Part shown: one piece after another, positions 1 through 64,000 of the stretch
Layout of the letters: each line of letters begins with the position of its first letter
How positions within the stretch are numbered: the first letter of the stretch is position 1
Assembly: GCA_964637295.1 (NCBI GenBank)
Contig: CAZWWE010000001.1
Coordinates: 188,312 to 252,311 of the forward strand
DNA: 64,000 nucleotides
Source of the DNA: an uncultured Pseudomonadales bacterium
GTDB lineage: Bacteria > Patescibacteriota > Microgenomatia > UBA1400 > PJMF01
Direction of reading: 5' to 3'
Position numbers and translations under genes: made by a program
Notes under the pieces: model-generated
Database searches by the model: none
The model's input: only the letters and a program-made list of their open reading frames with translations
What the model was told of the DNA's origin: nothing

Positions 1-3000
1 AATATATTTTTGGTCGACTAATTGACGCTTAGCTTGAACCAATTCTGCTTGCAAGGCTTTTTGCACATCTGGAGAAATGTTTTGTGCTTGCAATTTATTT
101 TGTAGCGAGTCGATTTGTCTACTTAAATCCAAAGCACTGCGATAAGCTTGTCGACTAGCCTTTGGTCTTAAAAGATCTGCTGCTTTCTGCCATAAAGAAC
201 GATTTTGATTAGAAAGATTGTCGGTAATTTTTTCCAAAGAGGCAATTTCCGTATCTAAGGCTGTCAAACGAGTCTGATTGTTTGGATCAACTGCACCATC
301 GTCATTGACGAGAGTTTGTTTTTCTTGTCTCAAGGCAGATAGCTTGCTTAAGCTGCTTTCTAAAATAGCCAAAGATGATAAGTTTTCTTCTGGGCTACTG
401 AACAAGCGAGAAGTTTGCTCGTTCTGAATGAGAGCAGTCATTTGTTCTTGAACCGTTTTTTCATTTGGAGCAAAACTCTCAACAAGAGCTTGTTTTTGAC
501 TGTCTATGGCCAAGAGATCATTTAATTTGCTCAAAGCTTGGTTGGCTTCAACCTGTGTCACCAAAGAGGCATTTAATTTTTGCAGTGATTCAATTTCATT
601 CAAGAGATTTGCTGACGTCTTCAGTTTTTGCACCAACTCTTGCCTTTGATTCTGGAGGCGACTAAGCTCAGTGTCAGATAAAAAAACACCTCTGTTCGTC
701 ACTTCCGCATCGATAGAGTCAATCTGTGCTCGCAGAGTGCCAATCTGCTTGATGTGATAATCAATCTCTGTTGCTTTACTGTTGAAGTAACTAGCTGATT
801 TTTTGTTGTTGGCGCTTGCTTCTTGTGCCAAAGCTCTAATTTCACCAACGATACTTCTCCCACGCGCCGCATATTCAGCTGGATCAACACTGGCGTCAGC
901 CAACTTATTTTGGATTTGCGCCTTCGGATCTAGCTTGACTATCTGCTCTTGCAAAGCTTGGCGTTGCGCAGTGAGTTCTTCCAAATGTCTTTGCTTAAAT
1001 AAATAAGATCTTGCTTTTGAGGCAGCCTTGTCACTTAAACCATTCAAGACAGCCAGTTGCCCATCTACTGCATCAATTTGTTTTTGCAGATCAGCAACTT
1101 GAAGGGCAGTTTTTTCAGCTGCCACAGTGGTTTTGTGAGCTTGATAATTTTTATAACTGCTGCTAATTTGCGCCACATTTTGACCAGCACTCAAAGCCAA
1201 GCCAATCCAGGCATTGACGCAATCTTGTTCAGAAAAAGCACCGCTGCTGCCATAACAGGCCTGCGCCACTTGTCGCACATCAACCGCTGCTCCAGCCGGT
1301 ACGTTCATGGCATCTAAAACAAAATCGATTTTATTGGTCAAAACAGTTGGCCCAAATAAACCAAAGCTATTACCGGCCACTCCAGAAGCAGCCACAAAAG
1401 CCCCTAAAGTACTAAATGCTCCTTCTTTAAAAGCAGCGTCACCAAACTTCTTGCTCGAAGCAAAAGCATTGTAAGCAGCTAAACCAGAATTAACTGTGTT
1501 ATAAGAATTTAAGCCAATGCCTCCTAATTGGCCAGTGCGCGTAAGCAATTGACCAGAATTAGCAAGTAAATTGGCAGTAGTAGCAGTCGTAGCTTTACCC
1601 GCCAAACTCGTCAACAAACCGCCGCCGCTAGTCAAAGCCGCCACCGCAGAGTTGGCCAGCATCAAGTTGCCTTGTTTATTAAGCGTATCAACTTGTAATT
1701 TTAAATCTGCTTCTAATTGCTTAATTTCTTCTGGGGCGGCACCGCTTTCTTGATAAGATTGCAAAATCGCATTTCTTCTCGAATCAATGTCAATTCTTTG
1801 CATTTCTAAAGCCTGAGCCTTCATGCCCGCCCCTTGATAGAGAGAAAAGGCGGAAGAAGCAAGGCCTAGGCCAACTGCTGGAGCGGCGCCAGCCAAAGTC
1901 AACAAAGGTAAAGTAGCAATCGCCACTGAAGGTGCTACTACTTTAGCTAATTTTTCATAATTTAATTCCTTGCTCGAACGTTGCACTTCACTGTCATTAT
2001 TAAAACTTGCGAAATCCTGAAATTTGATTTGATTTTCCGGCGTGGTCGCGATGTATCGATCATATAATTTTTGTGTGATTACATCTTGTTGAGTTACTTG
2101 ATAATCTTCAGTGACTTTTTGAGCTTCTGCCACTGGATCAAGGACTGCTAAATTTAAATTGGCCGATAAATCCGCATTGCGGAGCAATTGATTATTCATG
2201 TTGACGGTCGCTAAATAAGTACCAGCATAAACAGCGGCTTCTTTTACTGATTCAACTGCATTTTGGAAATCTTTGGCAGCATAATAACCAGGCTGAGCTG
2301 CCTGATAGTTATAATCCAGTAGTTTTTGACCCTGCGCATCTTTTGCGTGACTGGCTCCAAGCAAAGCAACGTTAGCAATGCTGGTATCAGCAGGCCCAGT
2401 GTAATTGTAATATTTACTTGTGGCGTAATTAGTAGCGATGTTTTGTGCCACGTCTACGTTAGCTAGTTGCGTACTCAACTGATTGAAGGTTAAGTTGATA
2501 GCCTGACCACTATTTAAACCCAAGTCTGCGATTGTAAATTCTCGATTAAATAAATCATCGTTCATCAAAGCATTGCCATAAGATAAGCCCCAAGTGTAAT
2601 TGGAAATAGCTGAACGATTGGCTGTGGCGTAAGAGAAAGCTTGCGAAGCATTAAAAATTTGACTGGCAGCCACAGCAGTCTGATATTCTTGCATTTTGGC
2701 AGTTTGATTGTCCACGGTCGCATCAAAGCTTTTGCTGACTGCCGAATTTGGTCCAGACAAGGCCAGGGCAAGACCATAGTTACTAGCTTGGGCGGTACCA
2801 AAATTTGCCAAAGCACTATCAAGGAGACTAGCGGTTTTATTTTTCTGACTGCTTTTCAGAATTTGATCTGAATACTGCAAGGCCATGTCGGGAATGTTGA
2901 CCCCTTGTCCCGCGTACATTTTGTCGAGCATTAAAGCCAAAGTGGTGGTTGCTTGCTTTGTATCGTTAAAATTTTCCCTTTGACAATCAGTGATTTGTAA

Positions 3001-4887
3001 ATCTTGGCACAACTTCGTCAATTCTTGACCAGCATCTTGGGAAAAATTGGCAATAGCCTGATCGAGACGTTTAGGAATTTCTACTTTTTGTCGATAAAAT
3101 TCTTCACCATATTGACCATAAATATTTTTCAGCAAAGCCCGCTCGTCACTTAAAATATTGGCCGAAGCAAGATCGGAGGATTGTTTATTTTGTACATAAT
3201 AATTATTTAAATAAGTGACGTCCTTAGTTTGTTCATAAAAAGTTAGGGCCAATTGTGGATTATATTTAGCAATTTCTTTTTGCAACTCAACACTAGTCAT
3301 GCGATAAGCTGGCTGCCTTTTTACATAAAATTGATAAAGTTTCTCTAAATCCGCTTTATCTTCTTTGCCATCACCAAATTGTTGCACCAATTGTTGCTCT
3401 TGGATCACAGTACTTCTCTGTGTTAACAAAGCCTCAGCAGCCTTTTGGGCTTCGGCCGGAGTGGTGTCGGGCATTTGCGCCAAAATTAAAGCAAGTAAGT
3501 CTTTGGCTACCAAGCGCTTGGCATCTTCGGTTTCGATCAGACCCGCATCTATCGCTGCTTTTCTGAGCTTATTGAGATCAGTGCTTGCACCAGAGGCATA
3601 GTCTTGATAAGCCTTATTTAAAGTGGCGATTTTGCTTGCTGCGGCTTGATCAATTTCTGATTGAGTCGCTTTTCGCTCACCTGAGCTTGCTTGGTCTTGC
3701 GTCGCTTGCTGCTGTGCAGTCTGTTTTTGTGCCGCGCTTTGCGCTAAAAATTGTTGACGGTCTTGCTTGAACTTATTGGCATCAATACCAAAAGCTCCCA
3801 AAATTCCATCTAAATTATTATATTTTAAGCTTGGATCATAACCAAAAATTTCTTTGAATTTATTACTCGCCACTTGTTCTAGGTTGGCATTTTCTGCTGC
3901 TCCAATTAAATTGCCATACATTTGAGAAATGGCTGTATTCACAGTAATTTTTGAAGCTGCGGCACTATTCAGCTGGTCTAAAACTTGATAATGAGCGGCT
4001 AAATCGGGATAATCAATAATTCTTTGATTAAAATCAAAAACAGCTTGTTCTTCTTGATTAAGTGCTTCACTTTGTGCCTTAGTCTGCAAAGCTTGATTTT
4101 CAAGCTCTGCTTTTTTTTGCAAAACTTCTGGACTGGTCAAGGCTGTTAATAAAGCTTGTGCTTTGAGTAATTTGGCATTGGCTGCTTGCGCATTGTATAA
4201 ATCACCAACTTTGAAATCTATTCCGTAAGTTGCTTTGTACAGTTTTTCTAAATCGGCAAGCTCACCGTTATTTTGATATTTTTCAACAGCCTGCTGCCAA
4301 TCGTCATATTTGACTTCAATTTTTTTAAGATGTGGATAACAATAATCGCCCTTACTATTATCACAATTACTACTACGATTGGGCATCACCAAGTAACCAT
4401 TGACCACTGAACCGAAGGCATAGCAATTATTGCCAATTCGAAAACTTTTGCCCCCACAGTTTTCGCCTAGTTTTTCTACACTGCCAGTTTGATTTTTGAT
4501 TGTTTCACTACCAAAGCTCAAGCTTTCATAGGTTTTTTTGGTTTCTAAATATGGATAATTATAACGACCAGAATTAACCACAATATAACCACCAGCCAAT
4601 TCATCACCAGGCATATAACAAAAATTATTCATCCAAACACCATTACAGGCACTTTGAGTCTGTGGTCTTTGTCCGGTGTATGAAGTTTGGAGAATTCCCT
4701 TTTTACTAACTGTGCTGGGACTGGGATTTGCAGGGTCGCAATAAGGCTGACCAGGTTGACAACCACTAGCTTGCTGCCGAATGTCTTGCTGGTTTTTCAA
4801 TAATATAAAACCTGTAGCCAATCCTCCTAGCAAAAAAAGCAAAATCAGGGCAGAAATAAAATAGTATTTTTTCTTGTACGACAACAT
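1..4887 (-). CDS. Giant secreted/membrane-anchored coiled-coil surface protein, at least 1629 aa. The N-terminus lies at 4887 and the C-terminus runs past the left edge of the window.
   Basis: I translated the minus strand by eye from the ATG at 4885-4887 and it stays open to position 1 (MLSYKKKYYFISALILLFLLGG...). A stop sits 3 codons upstream of that ATG. The supplied ORF track misses it because the ORF is truncated by the window. It has an N-terminal signal anchor and a Cys-rich module CNGVWMNNFCY. Long Q/A/L-rich coiled-coil stretches follow, with Gly/Ala-rich hydrophobic segments in the middle. Confidence 0.75.
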   Translation of the reverse strand, partial: MLSYKKKYYFISALILLFLLGGLATGFILLKNQQDIRQQASGCQPGQPYCDPANPSPSTVSKKGILQTSYTGQRPQTQSACNGVWMNNFCYMPGDELAGGYIVVNSGRYNYPYLETKKTYESLSFGSETIKNQTGSVEKLGENCGGKSFRIGNNCYAFGSVVNGYLVMPNRSSNCDNSKGDYCYPHLKKIEVKYDDWQQAVEKYQNNGELADLEKLYKATYGIDFKVGDLYNAQAANAKLLKAQALLTALTSPEVLQKKAELENQALQTKAQSEALNQEEQAVFDFNQRIIDYPDLAAHYQVLDQLNSAAASKITVNTAISQMYGNLIGAAENANLEQVASNKFKEIFGYDPSLKYNNLDGILGAFGIDANKFKQDRQQFLAQSAAQKQTAQQQATQDQASSGERKATQSEIDQAAASKIATLNKAYQDYASGASTDLNKLRKAAIDAGLIETEDAKRLVAKDLLALILAQMPDTTPAEAQKAAEALLTQRSTVIQEQQLVQQFGDGKEDKADLEKLYQFYVKRQPAYRMTSVELQKEIAKYNPQLALTFYEQTKDVTYLNNYYVQNKQSSDLASANILSDERALLKNIYGQYGEEFYRQKVEIPKRLDQAIANFSQDAGQELTKLCQDLQITDCQRENFNDTKQATTTLALMLDKMYAGQGVNIPDMALQYSDQILKSSQKNKTASLLDSALANFGTAQASNYGLALALSGPNSAVSKSFDATVDNQTAKMQEYQTAVAASQIFNASQAFSYATANRSAISNYTWGLSYGNALMNDDLFNREFTIADLGLNSGQAINLTFNQLSTQLANVDVAQNIATNYATSKYYNYTGPADTSIANVALLGASHAKDAQGQKLLDYNYQAAQPGYYAAKDFQNAVESVKEAAVYAGTYLATVNMNNQLLRNADLSANLNLAVLDPVAEAQKVTEDYQVTQQDVITQKLYDRYIATTPENQIKFQDFASFNNDSEVQRSSKELNYEKLAKVVAPSVAIATLPLLTLAGAAPAVGLGLASSAFSLYQGAGMKAQALEMQRIDIDSRRNAILQSYQESGAAPEEIKQLEADLKLQVDTLNKQGNLMLANSAVAALTSGGGLLTSLAGKATTATTANLLANSGQLLTRTGQLGGIGLNSYNTVNSGLAAYNAFASSKKFGDAAFKEGAFSTLGAFVAASGVAGNSFGLFGPTVLTNKIDFVLDAMNVPAGAAVDVRQVAQACYGSSGAFSEQDCVNAWIGLALSAGQNVAQISSSYKNYQAHKTTVAAEKTALQVADLQKQIDAVDGQLAVLNGLSDKAASKARSYLFKQRHLEELTAQRQALQEQIVKLDPKAQIQNKLADASVDPAEYAARGRSIVGEIRALAQEASANNKKSASYFNSKATEIDYHIKQIGTLRAQIDSIDAEVTNRGVFLSDTELSRLQNQRQELVQKLKTSANLLNEIESLQKLNASLVTQVEANQALSKLNDLLAIDSQKQALVESFAPNEKTVQEQMTALIQNEQTSRLFSSPEENLSSLAILESSLSKLSALRQEKQTLVNDDGAVDPNNQTRLTALDTEIASLEKITDNLSNQNRSLWQKAADLLRPKASRQAYRSALDLSRQIDSLQNKLQAQNISPDVQKALQAELVQAKRQLVDQKYI

Positions 4888-4907
4888 GCCACTTCAATCA
4901 ATATATT

Positions 4908-6719
4908 CTACAAAGGTTTTTTTGAAGCCATATTTTTGGCCAAAAAATAACTCCATAAGCCCGCCATCATAAAAAAGCTGCCCATTAAAATTAAGCTAAA
5001 AGTCGTGCCCACAGAACCAGCGCTGTATTGACCAGCACTGGTAGAAACAATGCTAGAGCCACTAGTTATCGTTGGCGTTGTTGTTGCGATGGGCATCACT
5101 GATGGAGTTGCAGTCAAAGTTGGAACATAAGGATTGCCAGAACCATAGGGTATACTAGCAGTCGGCACTGGCGTCGTTGTAGGTGAGGTTGTCTGAGCTA
5201 ATTGTCTTGGAGTGGCGCTCGGATCAACCGTAAAACTATAAGTTTTAGTCACTTCTTTACCAGTTACTGGATCAATATAAGTATAAGAGGCAGTGTGCTC
5301 TCCTGGTTCCAAATTTTTACCCAGATTGGCTACATCTAAAACAAGATTGCCGTCGGCGTCTGTTTGCATGGTTTCGTCAATTTGAGTATCGGAATGAATC
5401 ACAATTCTTACCATGGTGTTGGCTGGCAGAGTCGCTTTAATTTGTGGCTGGGTGGTGGTTAATACGGCTGGCGCTGAGGCTTGTTGCTGATCCAAGGTGT
5501 TAAGATCTAGCACTTCTGGCTTAAAAGTACTGCTATCTGCAGATGATAAATCACCCAATAAACCTTGTAGTGCACTATCTTGACCACTGGCACTGGCTTG
5601 GGCACTGGCTGCTGAAGTGGCGTTATTTTGCAAAGCCAATGCGGCTGCAGATGAATCAGATGAATCGCTGGCGGTTATCGTCTCTGCTAATAACTCCTCT
5701 TTGTTCAAATCTTCTAGTTCAGCACTGGCACTAGCATCAGTTGAAGCTAAATCAGCGTTTTGTCCCAAAATTAAATCTGCCACTGGTTGAGCGCTAGCAA
5801 TCGTCGTCTTGACACTACTTAATAAATTTGGCTCAATGCCTTGCACTTTAATTTCTAGCTGACTTTCGTCACTTAATTGAGCATAAGTGCTTTTGTCCAA
5901 ACTGAAAGCATTAGCTAAGGAGATGCCAAAACTGCCTGAAGCTTTAACTAAACTAGATAAAGTACCTAGTTGATCACCATAAACGTAAACAATCGCGCCT
6001 TCTGCCGGCTTACCATCAGCAAGCATCACATTACCATAAACGGTTTGATTGTTGGGTGGCGATTGGCTTTGCTTGGCGATCGTAGTAATTTTGTAAGCTT
6101 GGCCGTCATTATCAAAAGTACTAGAACCAGTGCCTAAGACATAATAATAATCTTTACCTGGCTCTAAACCGCGCACCGTCACGTGGTGCAGACGATAATC
6201 TTTAACTACGCCTGATAGCTGATCACGATCATCGCTGGCTTGCTTATTCAGTGTTTTTGCCTCTTCGCCATATTTGATAAAAGCTACTGTGCTTTCATCT
6301 GTATAAAAAGAAACTGTAAACGATTTGTCAGTCAAATTACTAAGGCGAATATTTTTAGGCGTAGTTTGTGGAGTTGCTCTGGGCGCAAAAACGCCAGTGC
6401 CTTGACCAAATAATAGAACACCAGAAATTAACGCGACAAATAAAATTAACAAGCCAAGAATGGTAGGAATTTGCTTTTTACCCGCCAATTTTGCAGATTT
6501 TTTCAATTTAACTTGGGTCGGATTTTCACTGAAATCTACAGCATCCATTTTGGGTGCCTCGCTAACAGTTGAAGAGGCAATGGGCTGCACAACTTGAGTA
6601 GCTGAGGCAGGCCTTGAGTCAGCATTGAGCGTCGACTTGTCCTCTTGAAGGATTTTTTGATCTAGCTTTAAATCAAGCACTTCTTGGTCAGTAGTAGAAT
6701 GATTAAGTTTTACCTGCAT
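4908..6719 (-). CDS. Surface protein carrying a purple-acid-phosphatase-N-like FN3 domain, a CarboxypepD_reg-like domain and an Ig-like domain. It has both an N-terminal TM and a C-terminal hydrophobic anchor.
   Basis: 603-aa ORF. The motifs RLHHVTVRGLEPGKDYYYVLG (FN3 / PAP-N-like) and YGNVMLADGKPAEGAIVYVYG (carboxypeptidase regulatory-like) are present. A TM lies near residue 90, and the C-terminus (LILMGSFFMMAGLWSYFLAKNMASKKPL) is hydrophobic with a basic tail. The gene ends 21 bp upstream of the giant gene. Confidence 0.6.
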   Translation of the reverse strand: MQVKLNHSTTDQEVLDLKLDQKILQEDKSTLNADSRPASATQVVQPIASSTVSEAPKMDAVDFSENPTQVKLKKSAKLAGKKQIPTILGLLILFVALISGVLLFGQGTGVFAPRATPQTTPKNIRLSNLTDKSFTVSFYTDESTVAFIKYGEEAKTLNKQASDDRDQLSGVVKDYRLHHVTVRGLEPGKDYYYVLGTGSSTFDNDGQAYKITTIAKQSQSPPNNQTVYGNVMLADGKPAEGAIVYVYGDQLGTLSSLVKASGSFGISLANAFSLDKSTYAQLSDESQLEIKVQGIEPNLLSSVKTTIASAQPVADLILGQNADLASTDASASAELEDLNKEELLAETITASDSSDSSAAALALQNNATSAASAQASASGQDSALQGLLGDLSSADSSTFKPEVLDLNTLDQQQASAPAVLTTTQPQIKATLPANTMVRIVIHSDTQIDETMQTDADGNLVLDVANLGKNLEPGEHTASYTYIDPVTGKEVTKTYSFTVDPSATPRQLAQTTSPTTTPVPTASIPYGSGNPYVPTLTATPSVMPIATTTPTITSGSSIVSTSAGQYSAGSVGTTFSLILMGSFFMMAGLWSYFLAKNMASKKPL

Positions 6720-6799
6720 AAAAATAAAAATGGCTCATATTAAATTTACATGATTAGCCAAGCAACAACAAGTATCAGACTAAGCTTTTTTGCATTTTC

Positions 6800-7279
6800 T
6801 TAGGGCATTTCGGACATAGTACTCGTACTACTTGCTTGATTATTGGTTTCATCACCTAATTCTTCAGTTATTGTGTCGCTTGTTACTTCAACCGCTGCCT
6901 CAGCTGTTGCCTCAGGGTTTGTTTCCACACTTGTTGTTTTTTCAGCCTCCTCCATTTCTTCTGGTTTTGTTATGTCAACTAAAATGCTTTCTTTAGTCAT
7001 TTCGTCTTGATCAAAAACAAAAATGGAAAAATCATTTAGTTCTTCTTGCGTAAAAGCTCGCTGTTGACTAATCTCTTCAAAAACTTTTGATTCTAATCTT
7101 GGCACAAAAGACTTAGCCAACTCTCTCAATTCAGGAGAGATGGAGCTAGTCTTACTAGTCGCAAAAATACTGACTAAAATCCATAAAATAATCAAAACCA
7201 AAAACAGCACTCCCAACCACAAGAGTTTTTTATTACGGCGAAGTTTACTTAGTTGACGCTGTAAGTCATTGTTTTTCAT
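6800..7279 (-). CDS. Single-pass membrane protein with an acidic C-terminus, hypothetical. It may be a component of the pilus or surface-assembly operon.
   Basis: 159-aa ORF with a basic N-terminus, one TM (LLWLGVLFLVLIILWILVSIF) and an acidic tail. Its start overlaps the upstream PilO-like gene by 4 nt. Confidence 0.5.
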   Translation of the reverse strand: MKNNDLQRQLSKLRRNKKLLWLGVLFLVLIILWILVSIFATSKTSSISPELRELAKSFVPRLESKVFEEISQQRAFTQEELNDFSIFVFDQDEMTKESILVDITKPEEMEEAEKTTSVETNPEATAEAAVEVTSDTITEELGDETNNQASSTSTMSEMP

Positions 7280-7902
7280 TTTTTTTCAGTTACTTGACTA
7301 TCATAATAAGGCAAATTAATGCGTATGACCGCTCCTAAATCTTTTTGATTGCGATTATTGGCCAAACTGAAATTAATTTGATCCACCAAAATCATTCTTC
7401 TAGAATTCATCAAGTCCTCAATAAATTGTCTAATCTGTAAATAATCACCAATTACACTCACGTTGAAAGTCAATATTTGACGCGTAGCCTGTGAAGCGCT
7501 AGCGGCAACTAATTCTTCTGGAACGGCCGAAATAGTTATCCCTTTAATCACCAGTTGATTATTTCCGGCAATTTTTTCCACAATCTTCAAACCAGTCATT
7601 AAGCTGGCGGTTTTAGGCATGGCCTCATCTAATAAATAAAACTGAGAACTGAATTGCTGGTATTGAGCTTGAGCAGTGTTGAGACTGGCAATTTTTTGCG
7701 CTAGCTGTTCATCTAATGCTCTTTTATCTTCAATTTCTTTGACCAAAAGAGACATGGTTTGCAAAGTCGGCTTAACTGCAAAAACGGCAAAAAAGACTAC
7801 GGCTAAAATAGAAAAAATCAGCTCTAGAGAAACCATTGCCACAGGATTTTTATAAAAATCTAGCAAAGCTTGCTGTAGCTGTTCTTGTTTACTTTTTGCC
7901 AT
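7276..7902 (-). CDS. pilO: PilO-like type IV pilus assembly protein
   Basis: 208 aa with one N-terminal TM followed by coiled-coil and alpha/beta periplasmic regions. It sits immediately downstream of the PilN-like gene with a 14-nt overlap, matching the usual pilN-pilO order. Confidence 0.5.
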   Translation of the reverse strand: MAKSKQEQLQQALLDFYKNPVAMVSLELIFSILAVVFFAVFAVKPTLQTMSLLVKEIEDKRALDEQLAQKIASLNTAQAQYQQFSSQFYLLDEAMPKTASLMTGLKIVEKIAGNNQLVIKGITISAVPEELVAASASQATRQILTFNVSVIGDYLQIRQFIEDLMNSRRMILVDQINFSLANNRNQKDLGAVIRINLPYYDSQVTEKK

Positions 7903-8461
7903 TGAATGCTACTTTCGCTCGCATGTCAAAATTAAAGCCCGGCGCTCTTTCGCCCCGAGATTCAATTTTATTAATACTAACCTCAGTAAAACGAGGATTT
8001 AATTGTAAATTATTGACTAAAACATTGAGAGCCTCCTGTGATAAAGCAGAACCAGTAAAACTAATTGCGTCTGGTTTAATTAACAAAGTTTCAAAAACCA
8101 CTTGATTGGGAATGTTTTCATTTAAAATTGGAAAAATCTCAGCCAAGTTTGCTTCTTGTTTGAATTGTTGATAATCTTCAATTTGTTTTTGCACAAAACG
8201 AAATCTTGTTTCTAAATCAGCATAAGACGCGATGACTCGTTCTTTTTGATTAATCGAAGAATTTAAATCAGTGACCATACGATCTAGGGTAAAGCGCGAA
8301 GCAAAACTCAAAATCACAATTAATTCTGTAAAAATCACAATATAGCGACCAATTGACAAGGCCCACTTCAAAAATCGCCCAAAAGTCGTTTCAAAAAATG
8401 GGTCTTGAGGAACAAGATTGACAGTAATATCCAATTTGCGATTGGCAGGCTTTTTTGGCAT
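7889..8461 (-). CDS. pilN: PilN-like type IV pilus assembly protein
   Basis: 190 aa. The short N-terminal cytoplasmic segment carries ITVNLVP, an INLLP-like PilM-binding motif. One TM (YIVIFTELIVILSFA) and a periplasmic coiled coil follow. Confidence 0.55.
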   Translation of the reverse strand: MPKKPANRKLDITVNLVPQDPFFETTFGRFLKWALSIGRYIVIFTELIVILSFASRFTLDRMVTDLNSSINQKERVIASYADLETRFRFVQKQIEDYQQFKQEANLAEIFPILNENIPNQVVFETLLIKPDAISFTGSALSQEALNVLVNNLQLNPRFTEVSINKIESRGERAPGFNFDMRAKVAFNGKK

Positions 8462-8514
8462 TCTCTATGTCAAGTTTCTCATATATTGAACGCTTTTTGA
8501 AGGCTGAGATCAAT

Positions 8515-10200
8515 CTAGACTTCTTTATTTTCAATTGAACTATCAAGCAAGACTTCTGAAGAATCTTCAATGGCTTCACGCCATTTGCCAAATTTTTGCA
8601 AAATATTGCGAATGTAAAATAATTCCTTAACATCAAATAAAACCGAAAAATAAACATAAACTAAGCTCGCCATGCTGGCAGTGGAAATCGTTAAAGCAAT
8701 CAGGTCAATGGTGCGGGAAGTATCAAACACCACTTCATCTAAAATTTTGAAAGGCAAATAAAGAAAAACTGCCATAAAAAAACTTGCTCCCAGCATTTTG
8801 CTTTGCGACCACCAAAATTCTTTACTATTAAAACAAGCAATTTTTCGATTAAGTAGAATTACAAACAAAATGAGTTCGACAAAGGCAGTGAGTGAGATTG
8901 CTAAAGCTAAACCCAGTACTCCCAAATTGAATTCATAAACTGCTAAATAAGCCGTTAATAAGTAAATCGCTACGGTGGCAATGGTAATCAAAAAAGGCGT
9001 CTTTGTATCTTTGAGAGCATGAAAAGCTCTGACCAAAAGTTGCACCATCGCCTGAGCAGTGATGGAGATCGCAATAATCGCCACTACTTTGCCCGTTAGA
9101 ACGGTGGTTTTCCAAGGAAAATTATAGGTACCAAAAATTAAACGAATAATGGGCACACGCAGAATCAATAACAAAACTGAGGCCGGCATCGCAAAAAATG
9201 CAATTTGGTTCAAAGATTGCAAAAGTAAGCGGTTAAATTTGGCTCGATTTTCCCCGGCTGACTCCTCTGATAAAAAAGACAAAGAAGCTTGAGAAATGGG
9301 CACTCCAAAAAAACGAATTGGTAAAGTCATCAAACGACTAGCTAATTTCAAGACCACAAAACTCAAGTCGCCAATAGTGGTAGCAAAAAATCCCATAGCT
9401 AAATTTTGAAACTCTGTCACTCCGACTGTGAGCAAACGTGGTGGCATCAGAGCAAATAGTTTTTTAACTGATGGAAATTTCAAATTAAAATCAAAGTTAA
9501 AGCGAAAACCCAACTTCCAAACTAAAGGCAATTGCACCAACATGTGTAAAAAAGCACCTAATAAAACTCCTAAACCAGCTGCATAAATGCCAAAATATTT
9601 AGCCAAGAAAATTGTCCCCAACATGATGCCGAGATTATAAAAAATAGGGGCTAAAGCTGGAGCGATAAAACGTTGATAAGCTTGTAAAATGCCAGTTAAA
9701 AAATTGGAGATGGCAAAAAATAATTGTGCAAAGAGCATTAGACGAGTTAATTTGACTGCAATCGCAATTTGCTCCAAAGAAAATTCTTTTCCTGTGCGCA
9801 AGCCGGTGATCGGTTCAGCAAAAATAAAAGCTAAAATCGACAAAATCAAAAAAACCAGCATTACGTAGTTCATGACAATAGCAGTAAAACGGAAAGCTTT
9901 GGCTTCATCTTGTTTTTTTAACTCACTAAAAAGAGGAATAAAGGAAGCCGCCAATGCCCCCATCACAATCAATTGAAAAATCATGTCTGGAATTTGAAAT
10001 GCCACTTGAAAGGCCTCATAGGCTTGTTGCGAAGCATTGCTGCTAAAAAATTGTTTAATCAGCACTCTTTCGCGCCATAGACCAAAAATTGAAGAAAAAA
10101 TATTTGCCAAAGTAATCACTAGAGCCGCAGAAAGAATAGAGTTCTGTTTTCTCTCTAACCATTTACCATTATTATTGAAGATTTTTGCCAAAGAAATCAC
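8515..10200 (-). CDS. murJ: Lipid II flippase MurJ (MviN family)
   Basis: 561-aa polytopic membrane protein with the MurJ/MviN pattern of about 14 TM segments and conserved Arg/Asp-containing loops. Confidence 0.8.
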   Translation of the reverse strand: MISLAKIFNNNGKWLERKQNSILSAALVITLANIFSSIFGLWRERVLIKQFFSSNASQQAYEAFQVAFQIPDMIFQLIVMGALAASFIPLFSELKKQDEAKAFRFTAIVMNYVMLVFLILSILAFIFAEPITGLRTGKEFSLEQIAIAVKLTRLMLFAQLFFAISNFLTGILQAYQRFIAPALAPIFYNLGIMLGTIFLAKYFGIYAAGLGVLLGAFLHMLVQLPLVWKLGFRFNFDFNLKFPSVKKLFALMPPRLLTVGVTEFQNLAMGFFATTIGDLSFVVLKLASRLMTLPIRFFGVPISQASLSFLSEESAGENRAKFNRLLLQSLNQIAFFAMPASVLLLILRVPIIRLIFGTYNFPWKTTVLTGKVVAIIAISITAQAMVQLLVRAFHALKDTKTPFLITIATVAIYLLTAYLAVYEFNLGVLGLALAISLTAFVELILFVILLNRKIACFNSKEFWWSQSKMLGASFFMAVFLYLPFKILDEVVFDTSRTIDLIALTISTASMASLVYVYFSVLFDVKELFYIRNILQKFGKWREAIEDSSEVLLDSSIENKEV

Positions 10201-10267
10201 CTTTCGATTATACCTTGATTTTTTTTGAAAAAGAAAAGCAAAAGCAAACTAAAAATTGGCCTAAAGC

Positions 10268-10296
10268 TTGCTTAAAAGAGGTACCTCTAGTATAAT
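10268..10296 (+). promoter_or_regulatory. Sigma70-type promoter for rpsT (TTGCTT, 17-bp spacer, TATAAT)
   Basis: TTGCTT at 10268-10273 and TATAAT at 10291-10296, separated by 17 bp. The rpsT ATG is at 10306, so the transcript has little or no leader. Confidence 0.55.
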
Positions 10297-10305
10297 CAAA
10301 CGCCT

Positions 10306-10542
10306 ATGCCGATACTCAAAAACGCCAAAAAGGCTCTCCGAGCCAGTAAGAAAAAAACCATTATTAATGGCCAAATTAAAGCTAAATTGAAAACTGCACT
10401 GGATGATATGAAAAAAAATCCTCAAGCAGAAAAACTTAGCTTGGCTTTCAGCGCCTTGGATAAAAGTGTCAAAAAAAATATTTTACAAAAAAATAAAGCT
10501 GCTCGTCTTAAGTCTTCTTTAAGTAAATTGCTTAAAAAATAA
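10306..10542 (+). CDS. rpsT: 30S ribosomal protein S20
   Basis: 78 aa, basic and helical, with the N-terminal motif ...NAKKALRASKKK... that is characteristic of S20. Confidence 0.85.
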   Translation: MPILKNAKKALRASKKKTIINGQIKAKLKTALDDMKKNPQAEKLSLAFSALDKSVKKNILQKNKAARLKSSLSKLLKK

Positions 10543-10609
10543 GTTTCTTCCAAAAACTTAATCAACTAGAGAGCAACAAATAATAGTTGTTAAACACAGT
10601 TGTTTTTTC

Positions 10610-12445
10610 ATGAATTTAGCCTCTAGCGAACCACAAGCTCTCACTTTAATCAGAAATTTTTCGATTATTGCTCATATTGATCATGGCAAAACTACGCTCA
10701 CCGATGCTTTTTTGCGTTTAACTGGTGCAGTTAGCGCCCTTAATTTTCATGAAAGAATGCTTGACAGCAATCCGATCGAACAAGAAAAAGGCGTCACTAT
10801 TAAATTGGCTCCAGTGCGCATGCATTACCGATATCAAAACCAAGATTACATTCTCAATTTAATTGATACACCAGGACATGTTGATTTTGGATATGAAGTT
10901 GATCGTTCACTCGCTGCTTGTGAAGGTGCTCTCTTACTTATTGATGCCACGCAAGGGGTACAAGCGCAAACCCTAGCTAATTATCAAAAAGCTAAAAATT
11001 TAAATTTAAAAATTATTCCTGTCATCAATAAAATCGACTTGCCATCGGCAAACGTTGAACAAAGTATTTTAGAAATTATGGAATTCTTTGATCTTGATGA
11101 AAAAGAAGTGCTCATGGTTTCTGCAAAAACCGGCGTTGGCGTGGAACAAGTTCTGCAGAAAATTATTACAGAAGTGCCACCGCCTGGAAAAAAATTGATT
11201 CAAGAAGAGCAGTTGCCAGAAAATGAGCAGTTAAGAGCTTTAATTATCACTTCTAAATTTGACAACCACCAGGGAGCCATTGCCTACACCAGAGTAGTCA
11301 ATGGTGAAATTCGCAAAAAAGATCTCTATCTCAATTTTAGTAAAACTAAATTTTTACCAGTCGAGATTGGCATTTTTAATCCAGAAAAAGAAAAAAGAGA
11401 GGTTTTGCGAGCTGGTGAAGTAGGTTATTTAGCCACAGGTCTCAAAGATATTTCCCTTTTGAAAGTGGGTGATACGATTACTCGTTTTGAAGAAAAAGAA
11501 ACGATTGCTGTTTTGCCAGGTTACAAAGAACCCACGCCAATGGTTTTCATGGAAATTTATCCAGTAGATAGCGATGATTTTGCCAATCTTAAAGATGCGA
11601 TGGCAAAGTTAACTATGCACGATAGCGCCTTGCAATCTCAACCCACTCATTCAGTGGCCCTGGGCAATGGTTTGCGGGTTGGTTTCTTAGGTATTTTTCA
11701 TGCCGAAATCGTGCGTGAAAGATTGATGCGCGAATTTGATTTAGATCTCATTGCCACTGCGCCTTCAGTCACCTATCAAATCGAAACCACTGCTGGCAAA
11801 ATGGTGGAAATTCACAGTCCTGCAGAAATGCCTGATCCAAGTCGCATTAAAAAAATTCTCGAGCCAATTGCTAATTTGAGTATTTTTTGTGCTGAAGAGT
11901 ACGTTTCAGCAGTGATGAAACTTTGCCACGAAAAAAGAGCAACTTTAATTAACAGTGTGGGCACAGGTAATCGCAATCGCCTAGAATATTTAATTCCCTT
12001 GGCGGAACTGATTACTGATTTTCACGATAAACTCAAATCAGTCACTTCAGGATTTGCTTCAATGGAATATTTACTCAAAGATTTTCGAGAAGTTGATGCC
12101 ATTAAAGTTGAAATATTAGTTAATAAAGAAGCGGTCGAAGCACTCAGTTTCATTACTGTAGCTGATAAAGCAGAACTAAAAGCACGCGCCATTGTTAAAA
12201 AATTGAAAGAAGTAATTCCGCGCCAACTCTTTGAAATTCCAATTCAAGCTAGTATTGGTGCCAAAGTCATTGCTCGAGAAACTATTAAGGCCTGGCGCAA
12301 AGATGTCACAGCCAAATTATATGGTGGCGATCGCACTCGTAGAATGAAGCTGCTGGCCAAACAAGCCAAAGGCAAGAAAAGAATGAAACAAATTGGACAA
12401 GTGCAACTCAATCAAGACGCTTTCCTCGCGGTGTTGGAAAATTAG
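10610..12445 (+). CDS. lepA: Elongation factor 4 (LepA)
   Basis: 611 aa with the G domain motifs AHIDHGKTTL and DTPGHVDF, and a LepA C-terminal domain. Confidence 0.95.
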   Translation: MNLASSEPQALTLIRNFSIIAHIDHGKTTLTDAFLRLTGAVSALNFHERMLDSNPIEQEKGVTIKLAPVRMHYRYQNQDYILNLIDTPGHVDFGYEVDRSLAACEGALLLIDATQGVQAQTLANYQKAKNLNLKIIPVINKIDLPSANVEQSILEIMEFFDLDEKEVLMVSAKTGVGVEQVLQKIITEVPPPGKKLIQEEQLPENEQLRALIITSKFDNHQGAIAYTRVVNGEIRKKDLYLNFSKTKFLPVEIGIFNPEKEKREVLRAGEVGYLATGLKDISLLKVGDTITRFEEKETIAVLPGYKEPTPMVFMEIYPVDSDDFANLKDAMAKLTMHDSALQSQPTHSVALGNGLRVGFLGIFHAEIVRERLMREFDLDLIATAPSVTYQIETTAGKMVEIHSPAEMPDPSRIKKILEPIANLSIFCAEEYVSAVMKLCHEKRATLINSVGTGNRNRLEYLIPLAELITDFHDKLKSVTSGFASMEYLLKDFREVDAIKVEILVNKEAVEALSFITVADKAELKARAIVKKLKEVIPRQLFEIPIQASIGAKVIARETIKAWRKDVTAKLYGGDRTRRMKLLAKQAKGKKRMKQIGQVQLNQDAFLAVLEN

Positions 12446-12446
12446 A

Positions 12447-12476
12447 GCTCAAACCCAAATTGAGCAACTATTTTTA
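12447..12476 (+). terminator. Rho-independent terminator after lepA, between convergent genes
   Basis: Stem GCTCAA / TTGAGC with a 7-nt loop (12447-12465), followed by the T-rich tract AACTATTTTT. Confidence 0.5.
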
Positions 12477-12490
12477 TAAATTGACACTTT

Positions 12491-13282
12491 TTATAAATTA
12501 ACACTTGGTGCAAATTTAAAATAATTTATTTTGGCGTTTTTCTTCAATTCTGCAAACCATTTCTGTTGTTCAGTGGCTAGCTTTTGTTGCTTTAATTGAT
12601 TCTCAATGTCAGCTTTAATATCTTCAAATTTAACATCTTTACCCAACAATTCTTTATTTTCTTCAAAATAAGCAGTCACTTCTTCTGCAGTAACCGTGAT
12701 TTTGTCGGATAACAACATTTCCATGCCTTTACTAAGCGCCAGTTGTTCTTTGACTGCGGCACGAGTTAGGCTCTGAGCCTTGAGCAGGTCGTCTAAATTT
12801 TGACCCTGAGCTGCTAACTGTTCTTCAATTTTTTTCAGTTCGGCATCCATTTCTTCGTCGCTGACTTTAATGCCTTCTTTCTTGAGTTGTTGCTCAACTA
12901 GCATTTGTAGGGTCATATTTTCCAAAGTAGAAGAGGCAGCTTGTTTTTCCAAATTGCGAATCAGGGCAATTCTGGTGATAGGCTTGCCATTGACGCTGGC
13001 CACAATTACTTCGTCTTTGACTAAGTAAACTAAGGCTAAGATTAGTAAAAATATCAAGGCTTTAACCAATGTTTTTGAATCGATTTTTTTGAGTTCAATT
13101 TTGTGATTGCTTACAGATGCCACTGCTGGCTTTGAGGAAGCTTTGACAGGAGTAGTTTTAGCTGCGCTTACTTTAGCAGCAGCTACTTTGGCTGGCACAG
13201 TTTTTGGAGACAAAGGTTTTTTGACACTAACTTTTTGGCTTGCTTTTTTGGCGTTAGTTTTTTGAGTTTTTTTAACTGGCAT
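12491..13282 (-). CDS. SurA-N-domain-like periplasmic chaperone; no PPIase domain is evident
   Basis: The ORF runs 12491..13360. The likely start is the internal Met (MPVKKTQK...) at 13282. It has a Lys/Ala-rich N-terminus, one TM and a SurA_N-like helical domain. Confidence 0.5.
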   Translation of the reverse strand: MPVKKTQKTNAKKASQKVSVKKPLSPKTVPAKVAAAKVSAAKTTPVKASSKPAVASVSNHKIELKKIDSKTLVKALIFLLILALVYLVKDEVIVASVNGKPITRIALIRNLEKQAASSTLENMTLQMLVEQQLKKEGIKVSDEEMDAELKKIEEQLAAQGQNLDDLLKAQSLTRAAVKEQLALSKGMEMLLSDKITVTAEEVTAYFEENKELLGKDVKFEDIKADIENQLKQQKLATEQQKWFAELKKNAKINYFKFAPSVNL

Positions 13283-13420
13283 AATGACGCTTTCTATAGT
13301 CTTGCTAAATCTATTGCTTAAAACCTGATCATAAGATAACAAATTTTTGAGAAAAAACAAAGTGGGAATTCAAGACTAAGAAAATAAAGTTTTCAACTGA
13401 ACAGTGTTATAATAAAGAAA

Positions 13421-14059
13421 ATGCTCAACCAAGCAAGCAAACACCAGCGTCGCAGACTTGAAGATTATTCTGAAGTGATGAAATACGAACGTGCTTCGAA
13501 TAATTTTTTCAAGAGTTTTATTCCTAAGCCCAACAATATTCATCTCAATATTCAAGATAAAGACGAAAAAATCGTTTTGGTCTTGCGACAACACCCGATT
13601 ACTCAGGTGCAAAAAATATTCTGGCTAATTTTGGCTTTAATTTTTATTCCTCAATTACTCAGTTTTGCTGGTTTTATGGCTGTTCTGCCAGGAGAATTTG
13701 CTGACGCTTTTAACTTTTTTTGGATTGTTTTGGCCTTTGGCCTCTTGACTAGATCTTTTTTAAGTTGGTTTTTTAACGTTTACATTGTGACTGATGAAAG
13801 AATTATTGATGTAGATTTTCATTCAGTGATTTATTACAACGTTTCCAGCGCTAAAATTGAAAATATTGAAGATGTCACCACTAAAACCATCGGGCCTTTG
13901 GCAGCAGTTTTTAACTTTGGTAGCATTTTGATCCAAACTGCGGGTGAAAAAAATCAATTTGAATTTGAACACGTTCCTCAGCCAGCCAAAATTACTAAAT
14001 TGCTGAATGAATTAATTTTGGAAGAAGAAAGAGAAAAAATCGAAGGAAGAATTAATTAA
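13421..14059 (+). CDS. Membrane protein with a bacterial PH domain (bPH_2 / YdbT-like)
   Basis: 212 aa with two TM helices followed by a PH-like beta domain (YIVTDERIID...). Confidence 0.5.
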   Translation: MLNQASKHQRRRLEDYSEVMKYERASNNFFKSFIPKPNNIHLNIQDKDEKIVLVLRQHPITQVQKIFWLILALIFIPQLLSFAGFMAVLPGEFADAFNFFWIVLAFGLLTRSFLSWFFNVYIVTDERIIDVDFHSVIYYNVSSAKIENIEDVTTKTIGPLAAVFNFGSILIQTAGEKNQFEFEHVPQPAKITKLLNELILEEEREKIEGRIN

Positions 14060-14065
14060 GGAGAT

Positions 14066-14287
14066 ATGTTAGATATTTTTGATTCACAAATTATTGCCGG
14101 CATTCTCAAATTTTTATTCGTCACTGGAGCTTTATTTTATTTGATTTACACCTTCATCGTTTTTCGCCAGATTTACATCATGAAAAAAACTCTGATCACC
14201 AGTTTTTCTCCTGCAGTTAGCTTACTTGGTTTGATCAATTTATTACTAGCCACAGGAGTTTTTGTGGGTTTTTTGCTTTTCCTATAA
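14066..14287 (+). CDS. Small two-TM membrane protein, hypothetical
   Basis: 73-aa hydrophobic ORF that is tightly coupled to the upstream gene. Confidence 0.4.
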   Translation: MLDIFDSQIIAGILKFLFVTGALFYLIYTFIVFRQIYIMKKTLITSFSPAVSLLGLINLLLATGVFVGFLLFL

Positions 14288-14289
14288 AA

Positions 14290-14787
14290 TTATAATTCGA
14301 TAATGGTAAAAGAGTCTTTTTCCAATTTTGGATAGTTTACTTTTAACCATTGCCAAAATTCTTCTTCTTTATTCTTGGTGAGAAAAACTTCAAAATTATC
14401 ATTTTCGTAGGAAAAATTTATATTAAAATTATTTTGATTAATTGGACATTTGGATTTTAAAAGAGAAAATTCTTTAGCTCTTTCTTCAGTTTCTAACGTT
14501 GAATGATCAGAGATAACAATGGGCATTACTTTTACTTCTTCATTTGTTTCTTCACTTACTTCTTCTTTCGGAGCTTCCTGTACAAAAGTTTCTTGTGCCA
14601 ACTCTGCGGGCTGGCGAATTTCTGTTTGATTGCTTGAATGATTAAGCAAAGCACTCAACAAGGACGACTCGCTTATTTCTTCTTGAACTGATACTTTTTC
14701 TTTAAAAAAATCAGCATTTTTCCAAAAATAATAAGGCAAGATGAAAAAAATTAATAATAGCAATATCTTTCTTAAGTGATTTGGCAT
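14290..14787 (-). CDS. Hypothetical signal-anchored or secreted protein
   Basis: 165 aa with an N-terminal hydrophobic segment. It sits 6 bp downstream of the C39-like peptidase gene. Confidence 0.45.
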   Translation of the reverse strand: MPNHLRKILLLLIFFILPYYFWKNADFFKEKVSVQEEISESSLLSALLNHSSNQTEIRQPAELAQETFVQEAPKEEVSEETNEEVKVMPIVISDHSTLETEERAKEFSLLKSKCPINQNNFNINFSYENDNFEVFLTKNKEEEFWQWLKVNYPKLEKDSFTIIEL

Positions 14788-14793
14788 AAAATT

Positions 14794-15969
14794 TTAATCC
14801 TTCCTAGCCAAAAGCAGCCGCTTTGGACTAATAGCTTCGTCATTGTTTCCAAAGCTGCCAGCATTATCAAAAAAATACTCTTTCAAGGCGCCTCCATTTG
14901 GATCTATGACAGTGATTTTAGCGTTGGCGACATCAATATCTTTCACCACAACCCAATGTCCACCTCCACCAAGATTGCCAAAATTACCATTTAACATAAT
15001 TTGCCAGTTACCTTCTTTTTGATATTTTTTTAAATTGTCGATGAGGTCACTATAATTATTGTTTAAATTGGCCTGTCTTATCTCATCTTCTAGAACACCA
15101 TTGCCATTAACACCTGTTCTCGTTTCATAACCTAATTTTTTCAATGCTTCCGCATTTGCCTTCAAACTAGTACCATTGGCGGTAATTCCGTTGGTATTTC
15201 CGATATCATAAAGTCCTAAAACTTTATCTGGAGAAACACCTGTCAGATTTGCTACTGATGTTACGCCACAGCCAACATTGCCAAATTTAATATTTTCTTC
15301 TATGTATATATTTTTCCAACGATTGTCTAATTGGTTAAAAAAAATATCATTTGCGTATTTAGCCGTAGTGGAAACTATCGGCGTCGGAGAAGCACTTACA
15401 GATTTTTCTGTTTTTTGTACATCAGGTTTTGGAGTTTTTTTTGTAGTTTCTGCCGCCAAATAAGACTCAACTAGTTTAAGCGATTGCAAAGTTGGATATT
15501 TATAATTATTAATAGTATTTGGGGGCACCACGACATGAGTTCCTCCAGGCAAAACTTCCCAGTATAGATAGCAGGTATCATTAAGCCAATTGCCCTGTCC
15601 ATTGCAGCTACTTTTTGTTGTTGGTCTATTAGTAGTTGAAGTTGAAACAGTAGTTGGAGTCGGAGTTAAAGTCGAAGTCGGAATTAGAGTTGGGTTGGTG
15701 GTTGGAGTTGAGGTTGTGGTTGGAATTAGAGTTGGACTAGTAGTAATGGTTGAATAAGGTTCACTTTCAAAAGCTTGCTGTCGATTGTCTTGCGTTTGCT
15801 TACTAAGCAAAAAGCTAACAAAAAGACCGATCGCCAAGAAAAAAACAATAAACACATTAGCTAAATTTTTTATTTTCTTTTTTGGAAAAATAAAAGACGT
15901 CTTTAGATCATCATTAACTAAATAGTGGCGATATTTTTCTGGTAAGAAATCTCTAGGATTATTCATCAT
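14794..15969 (-). CDS. Membrane-anchored extracellular C39-like (papain-fold) cysteine peptidase with a Thr/Pro-rich stalk
   Basis: 391 aa. The N-terminus carries DFLPEKY, then a TM, then the juxtamembrane motif SKQTQDNRQQAF. A T/P-rich linker and the motif CNGQGNWLNDTCY follow. The C-terminal domain carries GNVGCGVTSVANL (C39-type Cys motif) and GGGHWVVV (C39-type His motif). Confidence 0.65.
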   Translation of the reverse strand: MMNNPRDFLPEKYRHYLVNDDLKTSFIFPKKKIKNLANVFIVFFLAIGLFVSFLLSKQTQDNRQQAFESEPYSTITTSPTLIPTTTSTPTTNPTLIPTSTLTPTPTTVSTSTTNRPTTKSSCNGQGNWLNDTCYLYWEVLPGGTHVVVPPNTINNYKYPTLQSLKLVESYLAAETTKKTPKPDVQKTEKSVSASPTPIVSTTAKYANDIFFNQLDNRWKNIYIEENIKFGNVGCGVTSVANLTGVSPDKVLGLYDIGNTNGITANGTSLKANAEALKKLGYETRTGVNGNGVLEDEIRQANLNNNYSDLIDNLKKYQKEGNWQIMLNGNFGNLGGGGHWVVVKDIDVANAKITVIDPNGGALKEYFFDNAGSFGNNDEAISPKRLLLARKD

Positions 15970-16028
15970 AAATCATAAAAAATTGCACAATAAAGTGTAA
16001 CTCATTGCTATTTAGATTGACAAGGAAA

Positions 16029-16077
16029 AAATAAAAATTGCCAAGTCTTGAAAAATCTGCAAAATTGGCATAAAAAA
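16029..16077 (-). terminator. Putative terminator downstream of 5S rRNA
   Basis: On the minus strand, TGCCAA...TTGGCA forms a hairpin and is followed by ATTTTTATTTTTT. Confidence 0.35.
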
Positions 16078-16085
16078 ACGCTTTA

Positions 16086-16202
16086 TTCTGGCCTCGACCT
16101 ATCTTCGCAGGGGGAGAACCCCCAACTATTGTCAGCGCTGAAGCGTTTCAAGACTCTGTTCGGGATGGGAAGAGTTGGGACCACCTCGCTCTAGAGACCA
16201 GA
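16086..16202 (-). rRNA. rrf: 5S ribosomal RNA
   Basis: The minus-strand sequence ...GGTGGTCCCAACTCTTCCCATCCCGAACAGAG...GGGGTTCTCCCCCTGCGAAGATAGG... matches the conserved core of 5S rRNA. Confidence 0.85.
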
Positions 16203-16389
16203 ATAAAACGTTTTTACAAATTTGTGCCATCGTACGGTTTTGCACGAAACACAAATTATGTTAATTAGCGATTGTTCGCTAATAAGTGAAGCTAACTGCT
16301 TTATACCTGAGTATAAAAGTTAGTAGTAAAAGATAAATCTTTCACTACTAACCTACTCAATAAGACTTTTCAAAAAACTGATAGATATT

Positions 16390-19300
<2,911 letters not shown>

Positions 19301-19551
19301 ATTTACAAAATATCGAATTTGTTTACACAAATTCTTGTATCATTGAAATGTTCTCTTACTCAGTCATATTGAGTAACAGTTAGTTTTTAACTTAAATAAA
19401 ATTTAAATCAAAAATTTTCTTCACTTATTAAAGAACAAATTTGACGCATTTGCGCCAAACACTAGCTCTTTGCTAGTTATTAGTCTCTAGAAATTTCTAG
19501 TTTAGAAAAATCCAAAGTCTAATAAGCAGCAAATAGTCTATTTTAATTTGC

Positions 19552-19628
19552 TGGTGGACCCTAAGGGGCTCGAACCCTTGGCCTCCACATTGCAAATGTG
19601 GCGCTCTAGCCAACTGAGCTAAGGGCCC
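19552..19628 (-). tRNA. tRNA-Ala (anticodon UGC), with CCA encoded
   Basis: It folds into a cloverleaf with anticodon loop UUUGCAA and the G3:U70 identity pair. It lies just upstream of the 23S gene, as in a typical rRNA operon spacer. Confidence 0.9.
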
Positions 19629-19635
19629 TTGCTTT

Positions 19636-19798
19636 AGTCTTAGTTAAGTGTGAAGTTTGTTCTTAATTTTGCATATATTTATGACTTTTTGAAGACAGAG
19701 CTTTGCGATAGTAGTTAATCTACTTGAGCAAAACTCTAACGTACAAAAAGGCTTAAATAGATGTGAAAGAAAGATAAACTTCACACTTAACTAAGACT
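19636..19798. repeat. Intergenic palindromic element: a perfect 23-bp terminal inverted repeat flanking 117 bp. It belongs to the same family as the elements at 48599 and 57277.
   Basis: AGTCTTAGTTAAGTGTGAAGTTT (19636-19658) pairs perfectly with AAACTTCACACTTAACTAAGACT (19776-19798). The arm sequence resembles the arms of the 57277 element (GTCTTA.GTTAA....AAGTTT). Confidence 0.6.
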
Positions 19799-20013
19799 CT
19801 AATCTTTTGTTCAATTTAAGGTGCTAAAAACGACAAAAGATCATTAGATAAATTTTGTCTTATTTTTATAGCCTTTTACAAGGCAAATATTGAACGGAGG
19901 GAATCCTCAAACGGATTGTCGCGTATACTCTTGTAAGCTTATCCCGAAAAGCTTTAGAGACAAAGAGGAATTATATAGTTTTTATAGATGATTTCAAGGG
20001 GGAATTTAGAGAA

Positions 20014-22362
20014 TTACAACAACTTCGCTCTTTGATTGATTTCCAATTCCACCAACTCTTTGTCCTTACCATATTTAAGACGAGAAAGTTGTTTGATCAT
20101 TTCAGCTAACTTGGGGTTCATGCGCGCTTCTTGTGCCTTAATATCCTTATAAAGTGACATCGAAAAAGCAGGGACTGGTTCGTTATCAACAATCGTTTTG
20201 ATGTAAGCATGATATTTTTCCACATTGGCCAAATCATTCTCATTAAAAGTTGGCGCAAATTCATGCTGCAAGAAATTAGCATCAGTTACACCCACGCGGA
20301 AAGACACCATCGTACCAACGTTGCCAAAAACAGCGTTTTTGATTTCCTCATCAATTTGACCGATAAACTGGTTGGCCACAATTAAATTGAGACGATATTT
20401 ACGAGCTTCAGACAAAATGGCAGCGAAATCCTCAGTGGCAAAATTTTGAAACTCGTCAACATATAAGAAAAAATCTGGACGTTGATCCATAGGTACATTC
20501 TGACGACTCATGGCGGCAGTTAAAATTTTTGGCACCAAGATCAAGCCTAAAAACTTAGCATCTTCTTCACCCAAAATACCTTTAGACAAATTGCATAAAA
20601 CAATTTTCTTTTCATCCATCGCTTTACGAAAATCAAAAGCACTGGTTGGCTGGCCAATGATATTGCGCATAGTTTTATTGGTCACAAAACGTCCAAACTT
20701 AGACACAATGTAGTCCATCACCTCAGACTTATGGAAATCAGAGGTATTGGCAATCTGATCAGTCCAATAACGCTTGACCATGCCGTCTTTGACCAAAGGC
20801 AAATATTCTTCCACAAACTTCGCATCGGTCAAAATACGCACCATTTCAATAAAAGTACTGCCAGGCTTACACATGATGGTCAACATGGCATTACGAATGG
20901 CGTGCTCAAAACGCGGACCAACAATACCAGTGTGATGGGGATCATAAAGCTTATACATCAAACCAATAATCGAGCTCGCTACAAAATGCATTTGTTCTTC
21001 TGTTTCCGCTTCCATAATATTCATGCCCATGGGTCGCTCTAAATCAGAAGGGTTGAAATAAATCACGTCCTCAGCTCTCTCGGGAGGCATGAGCTGCAGT
21101 ACGTCTTCCACTAAATCACCATGCGGATCAATCACCGCTACTCCATGTCCAGCCTCAATGTCTTGCAAGACCATATCTTTCAAAAATTCAGATTTACCAG
21201 TACCCGTTTTACCAATGATATAAGTGTGACGACGACGATCATTTAGACCCACATAAATATCTCTTTCTTCTCCCCGATAAATCGATTTGCCCATAAATAA
21301 ACCTTCTGTCGGAATTTTATTTGGAGCTGGAGCATTTTTGGCGGTCAAGGTTCGAATATGATGAGTTTCAACAGTTTTATTGGGAAAATGCATGATCGTT
21401 GCCAACTCTTCCGTATTGAGAATGATTGTATTTCTATGAAACATGGGCATGTAACGATAAATAAAATCAACCATAAAAAGGTGTTTAAATAAGAAAAAGG
21501 CAGGCTTTTTAAAGTGATTGTAGGTGGAAGAAAATTGAGAAAAAGCACCCACTATATTATTTAAATTTGACTGAGCCGTAGTAGCGCTGTTTGCTGAAAC
21601 CACCACTCTTATAGAAACTCTAAATCCAGACTTACCCACCTTATTATTGATGGCTTCAATTTCTTTTGGATCGTGAGTGTAATTTGCCTTATCTGGATCA
21701 GCCTCACGTTTTTTTTCTTTTTGATTATGGCTCAAACCTTTGTTTTGCCAGCGATTACCCTCTGGATGCATCAAAATTTGTAAAGTGGCTCCTTCGCCAT
21801 CGCCCATTTTTGACATGGCAGAAGTAATCAGAGACAATCCATCTGTAGGTAAATCTTTGTAAGTTTTAATCGGATAAAAATCAGCTTTATCTAAAACTAC
21901 TGAGGTAAAAGCAACTCGACCTTGCTCATTAAAAATATTTACCTCATCCATTTCGCTGATGGAAGCTGAAGGATAAGCGCCATTAATTTGTTTTTCGACA
22001 AAATCTCGAATTGATTTATGACAGGTTACATAAAAAGCAATGTCTTCTTTCATGCCGACAATTTCAAAACTTAGAGTGTCTTCTGGTTTCAGAAAAGATA
22101 GTAAGCCATCTTTTTTAAGCGAATAAAGACCGGCGAACATTTGCTCGGCAGCATCAATTTTAATTTCATTATTTTTGGGCAATTTTACTAATAAAGTTAC
22201 AAAATTAAGTACGTAGTTTTCACGGCGCTGATTTTTAATTAGAGAAGCAATTAAAAAAATCATCAAAACCAATAAAACTAAGAGGCTAATAAAAACAAAA
22301 GCAGTAATAAAAAAACTATTTAATTGAGCTAATAAGTTTTGAGTTTGCTCATTCATGATCAA
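20014..22362 (-). CDS. Membrane-anchored P-loop NTPase of the VirD4/TraG (T4SS coupling protein) or FtsK-HerA superfamily
   Basis: 782 aa with an N-terminal TM. Walker A is YIIGKTGTGKSEF, followed by VAVIDPHGDL, and Walker B is FFLYVDEFQNF. Confidence 0.5.
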   Translation of the reverse strand: MIMNEQTQNLLAQLNSFFITAFVFISLLVLLVLMIFLIASLIKNQRRENYVLNFVTLLVKLPKNNEIKIDAAEQMFAGLYSLKKDGLLSFLKPEDTLSFEIVGMKEDIAFYVTCHKSIRDFVEKQINGAYPSASISEMDEVNIFNEQGRVAFTSVVLDKADFYPIKTYKDLPTDGLSLITSAMSKMGDGEGATLQILMHPEGNRWQNKGLSHNQKEKKREADPDKANYTHDPKEIEAINNKVGKSGFRVSIRVVVSANSATTAQSNLNNIVGAFSQFSSTYNHFKKPAFFLFKHLFMVDFIYRYMPMFHRNTIILNTEELATIMHFPNKTVETHHIRTLTAKNAPAPNKIPTEGLFMGKSIYRGEERDIYVGLNDRRRHTYIIGKTGTGKSEFLKDMVLQDIEAGHGVAVIDPHGDLVEDVLQLMPPERAEDVIYFNPSDLERPMGMNIMEAETEEQMHFVASSIIGLMYKLYDPHHTGIVGPRFEHAIRNAMLTIMCKPGSTFIEMVRILTDAKFVEEYLPLVKDGMVKRYWTDQIANTSDFHKSEVMDYIVSKFGRFVTNKTMRNIIGQPTSAFDFRKAMDEKKIVLCNLSKGILGEEDAKFLGLILVPKILTAAMSRQNVPMDQRPDFFLYVDEFQNFATEDFAAILSEARKYRLNLIVANQFIGQIDEEIKNAVFGNVGTMVSFRVGVTDANFLQHEFAPTFNENDLANVEKYHAYIKTIVDNEPVPAFSMSLYKDIKAQEARMNPKLAEMIKQLSRLKYGKDKELVELEINQRAKLL

Positions 22363-22972
22363 TTTCTTCTTTATAAACTACGGCTCCGGCAAACATTTTG
22401 GTGATTTTTTGACACCACTCAATCAGCCAGCGCACACTATATTTCGTACTTTTAAACTTTGCTTCTTCTTTGCTTTTGACAGTAATTGGCAACACCACCA
22501 CCGGTTGATTAGAAATAGCCACTGGAGTAACTGCTTCAGCTGCCAATTGATCAAGCGCTTGTTGTTTTTCTTTAATCAAAGCTTGCTCGCGTTGTTCTTG
22601 AGTTTCTTTAGAAATTTCTTGGATTTCTTTGCTTAAATCTGCCAACTCAGGATTAGCAGCAAACTCTCTTGACACAACATCTTGCTCAACTAATTCTGCA
22701 GTGGGCGTTTGTCCCAATAACTCTTTATTTCGACCTGCTCCAACCGAATTTTGCCCAGTTTGATCACTCGCCTCATCCAGTAAACGTTTGGCAAGGCTTT
22801 GCTCAACTAAGCTCTCAAATAAAGCCAAATCTTTTTCATCAGGCAAAGCAGCAGGATCAGGCTTCGTCATCTGCTGCTTAATTAAAACAGGCAAATACTT
22901 CACCAAAGTGGGATATTTTACCTGATTAGAACTAGAAAAAATCCTTTTTAGGGACTGGCTACTTGACACCAT
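22349..22972 (-). CDS. Hypothetical protein
   Basis: 207-aa ORF whose end overlaps the downstream ATPase gene by 14 nt. I found no recognisable motif. Confidence 0.4.
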   Translation of the reverse strand: MVSSSQSLKRIFSSSNQVKYPTLVKYLPVLIKQQMTKPDPAALPDEKDLALFESLVEQSLAKRLLDEASDQTGQNSVGAGRNKELLGQTPTAELVEQDVVSREFAANPELADLSKEIQEISKETQEQREQALIKEKQQALDQLAAEAVTPVAISNQPVVVLPITVKSKEEAKFKSTKYSVRWLIEWCQKITKMFAGAVVYKEEIDHE

Positions 22973-22991
22973 GCTCTATCATAGCGTTTTT

Positions 22992-23498
22992 TTAGTTGAA
23001 CCGAAAGAAGAGTTTTGTTTGTAAATCAAGCTCAGTCAATTTGCCAGGTAAAGTTTCGAGTACTAAATTACTGGGCGAGGGTGAATGATAAATTATTTGT
23101 GGTTCTTGCGCAGTGGCTTGTTTTTGACAAGCTAAAAATTGATTGTCCTTCAGCCAACAAATGTCTAAGTCAAACAACATATCTTTCATCCAAAAACTTT
23201 GTCGCTGTTTATTAGCAAAAACAAACAACATGCCGTCAATGGCTCGTCCAGCTTGATCAAGCATAGACTTACGAGCTGACAAGCCCTGCATTTTGCTAGC
23301 TGGCATTTTTACAACTTCTACTCTAAGTTGTTTTTTGCTTGGTGAAAAAAAATGAGTTTTTAAGTGCAAAGTAATGATTTGATGATCTTTGACCAAAAAG
23401 AGCATTCCACCAGCCTGATAAAAGTAAGACCAACAGAAAACCAAACAAACTAAGCTAATAAACAACATTCCTATTTTAAACTGAGGCGCGAATTTCAT
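22992..23498 (-). CDS. DUF192 (COG1430) family protein
   Basis: 168 aa with an N-terminal TM. The conserved DUF192 segment LDICWLKDN is present. Confidence 0.5.
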   Translation of the reverse strand: MKFAPQFKIGMLFISLVCLVFCWSYFYQAGGMLFLVKDHQIITLHLKTHFFSPSKKQLRVEVVKMPASKMQGLSARKSMLDQAGRAIDGMLFVFANKQRQSFWMKDMLFDLDICWLKDNQFLACQKQATAQEPQIIYHSPSPSNLVLETLPGKLTELDLQTKLFFRFN

Positions 23499-23499
23499 C

Positions 23500-24006
23500 T
23501 TAAAAAATGACGATTAATAATAAAATGAATAAATAAATTGAAGCGCCATAAACTACAAGCTGACTATTTTGTTTTTGAGCTAATTGTGGCAGATGCTGAA
23601 AAAAACGTTGTTGTAAAAGCTCTGGTTGATTTTTAAGCTGCCACATTTCGATTAACAAATAGCAATTAATCGCTAGAATAAAAGCAATTCCCCACAAACT
23701 TCCTGAAGAAGTTAAAACAAATAAACTTAAAAAAGGCAATAATAAAAGAAATAAAAAATTGCGACTAGCTAAGCTTGAAAAGTGCGAGCTATTTTGCAAG
23801 TTTAGATCAATCTTTTCTTCGTAAAATCTATACAAAAATTGTTCATCAGCGTACAGTAAAGTAATCCCACAAAGATAGGCAAAAACAAACATAAAAAGAC
23901 TACTTAAATTTTGCCAAGCTTGAAAAAAAAGAATTAAAAAAAAGAGCAGGCTCAAAGAAGCTAACACTTTAAAAATAATTTGTTTGGTTGAAAATACAGT
24001 TTTCAT
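23500..24006 (-). CDS. Polytopic membrane protein, hypothetical
   Basis: 168 aa with 4-5 hydrophobic helices. Confidence 0.4.
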   Translation of the reverse strand: MKTVFSTKQIIFKVLASLSLLFFLILFFQAWQNLSSLFMFVFAYLCGITLLYADEQFLYRFYEEKIDLNLQNSSHFSSLASRNFLFLLLLPFLSLFVLTSSGSLWGIAFILAINCYLLIEMWQLKNQPELLQQRFFQHLPQLAQKQNSQLVVYGASIYLFILLLIVIF

Positions 24007-25205
24007 TTTTTAATTTTTAAAATCTTTGCTAAAGCCCGATCAACTTGGCGACGGAAATTTTCGGAATCTTCATATTGATTAGTTAAGGCAAGGGTAATTT
24101 CTTCTAAACTTGTCGGGCTTACACCTTTGCCAAAAACCAAAACGTCGTTGCCGGCCAAAATTGCTTCACTGGCTACTTGAGTCAAATTTTTTTCTGGCAA
24201 ATCTTTGCCCTGTGCCTTAGCCGCTTTCATATTAAGATCGTCGGTAAAAAGCAAAACTTGCTGATAAGAATTAGTAAACTCTTGCAAGCATTCTGCGCTC
24301 AAGCTACAAATTTGGCCAGCCAATTTGTTTTCGAGACGCACATGAGCCGTCATGACTCCAATATTAGGAAATTTATTTAACAACTTGCTCCAAATAGCCG
24401 TATCATTTGGTCGCAGCGCAAGTGTAGTAACAGTTTGATGAGGATCCTGGCGAATGGCGCCTATACCCGGAAAATGCTTGATGACCGACATAATCCCATA
24501 CTGGGAAAAGCTCAAAATATAATTACTGGCACTAGCAAAAACTTGTTCAGGATCAGCCGCGGCGCGAGTTTTTAAAACAGCACTCTGAGAAGCCAAATCG
24601 ACGACTGGAGCAAAAACCACATTGATGCCTACAGCTGTCAACTCGCGGGCCGATTGATTAAAAACTGCTTTCTGTTGAGCGCTGGAATAAGTCGTCACGA
24701 TTTTTTGCCAAGGCTCTAATTTGCTGAAGCCTTCGCCATTTAAGCGTTGTACCAAGCCACCTTCGTGATCAACTGCCAACAAGGGCAAATAATCTGTATC
24801 TGTAAAATAACTATACAATCGATCTTTGGCTAAAAGCGCCGTGGCACTAGCGATGTTTTCACCAAAATATAAAACAAAACCTGGTTGATAATCTTCAATG
24901 AAGCGCAACATGCGCGCGCTACTAGAACTATCCTTTTCAAATTCATTTAAATCAAAAGGAACAGCCAATAATTGAGTAATTTTATCTTTTGAACGAAGAG
25001 TTTTTTTCGCCACTTGGGTTGGAGTTGGAGTTAGACTAGGTTGATCAAGAGCGGAAGTGGAATCTGAACTGCTAGAAAAAAATGGTTTTTTAAAATAATT
25101 GTAAGCCGAAAGCGCAGTTAATAATAACAAAATAAAAATCAGTAGTTTGGTAGTCCAATATTTCATGGTTTCGTCAACTCTTTTTTGAGTTGTTGTAATT
25201 TCCAC
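24003..25205 (-). CDS. Glycoside hydrolase family 3 beta-N-acetylhexosaminidase (NagZ-like) with an N-terminal TM
   Basis: 400 aa carrying the GH3 motif LAVDHEGGLVQRL and the KHFPGIG segment. Confidence 0.7.
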   Translation of the reverse strand: MEITTTQKRVDETMKYWTTKLLIFILLLLTALSAYNYFKKPFFSSSSDSTSALDQPSLTPTPTQVAKKTLRSKDKITQLLAVPFDLNEFEKDSSSSARMLRFIEDYQPGFVLYFGENIASATALLAKDRLYSYFTDTDYLPLLAVDHEGGLVQRLNGEGFSKLEPWQKIVTTYSSAQQKAVFNQSARELTAVGINVVFAPVVDLASQSAVLKTRAAADPEQVFASASNYILSFSQYGIMSVIKHFPGIGAIRQDPHQTVTTLALRPNDTAIWSKLLNKFPNIGVMTAHVRLENKLAGQICSLSAECLQEFTNSYQQVLLFTDDLNMKAAKAQGKDLPEKNLTQVASEAILAGNDVLVFGKGVSPTSLEEITLALTNQYEDSENFRRQVDRALAKILKIKK

Positions 25206-25561
25206 ATAAAAAGCTTAGCTTTATTATCTACTTTTGCATCACTCACAAAACTCAAAGCTCTTTCTAATGTGCTACGCGACATTGTTTTCGCTAATTTAAT
25301 ATACAACGAGGTGTGCCGCTTGTCTGCCAAAGTTTCTGCTAAATAACAACCAAAACTCTGAAATTCATGAGCAATGTGCTTATTGGTTTCTAAAGACTGA
25401 TATTTTTCTACATTCAGTAAATCGCTGGCCAAAGTAAAATGATGAGCTGCAGAAGTTTTAGCGGTTGCAGATTGAGTTTTGACAGACTTAGTCTCAGTTT
25501 CAAAAGTAAATAAAGAATCGCCAAATAATGAAACAGGCGCAGCTTTTTTAAGTTTGGACAT
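25163..25561 (-). CDS. Hypothetical protein
   Basis: 132-aa ORF with no recognisable motif. Confidence 0.35.
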   Translation of the reverse strand: MSKLKKAAPVSLFGDSLFTFETETKSVKTQSATAKTSAAHHFTLASDLLNVEKYQSLETNKHIAHEFQSFGCYLAETLADKRHTSLYIKLAKTMSRSTLERALSFVSDAKVDNKAKLFMWKLQQLKKELTKP

Positions 25562-26224
25562 CTAAGCCAAATTATAACCTAAACTCTGGAGAATTTTTTT
25601 GTTCTTGGCAATTATCGCTGGTGGCAAATCGCCAGTTTCTTCAAGTGTAAAAGACAAAGGCCTCTTGGCTAATTTTTGGTAAAACTCTACTTGCGTGGCC
25701 AAAGTTTGACGAGCCAAAGTTAAATCGCTAAAAGCCAACCAATCGGCAGAGATAAGGTATTGTCCCAAATTGTAAGTGGTCTCTCCACCGGCAATGGTAA
25801 AGCAAATTTTGTTCGCAATGTGCACATTGCGAGGACGAACCATGTGCCCCTTAATTTCGTGGGCTAGTTCTAAGGGATCAGCAAAAGGCAAAAGTCCAGC
25901 ATATAGTAAGTCATTTTGATCAGCTAAAACTTGCAAATGCTGTTGCATGCTGGCATTCGCCTCATCAAAATCATTTAAACTAAAAATTTCTTTGACATAA
26001 GCATTTTCTTCATTGGCTGCTAAACGTAAGCGACGATCATCCGCCGGGCATTGTGCAAGCATTTGACGTACTGCCACTAAAATTTGTGGAAAATTAGCCA
26101 TTTTTAGACCAGCACCTAGAAAAGCCAAGCGTTTACCAAAATTAATCTGGACTCCTTCATCGCCACAAGCAATAACCCAAGGCATAGCTGGGGAGATTTG
26201 TTCTTGATTTTTTGAGTCTGACAT
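25562..26224 (-). CDS. Hypothetical protein
   Basis: 220-aa ORF directly abutting the previous ORF. Confidence 0.4.
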   Translation of the reverse strand: MSDSKNQEQISPAMPWVIACGDEGVQINFGKRLAFLGAGLKMANFPQILVAVRQMLAQCPADDRRLRLAANEENAYVKEIFSLNDFDEANASMQQHLQVLADQNDLLYAGLLPFADPLELAHEIKGHMVRPRNVHIANKICFTIAGGETTYNLGQYLISADWLAFSDLTLARQTLATQVEFYQKLAKRPLSFTLEETGDLPPAIIAKNKKILQSLGYNLA

Positions 26225-26278
26225 TAAACTACCTTTTTAATAGAGCAGGAAATACCAAGAGTCAAAATGAAGCAAAAA

Positions 26279-26452
26279 TTAGCTTTGTTCGCGAGCATTA
26301 GTCATGCCCTGTACAACCGCTAAATATTGTTTCATTTCTTGTTCAACTTGTTGCCAATTACCATTAGCTTCACGAATTGCATTGAATAGCAAATCCATGT
26401 CAATTAGTAATTGGTCATCAGTAACAATCATTCTTTGTTTTGCCATGAGCCT
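26279..26452 (-). CDS. Small hypothetical protein, 57 aa
   Basis: ATG..TAA ORF read by eye (MAKQRMIVTDDQLLIDMDLLFNAIREANGNWQQVEQEMKQYLAVVQGMTNAREQS). It falls below the 60-aa cutoff of the supplied track. Confidence 0.25.
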   Translation of the reverse strand, partial: RLMAKQRMIVTDDQLLIDMDLLFNAIREANGNWQQVEQEMKQYLAVVQGMTNAREQS

Positions 26453-26586
26453 ATTATAGCACTTTTAACAAATTTTTCAGGAGGAAAAAGTAGTTTGAAG
26501 CCTGGTATTTTAGAAAATTTCATCTAAAATAAAAGAACTTTAGATCTAAAATTACTAACTATAATTAGCAGCTACAGAGATATTAT

Positions 26587-27252
26587 ATGTTTAAGCAAAG
26601 CAGATTAGTTGATTTCAGTTTAAGCTTGGTCGGCTTAGTGTTACTGCTCCCTATTGCTTTGTTGTCCTATCCATTATTAGTATTTTTGCTTGATAGACCC
26701 ATCATCTTTAAACAAAAGCGTCTTGGTCAAAAAGGCAAAGTTTTTGCTTTATATAAGCTAAGAAGCATGCAGCCAAATGCGGAAAAAATCCAAAAAAAAT
26801 ATTTAGCACAAAACGAAGCTCCTTGGCCAATGTTCAAAATTACCGATGATCCCCGTTTTCTCAAAAAAACTATTAATTTCTTTGGCCAAAAAAAGGCAGA
26901 GCTAGCGATCGGCAAATTTTTATCTAAATCAGGTATTGATGAATTACCCCAACTAATCAACATTTTGCGGGGTGAAATGAGTTTAATCGGCCCCAGACCT
27001 TTGCCTATCAAAGAAGCTAACTTATTAAAAACCATTGACGCTGATTGGTACGAGTGGCGACATCGAGTTAAGCCGGGTGTTTTTTCATTTTGGGCGTTGG
27101 ACAAAAAACATAATCAATCTTTGACTTATTGGAAAAAATTAGAAAAAAAAACGCTCAGGATTAATTCTTTACAAAAAATTAAAATCGTCTGGCAAATTAT
27201 CATGCAACAATTTCAGCTAATTCTTCGGCAAATTAAGTTGAAAAATAACTAA
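26587..27252 (+). CDS. Small phosphoglycosyl transferase (bacterial sugar transferase family, WbaP/WcaJ catalytic-domain type)
   Basis: 221 aa with one N-terminal TM. The motifs KLRSM, DELPQL and MSLIGPRPLP are conserved. Confidence 0.8.
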   Translation: MFKQSRLVDFSLSLVGLVLLLPIALLSYPLLVFLLDRPIIFKQKRLGQKGKVFALYKLRSMQPNAEKIQKKYLAQNEAPWPMFKITDDPRFLKKTINFFGQKKAELAIGKFLSKSGIDELPQLINILRGEMSLIGPRPLPIKEANLLKTIDADWYEWRHRVKPGVFSFWALDKKHNQSLTYWKKLEKKTLRINSLQKIKIVWQIIMQQFQLILRQIKLKNN

Positions 27253-27268
27253 AGTTGAAAAAACAGAT

Positions 27269-28567
27269 ATGGTAAATGTGGAAAGTAAAATTACTGAGGA
27301 AGAGACAAATCATCACCCAAGAGTGTTTATCGAATCTGCAATTAAGCCAAAGCGAACAGCAGAAAACCTCAGTCAACCCTATTCTGATTCTGATTTTGCT
27401 TTTGTTGTACATCGACCAGGAGTTTACAGATTGTTTAAGTGGCTAAAAACACAATTTTTAGCACAAGGAGCAGGGGTTCATTTTATTTGCCCAGCCGTTT
27501 TGCCTTTTCCCATCGAAACAAATGGGATGCAAACAGAAAAAGAAATTGGCAAACTTGACTATTTATTTGTAACAGATCTAACTGATTTTCCTCTAGAAAT
27601 AATTACTTTAGCCAAACAAAATAATCCCCATGTCAAAATTATTTTTATCGAACAAACAGAAAACAGCGCTCTACGATCAGTTCCAACCATGATTAGTCAC
27701 GGAATTAGTCCACGACTCATTTTGACCGTCACTCAAGAAGCGGCGCAAAAAGTGCAAACCCAGCTGCCAACTGATTATTCAGCCTTGGTAAAAGCAATTG
27801 GTAACCCTGAAATTTATGGCTCATCTTTAGACCCTAAAAAAATCAGACGCGAAGTGAGAGAAAAATTAACAATTGAAAACAGCACGAAACTGATCACTTA
27901 TATCGGCCGACCAGATGGAGCTAATTTTGATACGGAAATCATTGATCCAAAAAAACCCAATGATAGCTTAGCTTTGCAATCAGCGTTGCTGGCTTTGATA
28001 GACATTGCCAAACAGCAACCCGAGCAAGTATTTAAATTGATTTATTTGCCTCACCCAGCCGATCCTTTATCAGTAAGTCTCTGGATAAAAATCTTGCAAA
28101 GCTCCAATGGCCATTTGCCAAACAATTTGCAGTTAAGTTATGATCCTCGCCGCAGTGACCACGATTGCAATAATCATGGTCAAAAAAGAGAAAATATTTT
28201 ACAAATTGATACCAATCATTTAGCTTTGGCCAGCGATTTAGTACTCACCATTCGTTCAACGGTTGGACAGACTATGGCTTTGCTTGGGGCCTTGCGTGAC
28301 CCACAAACACCCATTCCTTTGACTCTGCATTTGCTTTTAGATAAATTCATGGAAAATATTGAAACCAGTGCTAAGCCAGATCAACTTTTAATTCTACGTT
28401 TAGGAGCAGCCCCTTTTGCCCAAAATGATAGAGATTTGGGTACGCTAATAAGACGAGCTCTCTTTGATCAAGAATTCATCACAAAATTCCGTCAACAACA
28501 AGCTCAACACTTACCAAATGAATTTTTTCATCAGCAAACAGCAGAAACAATAGGCCACTATTTGTAA
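27269..28567 (+). CDS. Hypothetical protein, possibly a GT-B-like polysaccharide biosynthesis enzyme
   Basis: 432 aa immediately downstream of the phosphoglycosyl transferase. I found no firm motif. Confidence 0.4.
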   Translation: MVNVESKITEEETNHHPRVFIESAIKPKRTAENLSQPYSDSDFAFVVHRPGVYRLFKWLKTQFLAQGAGVHFICPAVLPFPIETNGMQTEKEIGKLDYLFVTDLTDFPLEIITLAKQNNPHVKIIFIEQTENSALRSVPTMISHGISPRLILTVTQEAAQKVQTQLPTDYSALVKAIGNPEIYGSSLDPKKIRREVREKLTIENSTKLITYIGRPDGANFDTEIIDPKKPNDSLALQSALLALIDIAKQQPEQVFKLIYLPHPADPLSVSLWIKILQSSNGHLPNNLQLSYDPRRSDHDCNNHGQKRENILQIDTNHLALASDLVLTIRSTVGQTMALLGALRDPQTPIPLTLHLLLDKFMENIETSAKPDQLLILRLGAAPFAQNDRDLGTLIRRALFDQEFITKFRQQQAQHLPNEFFHQQTAETIGHYL

Positions 28568-29670
28568 GCAATTGGCGTTGAGGTGTCGACAATGGACAAA
28601 CTCATGCGACGCTGTTCTGGAACGACATTTTCTACGTTAACAGTGACTTTCTCGCCCACTTTAAGATCCAGGCCTTCTAGCTTGGAAGCATGGATTAGCG
28701 CATCAACCCCTTTTTCAACATTGATGAAAGCACCAAAAGCTTCGACTCTAGTAACTTCGCCCGTAAAGGTCGTGCCTACTCCATAGCGTTCTTCAATGCT
28801 TTCCCAAGGATCAGCTTCCAATTGTTTAATCGAAAGATTGAGTTTGTTGGTTTTTTCATCAATTCCTAAAACCTTAACTTTGATGCGATCGCCAACTTTG
28901 TGATAATCCTTAGGATGATTAACTTTTTCCCAAGAAATTTCTGAGATGTGAATTAAACCTTCCACATAACCAATGCTATCTTTATCTTCTGCATCTTTAA
29001 CCGGCACTTCTACGGTAACAAATAAACCAAAGTGCATCACTCCAGAAACTACTCCATCATAAATTTCTCCTTCTTTAACACTAGAAATGGCCAAGTCTTT
29101 TTGGGCCAATTCTTTGGCTTCGCTGACATGTCTTTCTGAGAAAATTAAGCGATTTTTTTCACGATCCACTTCAATGGCTTTAACTGGAAAAGTCACTCCT
29201 TTGAGGTTTTGAATTTTACCCATGTATTTGCGACTAAATTGACTAGATGGCACAAAAGCACGCACACCATTAACCAAAACAATTAAACCGCCGCGATTCA
29301 TTTCAATACCTTTGGCTTCTAACTCTTGATCCTTCTCCATAGCTTCTTCAAAATATTCCCATTTGGCATCTGAGGCAGCTCCTTTGAGAGACAAGGTCAC
29401 TTGACCTTTGTCGTTATCGGTGGAAATAACAATGGCCTTAACTTCATCGCCTTTTTTGAGTTCTTTGACAAAATCAACTGCAAATTCAAATTCTTTATCA
29501 GCCACGATGCCTTCAGTTTTGGCACCTAAATCAATAATCAAACTTTTTTTAGTTTTTTCAACAATCACTCCAGAAACCGTGGCGCCTTTTTTGGGAATTA
29601 CCATTTTATCTGCGTTAGCAGCTAAAAGCTCCTCCATGGTTTGTAATTTTTTGACCGCTTTGTCAGTCAT
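28558..29670 (-). CDS. rpsA: 30S ribosomal protein S1
   Basis: The ORF runs 28558..29748. The likely start is MTDKAVKKL at 29670. It has four S1 domains, including GQVTLSLKG and GFGAFINVEKG. Confidence 0.85.
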   Translation of the reverse strand: MTDKAVKKLQTMEELLAANADKMVIPKKGATVSGVIVEKTKKSLIIDLGAKTEGIVADKEFEFAVDFVKELKKGDEVKAIVISTDNDKGQVTLSLKGAASDAKWEYFEEAMEKDQELEAKGIEMNRGGLIVLVNGVRAFVPSSQFSRKYMGKIQNLKGVTFPVKAIEVDREKNRLIFSERHVSEAKELAQKDLAISSVKEGEIYDGVVSGVMHFGLFVTVEVPVKDAEDKDSIGYVEGLIHISEISWEKVNHPKDYHKVGDRIKVKVLGIDEKTNKLNLSIKQLEADPWESIEERYGVGTTFTGEVTRVEAFGAFINVEKGVDALIHASKLEGLDLKVGEKVTVNVENVVPEQRRMSLSIVDTSTPIAYK

Positions 29671-29912
29671 AGTAAAAATATTTCCTTTCCTTTTGGATTG
29701 GGAGATTGTATCATAAAGATTAGAGCTTTGCACTTTAATTTTAGTCACGTTCCACTAAAAATTTAGCTATTTTTAGTAAAGACTCTTTTTTTTCACTCAA
29801 TTGAGAAAGCTGTCTCAAAGCTTCATCTTGAATTAAATAATTAAGCAGCTTTCTCAAATGAACTAAAATCAAAGTACAAAGCTGAAAAATTATTAGTTGC
29901 ACTAAAAAAAAT

Positions 29913-31208
29913 ATGCTTAATACACCAAAAGTTGCTGATATCAAAGAAAAAACCGTTTTGGTCAGAGTTGATTTCAATGTTCCTCTGAAAAAAATTGAAC
30001 AAAATGGCCAAGAAAAATACGTGGTCGCTGATGATCAGCGGATTAGAAACGCTTTGGAAACGATTCTTTTCCTCAAAGAACATGATGCCAAAATCATTTT
30101 GATTTCTCATTTGGGTCGACCGGATGGTAAAGTCGTCAAAAAATATAGTCTTGCGCCGATTGCTACTTATCTTAGACAAAATCTGGGCTTGGAAAATCAA
30201 TTTGTGACCGATTGCCTTGGTGAGAAAGTCGCTGCAAAAGCTGGCAAATTGAAAAAAGGAGAAATTTTACTATTAGAAAATTTACGTTTCCATGGAGAAG
30301 AAGAAGCCAATGATCAAGCTTTTGCCAAAAAAATTGTCAAAGACACTCAAGCAGAAGTTTTTATCAATGAAGCTTTTTCTGCTGCTCATCGCGCCCATGC
30401 CTCCGTAGTTGGTTTAGCAGAACTTTTGCCAAAGTTTGCCGGCTTTGACTTGGCTGCAGAAGTTAATATTCTCACTAAAATTCTGGAAAAAGCTCCTCGA
30501 CCGTTCGTGGTCGTTTTAGGTGGCGCCAAAATTGATGATAAAGTTAGTGCCGTAGAAAATTTGACTAAACTAGCAGATTTGGTGTTAGTTGGTGGTGGCT
30601 TAGCCAATGCTTTTCTCAAAGCGAGCGACATTGAGGTACATAAATCTTTCATGGGAAAAAATGCTGAAGCAAACGTCAAAATTGCCAAAAAAATTTTAAA
30701 TAAACATCAAAGTGAAAGAAGCATGGTTGACGTAACAACCACTGGAAAGGGTTTGCCCTTGCCCAAAGTGGTCATGCCCGTCGACGTTTTAGCAGCAAAA
30801 AATGCTGACATTAGCGATGAAAAAAATGTTGTGCGACTGGAATTGCTGAAAAATGTCAAAGATAGTTCAAATGATTTAGATCTTCAATACTTAGATATTG
30901 GTAAAGAAACCATCGCTCTATACAAATATCTTTTATCCAAAGCCAAAACCATTTTCTTTAATGGCCCGCTGGGGGTTTTTGAAAATCCTCTTTTTGCTAA
31001 AGGCAGCCGAGAAATTGCGAAAAATATTGCGAAAAATACGACTGATTATGGGGCTGTAACCATTTGCGGTGGCGGCGAAACCAATGCCGTCATTAATGCT
31101 TGTGGACTACGAGATCGTTTTACACATGTTTCCACAGCAGGCGGCGCTGCTTTGGAATTTTTGGGTGGAGAAAAGCTGCCAGGAATTGAAATTCTCAAAA
31201 AAGCTTAG
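29913..31208 (+). CDS. pgk: Phosphoglycerate kinase
   Basis: 431 aa carrying VRVDFNVPL, the Gly-rich loop GGAKIDDK and GGGA motifs. Confidence 0.95.
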   Translation: MLNTPKVADIKEKTVLVRVDFNVPLKKIEQNGQEKYVVADDQRIRNALETILFLKEHDAKIILISHLGRPDGKVVKKYSLAPIATYLRQNLGLENQFVTDCLGEKVAAKAGKLKKGEILLLENLRFHGEEEANDQAFAKKIVKDTQAEVFINEAFSAAHRAHASVVGLAELLPKFAGFDLAAEVNILTKILEKAPRPFVVVLGGAKIDDKVSAVENLTKLADLVLVGGGLANAFLKASDIEVHKSFMGKNAEANVKIAKKILNKHQSERSMVDVTTTGKGLPLPKVVMPVDVLAAKNADISDEKNVVRLELLKNVKDSSNDLDLQYLDIGKETIALYKYLLSKAKTIFFNGPLGVFENPLFAKGSREIAKNIAKNTTDYGAVTICGGGETNAVINACGLRDRFTHVSTAGGAALEFLGGEKLPGIEILKKA

Positions 31209-31255
31209 CGGCTCACGTATTTCCAGTTGGCAAACCTTATGCGACTCAATGTGAC

Positions 31256-33490
31256 TCAATTTTCTGCTTGAATTTTTTCTATCTTTGGCAAAAAGTCATA
31301 CCAAGTTGATAATTGCTGAAAATGCTCATAAATTACTAATAATTTTGCTTTTTGCATTTTGCTACTACTAAGATCAAATAAATCTTGCCATAAAAACCAA
31401 GAGAAGTTTTTTTCATGAACAAAAATGGCTTCTGCTAAATCAATAAACTCATCTAAACGGTTTTGCTCAAAAAGTTTAAGCAAAACTCGCTGATAAAGAG
31501 CCATGTAATCATAAAAATAAATACCCATCTCCGCTGGAACGAGATCTGGCCAAGTTTTTAAAAATTGAGTACTTTTTGCCAAATCTGGCTCTAATAAAAA
31601 ACTAGCTTGCAAATCGCTCATGATGTAAGGATTGAGCCACAAAGCAACTTGGTAATAATTAACCGCCAAGTGTAATTCATTGCTCACATAAGCTTGATTG
31701 GCTAAATTAAAAATTTGTTCGGCCAATTTTTTTTGTTGCCAATAATCAAAAAAACGCGTCTGATTAAGAAAATTATTCTCTTTGACAAGAGCTACTAATT
31801 TTTCTACCAAAGGCAAGGCCTCACTGGCTTGGTATTTTTCTAAATTTAAATAGCTTAAAAAACCCACTGGATCTAAATTGGCATATTGCAAAGTGATCAT
31901 TTTTTGATGATTTAAATCTAAATTTTCTACAAACAAAAATTTATAAATAAATTCTGCATCAGATGAATAATATGGATATAAAGTCTTAAAATCTTCTAAA
32001 AGCAAGCGGCGTTCACGTAATAAAGTGCGAATTGATTGATCTGCATAAGGTAAATGGCGAATGACCACTGCTTGCTGATTTTGCTTAATTAAAACTGCAG
32101 CGGCCAAATTATAAAGTAAAAGACAAATACTTAAAGCAAAAATTAAAAAGTAATAAATTTTAATGATTGGCCAAGTTGAGCTTTTGATTTCTTTGTTAGT
32201 AACCTGATTGGCCCCCATAATGATGGCTAAAAAAATTAAACTAAGACTAAAAATAGTAAAAAAATGCCAATCAAAATCAAATAGTGCATTTAGCAAAGAA
32301 AAAAATGCTCCTAACCAAAGAAATTTATAGAGAGGCCTTTGGTTTTGTTTGGCAAGCTGAAAAGTGCGATAAAAAATCATGAAAATCAAAATAATAAACA
32401 AAGCACCGACCAAAATACCTGTCTCTGCTAAATTATGCAAAAAAATGTTGTGTGCATAAGAAGTCAGGGCTTGACGCTGGTCAATAATGATGGGCCTACC
32501 AGCTGATTGAAAACCTTGCAAACCCACGCCAAAAAGCGGATGCTGCCTGAAAATTAACCAGGCTTTACGCCAATAAGCCAGGCGATCATTATCCCGCAAA
32601 GGCTGACAAACTTCCTTTTTAGCAATCACCAAAGGGCAAAAGTTGCTTGATTGATTTGCAAGAGGAATTGATAAAACTGAAAAAACAATCATGGAAGCTA
32701 ACACAAGAAATAGCAAACCTTTAAAAATTTGTTTCAAAAAAGCATGCTCCGTAAAGTGATAGAAACAATGGCGTTGTTTAAAGAAAATAATTAAAAATTG
32801 CAAAAAAGCCAAAAACAAAACTAAGCGCGCTAAGCTCAGCATTATGAGTAAATAAGATGAAAACAATAAAATAATCGTCAAAAATTTAATTTGCTGATCT
32901 GTGCTAATTCGCTTCTCTAGCTGAGGTAAAAATAATTGCCACCAAAAAATCGGTAACACTAATAACAAATAAGCAGCGTAATGATTGTGGCCATAGGTTC
33001 GCAAAAACAAATTCATTTTGGGAAACAAATCTGCGGGCGGTGGATAAAAAGTAAATCCTAAAACAATTAAATTTAAAACCAAAGTTAGAATAGATAGTTG
33101 ATAAAAAAAATATCTTTTTTGTAAAAAATGATTAGGAATGAGACTAAAAAAAACAAACAAAGCAAAAGCAAGCAAATAAAACAGCATTTTTTCCAGTGAT
33201 AAAGACAGATGAGAAGAAAAAAAGACATTTAGCACAAGTAAAATTGACCATAACCAAAGCAAAAAAAACACCACTCTATTTTGCTTGTTCATAGGATTGC
33301 TGACAGCAAAATAATTATTCAGCTTGAAAACTAAACTAAATAGCAATAAAAAACTTGCCCAAAGAGCAAATAAATAAAATTTGAGTTCACTTTCAATGAA
33401 AAAAAAAGACAACAAAAACAAAAAAAAGAAAGTAAAATGAAAAAATAGCTGCCACAGGCGCATGCGTTGACTAAGCTGATAAGTTATCAT
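31256..33490 (-). CDS. O-antigen-ligase-family (Wzy_C) membrane protein with a long C-terminal TPR-like soluble extension
   Basis: 744 aa with about 12 TM helices. The Wzy_C motif YAHNIFLHNLAETGILVG is present. The C-terminal roughly 300 aa are helical-repeat-like. Confidence 0.6.
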   Translation of the reverse strand: MITYQLSQRMRLWQLFFHFTFFFLFLLSFFFIESELKFYLFALWASFLLLFSLVFKLNNYFAVSNPMNKQNRVVFFLLWLWSILLVLNVFFSSHLSLSLEKMLFYLLAFALFVFFSLIPNHFLQKRYFFYQLSILTLVLNLIVLGFTFYPPPADLFPKMNLFLRTYGHNHYAAYLLLVLPIFWWQLFLPQLEKRISTDQQIKFLTIILLFSSYLLIMLSLARLVLFLAFLQFLIIFFKQRHCFYHFTEHAFLKQIFKGLLFLVLASMIVFSVLSIPLANQSSNFCPLVIAKKEVCQPLRDNDRLAYWRKAWLIFRQHPLFGVGLQGFQSAGRPIIIDQRQALTSYAHNIFLHNLAETGILVGALFIILIFMIFYRTFQLAKQNQRPLYKFLWLGAFFSLLNALFDFDWHFFTIFSLSLIFLAIIMGANQVTNKEIKSSTWPIIKIYYFLIFALSICLLLYNLAAAVLIKQNQQAVVIRHLPYADQSIRTLLRERRLLLEDFKTLYPYYSSDAEFIYKFLFVENLDLNHQKMITLQYANLDPVGFLSYLNLEKYQASEALPLVEKLVALVKENNFLNQTRFFDYWQQKKLAEQIFNLANQAYVSNELHLAVNYYQVALWLNPYIMSDLQASFLLEPDLAKSTQFLKTWPDLVPAEMGIYFYDYMALYQRVLLKLFEQNRLDEFIDLAEAIFVHEKNFSWFLWQDLFDLSSSKMQKAKLLVIYEHFQQLSTWYDFLPKIEKIQAEN

Positions 33491-33502
33491 AAGCTAGGAT
33501 CA

Positions 33503-34630
33503 ATGATTTTAGTCAATCGAGTTAAAACTCCACTCAAAGCTAAAAAATATATATTAGATTGTCTTCATTCTACTTGGATTTCCGGTCAAGGCAAATACGT
33601 AGATTTATTTGAAGAAAAATTTGCAAAATATGTCGGTAAAAAATATGCTGTTGCCACTAATTCTGGAACCAGCGCTCTGCACTTAGCTCTTATGGCTTTA
33701 AATATTGGCGAAGGCGATGAGGTGATTTTGCCTGCTCTAACCATCGGTGCTTGTTATTTTGCCATTTGGCAAACTGGAGCTAAAGCGGTGCCGGTTGATG
33801 TCGATCCTAAAACCTACAATATCGATCCCGACTTAATTGAAAAAGCAATTACTAATAAAACCAAAGCAATCATGCTTGTCCATCTTTATGGCCAAGCATG
33901 CGACATGGATAGAATATTAAAAATAGCCAAAAAAAACCGTTTACTGATTATTGAAGATGCGGCAGAAGCTCACGGAGCAACTTACAAAGGAAAAAAGCTT
34001 GGCTCTTTTGGAGATCTCGCCTGCTTTAGCTTTTATGCTAATAAATTAATTACAACTGGCGAAGGAGGCGCAGTTCTGACCAATAATGAACGACTTGTTC
34101 AAAAAATGCGAGATTTGAAAAACCTCAATTTCGTTAAAAATAAGCGCTTTATTCACCAAGGCATTGGCTACAAATATGAAATGAGTAATCTAGAAGCCGC
34201 TTTGGGCCTAGCTTCTTTAGAAGAAGCTGATAAATCTCTCCACTTCAAACACAGAATGGCCAACTTTTACAATCAAGAACTGGCTGATATTCCTGGAATT
34301 GTTATTCCGCACCAAGATCAACAAGCAATTTCAAGTTACTGGATGTATGCCATTTTAATTAAAAAAGATAAGTTTGGCTTAAACAAAGATCAACTAAGGC
34401 AAATTCTGGATCAAGATTTTAACATTCAAACTAGAGAGTTTTTTTATCCTCCACAATTAGCCTTCAAGAAAATGGGGCTTTATCAGGGAAAAAAATTCCC
34501 TGTAGCTTCAAGATTAAATCAAGAAGGTCTTTATTTACCTTCTGGACTGGGCAATACTATGAAAGAATTCAAACAAGTCGTAACTGCTATCAAAAAGATT
34601 CATGAGCATGCTAGAAGAAAAATATCTTAA
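33503..34630 (+). CDS. DegT/DnrJ/EryC1/StrS-family PLP-dependent sugar aminotransferase
   Basis: The ORF starts at 33467. The likely start is MILVNRV at 33503. It carries the NSGTSALHLAL motif and an AHG/K-containing PLP region. Confidence 0.8.
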   Translation: MILVNRVKTPLKAKKYILDCLHSTWISGQGKYVDLFEEKFAKYVGKKYAVATNSGTSALHLALMALNIGEGDEVILPALTIGACYFAIWQTGAKAVPVDVDPKTYNIDPDLIEKAITNKTKAIMLVHLYGQACDMDRILKIAKKNRLLIIEDAAEAHGATYKGKKLGSFGDLACFSFYANKLITTGEGGAVLTNNERLVQKMRDLKNLNFVKNKRFIHQGIGYKYEMSNLEAALGLASLEEADKSLHFKHRMANFYNQELADIPGIVIPHQDQQAISSYWMYAILIKKDKFGLNKDQLRQILDQDFNIQTREFFYPPQLAFKKMGLYQGKKFPVASRLNQEGLYLPSGLGNTMKEFKQVVTAIKKIHEHARRKIS

Positions 34631-35021
34631 AAGAATTTTTTATCGAAAAAAAGAAATTGCCTTTATTATCAGGGCTAATCACCCAATAGAATCAGTTGCT
34701 TTTTTTTCACCAAATGAAGATTTTCTGCAAGTGGGTTATCATAAAAAACAAAACGGAACTAAATTAAAGGCGCATTATCACCAATTCAAAGGTCATCAAA
34801 TAAATAGCCTACAAGAAGTGCTTTATATCGTCAAAGGAAAAGTTAGGGTCGACTTTTTCACCAAAAAAGGTAAAAAAATCCAATCGGAAACTCTAGAAAA
34901 AGGCGACATTCTTTTTCAAAGAGATCTTGGCCATGGCTTTGAGCTTTTGGAAGATGCTGAAATTTTTGAGGTCAAACAAGGACCTTTTTTTGGCCAAGAA
35001 CACAAGCGATTTTACGATTGA
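34602..35021 (+). CDS. Cupin-domain protein (WxcM-like)
   Basis: 139 aa with the H/H/E/H motifs of a cupin beta-barrel. It overlaps the end of the aminotransferase gene. Confidence 0.5.
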   Translation: MSMLEEKYLKRIFYRKKEIAFIIRANHPIESVAFFSPNEDFLQVGYHKKQNGTKLKAHYHQFKGHQINSLQEVLYIVKGKVRVDFFTKKGKKIQSETLEKGDILFQRDLGHGFELLEDAEIFEVKQGPFFGQEHKRFYD

Positions 35022-35722
35022 AATCTTAATTGCAAAGCAACTTTCAAATAACTAAAACACATCTGTAATAATTTTGACTTACTTGTTCCATATTGTCTTT
35101 TGCGATAAAAAACAGGCAATTCACCCATTTTAAAATTCAGCTTTTTAGCCCAATAGACCAAGCGCAAATGATACTCTCCATAACCTATAAATATTTCATC
35201 AAGCGGCATTTTTCGCAAAACACTCGATTTGATCGCATAATAACCACTAGCATTGTCAGTCGATGGAAAAGCAAAAAATATTCTTAAAAATTGATTGAAA
35301 AGTTTAGTCAAAAAAAATCTCCACTGATCTTCCATACCTCCACCTTTAATAAATCTTGAAGCTATCACTAGATTTAGTTTTTGATTTTTTAGTTTATTGA
35401 CCAGCTGCTTAATAATTTTCGGGTCGTGATTAAAATCAGCATCCATGCCAACAATAACTTGTCCCCTTGCTTGTTTTAGACCAAACAGAATTGAGCGCGA
35501 CAATCCCCTGGGTGGAAGGTTTTGTAAAAACTTAACTCGCTTGTTTGCAGCGCTTTTTTTCTTCATCAGTTCAATCGTGCCATCAACACTCTTGTCATCG
35601 ACAACAATAATCTCAAAATTTGTAGTTACAAGTTCTTTGCTTAAAACATCAACCAGACGACCAATATTTTGTTTTTCATTGTAGGTAGGAATGATTATGC
35701 TAGTTAATATGGAATTTGACAC
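35012..35722 (-). CDS. GT2 glycosyltransferase (dolichol/polyprenol-phosphate sugar synthase-like)
   Basis: IIIPTYNEKQNI, the VVDDKS (DxD) motif and VIVGMDAD are present. Confidence 0.8.
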   Translation of the reverse strand: MSNSILTSIIIPTYNEKQNIGRLVDVLSKELVTTNFEIIVVDDKSVDGTIELMKKKSAANKRVKFLQNLPPRGLSRSILFGLKQARGQVIVGMDADFNHDPKIIKQLVNKLKNQKLNLVIASRFIKGGGMEDQWRFFLTKLFNQFLRIFFAFPSTDNASGYYAIKSSVLRKMPLDEIFIGYGEYHLRLVYWAKKLNFKMGELPVFYRKRQYGTSKSKLLQMCFSYLKVALQLRFQS

Positions 35723-35726
35723 AATG

Positions 35727-36455
35727 TTATTTTCTTTTAGCTAAAATTATCACACTGGATCCAATTGGTAAATTAATGTTTTTCTCTATAAGAAACAGGT
35801 CTATCTTAGCGAGAAATAATAATAAAGAATTCAACACTGGATTGATTTTGCCAACAGTTTTTATTTTTTTGGGCTTAAATGTCTTCAAAAACATTCTTTG
35901 TAATACAAAAAGAGGAAAAGTGGCAAAATAAAGATAGGTAGAACGGATAATTTTAAAGTCATGAATTGCTAATAAATTCTCCAGCTCCTTTTTTCTAAAT
36001 CTTTTCTTCGCCATCATTTGCTCATCGTGCACACTCCAAAAAAAAGGTAAGGCACAGTCAGTGATTAAGAGATACCCATTTTTCTTTAATAAACGACTCG
36101 CTTCTCTTAAAACTGCTTTTTCATCAACTTTCTTATGATATAAAACATCAAAAACAGTAATTAAATCAAAATTTTTTTCATTCACTGGAATTTTGTTGAT
36201 TGAAGATTGGATAACTTGCAGTTTTCTTTGTTTGCAAAAATCAACAGCCCTGCTGTTCTGTTCCACTCCAGTTACCTTGCTCCACTGCTCTAAAAATTGA
36301 GTCATGCCTCCAGTGCCACAGCCGAGATCTAAAATCTTATTTTCTTTACTCAACTTAATTTTTTTTAAAAAAATTGCAATAAACAATCTTTTGGCAACAA
36401 ACCACCAATGAGCGGTTTCGGCTTGAAACATAGATTGATATTGAGATTGTTGCAT
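35727..36455 (-). CDS. Class I SAM-dependent methyltransferase
   Basis: ILDLGCGTGG motif I. Confidence 0.8.
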   Translation of the reverse strand: MQQSQYQSMFQAETAHWWFVAKRLFIAIFLKKIKLSKENKILDLGCGTGGMTQFLEQWSKVTGVEQNSRAVDFCKQRKLQVIQSSINKIPVNEKNFDLITVFDVLYHKKVDEKAVLREASRLLKKNGYLLITDCALPFFWSVHDEQMMAKKRFRKKELENLLAIHDFKIIRSTYLYFATFPLFVLQRMFLKTFKPKKIKTVGKINPVLNSLLLFLAKIDLFLIEKNINLPIGSSVIILAKRK

Positions 36456-36457
36456 TT

Positions 36458-38101
36458 TTAGAAATCGTTCTGTTTTTTTAGCAGATAAATTTTTATTTCT
36501 GAAATATCATCATGGGTATTTAAGCTGCTTGATTTGATTACAAAAAATTGATAATCAATTTTAAGTTTAAATTTATCCCCAAAAGAATACATGCTTTGCA
36601 AAAACCTGCTTATACATTCCTCATCATATTCTCTGCATATTAGAAAATAATATTTTGCATCCAAATAATTTAGTTGACCTCCGTAGTTTAAAGTGTGCTG
36701 ATAATTGTCAACAAGCAAATTTGCCTCATAAAATACTTTATTAACAAAATGGTCAATTCTTTCTGCCATCCACTTTCTATACCACAGATAATTACCGGGA
36801 TCAGTTAAATAATTTTCATTTTGATAAGCGATATCATTAAAAATGTAAACTTTGTCTATAGAAATAAGATTCTGTTTGATTTCATTTACTATCGAGTTGG
36901 CTATTTTTTCATAAACAAATGATGAGTCAACATTTTTTATTGAACAAAAATTTGAACTATCTTTAAGATTGATTATCAAAAAAAATATAAAAAAGGTGAG
37001 CATGATTATGTAAGAAAAAAATTTTAAAATTGAAGGCTTAAGATTAATAACCGTAGATAAATTTATTGCTAATAAAATAAAAAATAAAATACTCAAAACA
37101 TCTATTCTTTGAAGAGAATAAAAACTTTGACTTTTTAAAAAAATAAGGATAATAAAAATCCAAAAAAATACTAGTGGCGTGGTGAATATTTTGACATAAT
37201 CATTTTGAATATTTCTATTAAATGAATTGCTTGCTATTAAAAAAAGAACAAATATTAAAAAAATAAACTCAATAATTTTTGACTCTGTTGTAAAAAATAA
37301 TGACAAAAAAAGTTGAAAGTTTGTATAAAAATGAGTCGCCAAATCTAAAGAAGATGATTTATTTAATTCGACAACAGTAAAAAATGTTTTGAAAGATTGA
37401 AAATGATTGTTAATTTCAAAAATAATTTGAGGCAAATAAATAATTATGAAAAAACAAAATAAAGAAAAAAAAGTATAAAAAATATTGATTAAAAAATTCT
37501 TTTGGTTTCTATTAAAAAAAATAAATGATCCATAAGCAATTGTTGGTAAAAAGATAATTGGAGATGGATAAATTGATAAAGAAAAGAAAAAAAACCAATG
37601 GCTTAAAAACAAATAAAGAATTGCCTTTTTTTTTAAAGCTAAAACTAAAAAGAAAAGAGAAACTGTTAAAAATAAAAATAGTGGATGTGGGTGCCAAATG
37701 GTTCTGCTAACAACGATCGAATACTTCCAAACACTAAACATCACAAAAAATAAAACTGCAATTCTTTTATCATTAGTTATTAAATAAATAAGTAGAGCTA
37801 AAAAAAATATCGTTAACAACCCAAAAATTGCAAAACCTAAAGAAATAATCCCGATTTGACCATTTCCTAGAAAATAAAGCAAAGAGATTAAATAAAGATA
37901 AGTAGGTGGAATAAATAATCCGGGTTGGCTTAGCGCTGGACCAATCAATGGCATTCTTTTTGTTAAATTGATTAATCTTGCAGCTTCTAATTCGTAGCCA
38001 GAGTCTGGTTCTAAATAAGAAAATTTTAAATCAAATAATCTAAAATATGATGCAATACAAACCAAGATCACGCTTAAGAAAAATATAAATGCTTTTTTCA
38101 T
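36458..38101 (-). CDS. GT-C-fold membrane glycosyltransferase (ArnT/PMT-like, GT39/GT83-like)
   Basis: 547 aa, polytopic and extremely F/I/L-rich. The N-terminal region has a DxD-like loop after TM1 and a C-terminal soluble domain. Confidence 0.5.
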   Translation of the reverse strand: MKKAFIFFLSVILVCIASYFRLFDLKFSYLEPDSGYELEAARLINLTKRMPLIGPALSQPGLFIPPTYLYLISLLYFLGNGQIGIISLGFAIFGLLTIFFLALLIYLITNDKRIAVLFFVMFSVWKYSIVVSRTIWHPHPLFLFLTVSLFFLVLALKKKAILYLFLSHWFFFFSLSIYPSPIIFLPTIAYGSFIFFNRNQKNFLINIFYTFFSLFCFFIIIYLPQIIFEINNHFQSFKTFFTVVELNKSSSLDLATHFYTNFQLFLSLFFTTESKIIEFIFLIFVLFLIASNSFNRNIQNDYVKIFTTPLVFFWIFIILIFLKSQSFYSLQRIDVLSILFFILLAINLSTVINLKPSILKFFSYIIMLTFFIFFLIINLKDSSNFCSIKNVDSSFVYEKIANSIVNEIKQNLISIDKVYIFNDIAYQNENYLTDPGNYLWYRKWMAERIDHFVNKVFYEANLLVDNYQHTLNYGGQLNYLDAKYYFLICREYDEECISRFLQSMYSFGDKFKLKIDYQFFVIKSSSLNTHDDISEIKIYLLKKQNDF

Positions 38102-39537
38102 TTATTTTTATTTAATAAATAAAGATTTTGATTGTCATGACTAGATTTGAGAAAAGCGTCATATCCCATTTCCTGAATTTGGAATAAATCTTGATAAACT
38201 ACTTTTCTGTCAACTGAAAACTGATCTAACAAATAAATATTATCACACTCATAATTACTTTCGTTTCTTAAAAAAGAATCTGTGTCAAGTATTTTTACAA
38301 CACTTCCTAGAAAATATTTTGCTTGCAAGTAATTCCAGCTTGGAATAGTAAACAAACAGCTATTGCTTGGAAAACTAAATTCATAAAAAAATGAAATAGG
38401 GTGCTTCGTATAATTAAAAACTGAGTAGATTTTTTTTGTGTCTAACAACATAAAATACAAAGGAAATTGTGAAATTTGAATGACAATAAAAAGGGAAAAA
38501 ACTAAATTAGAAAATTTATTTTTTTCTGTAAAAAAAAGAGTAATTATTATATAAAATGGTATTAAGATTGGAAAAGAAGTTCTGGGATAAAACAATCTAT
38601 TTCCGGTTATCTTTGACAGGATAACAAAAAATATCAAAGATAGTGTCGTGGAAAACAAAAGAGATTTGGTAAGACTTTGGTTTTTACTGCAGAACATTGA
38701 ATGACACATAATAAAAAATAAAACTATAAAAAATGGAATTATGAATGAATTATATGTTTTTTCTGGCGTATAAACCATTAACATACCAAAATAATTAGCA
38801 AATAATTCAAAAAAATTAAAAATATTTACATCTGGAGCCCACTGGTTGCCTATTATTGTTATTGCGACATTTTTAAAAAATGTTGGTAAAAACCAACAAA
38901 TGCCAAAAAAGAATATCAAAAAAAATTGCATAAATATTTTGAGACTAGAAAAATTTTTTTTGTATAATAAATAAGTTAATGGCCAAATTGGAATCAACCA
39001 AACTGAACTATAACTAGTAAAAAACAATAAAATAGCGAACAAAGACAAAAATAAAACATTCGCAAATTTTATTTTTAAATTATTTTTAAGAATAAAGAAC
39101 CAGTAAAATGAATAAATGATTGAAAAAGAAATGGTCAATCCAAACATTCTGTGTTGAAAGCTTAAATGAACGATAGAAATATTGCTAAACAAAAGAAGAA
39201 AAAAAGCAATTAGAAAAGAATAATTTTCTTTTCTGTAAAATAGATATATGCAAATTATCGTAATGAATAACAGCATTACCTGAATTAACCTATAGTAAAA
39301 AATTCCATTGTTAATGCCTAAGAATGCTGTTGGGGCTTCCATAATAAGATACCAAATCATTGGATGAGCTGGATCTGGACATTGGAGCAATTCTTTTAGA
39401 GAAAAACTTTGATTAAAATCAATAGCCAAAATTTCATCTTCCAAAGCATCATATTGTAAATGAGCAAAATACCTTGGCACAAAGAATAGTAATGATAAAA
39501 TCATTAATATTAAAGTTTCTCGCCAATTCTTTTTCAT
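38098..39537 (-). CDS. Polytopic membrane protein, possibly a second GT-C-like transferase
   Basis: 479 aa with at least 10 TM helices. It is coupled to the upstream GT-C gene with a 4-nt overlap. Confidence 0.4.
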   Translation of the reverse strand: MKKNWRETLILMILSLLFFVPRYFAHLQYDALEDEILAIDFNQSFSLKELLQCPDPAHPMIWYLIMEAPTAFLGINNGIFYYRLIQVMLLFITIICIYLFYRKENYSFLIAFFLLLFSNISIVHLSFQHRMFGLTISFSIIYSFYWFFILKNNLKIKFANVLFLSLFAILLFFTSYSSVWLIPIWPLTYLLYKKNFSSLKIFMQFFLIFFFGICWFLPTFFKNVAITIIGNQWAPDVNIFNFFELFANYFGMLMVYTPEKTYNSFIIPFFIVLFFIMCHSMFCSKNQSLTKSLLFSTTLSLIFFVILSKITGNRLFYPRTSFPILIPFYIIITLFFTEKNKFSNLVFSLFIVIQISQFPLYFMLLDTKKIYSVFNYTKHPISFFYEFSFPSNSCLFTIPSWNYLQAKYFLGSVVKILDTDSFLRNESNYECDNIYLLDQFSVDRKVVYQDLFQIQEMGYDAFLKSSHDNQNLYLLNKNK

Positions 39538-40619
39538 TTTTGATCCAACAAATTTTTACTTATCTCATCAATTTTCATTTTCCAAGTATTTGCATTGGCT
39601 ATTTTTTTTTGAAAAAGTTGTTGTTCAATAGTCAAAGGACGATTTAAAAAAGCATTAATTGCTTTTGAAAATTCTGCAGCAGTTTTTGCAATGCTAATAA
39701 ATTCAGGGAACTTTTTCAGTTCTTCGATTTCTGTGCTTATCACAGGCTTACCAGCGTAAAAATATTCAAATGTTTTCATTGGATAGCAGTAACGATTGAA
39801 TAAATATCTATCATTGTAAGGAATAATACAAACATCAAATTGTTCGATGATGTCAAACATTTCCTGGCGTGGCTGTTTATCAATATGAAAAAAATTTTTA
39901 TGAAAAAACAGTTGATTAATTTTTGTTTCTTCCCCTTCGAAAGAAACGTTTGATTCATGATGCTTGGGACCAACAAAAATAAAATTCCACTGTTGATTAT
40001 TAGCTATTAATTCCAAAAGCAGATCGAAATCTAGCCTCTGGCTCATTTGTCCAACAAAACCAATTACTGGCCTAACTTTTGGCAAATTAAGAGCCGATTT
40101 TTTTCTATCTAAAGTAAAACTAGCCAAATCAAATCCTTGTGGTACGACTCTGATTTCAGTTTTAGCATCTTTTTGATAAAGCTTTTTTAATGTCTTAGAA
40201 ATAGAAAAAACATAATCTGCTTTACTAAGTAAATATTTTTTTTGCATTTGTAAAAGCTTATGTTCTACCAAAATTGGCGAGTCATGATAATCAACTACAT
40301 CAAAAATTGCTTGCCACCACGGTAATTTAAATTTGATTGCTGTAACAAGCTGAGGGAAAAACATCCAGAAATAATATTTTCTTCCTTTTTTAAAAAATTT
40401 GATTGTTAAATAAAACTGCAAGTATAAGAAGTAAATTGCTTTATTTAATTGGTCAATTATTTTATATCTACTAAAAGGAATTAAATTAATCGGATTATAG
40501 TAATTAATTACAAAAACATCGTTATTTTTTGCTAAACAATTTTTTGTTTGCCACAAAAAATCACAAACCTGCTCCTCACTAGAAATATTTGGGATAATAA
40601 TGACTGCGTTTTTTAACAT
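39534..40619 (-). CDS. GT-B glycosyltransferase (GT4-like)
   Basis: The C-terminal motif FDVCIIPYND...CYPMKTFEYFYAGKPVISTEIEEL is present. It is a paralogue of the 46730 gene. Confidence 0.6.
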   Translation of the reverse strand: MLKNAVIIIPNISSEEQVCDFLWQTKNCLAKNNDVFVINYYNPINLIPFSRYKIIDQLNKAIYFLYLQFYLTIKFFKKGRKYYFWMFFPQLVTAIKFKLPWWQAIFDVVDYHDSPILVEHKLLQMQKKYLLSKADYVFSISKTLKKLYQKDAKTEIRVVPQGFDLASFTLDRKKSALNLPKVRPVIGFVGQMSQRLDFDLLLELIANNQQWNFIFVGPKHHESNVSFEGEETKINQLFFHKNFFHIDKQPRQEMFDIIEQFDVCIIPYNDRYLFNRYCYPMKTFEYFYAGKPVISTEIEELKKFPEFISIAKTAAEFSKAINAFLNRPLTIEQQLFQKKIANANTWKMKIDEISKNLLDQK

Positions 40620-40645
40620 TTCCTAGTTTATAATAACCCATAATA

Positions 40646-41542
40646 ATGAGGGCTAACATCACCATTGCAATTGTAACAAAAAATAGAATTAAAGAGCTAG
40701 CAAGATGCTTAGATAGCCTTTTGATTCAAAGCCAAAAATCACAGAAAATTATCGTTATTGACAATGATCACGATCATACAGCTAAACAAGTGATTGTTAA
40801 AAATAAGTATCAACAGCTGCCAATTGTTTACTATACTGTTGATGGAAGCGTGCCAAAGTGTAGAAATTTTGCCATTGTAAAGTGTAAAAGTAAATATCTT
40901 GCTTTCACCGATGATGATTGCCTACTAGATCAAAATTGGATTAAAAATGGCATTAATAAAATTAGAAATGGTGACTATGATTTTGTAGTTGGGCAAACCA
41001 AGCTTTATAATCCAGAAAATCTTTTTGCTTTAGCTCAACATACTAGAGATGAATATTGGAAAAAGCAGAATTCTCCCATGTTTGATACAAAAAATGTAAT
41101 TTTAAATTTAGCAACGATTAAGAAACACCAATTGATGTTTGATGAAAAATGTCAAAAATCAGTATACGATAGCGCCGATTTCGACTTTGATTTTGTGGTA
41201 AAAAAATACAAACTCAAAGGTAGTTTTTGTAAAAAAATGATAGTTTACCATAAAGAAACAAAGCAATTTATAAGGTTCATTAGAAGAGCATACTATCGAG
41301 GCTACTTAGGCAAATATTTGGACAGAAAATGGCAACTTGAAGATCAATTAGTTGACTTGAGCACTAGGAACTTTATAATCTGGTTGCTCAAGTTGATTAA
41401 AAACTATTTTTATGATTATAAAAGATATGCTCAAAAAATGAGCCAAGCACCAGTGTGTAATAAAATTTTAGCAAATTTAATCATTAAAATATTTGAGTTC
41501 TGTTACGTCTCAGGTTATGTGGCAAATAAAAAAACTTTTTAA
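40646..41542 (+). CDS. GT2 glycosyltransferase
   Basis: ITIAIVTKNRIKEL, the FTDDDC (DxD) motif. Confidence 0.75.
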   Translation: MRANITIAIVTKNRIKELARCLDSLLIQSQKSQKIIVIDNDHDHTAKQVIVKNKYQQLPIVYYTVDGSVPKCRNFAIVKCKSKYLAFTDDDCLLDQNWIKNGINKIRNGDYDFVVGQTKLYNPENLFALAQHTRDEYWKKQNSPMFDTKNVILNLATIKKHQLMFDEKCQKSVYDSADFDFDFVVKKYKLKGSFCKKMIVYHKETKQFIRFIRRAYYRGYLGKYLDRKWQLEDQLVDLSTRNFIIWLLKLIKNYFYDYKRYAQKMSQAPVCNKILANLIIKIFEFCYVSGYVANKKTF

Positions 41543-43028
41543 ATCTCAGCAAATCGTTGATTCAGGAGCAATTTTAGCACTACTAGTTTTTTTGAGTCTG
41601 TCTTTATTAGTACAAAACGTAAAAATTTTTTATGTTTTAGCTTTTAGCTTTTTTGCTTTCTTAACCTTAACTTTTTCTTTTCCAAAAGCTTTCATCTATT
41701 CAACCATTCCTTTCAGCTTCGTAAGCTTAGCTCAAGTTCACCCAATTCTCGTTGTACCTACAAAAGCTATCGTCACAAACCAATATTGGGAAGGCAGACA
41801 TATTGTTTTTAGTTTTGCGCCATATTTTTTTATCTCTTTAATTGCACTGATATCAATAGCAAGTTGGAAAAAAAAGCTCAAAAGTAGAAATCAATTAACT
41901 AATATCGAAAAGCTTGTCATTATTTCCTTTGCTTGTGGTATTTTGTCTGGAATTTATGGCAGTTTAATAAGTACTCTGAGTGTTTTTAGTGTGTTTTCTC
42001 AGTTTTTAGGAGTTTTGTGGGCTTGGTATTTAAGCAAAAGTTTAAAAGTTGCCAACCAATTACAAAAACAAAGCATTTGGCTCACTTTATTTACAATTAT
42101 TGCCATCATCATTAGCTTTGAATCGCTAATTGTTTTTAAACAAACAATTTCTAAATCACCAGCTGGTTTGGCAATTGAGAAGACCGGTTTTGCTCCTGCG
42201 TTCGGAGCTGGAGCTGATGAAAACATCGGCGAATTTAGGCCATTTGGTTTACAGGCTCACCCAAATGGTTTGGCAAACAAACAGCTAATTCTTGGGTTTT
42301 CTGCTTGGTTGATTTTCTTGCAATTAAAATTTAAAAAATCGTCTAAAATTGCACAACACGCGCAAAACGCTTTGACCTTTATTTTAAGCTTAATGCTGAT
42401 TAACATCATTTTATCTCTGAGCCGCGCAGTTTACTTAGGATTATTTGTTGGCAGTTTGTTCATTTTTTTAAGACAGCGTAAAGAATCGTTTAGATTTATT
42501 CAGAAATTAAAAAAAACATTCAATCATTGGCCAACTAGATATAAATTTTTATTTCTATTATTTGCTTACATTTTAATCTTCAAGCTTGGAACAAGAATGA
42601 TCAATAGTATTTATTCTTTTTCTGAATTTGGCGGTGTTAACACTAGATTAGAACAATACAAAGAAGCAATAGAGGTATTCAAAAAAAGTCCAATTTTTGG
42701 CATCGGTGATGAAATGTTTATTCCTACTTCCTATCAATTATTTCCCAGTGGAGTGATGACTTATTTTCCAGAAAACGTTCACAATGGTTTTTTACTTTTT
42801 ACAATTGAACGAGGTCTGTTGGGTTTAATTGTTTATCTGATTTTTATAATTTTAACTGTTATCAAAATAAGTCAAAGTAAAATTAAGAAAATTAATAAAA
42901 GTATAGTATACTCAGGCTTGATTGCAATTTTTTCAGTAATGATCTTTCATCCAGAAAAAAATTTTTTTAATATTTTTCTGCTCTTAGCGCTAGTAATAAC
43001 CGACCTTAACTATGAAAAAAATCTATAA
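41493..43028 (+). CDS. Wzy_C-family O-antigen polymerase/ligase-like membrane protein
   Basis: 511 aa with about 11 TM helices. The motif HNGFLLFTIERGLLG is present. Confidence 0.6.
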   Translation: MSSVTSQVMWQIKKLFKSQQIVDSGAILALLVFLSLSLLVQNVKIFYVLAFSFFAFLTLTFSFPKAFIYSTIPFSFVSLAQVHPILVVPTKAIVTNQYWEGRHIVFSFAPYFFISLIALISIASWKKKLKSRNQLTNIEKLVIISFACGILSGIYGSLISTLSVFSVFSQFLGVLWAWYLSKSLKVANQLQKQSIWLTLFTIIAIIISFESLIVFKQTISKSPAGLAIEKTGFAPAFGAGADENIGEFRPFGLQAHPNGLANKQLILGFSAWLIFLQLKFKKSSKIAQHAQNALTFILSLMLINIILSLSRAVYLGLFVGSLFIFLRQRKESFRFIQKLKKTFNHWPTRYKFLFLLFAYILIFKLGTRMINSIYSFSEFGGVNTRLEQYKEAIEVFKKSPIFGIGDEMFIPTSYQLFPSGVMTYFPENVHNGFLLFTIERGLLGLIVYLIFIILTVIKISQSKIKKINKSIVYSGLIAIFSVMIFHPEKNFFNIFLLLALVITDLNYEKNL

Positions 43029-43857
43029 ATTTCAAACCATTGATATTTTAAGCTTGTTCGCGATTTTCTTTTTTACTGCCATTATTTACTTTTTCTTCAG
43101 CAGAAAAACAGAATATTTAAATATCACACTAAGACTTTTTAATCAAGATTCTCCAGAATATAGTCTTGACAGCAACCAGACCAAAGCTTGGTATGTTGAG
43201 CAAGTAAAAAAGGGCAAGGCTCAAAAAAACCTATTTGGCGAAACTCTAATAGAGATTGCGGATGTTTATAGTTACCCAAATGGTCATGTCTATAATGACG
43301 TCTATGTCACCCTCAAAATCAAAGCTGTCCAAAATAAAACAACTAAGCAGTATGTTTATGAAGGCAGTCCACTTTTAATTCATGATGTGAAATCTTTTAA
43401 AGTTCAAGATCTGCTAATTAATGGAGAAATTATTGATCTTAACAATCAACCAAGAGAAACTAAAAAATTCAAAGTTGTCTTTGAACTAAATGAAATGAGA
43501 ATAAATTATGATTTTGTTAATAATAGTCAAGCTATGGTGAAGGGTGTAAATAATTACATCGCTGATTTGATGAAGCAAGATCTGGCTATTAAGGATAGCA
43601 GCGGTAATGAATTGGTAAAGATAAACAAGGTCGAAAAAAAACCAGGTCTTAGACTCTTAGCAACGGAAAAGGGTCTAATCAAACTAACAGATCCAGATAG
43701 AACTCAAGTCATTTTATACACTGATTTAATTGCTGAAAAAATTAATAATCACTACTATTATCGCAAAGAAGAACCTTTAATGGTAGATGAAGTTATTTAT
43801 TTAACTTTTGAACAGATCACTGTCTCTGGAACAATCATTTCTATAGAATCATATTAA
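43012..43857 (+). CDS. Hypothetical membrane-anchored protein
   Basis: 281 aa with one N-terminal TM. Confidence 0.4.
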   Translation: MKKIYKFQTIDILSLFAIFFFTAIIYFFFSRKTEYLNITLRLFNQDSPEYSLDSNQTKAWYVEQVKKGKAQKNLFGETLIEIADVYSYPNGHVYNDVYVTLKIKAVQNKTTKQYVYEGSPLLIHDVKSFKVQDLLINGEIIDLNNQPRETKKFKVVFELNEMRINYDFVNNSQAMVKGVNNYIADLMKQDLAIKDSSGNELVKINKVEKKPGLRLLATEKGLIKLTDPDRTQVILYTDLIAEKINNHYYYRKEEPLMVDEVIYLTFEQITVSGTIISIESY

Positions 43858-43870
43858 TTTTGATTAATTT

Positions 43871-44752
43871 ATGAATAAGCTGCCGAAGATTTCCATCGTC
43901 ACTCCATCCTACAATCAGGGCAAATTCCTCAAACAAACCATTGACTCCATTCTTTCACAAGATTATGCCAATTTTGAATACGTGGTCATCGATGGCGGTT
44001 CAAGCGATAACAGTCTAGAGATCATTAAGAAATATCAAAAAAAACTCAAGTATTTTGAGAGCAAAAAAGATCGCGGTCAGTCTCATGCTATTAACAAAGG
44101 TTTCGCCAAAACAGATGGCGAAATCATGGCCTGGCTCAACAGCGATGACATCTATCGTCCAGGAACTTTGAAATTGGTAGCAAGCATTTTTGCACAATTT
44201 CCTGAAATAAATTGGTTGACTTGTCTGCCTTCCACCATCAATGAAGATGGCTACCAAATTTATTTAGCCAAACCCCCACTTTACCTTAGATATTTTTTGC
44301 AAAAAGGCTGGTATGTGAGAAAACTATTTGGTTTTGTAATGCAGGAAGGCACTTTTTGGCGACGCTCTTTATGGGAAAAGACTGGTGGAAAAGTCGATGA
44401 ACAATCACACTTCGCCATGGACGTAAAACTTTGGCAAAGCTTTGCTAAATTTTCTCCTTTGCATTACGTAGAGGCTTCACTAGCTTCCTACCGATTAAAT
44501 CCAAACAGAAAAAGCAATGACGACCATAAAAAATGCTATCAAGAGATGAGCTTACGAATGCCTAGCTTATTAAGTGTTTTGATTAAAGTAATTTGGCGAC
44601 AAATAGAAAAAATTGCCCACGCAAGTAAATTATTTCCAAGTATTTATTTTGATCAAAAAAGCCTAGTTTGGAAATTTCACAAAAATCTATTTGAGGTAAA
44701 AACCTTCCAATTGCTTAGCGATACTAAGCCAAGAAAGACGCTTGGCAAGTAA
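43871..44752 (+). CDS. GT2 glycosyltransferase
   Basis: ISIVTPSYNQGKFL, the VVIDGGSSD motif. Confidence 0.8.
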   Translation: MNKLPKISIVTPSYNQGKFLKQTIDSILSQDYANFEYVVIDGGSSDNSLEIIKKYQKKLKYFESKKDRGQSHAINKGFAKTDGEIMAWLNSDDIYRPGTLKLVASIFAQFPEINWLTCLPSTINEDGYQIYLAKPPLYLRYFLQKGWYVRKLFGFVMQEGTFWRRSLWEKTGGKVDEQSHFAMDVKLWQSFAKFSPLHYVEASLASYRLNPNRKSNDDHKKCYQEMSLRMPSLLSVLIKVIWRQIEKIAHASKLFPSIYFDQKSLVWKFHKNLFEVKTFQLLSDTKPRKTLGK

Positions 44753-45856
44753 TCTGGCATTTCGACTAAGTTGCTTTATTTTTTGTGGCTGATCAAGCAG
44801 CTCGGCAATGGCTTTAGCAAAAAGTTTTGGATTTTCTGAGGCCAAAATGCCAACTTTTTCTCTCTCAAGAATTTTTTTGACTTCCCCGGTTGGATTAGCG
44901 ATCACTGGACGTCCAGCCGCCAAATAATCACCTAGTTTATTGGGGAATTTACCCAAATTAATTTCTTTATTAGCAAAAGGCAACAACATCAGATCTCCTG
45001 CAGCTAAGTAATAACCCAACAAATCTCTAGACACAACTCCAGGACGCAATACTTTTTTCTGCAAAGCTTGATTTCTAAAAGTCAATTCTTCTTCAAAAAT
45101 TTTGATAGCTGGCCCAAGCAACATTAGCTTGATGTCTTTGCGAAGTTTATTAAGTTCAACAAAAGTCTGTGCCAAAAGTTTTTCGTCATAAGTGCCCACG
45201 TATAAATAAACTAGAATTTTATCTGCAAGAGATAAATTGATTTTCCTGCGAGCAATCTCCTGAGAAATTGGCTCGATTTGACTGACATCCGCTCCGACTC
45301 CTAGAAAAAAAATGTTTTGTTTTTTTCCTCTAATTAGCCGTGCTTTCCTTACTAAATCATCGCTGATGGGCGTAACAGCAAAAGGCAATTTGATCATTAG
45401 CTTTTCCATGTAATGATCAACGTTTGTGGTGATGAATCTCATCGGCCCGTACCTGAGGTCTGCAATGCCTCCTTTGCCCCATAAATCAGCCCAATCTAAA
45501 AACCATTTAGTTTTTCTGCAAAAAAAAGTTTTAATTAAAGCTGGTAAAGTGGCGGCTGGACGATGGTTAAAACTGTGAATCACATCACACTTTGAAAACA
45601 AAACCACCAAACTACGGAATAACAAATCAAAAGGATCATAACCACCCTTACGAATGCGTTTTGGCAAAAAACCAATCGACTCAATTACTAAAACCCCATT
45701 CTCGATAGATTTTTTTGGTAAAAGTGCAAAGTTTTTAGCACTGGTCCACAAAGTTACTTGGTGCCCCAATTTTACCAAGCCTCCAGCCAAGGATAAGGCT
45801 CTTAGATAGCTGCCACCAATTTCTTTGGCTTCGTAGGTGGAAAAAATAATTTTCAT
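44687..45856 (-). CDS. GT4 (GT-B) glycosyltransferase
   Basis: 389 aa with a Glycos_transf_1-like C-terminal half. Its 3' end overlaps the convergent GT2 gene by 66 bp. Confidence 0.65.
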   Translation of the reverse strand: MKIIFSTYEAKEIGGSYLRALSLAGGLVKLGHQVTLWTSAKNFALLPKKSIENGVLVIESIGFLPKRIRKGGYDPFDLLFRSLVVLFSKCDVIHSFNHRPAATLPALIKTFFCRKTKWFLDWADLWGKGGIADLRYGPMRFITTNVDHYMEKLMIKLPFAVTPISDDLVRKARLIRGKKQNIFFLGVGADVSQIEPISQEIARRKINLSLADKILVYLYVGTYDEKLLAQTFVELNKLRKDIKLMLLGPAIKIFEEELTFRNQALQKKVLRPGVVSRDLLGYYLAAGDLMLLPFANKEINLGKFPNKLGDYLAAGRPVIANPTGEVKKILEREKVGILASENPKLFAKAIAELLDQPQKIKQLSRNARLLAKRLSWLSIAKQLEGFYLK

Positions 45857-46602
45857 GAGTTCTTTTTTTTAATTCTTTCAAGCAAAAGTGAAAATAAATA
45901 TTTTGGAATTGTGATCAAATACCTACGCCACAGTCTTTTTGGCTCAGTGACTAAACGAAAAAACCACTCCAAACCATTTTTTTGCATCCATTTGGGAGCT
46001 TGTTTTTGTTGTTTAGTTAAAAAGTCAAAGGCTGCCCCCACACAATAGACATCAACTTTTTTATAATTAGCCTTAAACCAATTGGCAAGTTTGATCTGCT
46101 TAGGGGAACCTATGCCAATCCAGACTATGCCTGGTCCAGAAAACTCAATTTTTTCTAAATAATTAAATTCTTGCTTCTGATTTAAACCTTTCGGTAAAAA
46201 AGCAAACTTAGCTGGCAGCGTTGGATATTGATTGGCAATAAAAGTGGACATTTTCAGCATCGTAACTTTGTCTGGAGCTAAAAATAAATTCTTTTGAGAA
46301 AATTTGCTTTTAGCATTTTTGTCTAAAATTGCCAAAATTAACTCTGGACCATAAACGCGATCGATTGTTCTGTGAGTTTTAGAACGCAAAAAATAAGTCA
46401 AAAACATGCTGTCACAAGTACACAAATCGACTTTATGATAGTACAACCACGATTGTTTTTCTTTGCTTAAGGCCAACTCATGCAAAGTCGTGGGAAAAAT
46501 AATGCGAGAAGAACTTTTCTTCATCGAATAAGCAAAAATCTGCTCAACAACTTTTTCAAATTTGCCAATTAAAAATGGCATTCTGTCTAAATAAATTAAC
46601 AT
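45853..46602 (-). CDS. WecG/TagA/CpsF-family glycosyltransferase (GT26)
   Basis: IVWIGIGSPKQIKLANWF is present, which is the GSPKQE-type motif. Confidence 0.7.
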   Translation of the reverse strand: MLIYLDRMPFLIGKFEKVVEQIFAYSMKKSSSRIIFPTTLHELALSKEKQSWLYYHKVDLCTCDSMFLTYFLRSKTHRTIDRVYGPELILAILDKNAKSKFSQKNLFLAPDKVTMLKMSTFIANQYPTLPAKFAFLPKGLNQKQEFNYLEKIEFSGPGIVWIGIGSPKQIKLANWFKANYKKVDVYCVGAAFDFLTKQQKQAPKWMQKNGLEWFFRLVTEPKRLWRRYLITIPKYLFSLLLERIKKKNS

Positions 46603-46729
46603 AATCTAAAACATCTGGTATTATGTCACCACTGAGCAAATAGAGAAATAATAAAAAGTGAAAGCAAGACTTTCAAAAAAATTTTGATGCAGTGCATAAA
46701 ATCTTTAATGAACATAAATTTTTTACTAA

Positions 46730-47737
46730 ATGAAAAAAATAATTATATTACCAACTGCTTGGCAAGAACAAACCACCGATTTTCAAAAGCAAACTAAAAA
46801 ATATTTGTCTGATAAAAATATTGTTTTTGGAATTAATTTAAACAATAAACACGCAAATATAAAAATATTTTTTTTATTTTTAATCTTAAAAACAATCAAA
46901 ATTATTAATAAAAAAGAAATAATATTGTGGATAAATCAATTTCAAACATATGCGTTTTTTTATAGAAAAAAACACATTTTTAACAAAATTATTTATGATT
47001 GTGTTGATTATCCAAAAAACGAATTAGCAGGCAAAAATCTTACAGAAAAAATGTTAATAAAAAATTGTCACTACATGTTTGTTAATTCAAAAACATTAAA
47101 AAATGAATATTTGAAACTTAGAAAGAAAATAATTATAGTTCCGCAAGGTTTTAGAGATGATGTATTTAAATCATCAATAACAAAAAAAGAAAAACAAGAA
47201 AGAAAGAAAATAGGTTATATCGGGGGAATAAATTTCAGATTAAACTATGACTTGTTAGACAAAATAATTAAAAAAAAACAAGAGTACGATTTTGTATTTT
47301 GGGGGCCAATTACTGACTATGAACCGAACCAACTAAATAAAATAGAAAAATTATTAAAAAATAAAAATGTTATTTATGGATATTCTGAAGACAAGAATGA
47401 AATTCCAAACATAATTAATAGCTTTGATTTATGTATCATACCTTATGACGTTTCTAAGAAATTTAATCAATTCTGTTATCCAATGAAGGTGATGGAATAC
47501 TTTTATATGCAAAAAAAAATAGTTTCTGCTCCAATAGAAGAATTAAAAAAATACAAAAAATATATTACCATAGCAAACAATTATGAAGAATGGATTTCTA
47601 GTATAGACAAATCACTTATAGATACAATTGACAAAAAAGAAAAAATAGAGATGAGAAAAATAGCTATAAATAATTCTTGGGAGAAAAAAATAAAGAAAAT
47701 GGAAAAATTGATTGATAATGAGTTAAATTTTAAATAA
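46730..47737 (+). CDS. GT4-like glycosyltransferase, markedly more AT-rich than its neighbours
   Basis: The C-terminal motif FDLCIIPYDVSKKFNQFCYPMKVMEYFYMQKKIVSAPIEEL is a paralogue of the one in the 39534 gene. The coding sequence is dominated by A/T runs. Confidence 0.55.
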   Translation: MKKIIILPTAWQEQTTDFQKQTKKYLSDKNIVFGINLNNKHANIKIFFLFLILKTIKIINKKEIILWINQFQTYAFFYRKKHIFNKIIYDCVDYPKNELAGKNLTEKMLIKNCHYMFVNSKTLKNEYLKLRKKIIIVPQGFRDDVFKSSITKKEKQERKKIGYIGGINFRLNYDLLDKIIKKKQEYDFVFWGPITDYEPNQLNKIEKLLKNKNVIYGYSEDKNEIPNIINSFDLCIIPYDVSKKFNQFCYPMKVMEYFYMQKKIVSAPIEELKKYKKYITIANNYEEWISSIDKSLIDTIDKKEKIEMRKIAINNSWEKKIKKMEKLIDNELNFK

Positions 47738-47859
47738 AAATATATTATTAATTGCAGATTGTCTTGAAAGAGAGGCGCCTAGCTAGAATAAACAATTTTT
47801 TTATTGAACAAATGGATTACAAGTCTAAAATAATAATAAAAAAATAAAATCTAAAATAA

Positions 47860-48573
47860 TTAAATGCATAAAAAAAGAAAATTTTTTTGACAATTTTTAA
47901 TTAAGTAATCTTTCCATTGACTAACCACTATGACAGTGGTTTCGTTCTTTAGCGTTTTCTGAATGATTTTTTCTGACTTTTTCCTAAACTCTTCATCCCC
48001 CATATTCATCACCTCATCCAACAATAAAATGTCTGGTTCTGCATGTATCGCCACACTGAATCCCAACCTCAGTTTCATACCACTTGAATAAGTATAAAGT
48101 GGCGCAGTGATAAAATCACCAATACCAGCAAAGTCTACAATTTGGGCGAATTTAGCCTCAATTTCTTCTTTAGACATACCAATTACCAAGCCATTAAGAA
48201 AAATATTTTCCTGACCAGTTAAATCTGGATGAAAACCAGCTTCCAAGTCAATTAATGAAATAATTCTTCCTTTGGTCTTCACTTTTCCTTCAGTTGGAGC
48301 AGAGATACCGGCAATAATTTTTAACAAAGTGGTCTTACCTGCACCATTAGGCCCGTAAAATCCCACTTTTTCACCCCTTCGAATTTGTAAGTTTACATTT
48401 TTTAACGCCCAATATTCTTCTCTCGGTTGGAAACGTAATTTTCTACCAACATCCTCAGCGAAAGTTGGCTTTTCGTGATGAACGATGTATTTTTTACCCA
48501 CTCCTTGCAAATCAATCACCACCTCACCAGGATTTTTGCTTTTGTGTAGAATTTCTTCTTTTAAAATTGTCAT
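47860..48573 (-). CDS. wzt: ABC transporter ATP-binding protein (Wzt/TagH-type polysaccharide exporter)
   Basis: Walker A is GFYGPNGAGKTTLLK. The signature SSGMKLRLGF and the Walker B motif LLLDEV are present. Confidence 0.85.
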   Translation of the reverse strand: MTILKEEILHKSKNPGEVVIDLQGVGKKYIVHHEKPTFAEDVGRKLRFQPREEYWALKNVNLQIRRGEKVGFYGPNGAGKTTLLKIIAGISAPTEGKVKTKGRIISLIDLEAGFHPDLTGQENIFLNGLVIGMSKEEIEAKFAQIVDFAGIGDFITAPLYTYSSGMKLRLGFSVAIHAEPDILLLDEVMNMGDEEFRKKSEKIIQKTLKNETTVIVVSQWKDYLIKNCQKNFLFLCI

Positions 48574-48598
48574 ATTTTCATTTAATTAACTCATCTAA

Positions 48599-48759
48599 AC
48601 CTCGTACTCAAATATGAAATCATTGAAGTCGCTGACTGAGCAATAAAGAATCTTACTTTGTTTTTTAACAGCGACTTCACTGAGCGAGACAAAGGCTGGT
48701 TTGTCATTAAGCAAAAATTTTAGTCGAGCGTGTTTCATATTTGAGTACGAGGTTTATAA
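48599..48759. repeat. Intergenic palindromic element between wzm and wzt: a perfect 24-bp terminal inverted repeat flanking 113 bp
   Basis: TAAACCTCGTACTCAAATATGAAA (48599-48622) pairs perfectly with TTTCATATTTGAGTACGAGGTTTA (48736-48759). A nested 11-bp inverted repeat is TGAAGTCGCTG / CAGCGACTTCA. The interior motifs GCTGACTG, AGCAATAA and ACAGCGACT are shared with the element at 57277. Confidence 0.7.
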
Positions 48760-49560
48760 CCAATCATCAAAATTTTTATTTTCCTTACTAAAAACTCTCC
48801 ACCCCAAATAAAACACAAGCGCCACAATCACCAAGCTCACCGGAGCAAGTTCAAGCAAACTAATCGGCAATCCCATCAAAGCATAATGAAACAGCTCAAC
48901 AATAAAAGTCATCGGGTTTAAATAAAACAAAGGTCGCAACATTTCTGGCAAAAGATTCAAAGCATAAATCACCGGCGTGGCATAAAACCACAACATCACC
49001 GCCAATTGCACCATGAAATTCACATCGCGAAAACGCACGTTGAGCGAAGCGGTTAATAAAGACAAACCAACCGTAAAAACCAGCAATAACAACAAAGCTG
49101 GTAATAGCCATAACATGCGTCCCAAATAGGCCGCCAGCGCCAAAACACCATAGCCTTCCAAAAACAACTTATCTGCCACTAAGGCCGCCACCAACAATAA
49201 TAAAGCCACCAAAAAATGAAACAGGTTGGACAAAATGATTGATAAAATGATCGCCTCGCGAGGAAACTTAGCTTTTTTAATCAAATTGCGTTCGTAAAAA
49301 AAAGCAGGCGTGGTTTTGGTCAAACTTTGCGCAAAAAAATTCCAAGGCAAAAGACCAGCAAACAAAAACAAAAAATAATTATCAACGTGCACCGGCACAA
49401 AAAACTGAAAAACAAAGCCCATCACTAACATTTGTGATAAGGGGTTGATCACGATCCACAGAAAACCCAACACGGCATGTTTATAACGCGCCTTAATTTC
49501 CTTTTGGGTCATCACCCACAAAAAATCGAGCCAATAACGAGCCTGATGAGATACAACCAT
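48754..49560 (-). CDS. wzm: ABC-2 type transporter permease (Wzm/TagG-type)
   Basis: The ORF runs to 49671. The likely start is an internal Met near 49560 (MVVSHQARYW...KEIKARYK). It has six TM helices. Confidence 0.75.
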   Translation of the reverse strand: MVVSHQARYWLDFLWVMTQKEIKARYKHAVLGFLWIVINPLSQMLVMGFVFQFFVPVHVDNYFLFLFAGLLPWNFFAQSLTKTTPAFFYERNLIKKAKFPREAIILSIILSNLFHFLVALLLLVAALVADKLFLEGYGVLALAAYLGRMLWLLPALLLLLVFTVGLSLLTASLNVRFRDVNFMVQLAVMLWFYATPVIYALNLLPEMLRPLFYLNPMTFIVELFHYALMGLPISLLELAPVSLVIVALVFYLGWRVFSKENKNFDDWL

Positions 49561-49639
49561 ATCAGTCTCATACAATAGCACAAGAAGATCCTCTTGCAAA
49601 GCGAAATAAAAATGAGTTATTCTTAATTGACGTCTATAC

Positions 49640-50092
49640 ATGTATAAACCCAAAGATTTTTTGCCAGCCAAATATGGATCTAAAGCTACTACTAAGCCTA
49701 TGGTCTCTTCCCCTTGGAATGATTTAGCTAAAACTCCTAAAATTCCAGATTACGAGAGACCAGCTGAGATGAGTCCTGATCATAAACTCACTGAGCTAAA
49801 GGCCATCGATCAACAAAATCAACAAACAAAAACAACTCCAAGTGCTGAAGCTGTGACTTCCAAAGCTTCATTGGGTAAAAAGCCCACGCTGATAAATCAG
49901 AAACTCGCCGGCTTACTAATGGTTTTCTTTTTAGTCATTGGAGTTTTTGCTAGCTACATGTTGAGCAAACAGAATCAAGATCTGAGACAAAAAGCATATG
50001 TGCCCGACGAACCAAGCGATCCTTATCCTGAAGGAGAAATTTGTACTAACCCAGATGGATGCGTAATTGGGTGGGAAATTGTTGAAAAATAA
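49640..50092 (+). CDS. Short membrane protein consisting essentially of the conserved N-terminal anchor module
   Basis: 150 aa: MYKPKDFLPAKY..., a TM (LMVFFLVIGVFASYML), the motif SKQNQDLRQKAY, then CTNPDGCVIGW. It is homologous to the N-terminus of the C39-like peptidase (14794..15969). Confidence 0.45.
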   Translation: MYKPKDFLPAKYGSKATTKPMVSSPWNDLAKTPKIPDYERPAEMSPDHKLTELKAIDQQNQQTKTTPSAEAVTSKASLGKKPTLINQKLAGLLMVFFLVIGVFASYMLSKQNQDLRQKAYVPDEPSDPYPEGEICTNPDGCVIGWEIVEK

Positions 50093-50106
50093 AATATTTA
50101 AAACAA

Positions 50107-52326
50107 ATGCAATTGAAACAAAAATTAAAAAAAACCAATCTTTTTTTCTTCTTTATTTTTAGCTTAATCCTAGCTTTTGTTTTTACTGAAAATAAAATTA
50201 ATCAAATTCAAGCCGAAGGTTTGGTTGAAAAATATCAATGTATTCAAGTTGCGGTTAAATATGGAGAATCCATAAAAAACAGCAAAGCTCAATTTTCCAG
50301 TGAACCTGATTGTAAAAAACAACTGGTTTATATTTTAAACAACCCGGGTGGACAAAGCCCTGGCGTCTGCGGCTCAACTGCCACTTGTACTAACAACAAC
50401 TGGCAAGCTTGTGGCACCGGTTTTGAATGTTTATATAGTTGTTATACGAACGATGGAAAGCAATGTCGTCTCGTACGGAGTAGCGGAACAGGAGGTGGCG
50501 GCAATGGCTCTTGCGACAATAGCAGTGCTACGGCAGCGGTTTGTCGAGGACTAAATGAGGGAGTAAAACTTTATCAATGTAATTGGCAAGGTAGCGGCAA
50601 AAGCTTACAGTGTCAAAGAACTTTTGGAACTCAATGTGCTGCTGTGGAAATTAACGATCTAGCCTGCAATGGAACCATTCCCATTGAAACTAATCCGCCG
50701 CCCAATGGCACTTGTGTTAATACTGGCAGGCCATTTACTGGTCAATGTGTAAAATTCACCTGTAATCAATGTGATCAAAACGGTCGTTGCGGTGAAGAAG
50801 CAATGAGCAATCGAGAATTTGGACCCTGCGATCAGCTTAATTCTCAAGCTAATGAATGTTATCAAATTGATGCGGTAGATGATCAAAAAAATTATTGCAT
50901 ACTTCCAAATTGGACAGAAATCGTACACTGTCCATCTTCTTGTATGCAAAACCCTGTTCCAGTTAATCCAAGTTCAGAGCCTTCCGACAATCCTTCACCT
51001 ACTCAAAAACTTGCTTGTGGTCAGTACGGCTGTACTAGAAATGCCGACTGCGATAATGGCTTGACTTGTCAAACCGTAGAAGTAGATGGTCGTAATCGAA
51101 AAATCTGTGCCAAAGGTGAAAATCAGCTTTTCTGCGCTGCTGCGCCATCGGTTAAAAATTGTTGTGAAAGTCAACCCATGCCTGTTTGTGCCAGTATTGA
51201 AATGCTCAATGCCAATAACGAAGTCATGCAAGGCAATGACGATGAAGCTTTAAAATTAAATGACAAAGTGCGCTTCCGCTGTTCAGCCAGCGGCAATCAA
51301 GATATAGAGTTTGATTATCAATTTAGAATTTGGGACGCTGTAACGGCTACTTGGACCGATATTACTGATTTGACCGATACTGTCGCCAAGAATATTTCTG
51401 CTCTCTACACTATTAAAAATTTCGGCAAGCATATCGCTCAGGGTCGCATTTGTTGGGGTAATAGTTGTCAGCCCTGGGAAAGTCCTGAAACCACTCCCAC
51501 TCAAGCCTGCCAAGATGATGAAGATTGTCCAAGTGGTTCCACTTGTTATCAACCACCAATGCCGGCTTGTCCTTCAGGCACTTCTTGCCCTCAGGTCATG
51601 CCTGCTAAATATTGCAAAGAAGAAACCGACAACAATACCACTGCTCGCTGCCAAAGCAACGCTGACTGTCAAAATGGTTACACCTGCTCCAGCACGCCAG
51701 CAGGCGGCTGCCCATTAGTGACGGTCAATGGCGTCAAAGTGCCTTCTAATTGTGCTTCTGCTCCAATTTGCCGCCAAGCCGAAGGCATTAGTTGCACCAA
51801 CACCACAGATTGTTTTATGGGCTACAGTTGTCAAAATAGACAATGCAAGAGACAAGCTGGTGCTTGTCAAAGCGACGCTGATTGTCAGAATGGTTACACT
51901 TGCTATCAACCCACCACTGCAGAAATTGCTAATTGTTCTGGAGCAAACTGCGCCCAAGTTGCTTCTTATTGCAAAGAAAAAACCGTCAGTTGTCAAAGCG
52001 ACGCTGATTGCAAAGAAGGCTATCTCTGCTCAGCGGAAGTTAGCGGTAGTAGCGGCAACGCTTCTTATACTTCAATTTCAACTAATAAAATTTGTCAAAA
52101 AATCGAAGGTATGACTTGCCAAAACTCAAGTGCTTGCGGCACTGGTTATGCTTGTTACAGCGGTCATTGCACACAAACCATTAAAACTTGTCAAAATAAC
52201 GATGAATGCGGTACGGGCTATGCTTGTTGCACCTCTTCTATGCCAGCCTGTCCTCCTGGAGTCTCTTGCCCTCAGGTTATGCCCGCTAAAAATTGCGTGC
52301 TTAGTAAATATTGTGTAAACAGATAA
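50107..52326 (+). CDS. Secreted cysteine-rich repeat protein
   Basis: 739 aa with a cleavable-type signal peptide and more than 90 Cys. The repeated motifs are CQSDADCQNGYTCY (3 copies) and MPACPSGTSCPQVMPAKYC (2 copies). Confidence 0.65.
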   Translation: MQLKQKLKKTNLFFFFIFSLILAFVFTENKINQIQAEGLVEKYQCIQVAVKYGESIKNSKAQFSSEPDCKKQLVYILNNPGGQSPGVCGSTATCTNNNWQACGTGFECLYSCYTNDGKQCRLVRSSGTGGGGNGSCDNSSATAAVCRGLNEGVKLYQCNWQGSGKSLQCQRTFGTQCAAVEINDLACNGTIPIETNPPPNGTCVNTGRPFTGQCVKFTCNQCDQNGRCGEEAMSNREFGPCDQLNSQANECYQIDAVDDQKNYCILPNWTEIVHCPSSCMQNPVPVNPSSEPSDNPSPTQKLACGQYGCTRNADCDNGLTCQTVEVDGRNRKICAKGENQLFCAAAPSVKNCCESQPMPVCASIEMLNANNEVMQGNDDEALKLNDKVRFRCSASGNQDIEFDYQFRIWDAVTATWTDITDLTDTVAKNISALYTIKNFGKHIAQGRICWGNSCQPWESPETTPTQACQDDEDCPSGSTCYQPPMPACPSGTSCPQVMPAKYCKEETDNNTTARCQSNADCQNGYTCSSTPAGGCPLVTVNGVKVPSNCASAPICRQAEGISCTNTTDCFMGYSCQNRQCKRQAGACQSDADCQNGYTCYQPTTAEIANCSGANCAQVASYCKEKTVSCQSDADCKEGYLCSAEVSGSSGNASYTSISTNKICQKIEGMTCQNSSACGTGYACYSGHCTQTIKTCQNNDECGTGYACCTSSMPACPPGVSCPQVMPAKNCVLSKYCVNR

Positions 52327-52332
52327 AAAATA

Positions 52333-53352
52333 ATGAACATTGATCATCAAACCAAACCAGCTGTTTATTTAAAATCCAAGCAAGGACAAGGTTCTCTGCT
52401 CAAAAAAAATAATTTCAAAGTCATCGCTGCGATTTTAGGCATTTTAATTTTCTTAGGTGGAAGCATTAGCGTCTTTTTGATCAGTCAAAAACAAGACACT
52501 GCTCCAGTCGCTCCCAATGCCCCCCAATCTCAACCAGCTGCTTACATTGAAAAAACTCAAACTTGTACCCTAGAATTTGAAGTCAAAGCACCCGAGGAAG
52601 TTGAAAAACTCGCCTGTGGTGAAAAAGCTTGTACTAGCGATGCAGATTGTGCAGATAATTTGATTTGCGTCACTACTGAAGATGAGGATAGTGCAGGCAA
52701 TCCAGTCAAATACTGTGCTAAACAAGACTACAAAGAAGCTTGTCAAGACGATCCAAGTCAAGAAAGCTGTTGTGAGGAGCCAGAAGAAGTTGAAAAACTC
52801 GCCTGTGGTGAAAAAGCTTGTACTAGCGATGCAGATTGTGCAGATAATTTGATTTGCGTCACTACTGAAGATGAGGATAGTGCAGGCAATCCAGTCAAAT
52901 ACTGTGCTAAACAAGACTACAAAGAAGCTTGTCAAGACGATCCAAGTCAAGAAAGCTGTTGTGAGGAGCCAGAAGACAAACCCACTGACGAGCCGACTGA
53001 TGAACCCACCAAAAAACCCACTGACGAGCCGACTGATGAACCCACCAAAAAACCAACTAGTACGGTCACTCCAGATGACAAAAAAAATCAAAGAATTGTC
53101 ACTACGGCTGATTGTAATGAGAGTTGCCAAGCCAATGCTGACTGCAGCAACCTTAGCCACATTTGTTACAACGGGCAATGTCGTCTCGATGTCAATCCAA
53201 CCGATGCTCAGTGCAAACTACCCAATGGTGAAACTGTCATCGTTCGACCAGTCGAAGTGCCAACTCAAAGTGGCCCTGCTAATTGGCTCAACTATGTTAA
53301 AGCCGGCTTAGGCACTTTGGGTCTAGGCGCTTTATTGCTCCTACTTCTCTAA
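52333..53352 (+). CDS. Cys-rich surface protein with an N-terminal signal anchor, a tandem-duplicated 63-aa Cys module, PTDEPT repeats and a C-terminal hydrophobic tail
   Basis: 339 aa. The juxtamembrane ISQKQD follows the TM. The motif CTSDADCADNLICV resembles the motif in the 50107 protein. The C-terminus is GLGTLGLGALLLLLL. Confidence 0.65.
   Translation: MNIDHQTKPAVYLKSKQGQGSLLKKNNFKVIAAILGILIFLGGSISVFLISQKQDTAPVAPNAPQSQPAAYIEKTQTCTLEFEVKAPEEVEKLACGEKACTSDADCADNLICVTTEDEDSAGNPVKYCAKQDYKEACQDDPSQESCCEEPEEVEKLACGEKACTSDADCADNLICVTTEDEDSAGNPVKYCAKQDYKEACQDDPSQESCCEEPEDKPTDEPTDEPTKKPTDEPTDEPTKKPTSTVTPDDKKNQRIVTTADCNESCQANADCSNLSHICYNGQCRLDVNPTDAQCKLPNGETVIVRPVEVPTQSGPANWLNYVKAGLGTLGLGALLLLLL
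52594..52976 (+). repeat. Perfect tandem duplication of a 189-bp (63-codon) unit, 2 copies, inside the 52333 CDS
   Basis: The sequence 52597-52785 is repeated exactly at 52786-52974, with a period of 189 bp that is in frame. Confidence 0.9.
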
Positions 53353-53403
53353 AATCTAGAAGTCTAGTAGAATTTACCTCTGATCGATCTTAGGTAAAAT
53401 GTC

Positions 53404-53477
53404 GCGTGTGTAGCTCAATTGGTTAGAGCTCCAAGCTTATACCTTGGCGGTTCTAGGTTCGAGTCCTAGCACACGCA
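53404..53477 (+). tRNA. tRNA-Ile with a genomic UAU anticodon
   Basis: It folds into a cloverleaf with acceptor GCGTGTG / CACACGC, D arm GCTC..GAGC, anticodon stem CCAAG / CTTGG, loop CTTATAC (giving anticodon TAT) and T arm CTAGG-TTCGAGT-CCTAG. Confidence 0.8.
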
Positions 53478-53511
53478 CTTAAATAACCCATTTTTCTGCT
53501 AAAATGGAAGC

Positions 53512-53928
53512 ATGTTACGCAAGCTAATAATTATTGTTGTAGCTTTTCTGCTTCTTTTTGGTGTTTATAAATTTGCTAAAGCCAAAAATCTCTTGCCTAG
53601 TTATATTTTCTCCAAAATCGAAGAAGCTATTCCAGATAAGATTAGTTTACCATGGAATAAAGAGCAAGAAATTCAATTAGATGGAATCAAAGTAGAACAA
53701 AAAGATTTAGAAAAATTAGGTAAAGATGGCTTAGCTCAAGTACAGATTTTGGCAGAAAAAGCCAAAGAAGCCGGCACTGTCGCTCAAGATTTTGTTGAAG
53801 ACGTGGTTCAAGTCGATGAAAACTCTGATAAAAACATCTCTGAAAAAGCCTTTGAGTATGGCCGCTACATTTATTGTCAGGAAGTGGTTAAACAATACGA
53901 AGCAAATAACTCAAAGCAAACATTTTAA
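53512..53928 (+). CDS. Hypothetical secreted protein
   Basis: 138 aa with an N-terminal signal peptide (LIIIVVAFLLLFGVYKFAKA). Confidence 0.4.
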   Translation: MLRKLIIIVVAFLLLFGVYKFAKAKNLLPSYIFSKIEEAIPDKISLPWNKEQEIQLDGIKVEQKDLEKLGKDGLAQVQILAEKAKEAGTVAQDFVEDVVQVDENSDKNISEKAFEYGRYIYCQEVVKQYEANNSKQTF

Positions 53929-53947
53929 TCAATAAAACTTAAGCCAA

Positions 53948-54946
53948 CTAAAACAAATGATTATCCAAGAATTTAGGTTTTGCACCCACTCCTGAAGAAA
54001 TAATTTTTTTGACCGATTTTATTTTTTGCAAAACTGAAGCGACCTCTTTTTCGTATTTTGGCAAAGTTAAAACGTGGACATTAAAACCAGTGTTAATCGT
54101 AAAATATACAGGTAAACCAGATTTTCTTAATTGACGAACGGCTTGCATCACTTCAATAGTTCCAGGATAAAAAAGTAAAATATTTGGTTTACTAGTCAAT
54201 AAAATGCTGTGAAACTCCAAAGCTTCAGCTTCAGCTAGCTCTCCCAAAGTAATAAAGTCTTTATTTAAAATCGCTTTTTTAACAGCTGAAAGTTTTGCTC
54301 TAATATTTTTCTGACGAGCTTCAAAAAACAAACTACTTTCTGCTAAATCATGACCCTCAGTTGAACTAAGGCTTTTTTTGTCTTCAGAAACAATAGTCAC
54401 TAAATCTTTGATTGAAAAAGTAGCTGCTGGAGCAAAACTTTGCGAATAAGATTTTTCCGAAGTTGCGCCATCTAACCACTCAACAAAGCCACCGCAAACA
54501 CAACGGCAAGCCGTACCAGAACCTTGACGCGCTAAAATTGAAAGTTCTTTTTCAGATAAATTCAAACCAATTGCTTGACAAGCAGCCAAAGTTAAAGCAG
54601 CAAAACCAGAGCCAGAACTAGAAAGTCCAGTGCTTTTAGGAAAATTGTTTTCTGAAACCACCTTGGCAAAAATGTCTGTTTTTATTAAATTTTGACTTTT
54701 AGCCAAATCTCTAATTCTATCCAAATGTTTAACGACGCGAGAAGCCTCACCTTCTTCCACTTCGCCGCCAATAATCACTTCGTCTCTACTTAAATTTGAT
54801 AAAAATTCTACCGTAGTTGTGCTGTGTAATGAATCCAAAATCATTGAAATGCTGCCATTGGCTGGCAAGCGCAAAACCTTGTCTTTCTTACCCCAATATT
54901 TAACCAAAGCCACGTCACTACTCGCTTGAACGGTTATTTTTTGCAT
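53948..54946 (-). CDS. mvaD: Diphosphomevalonate decarboxylase family enzyme (GHMP superfamily)
   Basis: The N-terminal motif SDVALVKYWGKKD and the serine-rich loop TGLSSSGSGFAAL are present. Confidence 0.8.
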   Translation of the reverse strand: MQKITVQASSDVALVKYWGKKDKVLRLPANGSISMILDSLHSTTTVEFLSNLSRDEVIIGGEVEEGEASRVVKHLDRIRDLAKSQNLIKTDIFAKVVSENNFPKSTGLSSSGSGFAALTLAACQAIGLNLSEKELSILARQGSGTACRCVCGGFVEWLDGATSEKSYSQSFAPAATFSIKDLVTIVSEDKKSLSSTEGHDLAESSLFFEARQKNIRAKLSAVKKAILNKDFITLGELAEAEALEFHSILLTSKPNILLFYPGTIEVMQAVRQLRKSGLPVYFTINTGFNVHVLTLPKYEKEVASVLQKIKSVKKIISSGVGAKPKFLDNHLF

Positions 54947-54968
54947 AAAATTTCCTTTTTATTTTTAG

Positions 54969-55061
54969 TGAGACTCGAACAGCAATTTCAAGACATTTGA
55001 TGACGCGAAAAGATGTATCTAATCGAGTCATCTCTGGCTTGAAATTAGTGTTCGAGTCGTA
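54969..55061. repeat. Imperfect nested palindrome overlapping the 3' end of the GHMP kinase gene; likely a terminator or processing hairpin
   Basis: GACTCGAACAGCAATTTCAAG pairs with CTTGAAATTAGTGTTCGAGTC (2 mismatches). An inner inverted repeat TGATGAC / GTCATC is also present. Confidence 0.45.
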
Positions 55062-56037
55062 CACCCTCTGCATTCATTTCTACTTCAATAATTTTACCCC
55101 CAACTTTTTCAATTTCTCGGGCGATAGCTATTTTGCTAGCCTCATCTGATAAGGCCAGCATACAATCTCCACCTCCGGCTCCAGAAAGTTTGGCGCCCAT
55201 GGCACCAGCACTTTTGCTGGCAGCAATTAAATTTTCCAGTTCAATACTACTCACTTGCAGTCTGCGCAATAAAGTTTGATTTTCATCCATTAACAAACCC
55301 AAGTGTGGCCAATCTTGCTGTTGCAAAGTTTTCTTGGCCTGTTCTACTACAAGAGTAATGTCGCTAAAAATTTTATTTACTGTCGTCTTGTTTTCACTAT
55401 GTAAATTTTGCACCATGCGTACTAAGGTGGCTGTATCAGCCTTTACACCGGTATAACCAACCATAAAAGGCAAATTTTGTACATTGATTGGCTCAACAGT
55501 TTTATTTTGGGCAAATTTACCCTGAGGCGTAATGTAATAAAGCGTGCCACCCCAAATAGCAGCCGCAATATCAAAACCTGAGGCCACTCCTTGAATTTCT
55601 AAAACGGTAGCGTAACAAAGATCAAAAAGTTGATCATTGGTCATCGGCACTTCGTAAAATTCACTCAAAGCCTTAGCAAAGGCCACCGTGCTGGCACTAC
55701 TCGAGCCAAGACCATAAGAGCTTTTAAACTCATTTTTACTATAAACATGAATGCTCTGTTTTTGCGGATATTTTTGAAGAAAAAGTTTATAACAAGTTTC
55801 AATGAAACTTACTTCTTTGGGTAAATTTTCATTAGCAAGATCAGTGATTTTTTTTGAATAAGCTCGCAAACCCAAGTCTGGAGCATCTAAAACAAAGATT
55901 TGTTCGCCATTTTCTTCCACTGTAATTGATAGGCGGCGATCAACAGCAGTCACAATGCAAGGATGACCAAAAACCACGCTGTGTTCACCAAAAAGCATTA
56001 ATTTACCAGGTGCCGAAGTCTTAACTGTTTTTTTCAT
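55045..56037 (-). CDS. mvk: GHMP kinase, mevalonate kinase-like
   Basis: The N-terminal motif TSAPGKLMLFGEHSVVFG and the Gly-rich ATP loop GLGSSSAS are present. Confidence 0.7.
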   Translation of the reverse strand: MKKTVKTSAPGKLMLFGEHSVVFGHPCIVTAVDRRLSITVEENGEQIFVLDAPDLGLRAYSKKITDLANENLPKEVSFIETCYKLFLQKYPQKQSIHVYSKNEFKSSYGLGSSSASTVAFAKALSEFYEVPMTNDQLFDLCYATVLEIQGVASGFDIAAAIWGGTLYYITPQGKFAQNKTVEPINVQNLPFMVGYTGVKADTATLVRMVQNLHSENKTTVNKIFSDITLVVEQAKKTLQQQDWPHLGLLMDENQTLLRRLQVSSIELENLIAASKSAGAMGAKLSGAGGGDCMLALSDEASKIAIAREIEKVGGKIIEVEMNAEGVRLEH

Positions 56038-56899
56038 AAATCATTCCCAATTGAGTTTGAAAAAAATCAAAACCCATTGCTTGTAAAGTTTTTGCGAATT
56101 CTTGAGAGTTTTTGTGCCAGGCTAAAATATAACCAGAACCAGTTTCAATTCCGCCAGCACCAGTGATTTTACAAAAAGCGCCTTTGCTTCTTAAGTGTTG
56201 AATAATTCTCTGAGCTTTTTGACCCACCACGCCAATTTGCTCCAATAAAATCTGATTTGCATTTAATAGCTCTGGATTAAAAACTCCAGCTTGCAAATCA
56301 ACAAGCATTTTTTGACTTAAATCACCAATTTTTTGCAAAGTTGTCCGATTACTTGCTTCATTAGCAACTTTGCGCACCATTTCACCAGTGCTTTCACTAG
56401 CTTCTCCAGAATTTATTAAGAAAAAAGATTGATCAATCAATGTTTTATTTAATATTGGCTCAATTTTTGCTTGCTTAAAAGCAAGCAATCCTCCATAAAC
56501 TACAATGCTCGGATCCGCTCCGCTTGAACGACCATGAATAAAATTTTCTGCCTCTAAAACTAAATTGTAGAGTCGATCGGCATTTAAAGAATAATTATGA
56601 AATTTAAATAATTCGCTAAAAACAGCCGCCGCCAAAGCAGCTGATGAACCAAGACCAGACTTTTCTGGTAAATTTGATACAATTTCGATGGCCACTGACA
56701 TCTTGGGCAATTGAGCGTGTTTGTAAAAAATCTCCAAAATGTGTTGTAAATAAGGATCTTGCTTTTGTTCTTGGCTTAAAACTCCCTCCTTAATGGCACA
56801 AGTAATTCCTAAATTTAAACTCGCCAAAATAGCAGTGTGCCCATAAACCACACTGTGTTCGCCAGTTAAAATAACTTTTCCTCTATAAAAACTAGACAT
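56021..56899 (-). CDS. Second GHMP kinase, a mevalonate/phosphomevalonate kinase-family enzyme
   Basis: GKVILTGEHSVVYG and the GLGSSAALAAA loop are present. It overlaps the downstream kinase gene by 17 nt. Confidence 0.65.
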   Translation of the reverse strand: MSSFYRGKVILTGEHSVVYGHTAILASLNLGITCAIKEGVLSQEQKQDPYLQHILEIFYKHAQLPKMSVAIEIVSNLPEKSGLGSSAALAAAVFSELFKFHNYSLNADRLYNLVLEAENFIHGRSSGADPSIVVYGGLLAFKQAKIEPILNKTLIDQSFFLINSGEASESTGEMVRKVANEASNRTTLQKIGDLSQKMLVDLQAGVFNPELLNANQILLEQIGVVGQKAQRIIQHLRSKGAFCKITGAGGIETGSGYILAWHKNSQEFAKTLQAMGFDFFQTQLGMIYEKNS

Positions 56900-56916
56900 A
56901 ATTCCTTTTTCAATAT

Positions 56917-56969
56917 GAGAGAAAACTTAGTCCTTTAATCTAAGCTGTCTTATGTTAAAGGACTAAGTT
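56917..56969. repeat. Short hairpin made of the same arm sequences as the 57277 element, with the interior collapsed to an 8-nt loop
   Basis: GAGAGAAAACTTAGTCCTTTAATCTAAG pairs with CTGTCTTATGTTAAAGGACTAAGTTCTCTC. The arms are almost identical to the TIRs of the 57277-57447 element. Confidence 0.65.
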
Positions 56970-57280
56970 CTCTCTGCCTTTAGCCCGTAACAAATAATTT
57001 CTTGCGACGCTTCTTTTTTGATTTTTCTCAGCACTATTTCGACTTCATCACCAATTTTGAATTTCTGATGCGCCACTCCCATTAAAGAAATTTTTTCTTT
57101 GCCTAAATCAACTAATAAATAAGCATAAGGCAATAACTCAGTTTGATCAGAAGCAGAAACTTCCATCATTGTGACAGATAAAACTTTGCCTTTTTGACCT
57201 AAATATTTGGACCAGTTTTTATTGGAGCGCCAGTATTCTGTAATTTGCATAAAATTTTTCCATTTAACCAAATAAATCAA
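56963..57280 (-). CDS. DUF35-family OB-fold protein (thiolase/HMG-CoA synthase scaffold-like); the N-terminal zinc ribbon is absent
   Basis: 105-aa ORF with a TTG start at 57280; the first ATG is at 57250. The OB-fold signature LPYAYLLVDLGKEKISLMGV...IGDEVEIVL is present. It lies between the thiolase gene and the kinase genes. Confidence 0.55.
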   Translation of the reverse strand: MIYLVKWKNFMQITEYWRSNKNWSKYLGQKGKVLSVTMMEVSASDQTELLPYAYLLVDLGKEKISLMGVAHQKFKIGDEVEIVLRKIKKEASQEIICYGLKAERT

Positions 57281-57447
57281 AACTTAGTCCTTTAATATAA
57301 GACCATTTGCAGGAGCTGACTGCTAAACATCAATAAGCAATAATGTTTATAGACAGCGACTGCAATGAGTGTAGAAGAAGATTGTTAACTTAAATAAGCT
57401 AATAATTTTCATCTAACGTGTCTTATGTTAAAGGACTAAGTTTTGAT
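57277..57447. repeat. Intergenic palindromic element between the thiolase and DUF35 genes: a 28-bp terminal inverted repeat with 1 mismatch flanking 116 bp
   Basis: ATCAAAACTTAGTCCTTTAATATAAGAC (57277-57304) pairs with GTCTTATGTTAAAGGACTAAGTTTTGAT (57420-57447). The interior shares GCTGACTG, AAGCAATAA and ACAGCGACTGCAATGAG with the 48599 element. Confidence 0.7.
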
Positions 57448-58551
57448 TCCCAAGATATTAACTATTGCCGTCGCGCCACTGCCGCCAACATTATGGGCAA
57501 GCGCCTTGTCAAATTGACCAGCTTCAATTGATGATGCCAAAAAAGCCACCTGTTTTACACCAGTGGCTCCCACTGGATGCCCACAAGCCTTGAGCCCACC
57601 AGAAGGGTTGACTACTACTAAACCATCATAAGTGGCTTGACCTTCAGCAATAGCCTTAGCAGCCTGACCTTTGCTAAAAAAGCCAAGATCTTCAGTGGCT
57701 AGAATTTCAGCAATACTAAAACAATCATGTACTTCAATGGCTTGAATATCTTTTTGACTCAAACCAGCCTGATTAAAGGCTTGCTTAGCTGCTTTTTGTG
57801 TGGCTACTAATTTTCCTAAGTCTTGGCGGTCTTGCAGTGCCAATGTATCTTGGGCATGACCAAAACCTAAAATTTGCGTTTTACGATTGGATTTTTTACT
57901 ACTTAGAATCACCGCTGCTACTCCATCACTAATTGGCGAACAATCTAAAAGTCTAAGCGGCGAAGCAACTATCGCAGAATTAGCAACATCTTCGAGAGTA
58001 AATTTTTTATGAAATTGAGCCTGGGGATTACTAAAAGCATGCAGGTGATTTTTAACCACCACGCTAGATAATTGCTCTCGAGTCGTTCCATAGTGATGCA
58101 TGTGATAATCGGCTAAAACTGCATAAAGCGCTGGAAAAGTCGAACCGTATTCCTTTTCTCTACTAGCCGCTGTCGCCAAAATAGCGCTAGCTTGACTACC
58201 AGAAACATCAGTCATTTTTTCTACTCCCAAAACCAAAACTGTCTTGTATAAACCGCTGAGTAAAGCTTGTTGCGCTGCCACTACTGCCAAGCCACCAGAG
58301 GCACAAGCCCCTTCGACGCGCATCGCCGGCGGAAAATGAGCAAATTGTTCACTGACTAAAGCCCCCAAATGTCTTTGTTCATTAAAACTGCCACTGGCCT
58401 TGTTAGCGACAAAAATTGCTTCAATTTCTGAAGGATTGATTTGTGCATCAGCCAAAACACCGCTCACACCTTCTTTAATCAAATCGGTTAAACTTTTTTC
58501 CCAAAGTTCCCCAAATTTACCGATGTAGTTACCAATTATTTTAATGTTCAT
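57436..58551 (-). CDS. Archaeal-type acetoacetyl-CoA thiolase (thiolase-like / SCP-x family)
   Basis: 371 aa with the catalytic Cys in EGACASGG and the C-terminal motif GHPVGATGV. Confidence 0.75.
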   Translation of the reverse strand: MNIKIIGNYIGKFGELWEKSLTDLIKEGVSGVLADAQINPSEIEAIFVANKASGSFNEQRHLGALVSEQFAHFPPAMRVEGACASGGLAVVAAQQALLSGLYKTVLVLGVEKMTDVSGSQASAILATAASREKEYGSTFPALYAVLADYHMHHYGTTREQLSSVVVKNHLHAFSNPQAQFHKKFTLEDVANSAIVASPLRLLDCSPISDGVAAVILSSKKSNRKTQILGFGHAQDTLALQDRQDLGKLVATQKAAKQAFNQAGLSQKDIQAIEVHDCFSIAEILATEDLGFFSKGQAAKAIAEGQATYDGLVVVNPSGGLKACGHPVGATGVKQVAFLASSIEAGQFDKALAHNVGGSGATAIVNILGIKT

Positions 58552-59626
58552 GCTGACTCCTCATTTTTTGATAATTGGCAAGATCAATCGTCTGCAAAAC
58601 AGCAATTTGCTCTGCAAGCATTTTGCGAAATTTTTTTCTTTGGGCAACTAGATAGCTAGTCGTTTCAAACAAAAAGGCATCGGCTCCAGCTCCAGAGCCA
58701 TAAGAACAAATTAAAATTTTACTTTTAGCGGGAGCAATATCTAAAACTGCACACAAAGCTAAAAGCGAAGCCGCCGCATAAGTGTTGCCAATTTCCTTCA
58801 CAATCAAAGATGGCGCCAATTGCTCTTTAGTAAAACCCAATTGTTTAGCGACCTGCTCTGGAAACTTGGCATTGGGGGTATGAAAAACACAAAAATCTAT
58901 CTCTGCTGGCTGTAAATTAACTTCCTCTAACAAAGCTTTGGTTGCCATGGTTACATGCTTAAAATAGGCAGGTTCACCAGTAAATCTACCAAAGTGTTGC
59001 GGATAAGCTTCTTTGGGTTTACGCCAAAAATCTGGAGTGTCGGTTGCCACTGATTTAGTGGCCAGCAATTCAGCTAATAGTTGATTGCCATTTACTTCGC
59101 TACCAAGAATGAAGGCGGCGGCGCCCGCCGCCGCCGTATATTCCAAAGCGTCGCCGGGGCGAGCTTGAGCTGTATCAGCACCAATCGCCATCGCACTTTT
59201 TGACATGCCTGCTTGCACATAAGCAGCAGCGATTTGCAGCGACTGTGAACCTGCTTTGCAAGCAAATTGTAAATCTGCCATACTCAAAAAATCACTCAAA
59301 CCCAAAGCGGTTTTGGCTACTGTTCCAGAAGGTTTCACGGCATAAGGATGACTTTCGCTACCAATAAAAAGCGTGCCAATATCATTGACTATTCCCCCAT
59401 TAGCTAAAAACCGATCAAGAGCAATTTTGCCTGCACTAGTTGCCAAAGTAATCGTGTCTTCATCAACACTTGGCACAGTTTTAGAGATTACGCCAAGTGA
59501 TTTTGCTAAATCATTATTTTTACCCTGACTTTCTGCAATCGTGCTGGTCAAAACTTTTTGTTTTGGCAAAGCTGCCCCGTAAGCAACAATCCCCACTCGA
59601 TTTTTGTTTATTTTAGAGTTTTTCAT
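58541..59626 (-). CDS. mvaS: Hydroxymethylglutaryl-CoA synthase, short archaeal-type
   Basis: 361 aa with a thiolase-fold condensing-enzyme pattern. The active-site Cys lies in FACKAGSQSL. It is coupled to the thiolase gene with an 11-nt overlap. Confidence 0.7.
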   Translation of the reverse strand: MKNSKINKNRVGIVAYGAALPKQKVLTSTIAESQGKNNDLAKSLGVISKTVPSVDEDTITLATSAGKIALDRFLANGGIVNDIGTLFIGSESHPYAVKPSGTVAKTALGLSDFLSMADLQFACKAGSQSLQIAAAYVQAGMSKSAMAIGADTAQARPGDALEYTAAAGAAAFILGSEVNGNQLLAELLATKSVATDTPDFWRKPKEAYPQHFGRFTGEPAYFKHVTMATKALLEEVNLQPAEIDFCVFHTPNAKFPEQVAKQLGFTKEQLAPSLIVKEIGNTYAAASLLALCAVLDIAPAKSKILICSYGSGAGADAFLFETTSYLVAQRKKFRKMLAEQIAVLQTIDLANYQKMRSQHEH

Positions 59627-59630
59627 GTAA

Positions 59631-60803
59631 TTATCTTGCTAAACGCTGATGAGCGCTGGCTAAACTATGGTTACTAAGGGCTGCTAAGCCAGAAATTTCG
59701 GCCGCCAATACACCCGCTGCGAGAATTGTGACTAGTTGCGATGCGCTAAGATCTTTTTGATCTTTTGTAATGAGATTTCGTAATTCTTTTTGCGCAGGCA
59801 AGTTTGTTCCTCCACCAACACTACCCAGTGGCAAATCTGGGAGATTGACGGCAACATACAAACCTTTTTCTTCATTTTCTACAATCGTAGTTCCTTGACT
59901 GGCTTCTACGATATGAGCCAAATCTTGGCCAGTGGCCATATAAAAAGCTGCCGCTACATTGGCAAACTGCATATTGGCTGAATTAGAACCCGCTATTTGA
60001 GAACCAAGCACATTCTTGGCTTGATGAGTTCTTAAAAAATCCCTAGCATTTGTTTTTAAAACATTTTGCAAAATCTCTTCATTTAAAAAAATCTCTGCTT
60101 GGGCACTATAGCCTCTACCTAATAATTGATTGATGAATGATACTTTTTTATCTGTGCAAACATTACTAGACAAAGCCAGCATTTCTATGCCCTTATATTG
60201 ACTGAGAAACTCTTCCCAAAGTTTCTGCAGGGCGATGGTCACCATATTCATACCCATCGCTTCATCAGTTAAAAAACTAAAACGTACATAAACATTGCGG
60301 CCTCTGACCAAACTCATTAGTTTAATAAATTTAAGATGCGAGCTGGTTTTTTCGGTAATTTGACGAATTTTGGCACTGGTTTTGACTTCTTCCAAATATT
60401 GGGCAAAGGCAAAAGCTTCATTGCCACTTCTAAAAGCAAAAACTGGAGCTCGAGTTATTCCAAAATTGGTCACTCTGACTTGTGCTCCGCCAGCTTGATT
60501 AATGACTTTCAGACCTCTATTGACGCTGGCCACAAGTGCTCCTTCGCTGGTCGCCAAAGGCACAAAGTATTCGGCTGTTTTTTGTTGCTCAATAATTTTG
60601 ACTGGCCCAGCCAAGCCAACCGGCAACGCCACTGCACCCACCATGTTTTCGCAATTTTTTTGATTAGCTTGGGATAATTCAGGATTAACTGCAAAAAGAT
60701 GAGTAAAAACACCTTTTTTCCATTCTTTTTGCAATTGTTCTTGACGCTTTTTAATCATTTCCAGATCAGAAAGCTCTTTTTGATTTTTGACAAAAAACGA
60801 CAT
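59631..60803 (-). CDS. mvaA: HMG-CoA reductase, soluble catalytic domain only
   Basis: 390 aa carrying ENMVGAVALPVGLAGPVKI and the DAMGMNMV motif. Confidence 0.8.
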   Translation of the reverse strand: MSFFVKNQKELSDLEMIKKRQEQLQKEWKKGVFTHLFAVNPELSQANQKNCENMVGAVALPVGLAGPVKIIEQQKTAEYFVPLATSEGALVASVNRGLKVINQAGGAQVRVTNFGITRAPVFAFRSGNEAFAFAQYLEEVKTSAKIRQITEKTSSHLKFIKLMSLVRGRNVYVRFSFLTDEAMGMNMVTIALQKLWEEFLSQYKGIEMLALSSNVCTDKKVSFINQLLGRGYSAQAEIFLNEEILQNVLKTNARDFLRTHQAKNVLGSQIAGSNSANMQFANVAAAFYMATGQDLAHIVEASQGTTIVENEEKGLYVAVNLPDLPLGSVGGGTNLPAQKELRNLITKDQKDLSASQLVTILAAGVLAAEISGLAALSNHSLASAHQRLAR

Positions 60804-60866
60804 TACTCTTTAATAGTCGCAAAATTACTTAGAAATCATGCAAAAAAGACTAAGAACGAGCGTGAA

Positions 60867-61424
60867 TTAGTTAAAAAAAAGAGCAGTGCTTACTTCATTG
60901 ATTGCTTGTTGAAGAAGGACTTGTTCGTTTTGATTCATTTTCATTAACACGTAATTACTGGGTTCTATATTGCGATTTCCACCTCGACCATCAACGCCCA
61001 AACGCAGGTGCCAAAAATTTTTGTGCCCCAAGTGTTTGTAGATCGAATTTAAACCATTGTGAACTTTGGGGCCTTTAGCTTTTTGTAACTTATATTGTCC
61101 CAAGTCCAAATCAAGGTCATCGTGAGCAACAATTAGATGATTGCCTTCGTCTTCTTCAAGAAAATCACTGTAAAAATAACTGAAAAAATGATGTAAAACC
61201 ATGCCTGAGTTATTCATAAAAGCCAGTGGTTTGATCAGGCAAAGATCTTCGGCTACACCGTTTTGTAGAATTTCTGCTTTCACATAAGCCAATTCAAATT
61301 TTTTCTCAAATTGTAATTTTAAGGAAAGTTTTTGTGCTAAAGCATCAATAAAAATAAAGCCAGCATTGTGCCGCGTATTTTCATATTCTTTGCCTGGATT
61401 TCCCAAACCAACAATGACTTTCAT
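60867..61424 (-). CDS. pth: Peptidyl-tRNA hydrolase
   Basis: The ORF runs to 61475. The likely start is MKVIVGLGNPG at 61424. The GLGNPGKEYENTRHNAGF motif is present. Confidence 0.9.
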   Translation of the reverse strand: MKVIVGLGNPGKEYENTRHNAGFIFIDALAQKLSLKLQFEKKFELAYVKAEILQNGVAEDLCLIKPLAFMNNSGMVLHHFFSYFYSDFLEEDEGNHLIVAHDDLDLDLGQYKLQKAKGPKVHNGLNSIYKHLGHKNFWHLRLGVDGRGGNRNIEPSNYVLMKMNQNEQVLLQQAINEVSTALFFN

Positions 61425-61464
61425 AATTTCACTTAAGTTAAGGAAAGTATATAATAACCAGATT

Positions 61465-62577
61465 ATGAAAACCATCGGGATCTTTACTAGTGGTTACGGA
61501 CACGAAAGCATTGCTGACGCCATTGCTGAAAAAATTGCACTGCAAACAGAGAAAAAATATCGGGTAAAAAAATATTTCCGTCCGGAAATTCTAGGCTTTG
61601 CCTATAATTCTGTTTATAAATTTATTCCCGAATCTATGGGACCACCTTTTCACCTCAGTTCAAAGGTTTTACAAAAAGATAAAAGCATTCGTCAATTTTT
61701 AGAAAATTTATTTGTTGTTAACACTGAAAAATTGATTCGTAATTTTGTGAAAAAAAACAAAATTGATCTTTGTATCAGCACTTATTTTGGTTGCAATCCT
61801 GTCTTAGAAAAACTGCAAGCAGAAAACATTCCTTTGATTAATGTCATCACCGATCCTCGCACCGCCCACTCTTTAATTGTCACCGATAAGGCAAAGCTGC
61901 AATTAGTCTTTGATCAACATATTTTAAATAACTATCAAACAAAAAACATGATTTGTTCTGGCTGGTTTGTCAGAAAAAAATTTGAAGAAGATTATGATCA
62001 GGCTCAAATTAGAAAAAAGCTCAAGCTCAGCGATGAGCTAACTTTTTTATTGGTTTCTGGTTCGCAAGGTTCCAATACTATTTTGAAAATTTTACCAAGC
62101 ATTATTAATTGTGAGCGCGCCGTTAACTTCGTGGTAGCCTGTGGAAAAAACAAGTTTTTATACAATAACATCTTGGGTATTAAAAAAAGCTTGAGCAAAC
62201 TTAGCTCATCTAAAGCTAAAATTATTCCTCTTGCCTACACTAAAGATTTACATTTGTACATGCAAGCTGCCGACATGGTCATTGGTAAAGCTGGACCAAA
62301 TACTCTTTTTGAAAGTATTGCTTGCGAGACTGCTTTTTTTGCCATTACCCACATTCATGGCCAAGAAGATGGCAATCTCGATATCATTCGAGATTATCAA
62401 ATCGGCATCGTAGAAGAAAACGTCAAAAAAGCTAATCAAGAATTAGAAAAATTAATTCAACACCCAGAAAAAATTAAGGCTTTTACGCCTGCTATTAAAA
62501 AGTTAAAAAAATACAATCAAAACGCCATTAATGTTTTGCTAAAACAAATGGATTTGCTTCTAAAAACCAAAACTTAA
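61465..62577 (+). CDS. GT28-family glycosyltransferase (MGDG synthase / UgtP-like glycolipid synthase)
   Basis: The ORF starts at a TTG at 61366. The likely start is MKTIGIFTSGYGHESIADAI at 61465. A GT-B C-terminal half is present. Confidence 0.5.
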   Translation: MKTIGIFTSGYGHESIADAIAEKIALQTEKKYRVKKYFRPEILGFAYNSVYKFIPESMGPPFHLSSKVLQKDKSIRQFLENLFVVNTEKLIRNFVKKNKIDLCISTYFGCNPVLEKLQAENIPLINVITDPRTAHSLIVTDKAKLQLVFDQHILNNYQTKNMICSGWFVRKKFEEDYDQAQIRKKLKLSDELTFLLVSGSQGSNTILKILPSIINCERAVNFVVACGKNKFLYNNILGIKKSLSKLSSSKAKIIPLAYTKDLHLYMQAADMVIGKAGPNTLFESIACETAFFAITHIHGQEDGNLDIIRDYQIGIVEENVKKANQELEKLIQHPEKIKAFTPAIKKLKKYNQNAINVLLKQMDLLLKTKT

Positions 62578-62585
62578 CAAAAGAA

Positions 62586-64000
62586 TTAAGTGGCAATGTG
62601 AATTGAGGACAACTCTTCCACAGTTGTTGTTTCTTCGAAGCTCTTGTCGTATCGAATTTTTACCAATCGAGGAAAACGCAAGGCTACACCAGCAGTGTGA
62701 ATTGGTGATTTACTAATTTCATCAGCCGCAATTTCTAAAACAATTTTTGGCATCAACCAAAAATCTGGGCTCAAATTTTTATCAACATCATAAATCACTG
62801 GTTTTTGATTATTAACACTCAAATTTTGGTCAGCAATTTGTTTAATTTCGCGAAATTGAGCATCAGTTAAACCGGTACCAATTTTTGACAAACTTTTTAC
62901 CACCAATTCACCAGCCTGATTTTTGGCTAGCACACCCACCAATAATGCTCCAATGCCAAAAGCTTGTCTTTTACCTTTGCCCACATAATAACCCAACATC
63001 AAACAATCAATGGTATCAGATAGCTTGCCCTGACTGCCTTCTTCTTCTTTAATTTTGACCCAACGCCAAGATTTACGACCAGAAACATAGCCGGAATTTT
63101 TTTGCTTCATCACTGCCCCTTCCAAACCCAGCTGTAATTGCTGTTCATGGAAAGCTTTGAGTTTTTGTGGATCGTTGATTAATAAATAACTAGTTTTTTT
63201 AATCAATGCCGAATCTTGCAAGATGGTTGCTAATTTAGCTTTGCGATTAATTAAGTTTTCGTCAATTAAAACCTGACTGTCAAGCAAAAGTAAATCGAAA
63301 GCGTAAAAACAAATTGGCACTTCTTTGGCTTTCATTCCAATGTCATGTTTGCGTTTGCGCTGAATTGTTTCTTGAAAAGCCAAAAATTTGCCAGTTTGTT
63401 GATCAACTCCAATGGCTTCAGTGTCCAAAATACAATTTTTAACTTTCAGTGTTTTGACCACTGCTGCCAATTCGGGAAACATGTGCGTTACATCTTCCAA
63501 GTTTCTGGTAAAAGCTTTATATGGCAAGCCATTATCTGTAAACTTGTCTTTATTAACGTGAATTTGTACTCTCAAACCATCGTATTTGGGCTCAGCGACC
63601 ACCTCGCCCATTTTTTCAATAATTTCTTGAGCGCTATTTAAGCGCTGGCAAAGAACAGGCAAAACTGGAATGCCAACTTCTACTTGATAATGCTTGAGTA
63701 ATTCTGCGCTGCTTAGCTCGCGATATTCAATCAGATAAGCCGTCGCTAATTTGCCCAAATCAGCTTTTTTATAAAAAGCTTTTTCCAAATTGGCACTATC
63801 ATTTTTAGCATTAGTTTTGACAAAAGATAAAGCATCTATCAAGGTCATGGTTGAAAAACCCAATCTCATTTTGGACAAAATGATGCGGCTCACATATTTG
63901 GCAGACAAAGGATCTAGTTTCTCTAAAAGCGCAGCCAATAAAATCATTTTTTTATCTTGAGAACCAAGCCCTGATGTTTTAGCTAATTCACTTAGCGCAG
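62586..64000 (-). CDS. ATP-dependent DNA ligase; the N-terminus runs past the right edge of the window
   Basis: The motif I segment is EPKYDGLRVQIH, which contains the catalytic KxDG. LEGAVMKQ and RWVKIK are also present. The reading frame stays open upstream of the Met at 63947 to position 64000 (..ALSELAKTSGLGSQDKK-MILLAALL..). Confidence 0.8.
   Translation of the reverse strand, partial: ALSELAKTSGLGSQDKKMILLAALLEKLDPLSAKYVSRIILSKMRLGFSTMTLIDALSFVKTNAKNDSANLEKAFYKKADLGKLATAYLIEYRELSSAELLKHYQVEVGIPVLPVLCQRLNSAQEIIEKMGEVVAEPKYDGLRVQIHVNKDKFTDNGLPYKAFTRNLEDVTHMFPELAAVVKTLKVKNCILDTEAIGVDQQTGKFLAFQETIQRKRKHDIGMKAKEVPICFYAFDLLLLDSQVLIDENLINRKAKLATILQDSALIKKTSYLLINDPQKLKAFHEQQLQLGLEGAVMKQKNSGYVSGRKSWRWVKIKEEEGSQGKLSDTIDCLMLGYYVGKGKRQAFGIGALLVGVLAKNQAGELVVKSLSKIGTGLTDAQFREIKQIADQNLSVNNQKPVIYDVDKNLSPDFWLMPKIVLEIAADEISKSPIHTAGVALRFPRLVKIRYDKSFEETTTVEELSSIHIAT

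Follow-up and report, generated by a model that had tools for sequence, protein, structure and literature searches.

Background

Several export and sorting signals carry conserved motifs in addition to the general features of a Sec signal peptide, in which the classical hydrophobic region (h-region) is about 7-15 residues long, or up to about 20 in monoderms, and shows no positional conservation. The YSIRK-G/S signal of staphylococcal and streptococcal surface proteins is a lineage-restricted N-terminal export signal with fixed residues, including Gly/Ser in the hydrophobic core; it is found on many unrelated surface proteins, often with a C-terminal LPxTG, and beside ordinary signal peptides. 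The YSIRK motif precedes the helix, being part of the n-region, and the signal is cut at an ordinary AxA site. The KxYKxGKxW signal of accessory-Sec glycoprotein adhesins and the autotransporter ESPR carry their motif in front of the helix, at the very start of the protein. The C-terminal sorting signals (LPXTG/sortase, PEP-CTERM/exosortase and GlyGly-CTERM/rhombosortase) have a tripartite layout of outer-face motif, transmembrane (TM) helix and cytoplasmic basic cluster, are lineage-specific and occur in multiple copies per genome on unrelated passengers, and it is at their conserved outer-face motif that a dedicated enzyme of the membrane recognizes them. In lipobox/Lsp, prepilin/PilD and SipW-cognate signals, a motif adjoining the hydrophobic core marks a processing route separate from signal peptidase I.

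Microgenomates and other members of the CPR have not been brought into culture, and their genomes, which encode many hypothetical proteins, are tiny; those relatives that have been cultivated live on the cells of a host. Here we describe an N-terminal module encoded in a 64,000-nucleotide stretch of DNA (the window, meaning the whole stretch analysed), which would be a new class among the few export signals that bear motifs.

Results and discussion

The module in the window

Three window proteins share a module in which a Lys-rich stretch leads into a 21-residue membrane helix and then into [LS]K[NQ]xQDxRQ[QK]A. The carriers are ORF150, a 391-aa papain-like peptidase and a giant protein, and a degenerate copy is present in a 339-aa protein. 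All six-frame ORFs of the window were scored with a hidden Markov model (HMM) of the module that had been trained on 141 database proteins and on no window sequence. The three carriers scored 53.8-60.3 bits (E 4e-18 to 4e-16), the 339-aa protein had an E value of 1e-5, and all remaining ORFs scored below 9 bits. The features are as follows, with HMM scores in brackets.

49640..50092, plus strand: ORF150, the module on its own, with cytoplasmic head, TM helix, motif and 31-aa Cys-loop tail (60.3 bits)
49655..49675, plus strand: ORF150 head motif DFLPAKY, at the extreme N-terminus
49709..49732, plus strand: ORF150 second head motif SPWNDLAK
49901..49963, plus strand: ORF150 TM helix KLAGLLMVFFLVIGVFASYML, with Leu -15, Gly -12, a small residue at -8 and Leu -5
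49964..49996, plus strand: ORF150 juxtamembrane motif SKQNQDLRQKA
49997..50089, plus strand: ORF150 31-aa Cys-loop tail YVPDEPSDPYPEGEICTNPDGCVIGWEIVEK, including CTNPDGCVIGW after the motif
50107..52326, plus strand: ORF739, Cys-rich passenger that has a classical signal peptide of its own (..NQIQA/EG)
14794..15969, minus strand: 391-aa protein (54.6 bits)
15931..15951, minus strand: 391-aa protein, DFLPEKY head
15805..15867, minus strand: 391-aa protein, TM helix
15772..15804, minus strand: 391-aa protein, motif SKQTQDNRQQA, followed by a PT-rich linker
15568..15606, minus strand: 391-aa protein, CNG..W.N..CY mini-domain CNGQGNWLNDTCY
about 14797..15342, minus strand: 391-aa protein, predicted papain-like (C39-like) peptidase domain (AF2 and Foldseek)
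1..4887, minus strand: giant protein of at least 1629 aa, with Met at 4887 and a short n-region, running off the left end of the window (53.8 bits)
4801..4863, minus strand: giant protein, TM helix
4768..4800, minus strand: giant protein, motif LKNQQDIRQQA
4615..4647, minus strand: giant protein, CNGVWMNNFCY
52333..53352, plus strand: 339-aa Cys-rich protein, degenerate member (20.5 bits)
52420..52482, plus strand: 339-aa protein, TM helix
52483..52497, plus strand: 339-aa protein, SQKQD after the TM helix, lacking R..A
53257..53349, plus strand: 339-aa protein, C-terminal sortase-like sorting signal VPTQSGPANWLNYVKAGLGTLGLGALLLLLL

The original prediction was that four proteins share this architecture. 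The motif strings that it quoted are all present in their places and its gene coordinates are right, but two of the four genes (those of the 391-aa and giant proteins) lie on the minus strand, and full membership extends to three proteins, with the 339-aa protein a degenerate member only. Two strings counted as part of the architecture are sub-family features and not part of the universal module: DFLPxKY is limited to the 391-aa protein and ORF150, and CNG..W.N..CY to the 391-aa and giant proteins. The giant protein is 34% identical over 1737 columns to a 7842-aa database protein with the same N-terminus (P0068), and has syntenic orthologues in two loci (L126 and L127). A motif-like SxxELRxLA was also seen behind a helix in the post-PilO protein (6800..7279; L126), which was set aside as a carrier on its HMM score of only 8 bits.

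Anatomy and comparison with described signals

We derived a logo from the best 150 matches; because these were ranked by the same profile, its counts, given here over 141 carriers, are partly circular. Lys dominates at positions -34 to -26, giving the module the positively charged n-region of a classical Sec signal peptide. The helix that follows departs from the short, non-conserved classical h-region, being about 21 residues long with fixed positions: Leu -15, Gly -12 (135 of 141), -8, where a small residue completes a GxxxG/S/A pattern, and Leu -5 (137 of 141). A second helix class has a mid-helix Pro instead of the fixed positions. Behind the helix stands the juxtamembrane consensus [ST]-Q-Q-[NS]-Q-D-[IVL]-R-Q-[QR]-A-[SAY], and conservation ends directly past its invariant Ala, after which the passenger can be any extracytoplasmic domain. 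In a low-confidence AF2 model the helix runs on through the motif as one continuous helix (residues 34-63). The cytoplasmic head is optional (0 to about 250 residues), mostly disordered and of several classes, among them M..DFLPxKY (17 of 141 database carriers), 'MINA..' and '..RQRALPKI'; SPWxDLAK occurs in 8 of 141, and 38 of 141 heads (27%) are shorter than 25 residues. The strongest conservation thus lies in and just past the helix, which is unusual among Sec signals, and in known systems conservation of this kind points to a dedicated recognition partner.

The module resembles the YSIRK-G/S signal in all the respects named above except the position of the motif and the AxA cut: its strongest conservation is past the helix (QDxRQQA), its helix is of TM length and its heads reach about 250 residues. 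Neither the YSIRK string nor any sequence similarity to that signal is present, and the window proteins and 86 database carriers gave no Pfam or NCBIfam match to YSIRK_signal/TIGR01168. The M..DFLPxKY(K) head recalls KxYKxGKxW and ESPR in lying at the extreme N-terminus ahead of a helix, but it is one head class among several, lies 40-100 disordered residues away from the helix and is only loosely similar in sequence; no NCBIfam match to KxYKxGKxW (TIGR03715) and no link between this head and the accessory Sec system were seen. Since the window proteins match neither family in Pfam or NCBIfam, they are not members of either, and the comparison with both that had been drawn in the original prediction stands as an analogy.

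The layout and genomic behaviour of the C-terminal sorting signals are mirrored, with the difference that our module is N-terminal, so that transpeptidation through an acyl-enzyme would keep the leader attached and let the passenger go. Its position also sets it apart from LPXTG signals (TIGR01167), of which it is not a member. A co-occurring processing enzyme, which the original prediction looked to, did not emerge: S26, sortase and rhomboid candidates are absent from the 49 window ORFs scanned with Pfam, and signal peptidase, sortase and rhomboid genes from the conserved neighbourhood in two syntenic loci. The module shares with lipobox, prepilin and SipW-cognate signals a motif adjoining the hydrophobic core, but it has neither the lipobox Cys nor G/FTLxE; the lipobox L-x-x-C, G/FTLxE and twin-arginine (Tat) patterns are absent from the logo and the window proteins, and SipW-cognate and other curated signal models gave no NCBIfam matches. 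Neither Pfam nor NCBIfam holds a model that recognizes the module in the window proteins and the 86 database carriers, and literature searches on the motif strings, CPR signal peptides and CPR cohesin-dockerin systems gave nothing relevant. Weak matches to the NCBIfam FliL and HemX models (30 of 86 carriers) fall far below the curated cut-offs, and we rejected them as a generic likeness of Lys-rich, Gly-containing helices.

Distribution across proteins and lineages

In a census with a 42-column profile of the module, run against 1.84 billion representatives with clusters at 50% identity (E<=1e-3), at least 362 protein clusters were matched, with lengths from 69 to 7842 aa. Among the matches listed, Q[DE]xRxxA stands behind the helix in 141 of the 145 newly found. 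The few passenger domains visible to Pfam (LamG, Ig-like, SLH, cohesin, dockerin, sulfatase and VWA) are mutually unrelated and all extracytoplasmic. An HMM census combined with a check of C-terminal domains had been proposed as the way to follow up the prediction, and its outcome agrees with the claim of a lineage-specific signal that marks a repertoire of surface proteins, here in several lineages of Microgenomates-type Patescibacteria.

A scan of genome contigs, for which at least 119 loci were listed, split bimodally by the presence of an upstream helix: at least 15 matches have a helix directly upstream of the motif, and about 100 of the listed matches, in other phyla, have none. The listed helix-positive loci belong to MAGs of Patescibacteria, Pacebacteria, Gottesmanbacteria or Levyibacteriota, or to MAGs syntenic with them, so that among the matches listed helix and motif occur together only in Microgenomates-type Patescibacteria, with the possible exception of one locus (L102). 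Six of these loci bear 'Gammaproteobacteria' or 'Pseudomonadales' labels; five of the six, all except L102, encode proteins 42-69% identical to, and in synteny with, those of the window or of labelled Patescibacteria loci, and we therefore treated their labels as wrong. The window itself has S1 and PGK genes that are 61% and 47% identical, and syntenic, to those of a Patescibacteria MAG.

Carriers often lie in two or three neighbouring genes, and ten extra copies of the motif were found in the flanks of the loci, outside the selection made by the search pattern. The density of helix-preceded motifs was 28 per 167 kb in carrier loci, compared with 1 per 757 kb in control DNA of other phyla searched for Q[DE]xRxxA after a hydrophobic helix. 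This contrast, together with the scores of the window-independent HMM, bears out the earlier judgement that the similarity exceeds chance.

ORF150 and ORF739

ORF150 had been described as essentially the module alone, and possibly a remnant. The first part is confirmed by its alignment with the N-terminal 150 or so residues of 530-670-aa relatives (P0018, P0019, P0020, P0021 and P0024), in which the passenger fused behind the ORF150-type module is homologous to the neighbouring ORF739. ORF739 is 53% identical to residues 287-521 of P0018 over 276 aa, and is also homologous to P0022, P0029, P0020 and P0104. Judged from these alignments, ORF150 is a signal module split from its putative passenger, ORF739. 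Full-length orthologues of ORF150 exist (P0002 and P0003), and the split arrangement recurs in two loci (L001 and L125). Both the split form and the 31-residue Cys-loop tail persist at 57-59% identity in two further lineages, and ORF150 is therefore no remnant in decay. In a MAFFT alignment the terminal WEIVE of ORF150 was placed against ..CQxWEIV.. deep within the passengers of its relatives, a hint of an internal deletion that we discounted, as the match is too short to trust.

Proposed export and cleavage, and the alternatives

In the carrier loci analysed, 14 of 21 complete carrier genes encode a C-terminal attachment device, either a dockerin-like repeat (nine) or a hydrophobic sorting signal (five), these classes having been assigned by reading the sequences; the Pfam Dockerin_1 model scored in four of seven scanned dockerin-like carriers, in two of them above the curated cut-off. 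A C-terminal hydrophobic tail is present in 31 of 141 database carriers, preceded in about 12 by LP[EQ][ST]G, and TIGR01167 (LPXTG) gave weak matches among carriers. These LPxTG-like signals, and the variant in the 339-aa protein, mostly lack a basic tail and are a separate feature of the cargo. In Levy-like loci, dockerin-bearing and cohesin-plus-dockerin proteins carry the motif and the cohesin proteins next to them, which are anchored in the membrane, have an ordinary TM helix and no motif, a division that resembles the split between secreted subunits and anchored scaffold in cellulosomes. One passenger family uses two export routes, the module (P0018 and relatives) and a classical signal peptide (ORF739). 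From the attachment devices, the cohesin/dockerin division, the dual-route passenger and the end of conservation after Ala, we infer support for export followed by release; overall, the comparative evidence leans towards a module that is cleaved and does not serve as an anchor.

We therefore favor, with a probability of about 0.5, the reading of the module as a lineage-specific N-terminal export signal, probably cleaved, of Microgenomates-type Patescibacteria (CPR). The Lys cluster (positive-inside) and the helix would insert N-in/C-out through Sec/YidC, and the motif and passenger would therefore lie outside the cell. On the outer face of the membrane, the motif and the fixed positions of the helix would be recognized by a lineage-specific membrane factor, most likely a processing peptidase, cutting at or just past the invariant Ala. 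The freed passenger would then be kept at the surface by its own device: SLH domains, a sorting signal at its C-terminus (LPxTG-like or otherwise), or a dockerin bound to a cohesin that is anchored in the membrane. A further level of targeting may come from the variable heads, as it does from the n-regions of YSIRK or KxYKxGKxW signals, and ORF150, as a signal now separate from the passenger it once carried, would set free a disulphide-loop peptide of 31 residues. More tentatively, the motif may be the substrate tag of an undescribed N-terminal sorting system, in which a dedicated membrane enzyme reads the helix and QDxRQQA, mirroring sortase, exosortase and rhombosortase; if this is true, such a system would define the whole surface proteome of these uncultured epibionts, including a cohesin-dockerin assembly.

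Several features count against cleavage, the absence of a peptidase candidate from the scanned ORFs and syntenic loci among them. If the cut follows the invariant Ala, the residues at -1 and -3 of this putative site are Ala and Gln; the Ala fits signal peptidase I, but that enzyme rarely has Gln at -3, where the ordinary signal peptides of these genomes and loci have A, V, S or I. The helix is of TM length, with small residues conserved in position, and is modeled as continuing through the motif; long heads with conserved motifs of their own would be costly in a discarded leader. The Gln, the helix and the heads would fit an uncleaved type II signal-anchor, in which the helix and a helical juxtamembrane extension (with a proposed stripe of Leu -5, position -1, Ile +2 and Ala +6) link varied ectodomains with one another or with a shared partner in the membrane and so organize the surface layer. 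The PT-rich stalk right behind the motif in the 391-aa family suits a retained anchor, and conserved module-only genes such as ORF150 could point to a function for the module by itself. We regard this anchor as the main rival, though less likely than the export signal: most complete carriers own an independent attachment device and would therefore be doubly tethered, the TM-anchored cohesins, which clearly must stay in the membrane, lack the motif, and an ordinary cleavable signal peptide suffices for homologous passengers.

It is far less probable that the carriers are substrates of regulated intramembrane proteolysis, in which the ectodomain, on binding, would set off cleavage at the motif (site 1) and within the Gly/Pro helix (site 2), releasing the head as a signal in the manner of the RsgI/RseA anti-sigma factors. 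The type II orientation, an outer helix half with destabilizing Gly or Pro, and the short conserved motifs in the heads would suit such a scheme, and 4 of 86 carriers give sub-threshold NCBIfam matches to anti-sigma, PASTA-kinase and MapZ models, with a similar layout. However, 27% of carriers are almost headless, the heads are mostly of low complexity with no anti-sigma or DNA-binding domain recognizable by Pfam or NCBIfam, and tens of sensors in a genome of about 1 Mb are implausible. Finally, we give almost no credence to a mere leader that recent copies within a single gene family have inherited, the refuting case named in the original prediction: CNG..W.N..CY and DFLPxKY are each common to two window proteins, but the cluster count, the unrelated passengers and the motif densities refute it, the window carriers are mutually dissimilar outside the module, and each has syntenic orthologues elsewhere that retain the motif, so that the window copies are not recent duplicates.

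On the preferred reading of an export signal, the tag gives a direct computational listing of the surface and secreted repertoire across several lineages, with giant, Cys-rich and lectin-like proteins, cohesin-dockerin components and a papain-like peptidase among the candidates, and it could be used in phylogenetic profiling for the cognate machinery.

The peptidase domain of the 391-aa protein

Every element of the 391-aa protein is retained in its orthologues (P0004-P0012). Neither Pfam, including its Peptidase_C39 models, nor a PDB sequence search of the family gave a match. Residues 210-391 were modeled by AF2 with a pLDDT of 83-92, and a Foldseek search with this C-terminal domain found the C39 peptidase domain of ComA (5xe9; TM score 0.69 relative to the target), as well as phytochelatin-synthase-like proteins and papain-like toxins (probability about 1.0). 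On these models the domain is a predicted papain-like fold, C39-like in fold only, which upholds at the level of structure the C39-like peptidase assignment made earlier. GCG, His and Asp, which fit the catalytic Cys and His of a papain-like peptidase, are invariant across nine homologues.

Module-bearing proteins in the window

ORF listing and translation, a six-frame regular-expression scan and a coordinate check located the following copies of the N-terminal module (a Lys-rich stretch, a transmembrane [TM] helix of about 21 residues and a juxtamembrane QDxRQQA motif).

49640..50092, + strand: ORF150 (150 amino acids); head DFLPAKY; TM KLAGLLMVFFLVIGVFASYML; motif SKQNQDLRQKA; Cys element CTNPDGCVIGW
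14794..15969, - strand: 391-amino-acid protein; head DFLPEKY; TM; motif SKQTQDNRQQA; Cys element CNGQGNWLNDTCY
Met at 4887, - strand: giant protein (at least 1629 amino acids, continuing past the window end); no head motif; TM; motif LKNQQDIRQQA; Cys element CNGVWMNNFCY
52333..53352, + strand: 339-amino-acid protein; no head motif; TM; SQKQD only

A hidden Markov model (HMM) built from database proteins only scored the first three at 54-60 bits, the 339-residue protein at 20.5 bits and all remaining window ORFs below 9 bits. Three of the window proteins are thus full members and the fourth a degenerate one, rather than four of the same N-terminal architecture as in the original prediction. No Pfam or NCBIfam family was matched by the four proteins, except a PT repeat in the 339-residue protein. 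DFLPxKY and CNG..W.N..CY are sub-family features, each present in only two of the window proteins. The small protein encoded after PilO (6800..7279, -; also in the metagenomic locus L126, 18800-19234) has S.S.ELR.LA about ten residues after its TM helix, a loose and non-significant likeness (8 bits) that we rejected as a copy.

The 339-residue, Cys-rich protein gene contains a perfect 189-bp tandem duplication (52597..52976, +; 2.0 copies, 100% identical) that doubles a 63-residue Cys-rich unit, which suggests a very recent expansion.

Conservation and novelty of the module

A 42-column profile made from 12 helix-plus-motif segments was searched against 1.84 billion cluster representatives and matched 362 proteins at E<=1e-3 (13 at E<=1e-10); the shared N-terminus is real and wider than first noted. 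Among the best 150 of the 362 matches, Q[DE]xRxxA lies behind a helix in 141 of 145 additional proteins, the common pattern being a Lys-rich stretch, a helix of about 21 residues and [LF][ST]QQ[NS]QD[IVL]RQ[QR]A[SAY]; these carriers range from 69 to 7842 amino acids, with the helix starting anywhere from residue 2 to about residue 250. The helix itself is conserved (numbering the motif Gln as 0 and the invariant Ala as +6, Leu at -15 in 114/141, Gly at -12 in 135/141, a small residue at -8 and Leu at -5 in 137/141), in a logo that is partly circular because the matches had been ranked by the profile.

In 86 database carriers the module is not covered by any Pfam or NCBIfam model; the sole recurrent NCBIfam matches, to the Lys-rich, Gly-containing helices of FliL and HemX, were far below threshold and were dismissed. 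Twelve motif strings are absent from the roughly 8 million full texts searched, and by the evidence available here the module is undescribed so far. In its working it is comparable to YSIRK-G/S, KxYKxGKxW and ESPR, N-terminal signals that also bear a motif, and its layout mirrors the tripartite C-terminal signals LPXTG, PEP-CTERM and GlyGly-CTERM. It lies outside all of these families, because their curated models give no match and what defines it is conservation in and just after the helix; the comparison in concept with YSIRK, KxYKxGKxW and sortase signals made originally is thus apt.

The cytoplasmic heads preceding the helix are diverse, and the DFLPxKY head, although real and recurrent, is optional rather than general to the module.

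Head classes among the 141 database carriers
M..[ND]..D[FY][LI]PxxY, often with a second motif SPWxDLAKxPKxPxYR: 17
M[IV]NA.. start: 24
..LTPRQRALPK[IL], small two-helix proteins: 10
Short, classical n-region (<25 residues): 38
Other, long and low-complexity: 52

Lineages carrying the module

A scan of the GTDB species genomes for [NKHQ]QDIRQQA, by means of a degenerate DNA pattern, gave at least 119 loci. Among the matches listed, the presence of a hydrophobic helix directly upstream splits them cleanly into 15 with and about 100 without, the latter from other phyla; nine of the 15 are in metagenome-assembled genomes (MAGs) labelled Patescibacteria, Pacebacteria, Gottesmanbacteria, Levyibacteriota (placed by NCBI taxonomy in the Microgenomates group) or Paceibacterota, and six in third-party MAGs of low GC content that bear the label Gammaproteobacteria or Pseudomonadales. 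Five of these six match the window or labelled Patescibacteria loci (42-53% identity to the window's 603-residue protein, 61-69% for housekeeping genes) and share gene order, and on these grounds we take their labels to be wrong. The window, too, looks like a Patescibacterium: its 23S-5S rRNA pair is unlinked, its S1 and PGK genes are syntenic with those of a Patescibacteria MAG (61% and 47% identity), and gene order around the 391-residue protein gene is kept in two metagenomic relatives.

As a pattern-independent check, we sought Q[DE]xRxxA behind a hydrophobic helix in all examined DNA. The window and the 15 helix-positive loci (167 kb) contain 28 occurrences and the loci from other phyla (757 kb) one, which is the original pattern match itself. 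Ten of the 28 are extra flank copies, frequently in runs of two or three neighbouring genes, and they bring to light another class of helix, L[SA][IV]P[LVI]T...QQQDIRQ[QR]A; what the two classes share is therefore QDxRQxA.

Passengers and the split gene

Pfam domains were found in few of the 86 database carriers, and every one is extracytoplasmic (Laminin_G_3, Big_13, Big_6, SLH, dockerin, cohesin, sulfatase, DUF11 and Peptidase_M15_4); locus-encoded carriers add VWA, SdrD_B and fn3 to cohesin and dockerin, and the median Cys content of passenger regions is 6.5%. The profile search and domain survey proposed originally found one module in front of unrelated extracytoplasmic domains, against a leader confined to paralogues of a single family. 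Homologues of the 391-residue protein (28-97% identity) retain head, helix, NQDxRQQA and a mini-domain, C.G.G.W.N..CY..E.LPGGTHVV (duplicated in some), and their C-terminal catalytic domains are of two different kinds. The C-terminus of the 391-residue protein is confidently predicted as a papain-like domain, with the ComA C39 peptidase domain among its best matches in structure; its earlier label, C39-like peptidase, suits the fold but not the Pfam sequence family.

Two full-length homologues of ORF150 (57-59% identity) conserve its extreme N-terminus, SPWxDLAK, helix, motif and 31-residue tail, with a variable mid-head. Residues 1 to about 150 of five database proteins of 530-670 amino acids (P0018, P0019, P0020, P0021 and P0024) align with ORF150 at 35-42% identity. 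The next gene, ORF739 (50107..52326, +), encodes a Cys-rich passenger with a classical signal peptide of its own, 43-56% identical to the passengers of P0018, P0020 and their relatives P0022 and P0029. The split arrangement recurs in relatives, and so does the divergent ABC-2 permease that lies upstream of it. Given the fused homologues and this recurrence, ORF150 is the module separated from its passenger and maintained so: its description as the module alone holds, whereas the suggestion of a remnant, taken as a decaying gene, does not.

Export, processing or anchoring

A Lys cluster precedes the helix, polar residues of roughly neutral net charge follow it, and passenger domains are of extracellular type only, from which we infer N-in/C-out topology and, very probably, an export signal. 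The best explanation (probability about 0.5) is a processed export signal, in which the module would export its passenger N-in/C-out and processing would follow. Processing is supported by carriers that often end in a dockerin-like repeat or hydrophobic sorting signal (14/21 complete carrier genes in the examined loci, by our own reading of their C-termini; of seven dockerin-like carriers scanned with Pfam, four scored for Dockerin_1, two of these above the curated cut-off; 31/141 database carriers have a C-terminal helix, about 12 of them after LP[EQ][ST]G). It is also supported by dockerin carriers having the motif where neighbouring TM-anchored proteins lack it, by homologous passengers using the module or an ordinary signal peptide alike, and by conservation ending at the invariant Ala. 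Counted against it are Gln at -3 from that Ala, a helix of TM length predicted (at low pLDDT) to run on through the motif, the conservation of module-only genes, and the lack of a nearby candidate peptidase: the co-occurring processing enzyme suggested originally (S26, sortase or rhomboid) was found neither among 49 Pfam-scanned window ORFs nor in two syntenic loci. Long conserved heads and PT-rich stalks, which also count against processing, would suit an uncleaved association anchor, the main rival reading but a less probable one. That the module is a substrate for regulated intramembrane proteolysis is improbable.

Putative cohesin-dockerin pairs and C-terminal signals

Four Levybacteria-like loci share a conserved gene pair (L054 946-3271, L037 4356-6982, L111 5718-8000 and L112 1178-2389). 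The product of the first gene bears the motif and has either a Pfam dockerin (joined by cohesin in L111) or a C-terminus that is dockerin-like; the gene after it encodes a motif-less protein of about 200 residues anchored by a plain N-terminal TM helix (MPRKTTILIV...), with cohesin confirmed by Pfam in L054 and L037. In cellulosomes the scaffold is anchored and the subunits are secreted; the TM-anchored cohesin without the motif and the motif-bearing dockerin resemble this division, and the conserved pair points to a surface assembly of cellulosome type in CPR bacteria.

The 339-residue protein ends (53257..53349, +) in VPTQSGPANWLNYVKAGLGTLGLGALLLLLL, a variant of a C-terminal signal, LP[EQ][ST]G[PS].DWLNWLKAGLG.LG.G..LLLLL, that is strongly conserved and also ends P0056, P0065, P0066, P0072, P0078, P0111, P0128 and P0138; it has the look of an LPXTG-type sortase signal without the usual basic tail. 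A second apparent sorting class, [AP]PG[SG]..[QE]T followed by a Gly-rich helix (..VGGII.T..GG...F.L), occurs in L006 4646-6058, L054 4075-5532, L071 4124-4834, P0130, P0133 and P0149.

Other genes and synteny

Gene order in window 1..16000 is conserved in L126 and L127: rRNA, papain-like peptidase, DUF5657, SurA-like, LepA, (S20), MurJ, PilN, PilO, small TM protein, 603-residue protein and giant protein. The 603-residue protein (4908..6719, -) has a Pur_ac_phosph_N (fn3-like) domain, a head of about 80 residues, a motif-less N-terminal TM helix and a C-terminal one, and L126, L127 and L062 all keep it beside PilN/PilO and the giant protein. In L127, a LAGLIDADG endonuclease gene, which may lie inside an rRNA intron, stands upstream of the peptidase gene at the place of the window's 23S rRNA. 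A 782-residue ATPase (20014..22362, -) similar to type IV secretion coupling proteins (TrwB_AAD_bind, DUF87) adjoins a DUF192 protein and a GH3 glycosidase, an arrangement syntenic in L126. Next to ORF150, a low-GC island (about 36000..48000; GC 0.26-0.30 versus about 0.38 elsewhere) encodes glycosyltransferases, a PMT_2-like protein, two Wzy_C O-antigen-ligase-like proteins, WecG/TagA and an ABC-2 exporter, and may be a horizontally acquired surface-glycan cluster. A complete mevalonate-pathway operon (53948..60803, -) comprises genes for diphosphomevalonate decarboxylase, two GHMP kinases, thiolase, an HMG-CoA-synthase-like protein and HMG-CoA reductase.

Follow-up and report, generated by a model that had tools for sequence, protein, structure and literature searches.

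Three consecutive plus-strand open reading frames beside a polysaccharide exporter had been described in an earlier note as a cluster of cysteine-rich secreted or surface proteins. What these proteins are, and whether they belong together, is the question raised by this locus. We analysed it within a stretch of 64 kb (the window) and in related loci. All three frames, designated A, B and C, are present at 49640-53352 (Table 1), and the neighbour is an exporter with an ABC-2 permease and ATPase whose proximity is conserved in relatives.

Table 1. Features of the locus, numbered from the first nucleotide of the window
Feature	Position	Strand	Characteristics
ABC-2 exporter	47860..49671	-	transcribed divergently
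ABC-2 exporter ATPase	47860-48573	-	Pfam ABC_tran 7.7e-24
ABC-2 exporter permease	48754-49671	-	Pfam ABC2_membrane 7.1e-18
ORF A	49640..50092	+	150 aa, detached N-terminal anchor module
ORF B	50107-52326	+	739 aa, signal peptide and Cys-rich modules
B signal peptide, residues 1-36	50107..50214	+	hydropathy; Lys-rich n-region, core LFFFFIFSLILAFVF, c-region NQIQA
B head, residues 37-283	50215..50955	+	24 Cys; homolog comparison; AF2 pLDDT <50
B 8-Cys 'CG module', residues 304-353	51016..51165	+	CGxxGCxxxxDCxxGLxC...C...C...CC; pLDDT >90
B beta-sandwich domain, residues 354-460	51166..51486	+	4 Cys; all-beta, AF2 pLDDT >90
B C-terminal array of 7 small knots	51487..52323	+	38 Cys; each opens with C-x5-C-x5-C; pLDDT 45-80
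ORF C	52333..53352	+	339 aa, TM, CG modules, PT stalk and C-terminal module
C perfect 189-nt tandem duplication	52591..52968	+	TRF, 100% matches, 2.0 copies
C acidic PT repeat linker	52969..53070	+	KPTDEPTDEPTK twice; Pfam PF04886, E=1.5e-6; 36-nt tandem repeat
C 83-aa C-terminal module	53101..53349	+	6-Cys knot CNESCQANADCSNLSHICYNGQCRLDVNPTDAQC, then VPTQSGPANWLNYVKA, then Gly-rich hydrophobic tail GLGTLGLGALLLLLL, no basic end
tRNA-Ile (anticodon UAU)	53404..53478	+	conserved, between C and D
ORF D	53512..53928	+	138 aa, N-terminal TM, then conserved helical ectodomain

In at least 12 related loci the exporter and the AB gene are neighbours, and in the window the exporter sits inside a glycosyltransferase/WecG/Wzy_C cluster; the genes around the locus are WecG/TagA, GT1/2/4 and Wzy_C. 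The block order ABC exporter, AB, C, tRNA-Ile(UAU), D is kept in Pacebacteria and relatives, and at locus L006 the exporter-AB-C-D adjacency is kept although the other flank differs. Using tblastn, D was found 3' of a C-like gene in every locus with enough flanking sequence. It is a fourth conserved member of the block and has no family match in Pfam or NCBIfam. Neither D nor the tRNA gene had previously been recognized as part of the conserved unit. Because the block also retains a housekeeping tRNA gene, a functional link does not follow from exporter synteny by itself, which may be no more than preserved gene order.

Against a window background of 0.66%, cysteine makes up 10.0% of B (74 residues, not the more than 90 counted earlier) and 6.8% of C (23 residues), an enrichment of 10-15 times. 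The claim that all three frames hold many cysteines applies to B and C only, since A has 2 (1.3%), inside the range of ordinary ORFs of the window (mean 0.66%, maximum 2.7%). A carries the cytoplasmic motifs MYKPKDFLPAKY and SPWNDLAK, a TM segment at residues 89-107 and the motif SKQNQDLRQKA, and its 43-aa ecto-tail bears one cysteine pair (C135, C141). It is homologous to the N-terminus of a single fused gene in about 20 relatives, in which the A-like and B-like parts form one ORF of 430-600 aa. A is therefore the detached N-terminal anchor of B, and the 'cluster of three' consists of two paralogous genes for surface proteins and one anchor that has become detached.

The earlier note had named, as the case that would overturn it, fragments of a single disrupted gene. 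The fusion in relatives agrees with that part of the idea, as does the end of A, which lies inside the stretch that opens the head domain in homologs. The same split is nevertheless present in two independent assemblies of this strain and recurs in two other diverged lineages; the stand-alone A homologs P0213 and P0214 stop at the same residue as A, and the same B start follows in L031 and L032. The frame of A is intact across several in-frame indels and its dN/dS is 0.12-0.18 at a dS of about 1.5, showing that A is under purifying selection. No single frameshift rejoins A and B, because the spacer contains stops in all three frames. A has lost exactly two of four cysteines, so that an even pair remains, and B begins with a bona fide signal peptide of its own. 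Since the split is conserved and under selection, it is not a gene disruption, and a reading as pseudogene fragments was rejected. It is thus very improbable, and largely refuted by these comparisons, that A and B are remains of one gene broken by decay or by an assembly or sequencing artefact in an accidental cluster. The signal peptide of B aligns with the anchor/QDxRQQA region of homologs (MAFFT), and at the DNA level this region is not a duplicate of A. Recombination has left a breakpoint at the A/B junction: over its first 342 nt B shares 99.4% identity with L031, against about 79% for the flanking genes.

Hydropathy supported the previously proposed signal peptide of B, with its hydrophobic core at residues 10-28; a cleavage site after IQA36 is plausible. 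No homolog was found for the first part of the head (residues 37-133). Residues 134-279 share 55% identity with the P0018/L006 head, a type distinct from the DPYC...GGDWCDDPNT head that closer relatives carry. The CG module that follows occurs 82 times across the B and C families and gave no sequence match in the PDB. Within the B family, conservation is highest in the beta-sandwich. AF2 modelled this domain with 7-8 strands, and the top Foldseek matches were FN3/Ig domains (FN3/titin/myomesin) at a target-normalised TM of 0.5-0.6 and E 0.06-0.5, none reaching E<=1e-3; Pfam matches were likewise sub-threshold. Two of the seven C-terminal knots are full 6-Cys 'QPPMPxCPxGxSCxQVMPxKxC' units, and copies of the C-x5-C-x5-C unit number 8 in B versus 1-3 in homologs. 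Every domain segment of B contains an even number of cysteines.

C starts with a cytoplasmic xPAVYLKSK motif, and its TM at residues 30-48 follows a basic stretch, as in a Sec signal of the signal-anchor type. A conserved stretch comes next (SQKQDTAPVAPNAPQSQPAAYIEKTQTC78TLEFEV), holding a lone near-invariant cysteine, C78, which is the only unpaired one in C. Two CG modules, the PT-repeat stalk and the C-terminal anchor module complete the protein. The earlier description of C as membrane-anchored with PTDEPT repeats thus agrees with the TM and the Pfam PT repeat; the stalk is predicted to be disordered because its AF2 pLDDT is <50. The 189-nt duplication, which doubles the CG module and was also seen by repeat search, had been overlooked.

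The tail GLGxLGLGALLLLL, which had been suggested for a check against sorting-signal families, proved to be the end of a strictly C-terminal 83-residue module with an LPXTG consensus. An exhaustive profile search with this module returned 364 representative clusters at E<=1e-3, of which 173 also pass E<=1e-10; the proteins measure 92-1504 aa, and the matches nearly always reach the exact protein C-terminus. LPx[TSA]G is present in 114 of 190 family proteins, TIGR01167 (LPXTG_anchor) matches 24 of 54 family tails (best E=7e-5), and other LPXTG and pilin models match as well. The tail of C itself gave no TIGR01167 match even at E<=10, and its motif is VPTQSG (PTQSG if aligned without gaps) rather than LPXTG. 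Residues 321-339 of C have a Kyte-Doolittle value of 1.82 and AF2 places a helix at 316-338, as for a membrane-spanning segment. In C and in nearly every family member the C-terminus is LLLLL, LFLLL or the like, without Lys or Arg, so that a basic tail is lacking. Cargo in the wider family includes DUF11 repeats and RrgB-type isopeptide fimbrial domains. From these comparisons, the module of C appears to be a diverged member, a degenerate version, of a large CPR sorting-signal family of the LPXTG type, in which a knot, LPXTG and a Gly-rich helix are combined.

Sortase substrates of the LPXTG class in Gram-positive bacteria (TIGR01167; MSCRAMM adhesins, SpaH/RrgB-type pilins) resemble C in the N-terminal export signal, the modular ectodomain with its Pro/Thr stalk and the C-terminal motif plus hydrophobic helix. 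The likeness of the wider family extends to LPQTG/LPETG/LPQSG motifs, the curated LPXTG models, and the DUF11 and isopeptide pilin domains. Unlike those substrates, the whole family lacks the basic tail and ends in LLLLL, a conserved GPxDWxNWLKAGL juxtamembrane stretch and a 6-Cys knot belong to the module, and the VPTQSG motif of C fails the LPXTG model. The N-terminus also differs from a classical short signal peptide: a long cytoplasmic segment precedes the TM, and the motifs are specific to CPR. A sortase was not located: no TLxTC motif occurs in the window or the fetched loci, and no PF04203 domain lies within 10 kb of the wider-family members P0160, P0122 and P0192. A Microgenomates genome has been reported to encode a sortase (PMC7143001).

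Exosortase, archaeosortase and rhombosortase signals (PEP-CTERM, VPDSG-CTERM, PGF-CTERM, GlyGly-CTERM) share with the C module a short motif and an extreme C-terminal TM on many unrelated exported proteins. VPDSG bears a superficial likeness to VPTESG/VPTQSG. The signals of these classes end in a basic cluster, measure about 25 aa and have no knot, and the family consensus here is LPXTG, not PEP, PGF or GG. A PEP-CTERM, PGF-CTERM or GlyGly-CTERM identity was rejected, as no such NCBIfam model matched C or any of 54 family tails at E<=10 and no basic cluster is present. As with the specialised YSIRK- and KxYKxGKxW-type signal peptides known from Gram-positive surface proteins, a conserved motif in the N-terminal export region is common to many surface proteins of one lineage. 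The sequences are nevertheless unrelated: here a cytoplasmic FLPAKYKK/QPQAxYxK lies near residue 10 and QNQDxRQQA or APNAPxSxPxA follows the TM, and these motifs are absent from Pfam and NCBIfam.

A small disulfide-rich unit shared by the proteins had been proposed. In composition-preserving shuffles of B (n=2000) the motif C..[NDSTEQ].[DENSAQ]C.{2,3}[GN].{1,2}C had an expectation of 0.06, and none reached the 8 occurrences found. The strings quoted for B were recovered at residue 587 (CQSDADCQNGYTCY) and at 485-503 with a second copy at 712-730 (MPACPSGTSCPQVMPAKYC), and that quoted for C (CTSDADCADNLICV) is present twice. Profile-profile comparison linked three module types through a common 17-residue core, and C-x5-C-x5-C occurs inside all three; with the even cysteine counts in B, this agrees with the proposed unit. 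None of the three types matches Pfam, NCBIfam or the PDB. Sub-threshold Pfam matches were limited to Toxin_11 and DX (E 0.05-0.09), PDB HMM searches gave partial stretches at E>=0.02, and the best Foldseek E for the small modules was 0.53; across all modelled domains Foldseek matches had E>=0.06 and none indicated a function. AF2 modelled the CG module, the beta-sandwich and the C-terminal knot at pLDDT >90. ICK knottins and Dickkopf/colipase-type domains are likewise small (35-50 aa) disulfide-stabilised hairpins and were the top Foldseek/HMM neighbours (2h1z, Ms11a, Draxin 5z5k, heteropodatoxin), none significantly (E>=0.37); Pfam Dickkopf, toxin and EGF families stayed below threshold. The start C-x-x-D-x-D-C-x-x-G-x-x-C is reminiscent of the Dickkopf N-domain, and the cysteine patterns here (8-Cys ending CC; 6-Cys QPPMP unit) are distinct from those of ICK, Dickkopf and colipase. 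Membership of the knottin/ICK, Dickkopf, EGF or chitin-/cellulose-binding families was rejected for want of a profile or fold match. A trivial identity with a known chitin- or cellulose-binding module, also raised earlier, found no similarity in sequence or structure searches, and S-layer, SLH and carbohydrate-binding modules gave none in Pfam, NCBIfam, PDB HMM or Foldseek searches. The modules thus seem to be undescribed cysteine-knot types.

Several functions could be proposed for such proteins. As structural envelope components, B, C and D may build or order a coat, associated with the wall or S-layer-like, in functional connection with the secondary cell-wall polymer that the neighbouring glycosyltransferase/ABC-2 cluster produces and exports; they would act, for instance, in polymer binding or anchoring and not as adhesins. 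We consider this unlikely but worth weighing. The adjacency in at least 12 loci, L006 among them, and the polymer genes around the locus favour it, a PT stalk with double anchoring would suit a fixed envelope layer, and D and the beta-sandwich are well conserved. Set against this are the absence of SLH, S-layer or carbohydrate-binding similarity in those searches and the weakness of synteny as evidence in a block that also retains a tRNA gene; head swaps, copy-number change and recent allele exchange better fit variable exposed ligand-binding proteins.

Recent horizontal exchange, together with the expanded array of B and its cleavable signal peptide without an anchor, could point to a secreted effector and not a surface structure, with B a series of knottin-like toxins, protease inhibitors or antimicrobial peptides against a host or competitor cell. 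In fold and sequence the small modules come closest, though not significantly, to ICK spider toxins, a sea-anemone toxin, heteropodatoxin, a carboxypeptidase inhibitor and a nodule Cys-rich peptide. All toxin-like matches have E >0.01, however, and most >0.3; the counterpart of B is membrane-anchored in about 20 relatives, and no processing sites are evident between the knots, making an effector distinctly improbable. Metal binding, which the very high cysteine content would favour, had been among the suggestions of the earlier note. Cysteines holding metals in a metallothionein-like or redox-buffering manner, rather than disulfides, is the reading to which we give least credence: the proteins are exported, cysteine spacing is fixed within compact modules with an even count per segment, CxxC and His-rich metal motifs are lacking, AF2 gives compact hairpin/helix knots at pLDDT >90, and C78 of C is the sole unpaired cysteine.

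We believe, with a probability of roughly one half, that the locus encodes lineage-specific, fast-evolving modular proteins, putatively of the envelope or surface or acting in adhesion, of an ultra-small Pacebacteria-type CPR (Patescibacteria) bacterium, with a sortase-derived anchor. The export signals and topology agree with the earlier view of secreted or surface proteins in the absence of an outer membrane: these are exported proteins, associated with the membrane or envelope, of an organism of monoderm type. B and C would be exported by Sec and fold with disulfides outside the cell. C would be the tethered member: a signal-anchor at the N-terminus is followed by two 8-Cys modules, an acidic PT stalk predicted to be disordered, and the C-terminal module. 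A sortase-like enzyme may link C to the wall; because its motif has drifted to VPTQSG, the C-terminal helix may instead merely hold C in the membrane. B would be a large ectoprotein paralogous to C, in which a head, the 8-Cys module found also in C and a sandwich resembling FN3/Ig precede seven small knots. Its membrane anchor belongs to the same polypeptide in relatives and is a separate gene, A, in this lineage. Since B here has its own cleavable signal peptide, it would either be released or stay at the cell surface through non-covalent contacts with A, C or the wall.

Module turnover appears to be fast, judging from the head-type swaps, the 8 versus 1-3 units and the perfect 189-nt duplication. 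Duplication and recombination would reshuffle heads, module numbers and alleles, a pattern to be expected of exposed proteins in contact with the environment or with a host cell.

ORFs A, B, C and D lie consecutively on the plus strand. Cysteine makes up 10.0% of the residues of B (74 residues) and 6.8% of C (23 residues), against a mean of 0.66% and a maximum of 2.7% in the 43 other ORFs of the window. This corresponds to a 10- to 15-fold enrichment in B and C; none is seen in A, which has two cysteines (1.3%). The earlier note had described all three proteins as having many cysteines, which holds for B and C but not for A, and its figure of more than 90 cysteines in B was an overcount. The peptide strings that it quoted were all found in the proteins, and its core repeat unit occurs eight times in B, far above the 0.06 copies expected from composition-preserving shuffles (0 of 2000 shuffles reached eight). 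The observation was thus real in substance and inaccurate in details. Hydropathy analysis places one TM segment in A (residues 89-107), an N-terminal signal peptide in B (core 10-28), a TM at each end of C (30-48 and 321-339) and an N-terminal TM in D.

Features of the locus and of other parts of the window (positions within the window)
Feature	Position	Strand	Length	Description
ORF A	49640-50092	+	150 aa	Detached N-terminal anchor
ORF B	50107-52326	+	739 aa	Large cysteine-rich ectoprotein
Segment compared with locus L031	49876-50448			Spans the A/B junction
ORF C	52333-53352	+	339 aa	Cysteine-rich, TM at both ends
Codon of C78	52564-52566	+		Within ORF C
tRNA-Ile(UAU)	53404-53478	+		Between C and D
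ORF D	53512-53928	+	138 aa	Fourth block member
Mevalonate-pathway block	53948-60803	-		Immediately downstream
Giant ORF	1 to ~4895	-	>1631 aa	Extends past window start
Protein with purple-acid-phosphatase N-terminal domain	4908-6719	-	603 aa
ORF with A-type module	14794-15969	-	391 aa
23S and 5S rRNA, tRNA-Ala	16086-19628	-		Bacterial rRNA genes

Three kinds of cysteine module have in common a 17-residue core, C-x2-[ND]-x-D-C-x2-G-x2-C. One copy of the 8-Cys CG module (CGxxGCxxxxDCxxGLxC...C...C...CC) lies in B and two lie in C; both families together have 82 instances, and AF2 models the module with pLDDT >90. The second kind is a 6-Cys unit, CxxxxDCxxGYxCYQPPMPxCPxGxSCxQVMPxKxC, with shorter derivatives; seven units of this type form the C-terminal third of B, where homologs carry only one to three. 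The third is a 6-Cys knot within the C-terminal module of C, i.e. its last 83 residues. By hhalign, the 6-Cys unit matched the 8-Cys module with 82% probability and the C-terminal knot with 46% probability. Pfam and NCBIfam scans of A to D returned only a PT repeat in C, the cysteine modules having no match, and PDB sequence searches with B and with profiles of the 6-Cys unit and the 8-Cys module gave nothing significant. Consequently, the suggestion that the repeat is a known domain with a trivial assignment fails. Foldseek searches of the PDB with both AF2 models gave no match at E<=1e-3, only generic FN3/Ig and weak ICK/Draxin resemblance. FN3/Ig domains were the best neighbours of a confidently modelled beta-sandwich in B (residues 354-460; TM 0.5-0.6, E only 0.06-0.5), while the top matches of the C model were ICK spider toxins and Draxin (non-significant, E>=0.5). 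The head of B, about 250 residues, gave no usable AF2 model.

The cysteine counts of the segments of B are all even (8, 16, 8, 4 and 38), which fits complete disulfide pairing. C has 8 + 8 + 6 cysteines of the paired type and one extra, C78, which is nearly invariant within the conserved post-TM stretch AAYIEKTQTC-TLEFEV and may serve in an intermolecular disulfide or as a site of modification. This single unpaired cysteine lies about 30 residues past the N-terminal TM of C; in many distant family members a C-[TS]-L-x-F-x-V motif like that around C78 follows APxAPxSxPxA.

All 19 B homologs (430-604 aa) start with A-like sequence (MxNP[RK]DF[LI]PAKYKK ... SPWSDLAKEP ... TM ... KQNQDxRQQA), followed by a cysteine-rich head, a PT linker, a CG module, the sandwich and knots. 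Searches by tblastn placed the A-like and B-like parts inside one ORF, the fused gene AB, in every related locus. The earlier proposal that the genes could be fragments of a single disrupted gene is therefore correct in that A and B are fused in relatives, but the split is conserved and A is under purifying selection, with dN/dS values of 0.17, 0.17 and 0.12 in three pairwise comparisons. For A, the window has a dS of about 1.5 to each of the other two lineages. The split is identical in two independent Logan assemblies. Two A homologs that stand alone (P0213 and P0214, 57-59% identical) also terminate at ...GWEIVEK, with the same B start after them. The A/B split is neither an error nor recent decay. 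Stop codons in all three frames lie between A and B, which rules out a join by frameshift or read-through. B has its own signal peptide, and the ecto-tail of A lacks exactly two of the four cysteines of its fused homologs. DNA-level duplication of the A anchor was rejected as the origin of the B signal peptide, since the two show no similarity at the nucleotide level and only a weak hydrophobic one.

Comparison of the window with the related locus L031 (1450-2021) revealed a recombination boundary that coincides with the A/B junction. Nucleotide identity is 79% in the permease gene; the 5' half of A is barely alignable, the 3' end of A is about 80-88% identical, and the first 342 nt of B are 99.4% identical with no synonymous change. 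This jump indicates that the B cassette underwent recombination or horizontal exchange recently. A chimeric contig was judged unlikely because the two substitutions in the B of L031 (L7I and N11S) recur in L032, an independent JGI contig. The heads of the B family also fall into types: most homologs have DPYC...GGDWCDDPNT, the B of the window has the head of P0018/L006 (55% identity over residues 134-279), and the homologs P0019 and P0020 carry a third type. We read these differences as probable cassette-like replacement of the exposed head, the anchor and ectodomain apparently having been separated too in this lineage.

C has 45 close homologs of the same layout with one to four CG modules, and its own two modules are a perfect 189-nt tandem duplication. 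One database 'homolog' of C, P0064 (JGI, 209 aa), results from calling a close C relative in the wrong frame and is in the correct frame only through one CG module. Searched exhaustively, a profile of the C-terminal module picked up 364 representative clusters at E<=1e-3, 173 of them at E<=1e-10. Nearly all of the 150 best matches extend to the final residue of their proteins, which have 92-1504 aa; such terminal placement is how a C-terminal sorting or anchoring module behaves. The GLGxLGLGALLLLL tail, earlier proposed for a check against sorting-signal families, belongs to a module with an LPXTG-type consensus, QPxLPxELP[QE][TS]GPxDWxNWLKAGLxxLGxGAxLLLLL. LPx[TSA]G is present at the motif position in 114 of 190 module proteins; the NCBI curated LPXTG_anchor model matches 24 of 54 tails (best E=7e-5), and there are matches to further LPXTG and pilin models. 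Among the cargo of the module are DUF11 repeats and RrgB-type isopeptide fimbrial domains.

In contrast to the canonical LPXTG signal, the module family systematically lacks a basic C-terminal tail, and it includes a juxtamembrane GPxDWxxWLKxG and the knot as conserved parts of the module. The motif reads VPT[QE]SG in the C subfamily and xPV[SA]G in sister groups. With a VPTQSG-type tail that has no basic end and is matched by no sorting-signal model, C is homologous to the LPXTG-type module yet lacks two defining features of LPXTG substrates. A TLxTC motif scan for sortase found none in the window or the loci compared, and sortase was absent from the neighbourhoods of three LPXTG-bearing family members, including Pfam scans of unannotated ~200-aa neighbours. 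A sortase is reported in a Microgenomates genome (PMC7143001); the literature searched on sortase/LPXTG and on cysteine-rich surface proteins of CPR gave nothing else of use.

Of 132 full-length proteins with the C-terminal module, 37 contain a QDxRxxA motif and 55 the C-type APxAPxSxPxA motif after the TM. The A-type and C-type N-terminal modules look like lineage-specific export or anchor signals. The 391-aa ORF of the window begins with an A-type module (MMNNPRDFLPEKYR ... TM ... SKQTQDNRQQA); a PT-rich linker comes next, and the C-terminal domain has no Pfam match. This shows that unrelated cargo carries the anchor module of A too. The giant ORF has a shortened A-type leader and an N-terminal TM, then LKNQQDIRQQASGCQPGQPYCDP, which is the post-TM motif and DPYC start of the AB family; this ORF is Gln/Ala/Leu-rich and a putative coiled-coil. 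The 603-aa protein combines an N-terminal TM with a purple-acid-phosphatase N-terminal (FN3-like) domain and with linkers rich in Ser, Thr and Pro. Its hydrophobic segment at the C-terminus ends in a basic tail (...FLAKNMASKKPL), an anchor style different from that of C in the same genome.

An ABC-2 permease and ATPase lie directly upstream of A in divergent orientation, at the edge of a cluster with WecG/TagA, GT1/GT2/GT4 and Wzy_C, so the genes had been correctly described as adjoining a polysaccharide exporter. At least 12 loci retain the gene order ATPase-permease(-), AB, C, tRNA-Ile(UAU), D; D is found in every block locus, and L006 keeps the block order despite a different downstream flank. 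Since the conserved tRNA shows that gene order is generally stable here, a functional tie of the surface genes to the exporter is suggestive only. A promoter/terminator scan gave counts at shuffle level. The closest relatives of the window are MAGs labelled Candidatus Pacebacteria (UBA6188, UBA6180, UBA1364), Paceibacterota, Parcubacteria group and Woesebacteria; another is the complete 853-kb genome CP011212.1. These relatives mark the source of the window as a CPR/Patescibacteria bacterium of the Microgenomates/Pacebacteria type.

The tRNA-Ile(UAU) directly follows the C-type gene in the window and in nine of nine relatives checked (L003, L004, L006, L010, L012, L013, L021, L023 and L028). 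In most bacteria a modified CAU tRNA reads AUA, which makes a conserved UAU tRNA-Ile noteworthy in this lineage. The mevalonate block comprises diphosphomevalonate decarboxylase-like and GHMP kinases, thiolase, an HMG-CoA-synthase-like ACP_syn_III_C protein and HMG-CoA reductase, as assigned from the Pfam labels that their syntenic counterparts carry in L003 and L004; a small ORF lies between the thiolase and ACP_syn_III_C genes. The 23S and 5S rRNA genes have no adjoining 16S rRNA gene; in its place, a 782-aa ORF lies directly upstream of tRNA-Ala.

In the best-supported mechanism, the locus proteins would be exported by Sec and folded oxidatively into knot modules after export. C would be tethered via its sortase-derived C-terminal module, either cleaved or merely embedded in the membrane, and B would be set free or kept on the surface non-covalently. 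Both would evolve fast through module duplication and recombination, in the manner of exposed envelope or adhesion proteins. We give this general picture a probability of about one half. Among four rivals, a structural coat coupled to a wall polymer ranks highest and a secreted knottin-like effector comes next. Less probable is that A and B are pseudogene fragments, a view opposed by the conserved split, the signal peptide of B and the low dN/dS of A (0.12-0.17), and metal binding by the cysteines ranks last.

It is also conceivable, and in our view rather improbable, that the surface proteins of Patescibacteria are sorted by an undescribed system peculiar to the group, which a pair of signals would define. 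The N-terminal signal may be a cytoplasmic Y-x-K motif and a TM, followed by either QDxRQQA or APxAPxSxPxA...C; the C-terminal signal may be the 83-aa 'knot + LPXTG + GPxDWxxWLKxG + Gly-zipper helix' without a basic tail. The Pacebacteria subfamily of C has lost the LP of LPXTG, the remainder of the module being almost invariant, so that in such a system retention or recognition would no longer depend on a classical sortase. Either two membrane anchors would then hold the protein, or another transpeptidase would read the helix and the GPxxW motif. The detached A and secreted B would be a naturally split two-component version, with the B cassette exchanged horizontally between lineages.

CPR/Patescibacteria are ultra-small bacteria, and cultivated members are attached to other cells. 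To our knowledge, envelope building and host recognition in this group are largely obscure and most exported CPR proteins have no annotation. LPXTG-type surface proteins and small disulfide-rich repeats are known kinds; the undescribed domain families appear to be new. As function is still something that we infer, the value of the locus lies mainly in annotation and hypothesis generation. The three definable disulfide-knot modules are possible new domain families, and the recurrent N-terminal motifs could be used for predicting the CPR surface proteome. The large C-terminal module family ties CPR surface proteins to sortase-type anchoring while departing systematically from the canonical signal, with no basic tail and extra conserved motifs. 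The locus is also a natural case of a surface protein whose anchor and ectodomain have come apart, and there is evidence that alleles were exchanged recently, which makes B a candidate for host or environment interaction.

Follow-up and report, generated by a model that had tools for sequence, protein, structure and literature searches.

In the 64,000-nt stretch of Patescibacteria DNA analysed here (the window), the thiolase and DUF35 genes of a mevalonate operon are separated by an element, E57, that is probably a non-coding structured repeat of MITE-like type, inserted here and working as a transcribed RNA module through which the cistrons are uncoupled. We give this reading a probability of roughly 0.55, a value that blends two figures, one for the identity and history of the element and one for its role at the RNA level. 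It is very probable that E57 belongs to a dispersed structured family, that elements were inserted at these junctions, that a smaller hairpin (H56) arose from E57 and that the DUF35 gene was not mobilised. The uncoupling and processing of the operon message, which we infer from sequence, is a tentative proposal.

Elements on either side of the DUF35 gene

57436-58551, minus strand: thiolase gene, 3' end remodelled by E57
57275-57448, minus strand: E57, full-length family copy of 174 nt between the thiolase and DUF35 genes (inverted repeat and covariance model R1)
57420-57448, minus strand: E57 5' arm, AATCAAAACTTAGTCCTTTAACATAAGAC in RNA sense, encoding the last thiolase residues and the TAG stop
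57304-57419, minus strand: E57 interior, a branch (CACGUU..GAAAA-P2-AACAAUCUU..ACAC) and then helix P3 (CUCAUUGCAGUCGCUG...CAGCUCCUGCAAAUGG), from alignment A5 and the structure counts
57275-57303, minus strand: E57 3' arm (repeat search)
57251-57274, minus strand: 24-nt spacer after E57, TATTTGGTTAAATGGAAAAATTTT, with GGA ahead of the DUF35 ATG; 87.5% identical in genome L007
56963-57250, minus strand: gene for a DUF35-like OB-fold protein of 95 aa, ATG start (PF01796, E=7e-5; PDB 6ESQ/6ET9), position kept in all relatives
56918-56975, minus strand: H56, an internally deleted E57 copy with only the closing stem, between the DUF35 and first GHMP kinase genes; contains the DUF35 stop TAG
56900-56917, minus strand: new 18-nt spacer after H56, CATATTGAAAAAGGAATT, with AAGGA ahead of the kinase ATG (56899-56897)

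A repeat search of the window places the E57 arms at 57275-57303 and 57420-57448. They are 29 nt long, 97% complementary with one mismatch and 116 nt apart, which bears out the 28-bp terminal inverted repeat with one mismatch and the 116-bp interior described in an earlier, sequence-only reading of this DNA; the features in that reading are real, and their coordinates were off by 1-2 nt. Model R1 scores E57 at 155 bits on the minus strand versus 29 on the plus strand, and the z-score of its fold is -11.0. The element does reach the end of the thiolase gene, as had been proposed: the TAG stop (57436-57438) falls within an arm, and the protein ends in GIKT*, where relatives whose site is empty have GKKL*, GRK* or GI*. 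The outermost 4 bp (AATC/GATT) are site-specific and match the left flank, and the element is bounded by degenerate direct repeats (TGGGAA/TGGAAA) that are probably decayed copies of the target. The 3' part of the following spacer is similar to the native junction of empty relatives (TGGGAAAAAATTATG). A short-read look-up of the window's thiolase returned a single 1.3-kb contig, which ends inside E57.

The DUF35 gene begins 24 nt past E57 and does not overlap it. A TTG start at 57280, which would have lain within the terminal repeat, is only the first in-frame start of a mechanically called reading frame. The real start is the ATG at 57250-57248: all orthologues open with MQITEYW, gene callers give 95 aa, and the gene measures 288 bp, not the 318 bp first reported. 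The protein matches PF01796 at E=7e-5, short of the Pfam curated cut-off, and its best PDB match, at E=7e-4, is to the 'Pfam DUF35' chain of 6ESQ/6ET9; the protein lacks the N-terminal zinc-ribbon part. The gene order HMGR-HMGS-thiolase-DUF35 is that of the archaeal-type thiolase/HMG-CoA synthase/DUF35 module.

The hairpin reported at the other end of the gene, with the same arms, is present as H56. Its arms (56918-56944 and 56949-56975 in the repeat search) are 27 nt long, 89% complementary and 4 nt apart; the RNA is predicted to fold into a perfect 21-bp stem plus a small apical stem (z-score -8.7), and the match to model R1 (32 bits, E=5e-6) is limited to the closing stem. The DUF35 stop (TAG, 56963-56965) falls within an arm. 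One arm sequence does recur as a direct repeat on both sides of the gene, at 56922-56944 and 57279-57301 (23 nt, 96%), and the 15-mer AACTTAGTCCTTTAA occurs four times in the 64 kb versus 0.31 expected, a count that none of 100 shuffles reached. H56 has in common with E57 24 nt of the 5' arm, the interior bases next to it (CA..TTAGAT) and, in the 3' arm, 16 nt. The deletion junction, TTAGAT|TAAAGG, lies between two TTAnAT repeats of E57 (TTAGAT and TTATAT). In H56, too, the outermost 4 bp (AGAG/CTCT) are specific to the site and agree with the left flank. H56 is found only in the window and in a 97% relative (L002) and is absent from every other relative examined; E57 also occurs in an 85% relative. 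By these shared arms, interior remnants and narrower distribution, H56 is an E57 derivative with an interior deletion, one of the origins that the sequence-only reading had put forward.

Another suggested origin, a solo terminator from which the longer elements evolved, fails because H56 is younger than E57, keeps interior remnants and carries no terminator signature. More generally, the hairpins could be transcription terminators or attenuators that split the operon, H56 being ancestral. Long stable stems in intergenic positions fit this idea, as do the T-rich tracts that follow some copies (GATTTATTTGG after E57; GTACTTTATTT after the short I8-type element, described below, in genome L010). 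We consider it very improbable, given the age of H56 and because a terminator scan of the gene strand (54.8-57.7 kb) flagged none of E57, H56 and the I8 element, the stems (20-31 bp) are AT-rich, many element tails are A-rich, and the downstream genes would lose any promoter. A promoter consensus scan over the same 54.8-57.7 kb gave counts at the level of shuffles, and there is no -35 box upstream of E57.

The same junctions in related genomes

At the thiolase|DUF35 junction, five lineages have genes that abut or overlap by 1-4 nt, a sixth (L011) has a 30-nt spacer, and five others carry an element. Empty junctions with overlapping or abutting genes were seen in L003-6, L009, L010/39/40 and L037/42. 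The element is in sense orientation in the window, L002 and L007/8 and antisense in L012/13, L036 and L038. Where genes overlap in element-free relatives they do so by ATGA or ATGTCTAG; in other relatives they abut. At the DUF35|kinase junction, relatives have an 8-nt gene overlap where the window has H56 and its spacer. E57 and H56 each swap the last 2-3 codons of the upstream gene for arm-encoded ..ACT-TAG ("-T-TAG"), and each brings a new spacer with a GGA ribosome-binding motif. These comparisons support the view that the elements occupy sites where translational coupling is broken, as had been predicted for the full element: the genes on either side overlap or abut in relatives. Presence/absence polymorphism of elements was seen at the thiolase|DUF35, DUF35|kinase and PMK|MDD junctions and in the pth leader, where L010 carries a further polymorphic insert.

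The 23-nt arm in direct orientation at both ends of the DUF35 gene had raised the possibility that this gene was mobilised together with its arms, as a present or past cassette of integron-like or composite-element-like type. We assign this a negligible probability. The gene lies between the thiolase and first GHMP kinase genes in all 11 further lineages, six of which have neither element, and several relatives carry only the element upstream of DUF35, in either orientation. It diverges in step with its neighbours (77% vs 79% nucleotide identity), no second DUF35 copy or integrase was seen in the loci read, and the outer ends of the family are variable, unlike attC R boxes, so that we also reject integron cassette or attC identity. 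The relatives whose DUF35 gene lacks arms, for which the sequence-only reading had suggested looking, do exist; it is the elements that vary in presence, and DUF35 shows no variation in position. On these comparisons mobilisation of the cassette is refuted, and the gene itself has stayed in place.

A dispersed structured family

The family to which E57 belongs is previously undescribed, real, structured and widely dispersed. It comprises at least 30 distinct copies of 157-178 nt in about 10 Microgenomates-type Patescibacteria genomes, collected by a strict pattern scan of GTDB genomes (22 loci) and by nhmmer (37 matches). The sequence-only reading had missed this large conserved family beyond the locus. 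Model R1 finds three full copies in the window: E57 and the first two elements listed here.

48596-48756, minus strand: E48, second full copy, located between the genes for the ABC-2 permease and the ABC ATPase, its 24-bp arms pairing perfectly (R1, 135 bits)
29724-29883, plus strand: E29, third full copy, in the 5' leader of the phosphoglycerate kinase gene (ATG at 29913; R1, 104 bits)
54972-55058, minus strand: short hairpin element of 'I8 type' between PMK and MDD, core CAGAGATGAC...GTCATCAAATG

The permease stop TAA forms the first 3 nt of the E48 arm, and decayed direct repeats (GATGATTGGTTATAA/GATGAGTTAATTAA) flank the element; in relatives the permease and ATPase genes overlap or are 2-8 nt apart, although these genes are only ~45% identical and syntenic, and their orthology is less sure. 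In the I8-type element the end of the PMK coding sequence (..RLEH*) serves as the 5' arm, and its reverse complement forms the 3' arm; the flanking repeats are CACTAA/CACTAA. Homologous cores are present at the same junction in L009 and L010/L039/L040, and the 3' arm mirrors the PMK coding end of its own genome in the window (19/21), L009 (17/17) and L010 (22 nt with one indel). The arms of this element are flank-derived; the family model scores it at 12.6 bits (E=0.46), and its only links to the family are architecture and a shared ..CAAATG junction. A palindrome at 19636-19798 (E19) showed no similarity to the family by alignment, nhmmer or covariance model and is treated as separate.

Each copy has a 20-31-bp closing stem (P1) and a conserved three-way-junction core. 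The inner ~14 bp of P1 are conserved across the family (..CTTTAA..AGTC), and the outer 8-15 nt are copy-specific and the least conserved part of the arms. P1 stacks on the conserved helix P3 through a continuous 3' strand, and a side branch (CACGYU..ACUAAAA-P2-AACAAUCUU..UCRC) completes the junction. Paired cells make up 86.7% versus 72.3% in shuffles (slid controls, 32-47%), and cells with double changes number 173 versus 57; none of 500 shuffles equalled the observed values. Pair 36:83 is U-A in 13 copies and C-G in 11, with no exception, and 20 of 24 copies have U·G at pair 85:153. In P3a, G·U exceeds A·C by 25 to 1, which indicates that the structure folds on the sense strand; P1 mismatches lack such a bias (12 vs 17).

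No match was found in the whole window with Rfam 15 at gathering scores. In E-value mode, E57 and the L024 copy gave only long-hairpin miRNA precursors and terminator-like matches, far below threshold. Viral contigs scanned with the family pattern and the short-element pattern gave no matches, and a literature search turned up no relevant account of repeats or RNA motifs of this kind from Patescibacteria or Microgenomates.

Selfish spread and host function

The family is small, non-coding, multi-copy and dispersed, as prokaryotic MITEs are, but lacks conserved outer ends matching a parent insertion sequence. Conservation is lowest at the outer arm ends, the reverse of what transposase-bound terminal repeats show. 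No partner transposase and no autonomous or parent element was found in the loci read, nor a fixed TA or other short target duplication among family copies; direct repeats do flank the copies, but they are degenerate and range in length from about 6 to 16 nt. Copying of the outer arms wholly from the target is rejected for the main family because arms are inherited between related copies (E57, L018, L030b, L010), and the flank-derived part is limited to the outermost few base pairs.

The copies may be purely selfish: passengers that are neutral or mildly deleterious and can persist only in the few nucleotides separating a stop codon or promoter from the ribosome-binding site that follows. Their conservation would then be due to active master copies having spread recently, or to gene conversion between copies, and not to host function. 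Consistent with this are mosaic presence/absence among close relatives, truncated copies (L023, H56 and a remnant in L037), both orientations at one junction, and downstream genes that are functionally unrelated (recR, murA, lysS, PBP1A, dut, pgk, ABC ATPase and DUF35). The E57 interior is also about 92-93% alike (by eye, alignment A5) to those of L025 or L015, which lie at different loci in different genomes, and such similarity could stem from recent spread instead of selection. We nevertheless consider the purely selfish reading rather unlikely. Orthologous copies are kept at the same loci across genera (L018/L030b, L016/L021, L016b/L034a, L015/L023). E57 and its L007 orthologue are 91.4% identical without an indel, versus 57-61% at flanking third-codon positions; the element evolves 4-5 times more slowly than adjoining synonymous sites, and its immediate flanks are not unusually similar. 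Copies are also oriented toward the downstream gene by about 18 to 7.

Host selection for a cis-acting RNA, in which the three-way junction serves as a leader that binds a protein or ligand, or as a new self-cleaving ribozyme, and so processes or controls the downstream message, would account for the invariant unpaired or junction nucleotides (CACG, AAAA, CAAUCUU, GCUGU, CAGC, CAA-UGG), for covariation in P3 and at pair 36:83, and for the typical layout, in which a stop codon and a terminator or -10-like box precede the element and 13-30 nt with a ribosome-binding motif lead to the ATG. A -10-like hexamer lies 0-10 nt upstream of many copies, a suggestive feature that is nevertheless not significant in AT-rich DNA. 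The L019 copy precedes a canonical terminator and resembles a free-standing small RNA, and the lack of an Rfam match would suit a new RNA class. Against this stand downstream genes with no common pathway, a closing stem of 25 bp, whose stability is too high for a switching aptamer, a ribosome-binding site that is not sequestered, the persistence of antisense and truncated copies, and the lack of similarity to known ribozyme classes (Rfam E-value mode). This explanation is improbable.

Proposed history and role

In the MITE-like insertion history that we favour, E57 would have entered between the thiolase and DUF35 genes, which in most element-free relatives abut or overlap by 1-4 nt. A copy would then have lost its interior by slippage between TTAGAT and TTATAT and landed 357 bp downstream, in the DUF35|kinase junction, as H56. 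Each insertion would have left a decayed direct copy of the target with a GGA(A) ribosome-binding motif ahead of the downstream ATG. The element is predicted to be transcribed inside the operon mRNA, where its sense strand would fold by itself, and the folded element may physically uncouple translation of the neighbouring cistrons. A host function tied strictly to the sense strand cannot apply throughout the family, since antisense copies are also found at the thiolase|DUF35 junction and some 7 of 25 copies do not point the same way as a downstream gene. The ~25-bp perfect duplex is a likely site of double-strand-specific (RNase III-type) processing or stabilisation, by analogy with the Correia elements of Neisseria; P1 of E57 (29 bp with one mismatch) and the perfect 21-bp stem of H56 are near-perfect duplexes of the length of RNase III substrates (~20 bp or more). 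Hairpin-templated copying (quasipalindrome template switching) or selection for pairing may keep the arms complementary and let them grow into the flank upstream. It is plausible that the element could alter the stoichiometry of the thiolase/HMGS/DUF35 complex.

A bolder idea, also improbable, is that the family is a new class of structured mobile element. Its closing stem would be no fixed transposase site and would instead be re-templated on the host flank, making a self-extending palindrome that tracks the upstream coding end, and its core would be a functional RNA (e.g., a self-cleaving or protein-recruiting 'insulator') domesticated by streamlined Patescibacteria genomes to separate cistrons and mark mRNA 5' ends.

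Comparison with known systems

The ERIC/IRU and YPAL elements of enterobacteria and Yersinia and the Rickettsia palindromic elements (RPEs) are imperfect palindromes of about 100-150 nt that are transcribed with genes, and their effects on mRNA stability vary with orientation. RPEs insert in frame inside genes and can give them new coding sequence. E57 and H56 resemble RPEs in supplying new C-terminal codons and stop codons. The family described here has other sequences and hosts than all of these and, unlike RPEs, sits at gene junctions. RNase III hairpins between cistrons, as in phage T7 early mRNA and rRNA operons, are duplexes of at least 20 bp that separate and stabilise the flanking RNAs. 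They are probably the closest functional analogue of P1, although those sites are fixed, single-copy and not dispersed.

The Correia elements (CREE/NEMIS) of Neisseria are likewise intergenic, about 100-155 bp long, with ~26-bp inverted ends and a conserved core; they occur in full and internally deleted forms, show strain-to-strain insertion polymorphism, and are co-transcribed with their neighbours, the hairpin being cut or bound by RNase III, with cleavage at the terminal repeats (PMC2649163, PMC10969869). They differ in their unrelated sequence and phylum and in having conserved ends, a TA duplication, an IHF site and promoter halves, whereas the Patescibacteria family has copy-specific outer arm bases, long degenerate flanking repeats and a covarying three-way-junction core with a strand-specific wobble pair. 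QMITE2 of Coxiella burnetii has almost the same dimensions, with 7-9-bp direct repeats, 23-29-bp terminal repeats and a 113-145-bp core; it too is intergenic and rich in AT, and its transcript folds into a long stem-loop (PMC10969869). Unlike QMITE2 and other prokaryotic MITEs, the present family has no related insertion sequence or transposase identified, its termini are variable, and its orthologous copies are conserved well above neutral sites.

In quasipalindrome template switching, one arm of an imperfect inverted repeat is rewritten during replication with the other arm as template (PMC7202029); such a process would preserve perfect pairing and lengthen the arms into the flank. Its known examples are mutational hotspots at single sites in E. 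coli and yeast; a role in maintaining a repeat family would be an extrapolation.

Significance

The odd arrangement around DUF35 can be explained without gene mobility. Two successive translationally coupled junctions of the mevalonate operon appear to have been rebuilt by insertions, each supplying a new stop, C-terminal residues and a ribosome-binding spacer, and this provides a natural experiment on coupling in the thiolase/HMGS/DUF35 module. The palindromes break short-read assemblies, which matters for binning of these genomes. The three lineage-specific cases in which a non-coding arm mirrors coding sequence offer a direct test of hairpin-templated concerted evolution. The analysis also defines a conserved, covarying family of ~165 nt in an uncultured phylum from which hardly any non-coding elements have been described.

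Palindromic arms on both sides of the DUF35 gene

On the minus strand, the window encodes HMG-CoA reductase, HMG-CoA synthase, thiolase, a 95-aa DUF35-like OB-fold protein, two GHMP kinases and diphosphomevalonate decarboxylase. Among solved structures, the DUF35-like protein is closest to the DUF35 chain in 6ESQ/6ET9, the archaeal thiolase/HMGS complex. Bacterial 23S and 5S rRNA genes are also present in the window, and thiolase homologues carry Pacebacteria, Woesebacteria or Patescibacteria annotations.

The sequence-only reading placed palindromic arms on both sides of the DUF35 gene. A repeat scan recovers them as a full element (E57) and a short hairpin (H56), together with the arm common to both, which recurs in direct orientation over 23 nt (at 56922 and 57279).

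Elements in the window
E57: arms 57275-57303 / 57420-57448, 29 nt with one mismatch and 116 nt between them; thiolase-DUF35 junction
H56: arms 56918-56944 / 56949-56975, 27 nt, 89% complementary, 4 nt between them; DUF35-kinase junction
E48: 48596-48756, same strand as E57; full family copy, 71% identity to E57
E29: 29724-29883, plus strand; full family copy, added by nhmmer
Short element: 54972-55058; 87-nt hairpin, PMK-MDD junction

The window has four copies of the 15-mer AACTTAGTCCTTTAA (0.31 expected), a count that none of 100 shuffles reaches. Gene-strand RNAs are predicted to fold at -71 kcal/mol for E57 (z = -11.0) and -34 kcal/mol for H56 (z = -8.7). The arm motif AACTTAG supplies the stop codons of both thiolase (TAG 57436-57438) and DUF35 (TAG 56963-56965), confirming that the thiolase stop lies inside the E57 arm. 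The reported overlap of E57 with a TTG start at 57280 is a mechanical artefact of ORF listing: orthologues begin at ATG 57250, thus E57 ends 24 nt short of the DUF35 gene.

Filled and empty junctions in related genomes

Orthologous operons (loci numbered with L) were gathered via thiolase relatives and a kinase scan of metagenomes.

Occupancy of three junctions. Identities are to the window thiolase, except L036, L037/L042 and L038 (kinase).
Loci; identity; thiolase-DUF35; DUF35-kinase; PMK-MDD
Window, L002; 100%, 97%; E57 sense; H56; short element (window; L002 ends before)
L003-L006; 90%; overlap (ATGA); 8-nt overlap; empty
L009; 91%; overlap; 8-nt overlap; short element
L007, L008; 85%; E57 sense; overlap; empty
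L010, L039, L040; 84%; 2-nt gap; overlap; short element
L011; 82%; 30-nt spacer; overlap; empty
L036; 82% (kinase); antisense copy; overlap; empty
L012, L013; 78%; antisense copy; overlap; empty
L037, L042; 74-77% (kinase); abutting; overlap; remnant (L037)
L038; 64% (kinase); antisense copy; overlap; beyond locus

Among the loci compared, only the window and L002 carry H56. The other loci have an 8-nt overlap of DUF35 stop and kinase start, or a 32-nt one in L010 and close relatives (ATGTCTAG). The antisense thiolase-DUF35 copies have arms unlike those of E57. In the pth leader of L010 a family copy directly follows the -10 box, and this site is empty in L003, L007 and L012. E48 lies between an ABC-2 permease gene and that of its ATPase, which in relatives overlap or are 2-8 nt apart.

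It had been suggested that DUF35 was mobilised with its flanking arms. Relatives with DUF35 and no arms do exist (e.g., L003-L006 and L009), and the gene keeps the same operon place whether junctions are filled or empty. Thus DUF35 is a fixed operon resident, and these loci refute the idea of a mobile cassette.

The only short-read contig with the window's exact thiolase (L001, Logan SRR9860463, 1230-1333) stops in the middle of E57. E57-type palindromes break assemblies and may fragment genome bins in this group. Positions 36000-48000 have a G+C content of 26-32% (36-43% elsewhere in the window) and are flanked by Wzy-like and ABC-2 exporter genes; this region may therefore be a surface-polysaccharide island. 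Positions 1-4900 (40-43% G+C) contain almost no listed ORFs of at least 80 aa, and are probably part of a very long ORF crossing the window edge (a type not listed), or else non-coding DNA.

Remodelled gene ends and target copies

Insertion has altered the ends of the upstream genes:
Thiolase-DUF35: ..ILGKKL* with overlapping DUF35 start (ATGA) in empty relatives; ..ILGIKT* in the window, the arm encoding IKT*; new 24-nt spacer
DUF35-kinase: ..HV* in empty relatives; ..ERT* in the window, from the same arm motif; new 18-nt spacer with AAGGA

Distally, the E57 spacer reads TGGAAAAATTTTATG, similar to the native junction (TGGGAAAAAATTATG). The E48 spacer (GATGAGTTAATTAAATG) directly repeats the native permease end (GATGATTGGTTxTAAAT) in decayed form, and the permease protein end ..NFDDW[FL]* is kept upstream. 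Filled sites therefore consist, in order, of the native upstream end, the hairpin element and a degenerate direct target copy, the last of which holds the ribosome-binding region. Hairpin-aided slippage between the direct repeats would return a site exactly to the empty state, and such excision is a plausible source of the mosaic distribution. The model for this step is the precise excision of Tn5 and Tn10.

The lysS leaders of two related genomes (L024:4544-4706 and L025:2675-2844) carry copies of different subfamilies with unrelated outer arms, which means that the site was either hit more than once or had its copy replaced by conversion.

H56 as a deleted E57, and arms that track the flank

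The 5' sides of H56 and E57 have AACTTAGTCCTTTAACATAAGACA (24 nt) in common. The next bases are GCTTAGAT in H56 and CGTTAGAT in E57, and H56 then runs straight into TAAAGGACTAAGTTTT of the 3' arm, placing the deletion junction between TTAGAT and TTATAT of E57. H56 is a gutted E57, the product of a classic short-repeat deletion, which bears out one origin initially proposed for it. The outermost pairs (AGAG/CTCT in H56, AATC/GATT in E57) each match the local left flank.

L009 and L010/L039/L040 have homologues of the short element at their PMK-MDD junction, and L037 has a remnant; the junction is empty in L004, L036, L007 and others. In every genome with the element, the PMK coding end of that genome forms the 5' arm, with its reverse complement as the 3' arm:
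Window: CGACTCGAACACTAA, 3' arm match 19/21
L009: CGTTTAGAATCATAA, 3' arm match 17/17
L010: CGTTTGGAAAACTAA, 3' arm match 22 nt with one indel

The PMK C-terminus (..GVRLE.*) is found also in genomes lacking the element. Thus either one arm has been copied from the other time and again, or pairing is under very strong selection. Such copying is known to occur by replication template switching at quasipalindromes (PMC7202029), which may maintain the arms here. The family covariance model does not significantly recognize the short element (12.6 bits); its architecture and a shared CAAATG junction before the 3' arm suggest kinship to the main family.

A widespread family with a covarying structure

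An inverted-repeat scan of the whole window identified other elements with 113-117-nt interiors but different arms. Differences between E48 and E57 arms are compensated on the opposite arm. With one genome scanned per GTDB species, a strict core pattern found 22 loci in ~10 Patescibacteria assemblies, including Pacebacteria UBA6188 and UBA6180, a Microgenomatus and a complete 853-kb genome (four matches). A 24-copy profile gave 37 matches in the window and collected loci. Loci of CAZFIY, CAZEEV and CAZIBP (L014, L018, L023, L025, L030, L031, L033), titled 'uncultured Pseudomonadales', carry Patescibacteria-type genes and the element family, and these labels are probably wrong.

Alignment of the 24 copies, a check proposed earlier, reveals a conserved core and covarying structure. 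The arms are variable with a conserved inner part (..CTTTAA..AGTC); there are two variable hairpins, and CACG.T..AC.AAAA, CAATCTT, TC.CTCAGTGAAGTCGCTGT and CAGCTCCTTCAATGG are invariant. The architecture, from RNAalifold and completed by hand, comprises P1 (the paired arms), a two-pair clamp (G35-C84 / Y36-R83), P2, and P3, which stacks on P1 via a continuous 3' strand. Cells are paired in 86.7% of cases (72.3% in shuffles, 32-47% in slid controls) and 173 are double-change cells (57 in shuffles); 0 of 500 shuffles attain these values. Pair 36:83 is U-A in 13 copies and C-G in 11, without exception, and 20 of the 24 copies have U·G at pair 85:153. In P3a, G·U exceeds A·C 25 to 1; the sense strand is thus the one that forms the structure, as RNA or single-stranded DNA. 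Under the family covariance model, the minus strand of E57 scores 155 bits against 29 for the plus strand, and H56 scores 32 bits, matching the closing stem only. No Rfam family matches the element, and we found no description of the family in Rfam or the literature searched.

A separate palindrome, E19 (19636-19798; 163 nt, near-perfect over its full length, perfect 23-bp outer arms, z = -11.8), lies 7 nt upstream of the tRNA-Ala and 23S genes. It shows no relationship to the E57 family by alignment, nhmmer or covariance model, and could belong to another repeat family or be an rRNA-operon processing stem. Adjoining it is a gene for a 782-aa protein with TrwB/HerA-type ATPase domains (20014-22362, minus strand; type IV coupling-protein-like). 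The tRNA-Ala, 23S and 5S genes are grouped at 16086-19628 (minus strand); no 16S rRNA gene was found in the 64-kb window, thus the rRNA genes are unlinked. The 5S gene lies within a 22-nt inverted repeat (16074-16095 / 16194-16215), and a 23S-5S spacer hairpin (16315-16356) weakly matches the model's closing stem (E = 0.03). Also identified was a tRNA-Ile with anticodon TAT (53404-53478, plus strand). In most bacteria AUA is read by a modified CAT anticodon.

Constraint

Between the window and L007, E57 is 91.4% identical over 174 nt with no indels and its spacer 87.5%, versus 71-79% for thiolase, DUF35 and kinase at all positions and 57-61% at third codon positions. Similarly, the short-element core is 95% identical between L009 and L010, versus 55% for PMK third codon positions. 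Similarity of the immediate E57 flanks is not unusual. Several copies are kept at orthologous loci in different genera. The identity pattern and orthologous retention argue for purifying selection or continual homogenisation. Against this, paralogue interiors from different genomes are ~92-93% alike (by eye), which recent spread of the element would also explain.

Relation to known elements and possible function

In about 18 copies a stop codon, terminator or -10-like hexamer is followed by the element, 13-30 nt with GGA/AGGA, and a co-oriented ATG; about seven deviate. The genes that follow have no relation to one another (recR, murA, lysS, PBP1A, dut, pgk, pth, ABC ATPase, DUF35), which disfavours a ligand-specific riboswitch, and the 25-bp closing stem disfavours a switching aptamer. 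One copy (L019:7515-7671, minus strand) looks like a free-standing small-RNA unit: a -10-like box (TGGTAATAT) immediately precedes it, and a canonical terminator (AAAAACCCGCTC..GAGCGGGTTTTTTT) follows after ~50 nt of gene-free sequence.

The anatomy matches that of prokaryotic MITEs such as QMITE2, in which a 113-145-bp core lies between terminal repeats of 23-29 bp and the direct repeats measure 7-9 bp (PMC10969869, PMC2649163). The best-studied analogue is the Correia element, whose paired ends are cut by RNase III and which alters neighbour expression (PMC10969869, PMC2649163). Based on this anatomy, analogue and context, we interpret the family as a MITE-like structured repeat, and its mode of mobility may be similar. 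Unlike classical MITEs, it has variable outer termini, a strand-specific covarying three-way junction, conservation at orthologous loci and arms that track the flank. If transcribed, the element would be an autonomous RNA module that uncouples neighbouring cistrons, its RNA probably serving as a double-strand-specific processing or stability site. Gene mobilisation did not occur. The family is of interest for research on mobile elements, non-coding RNA and Patescibacteria genomes.
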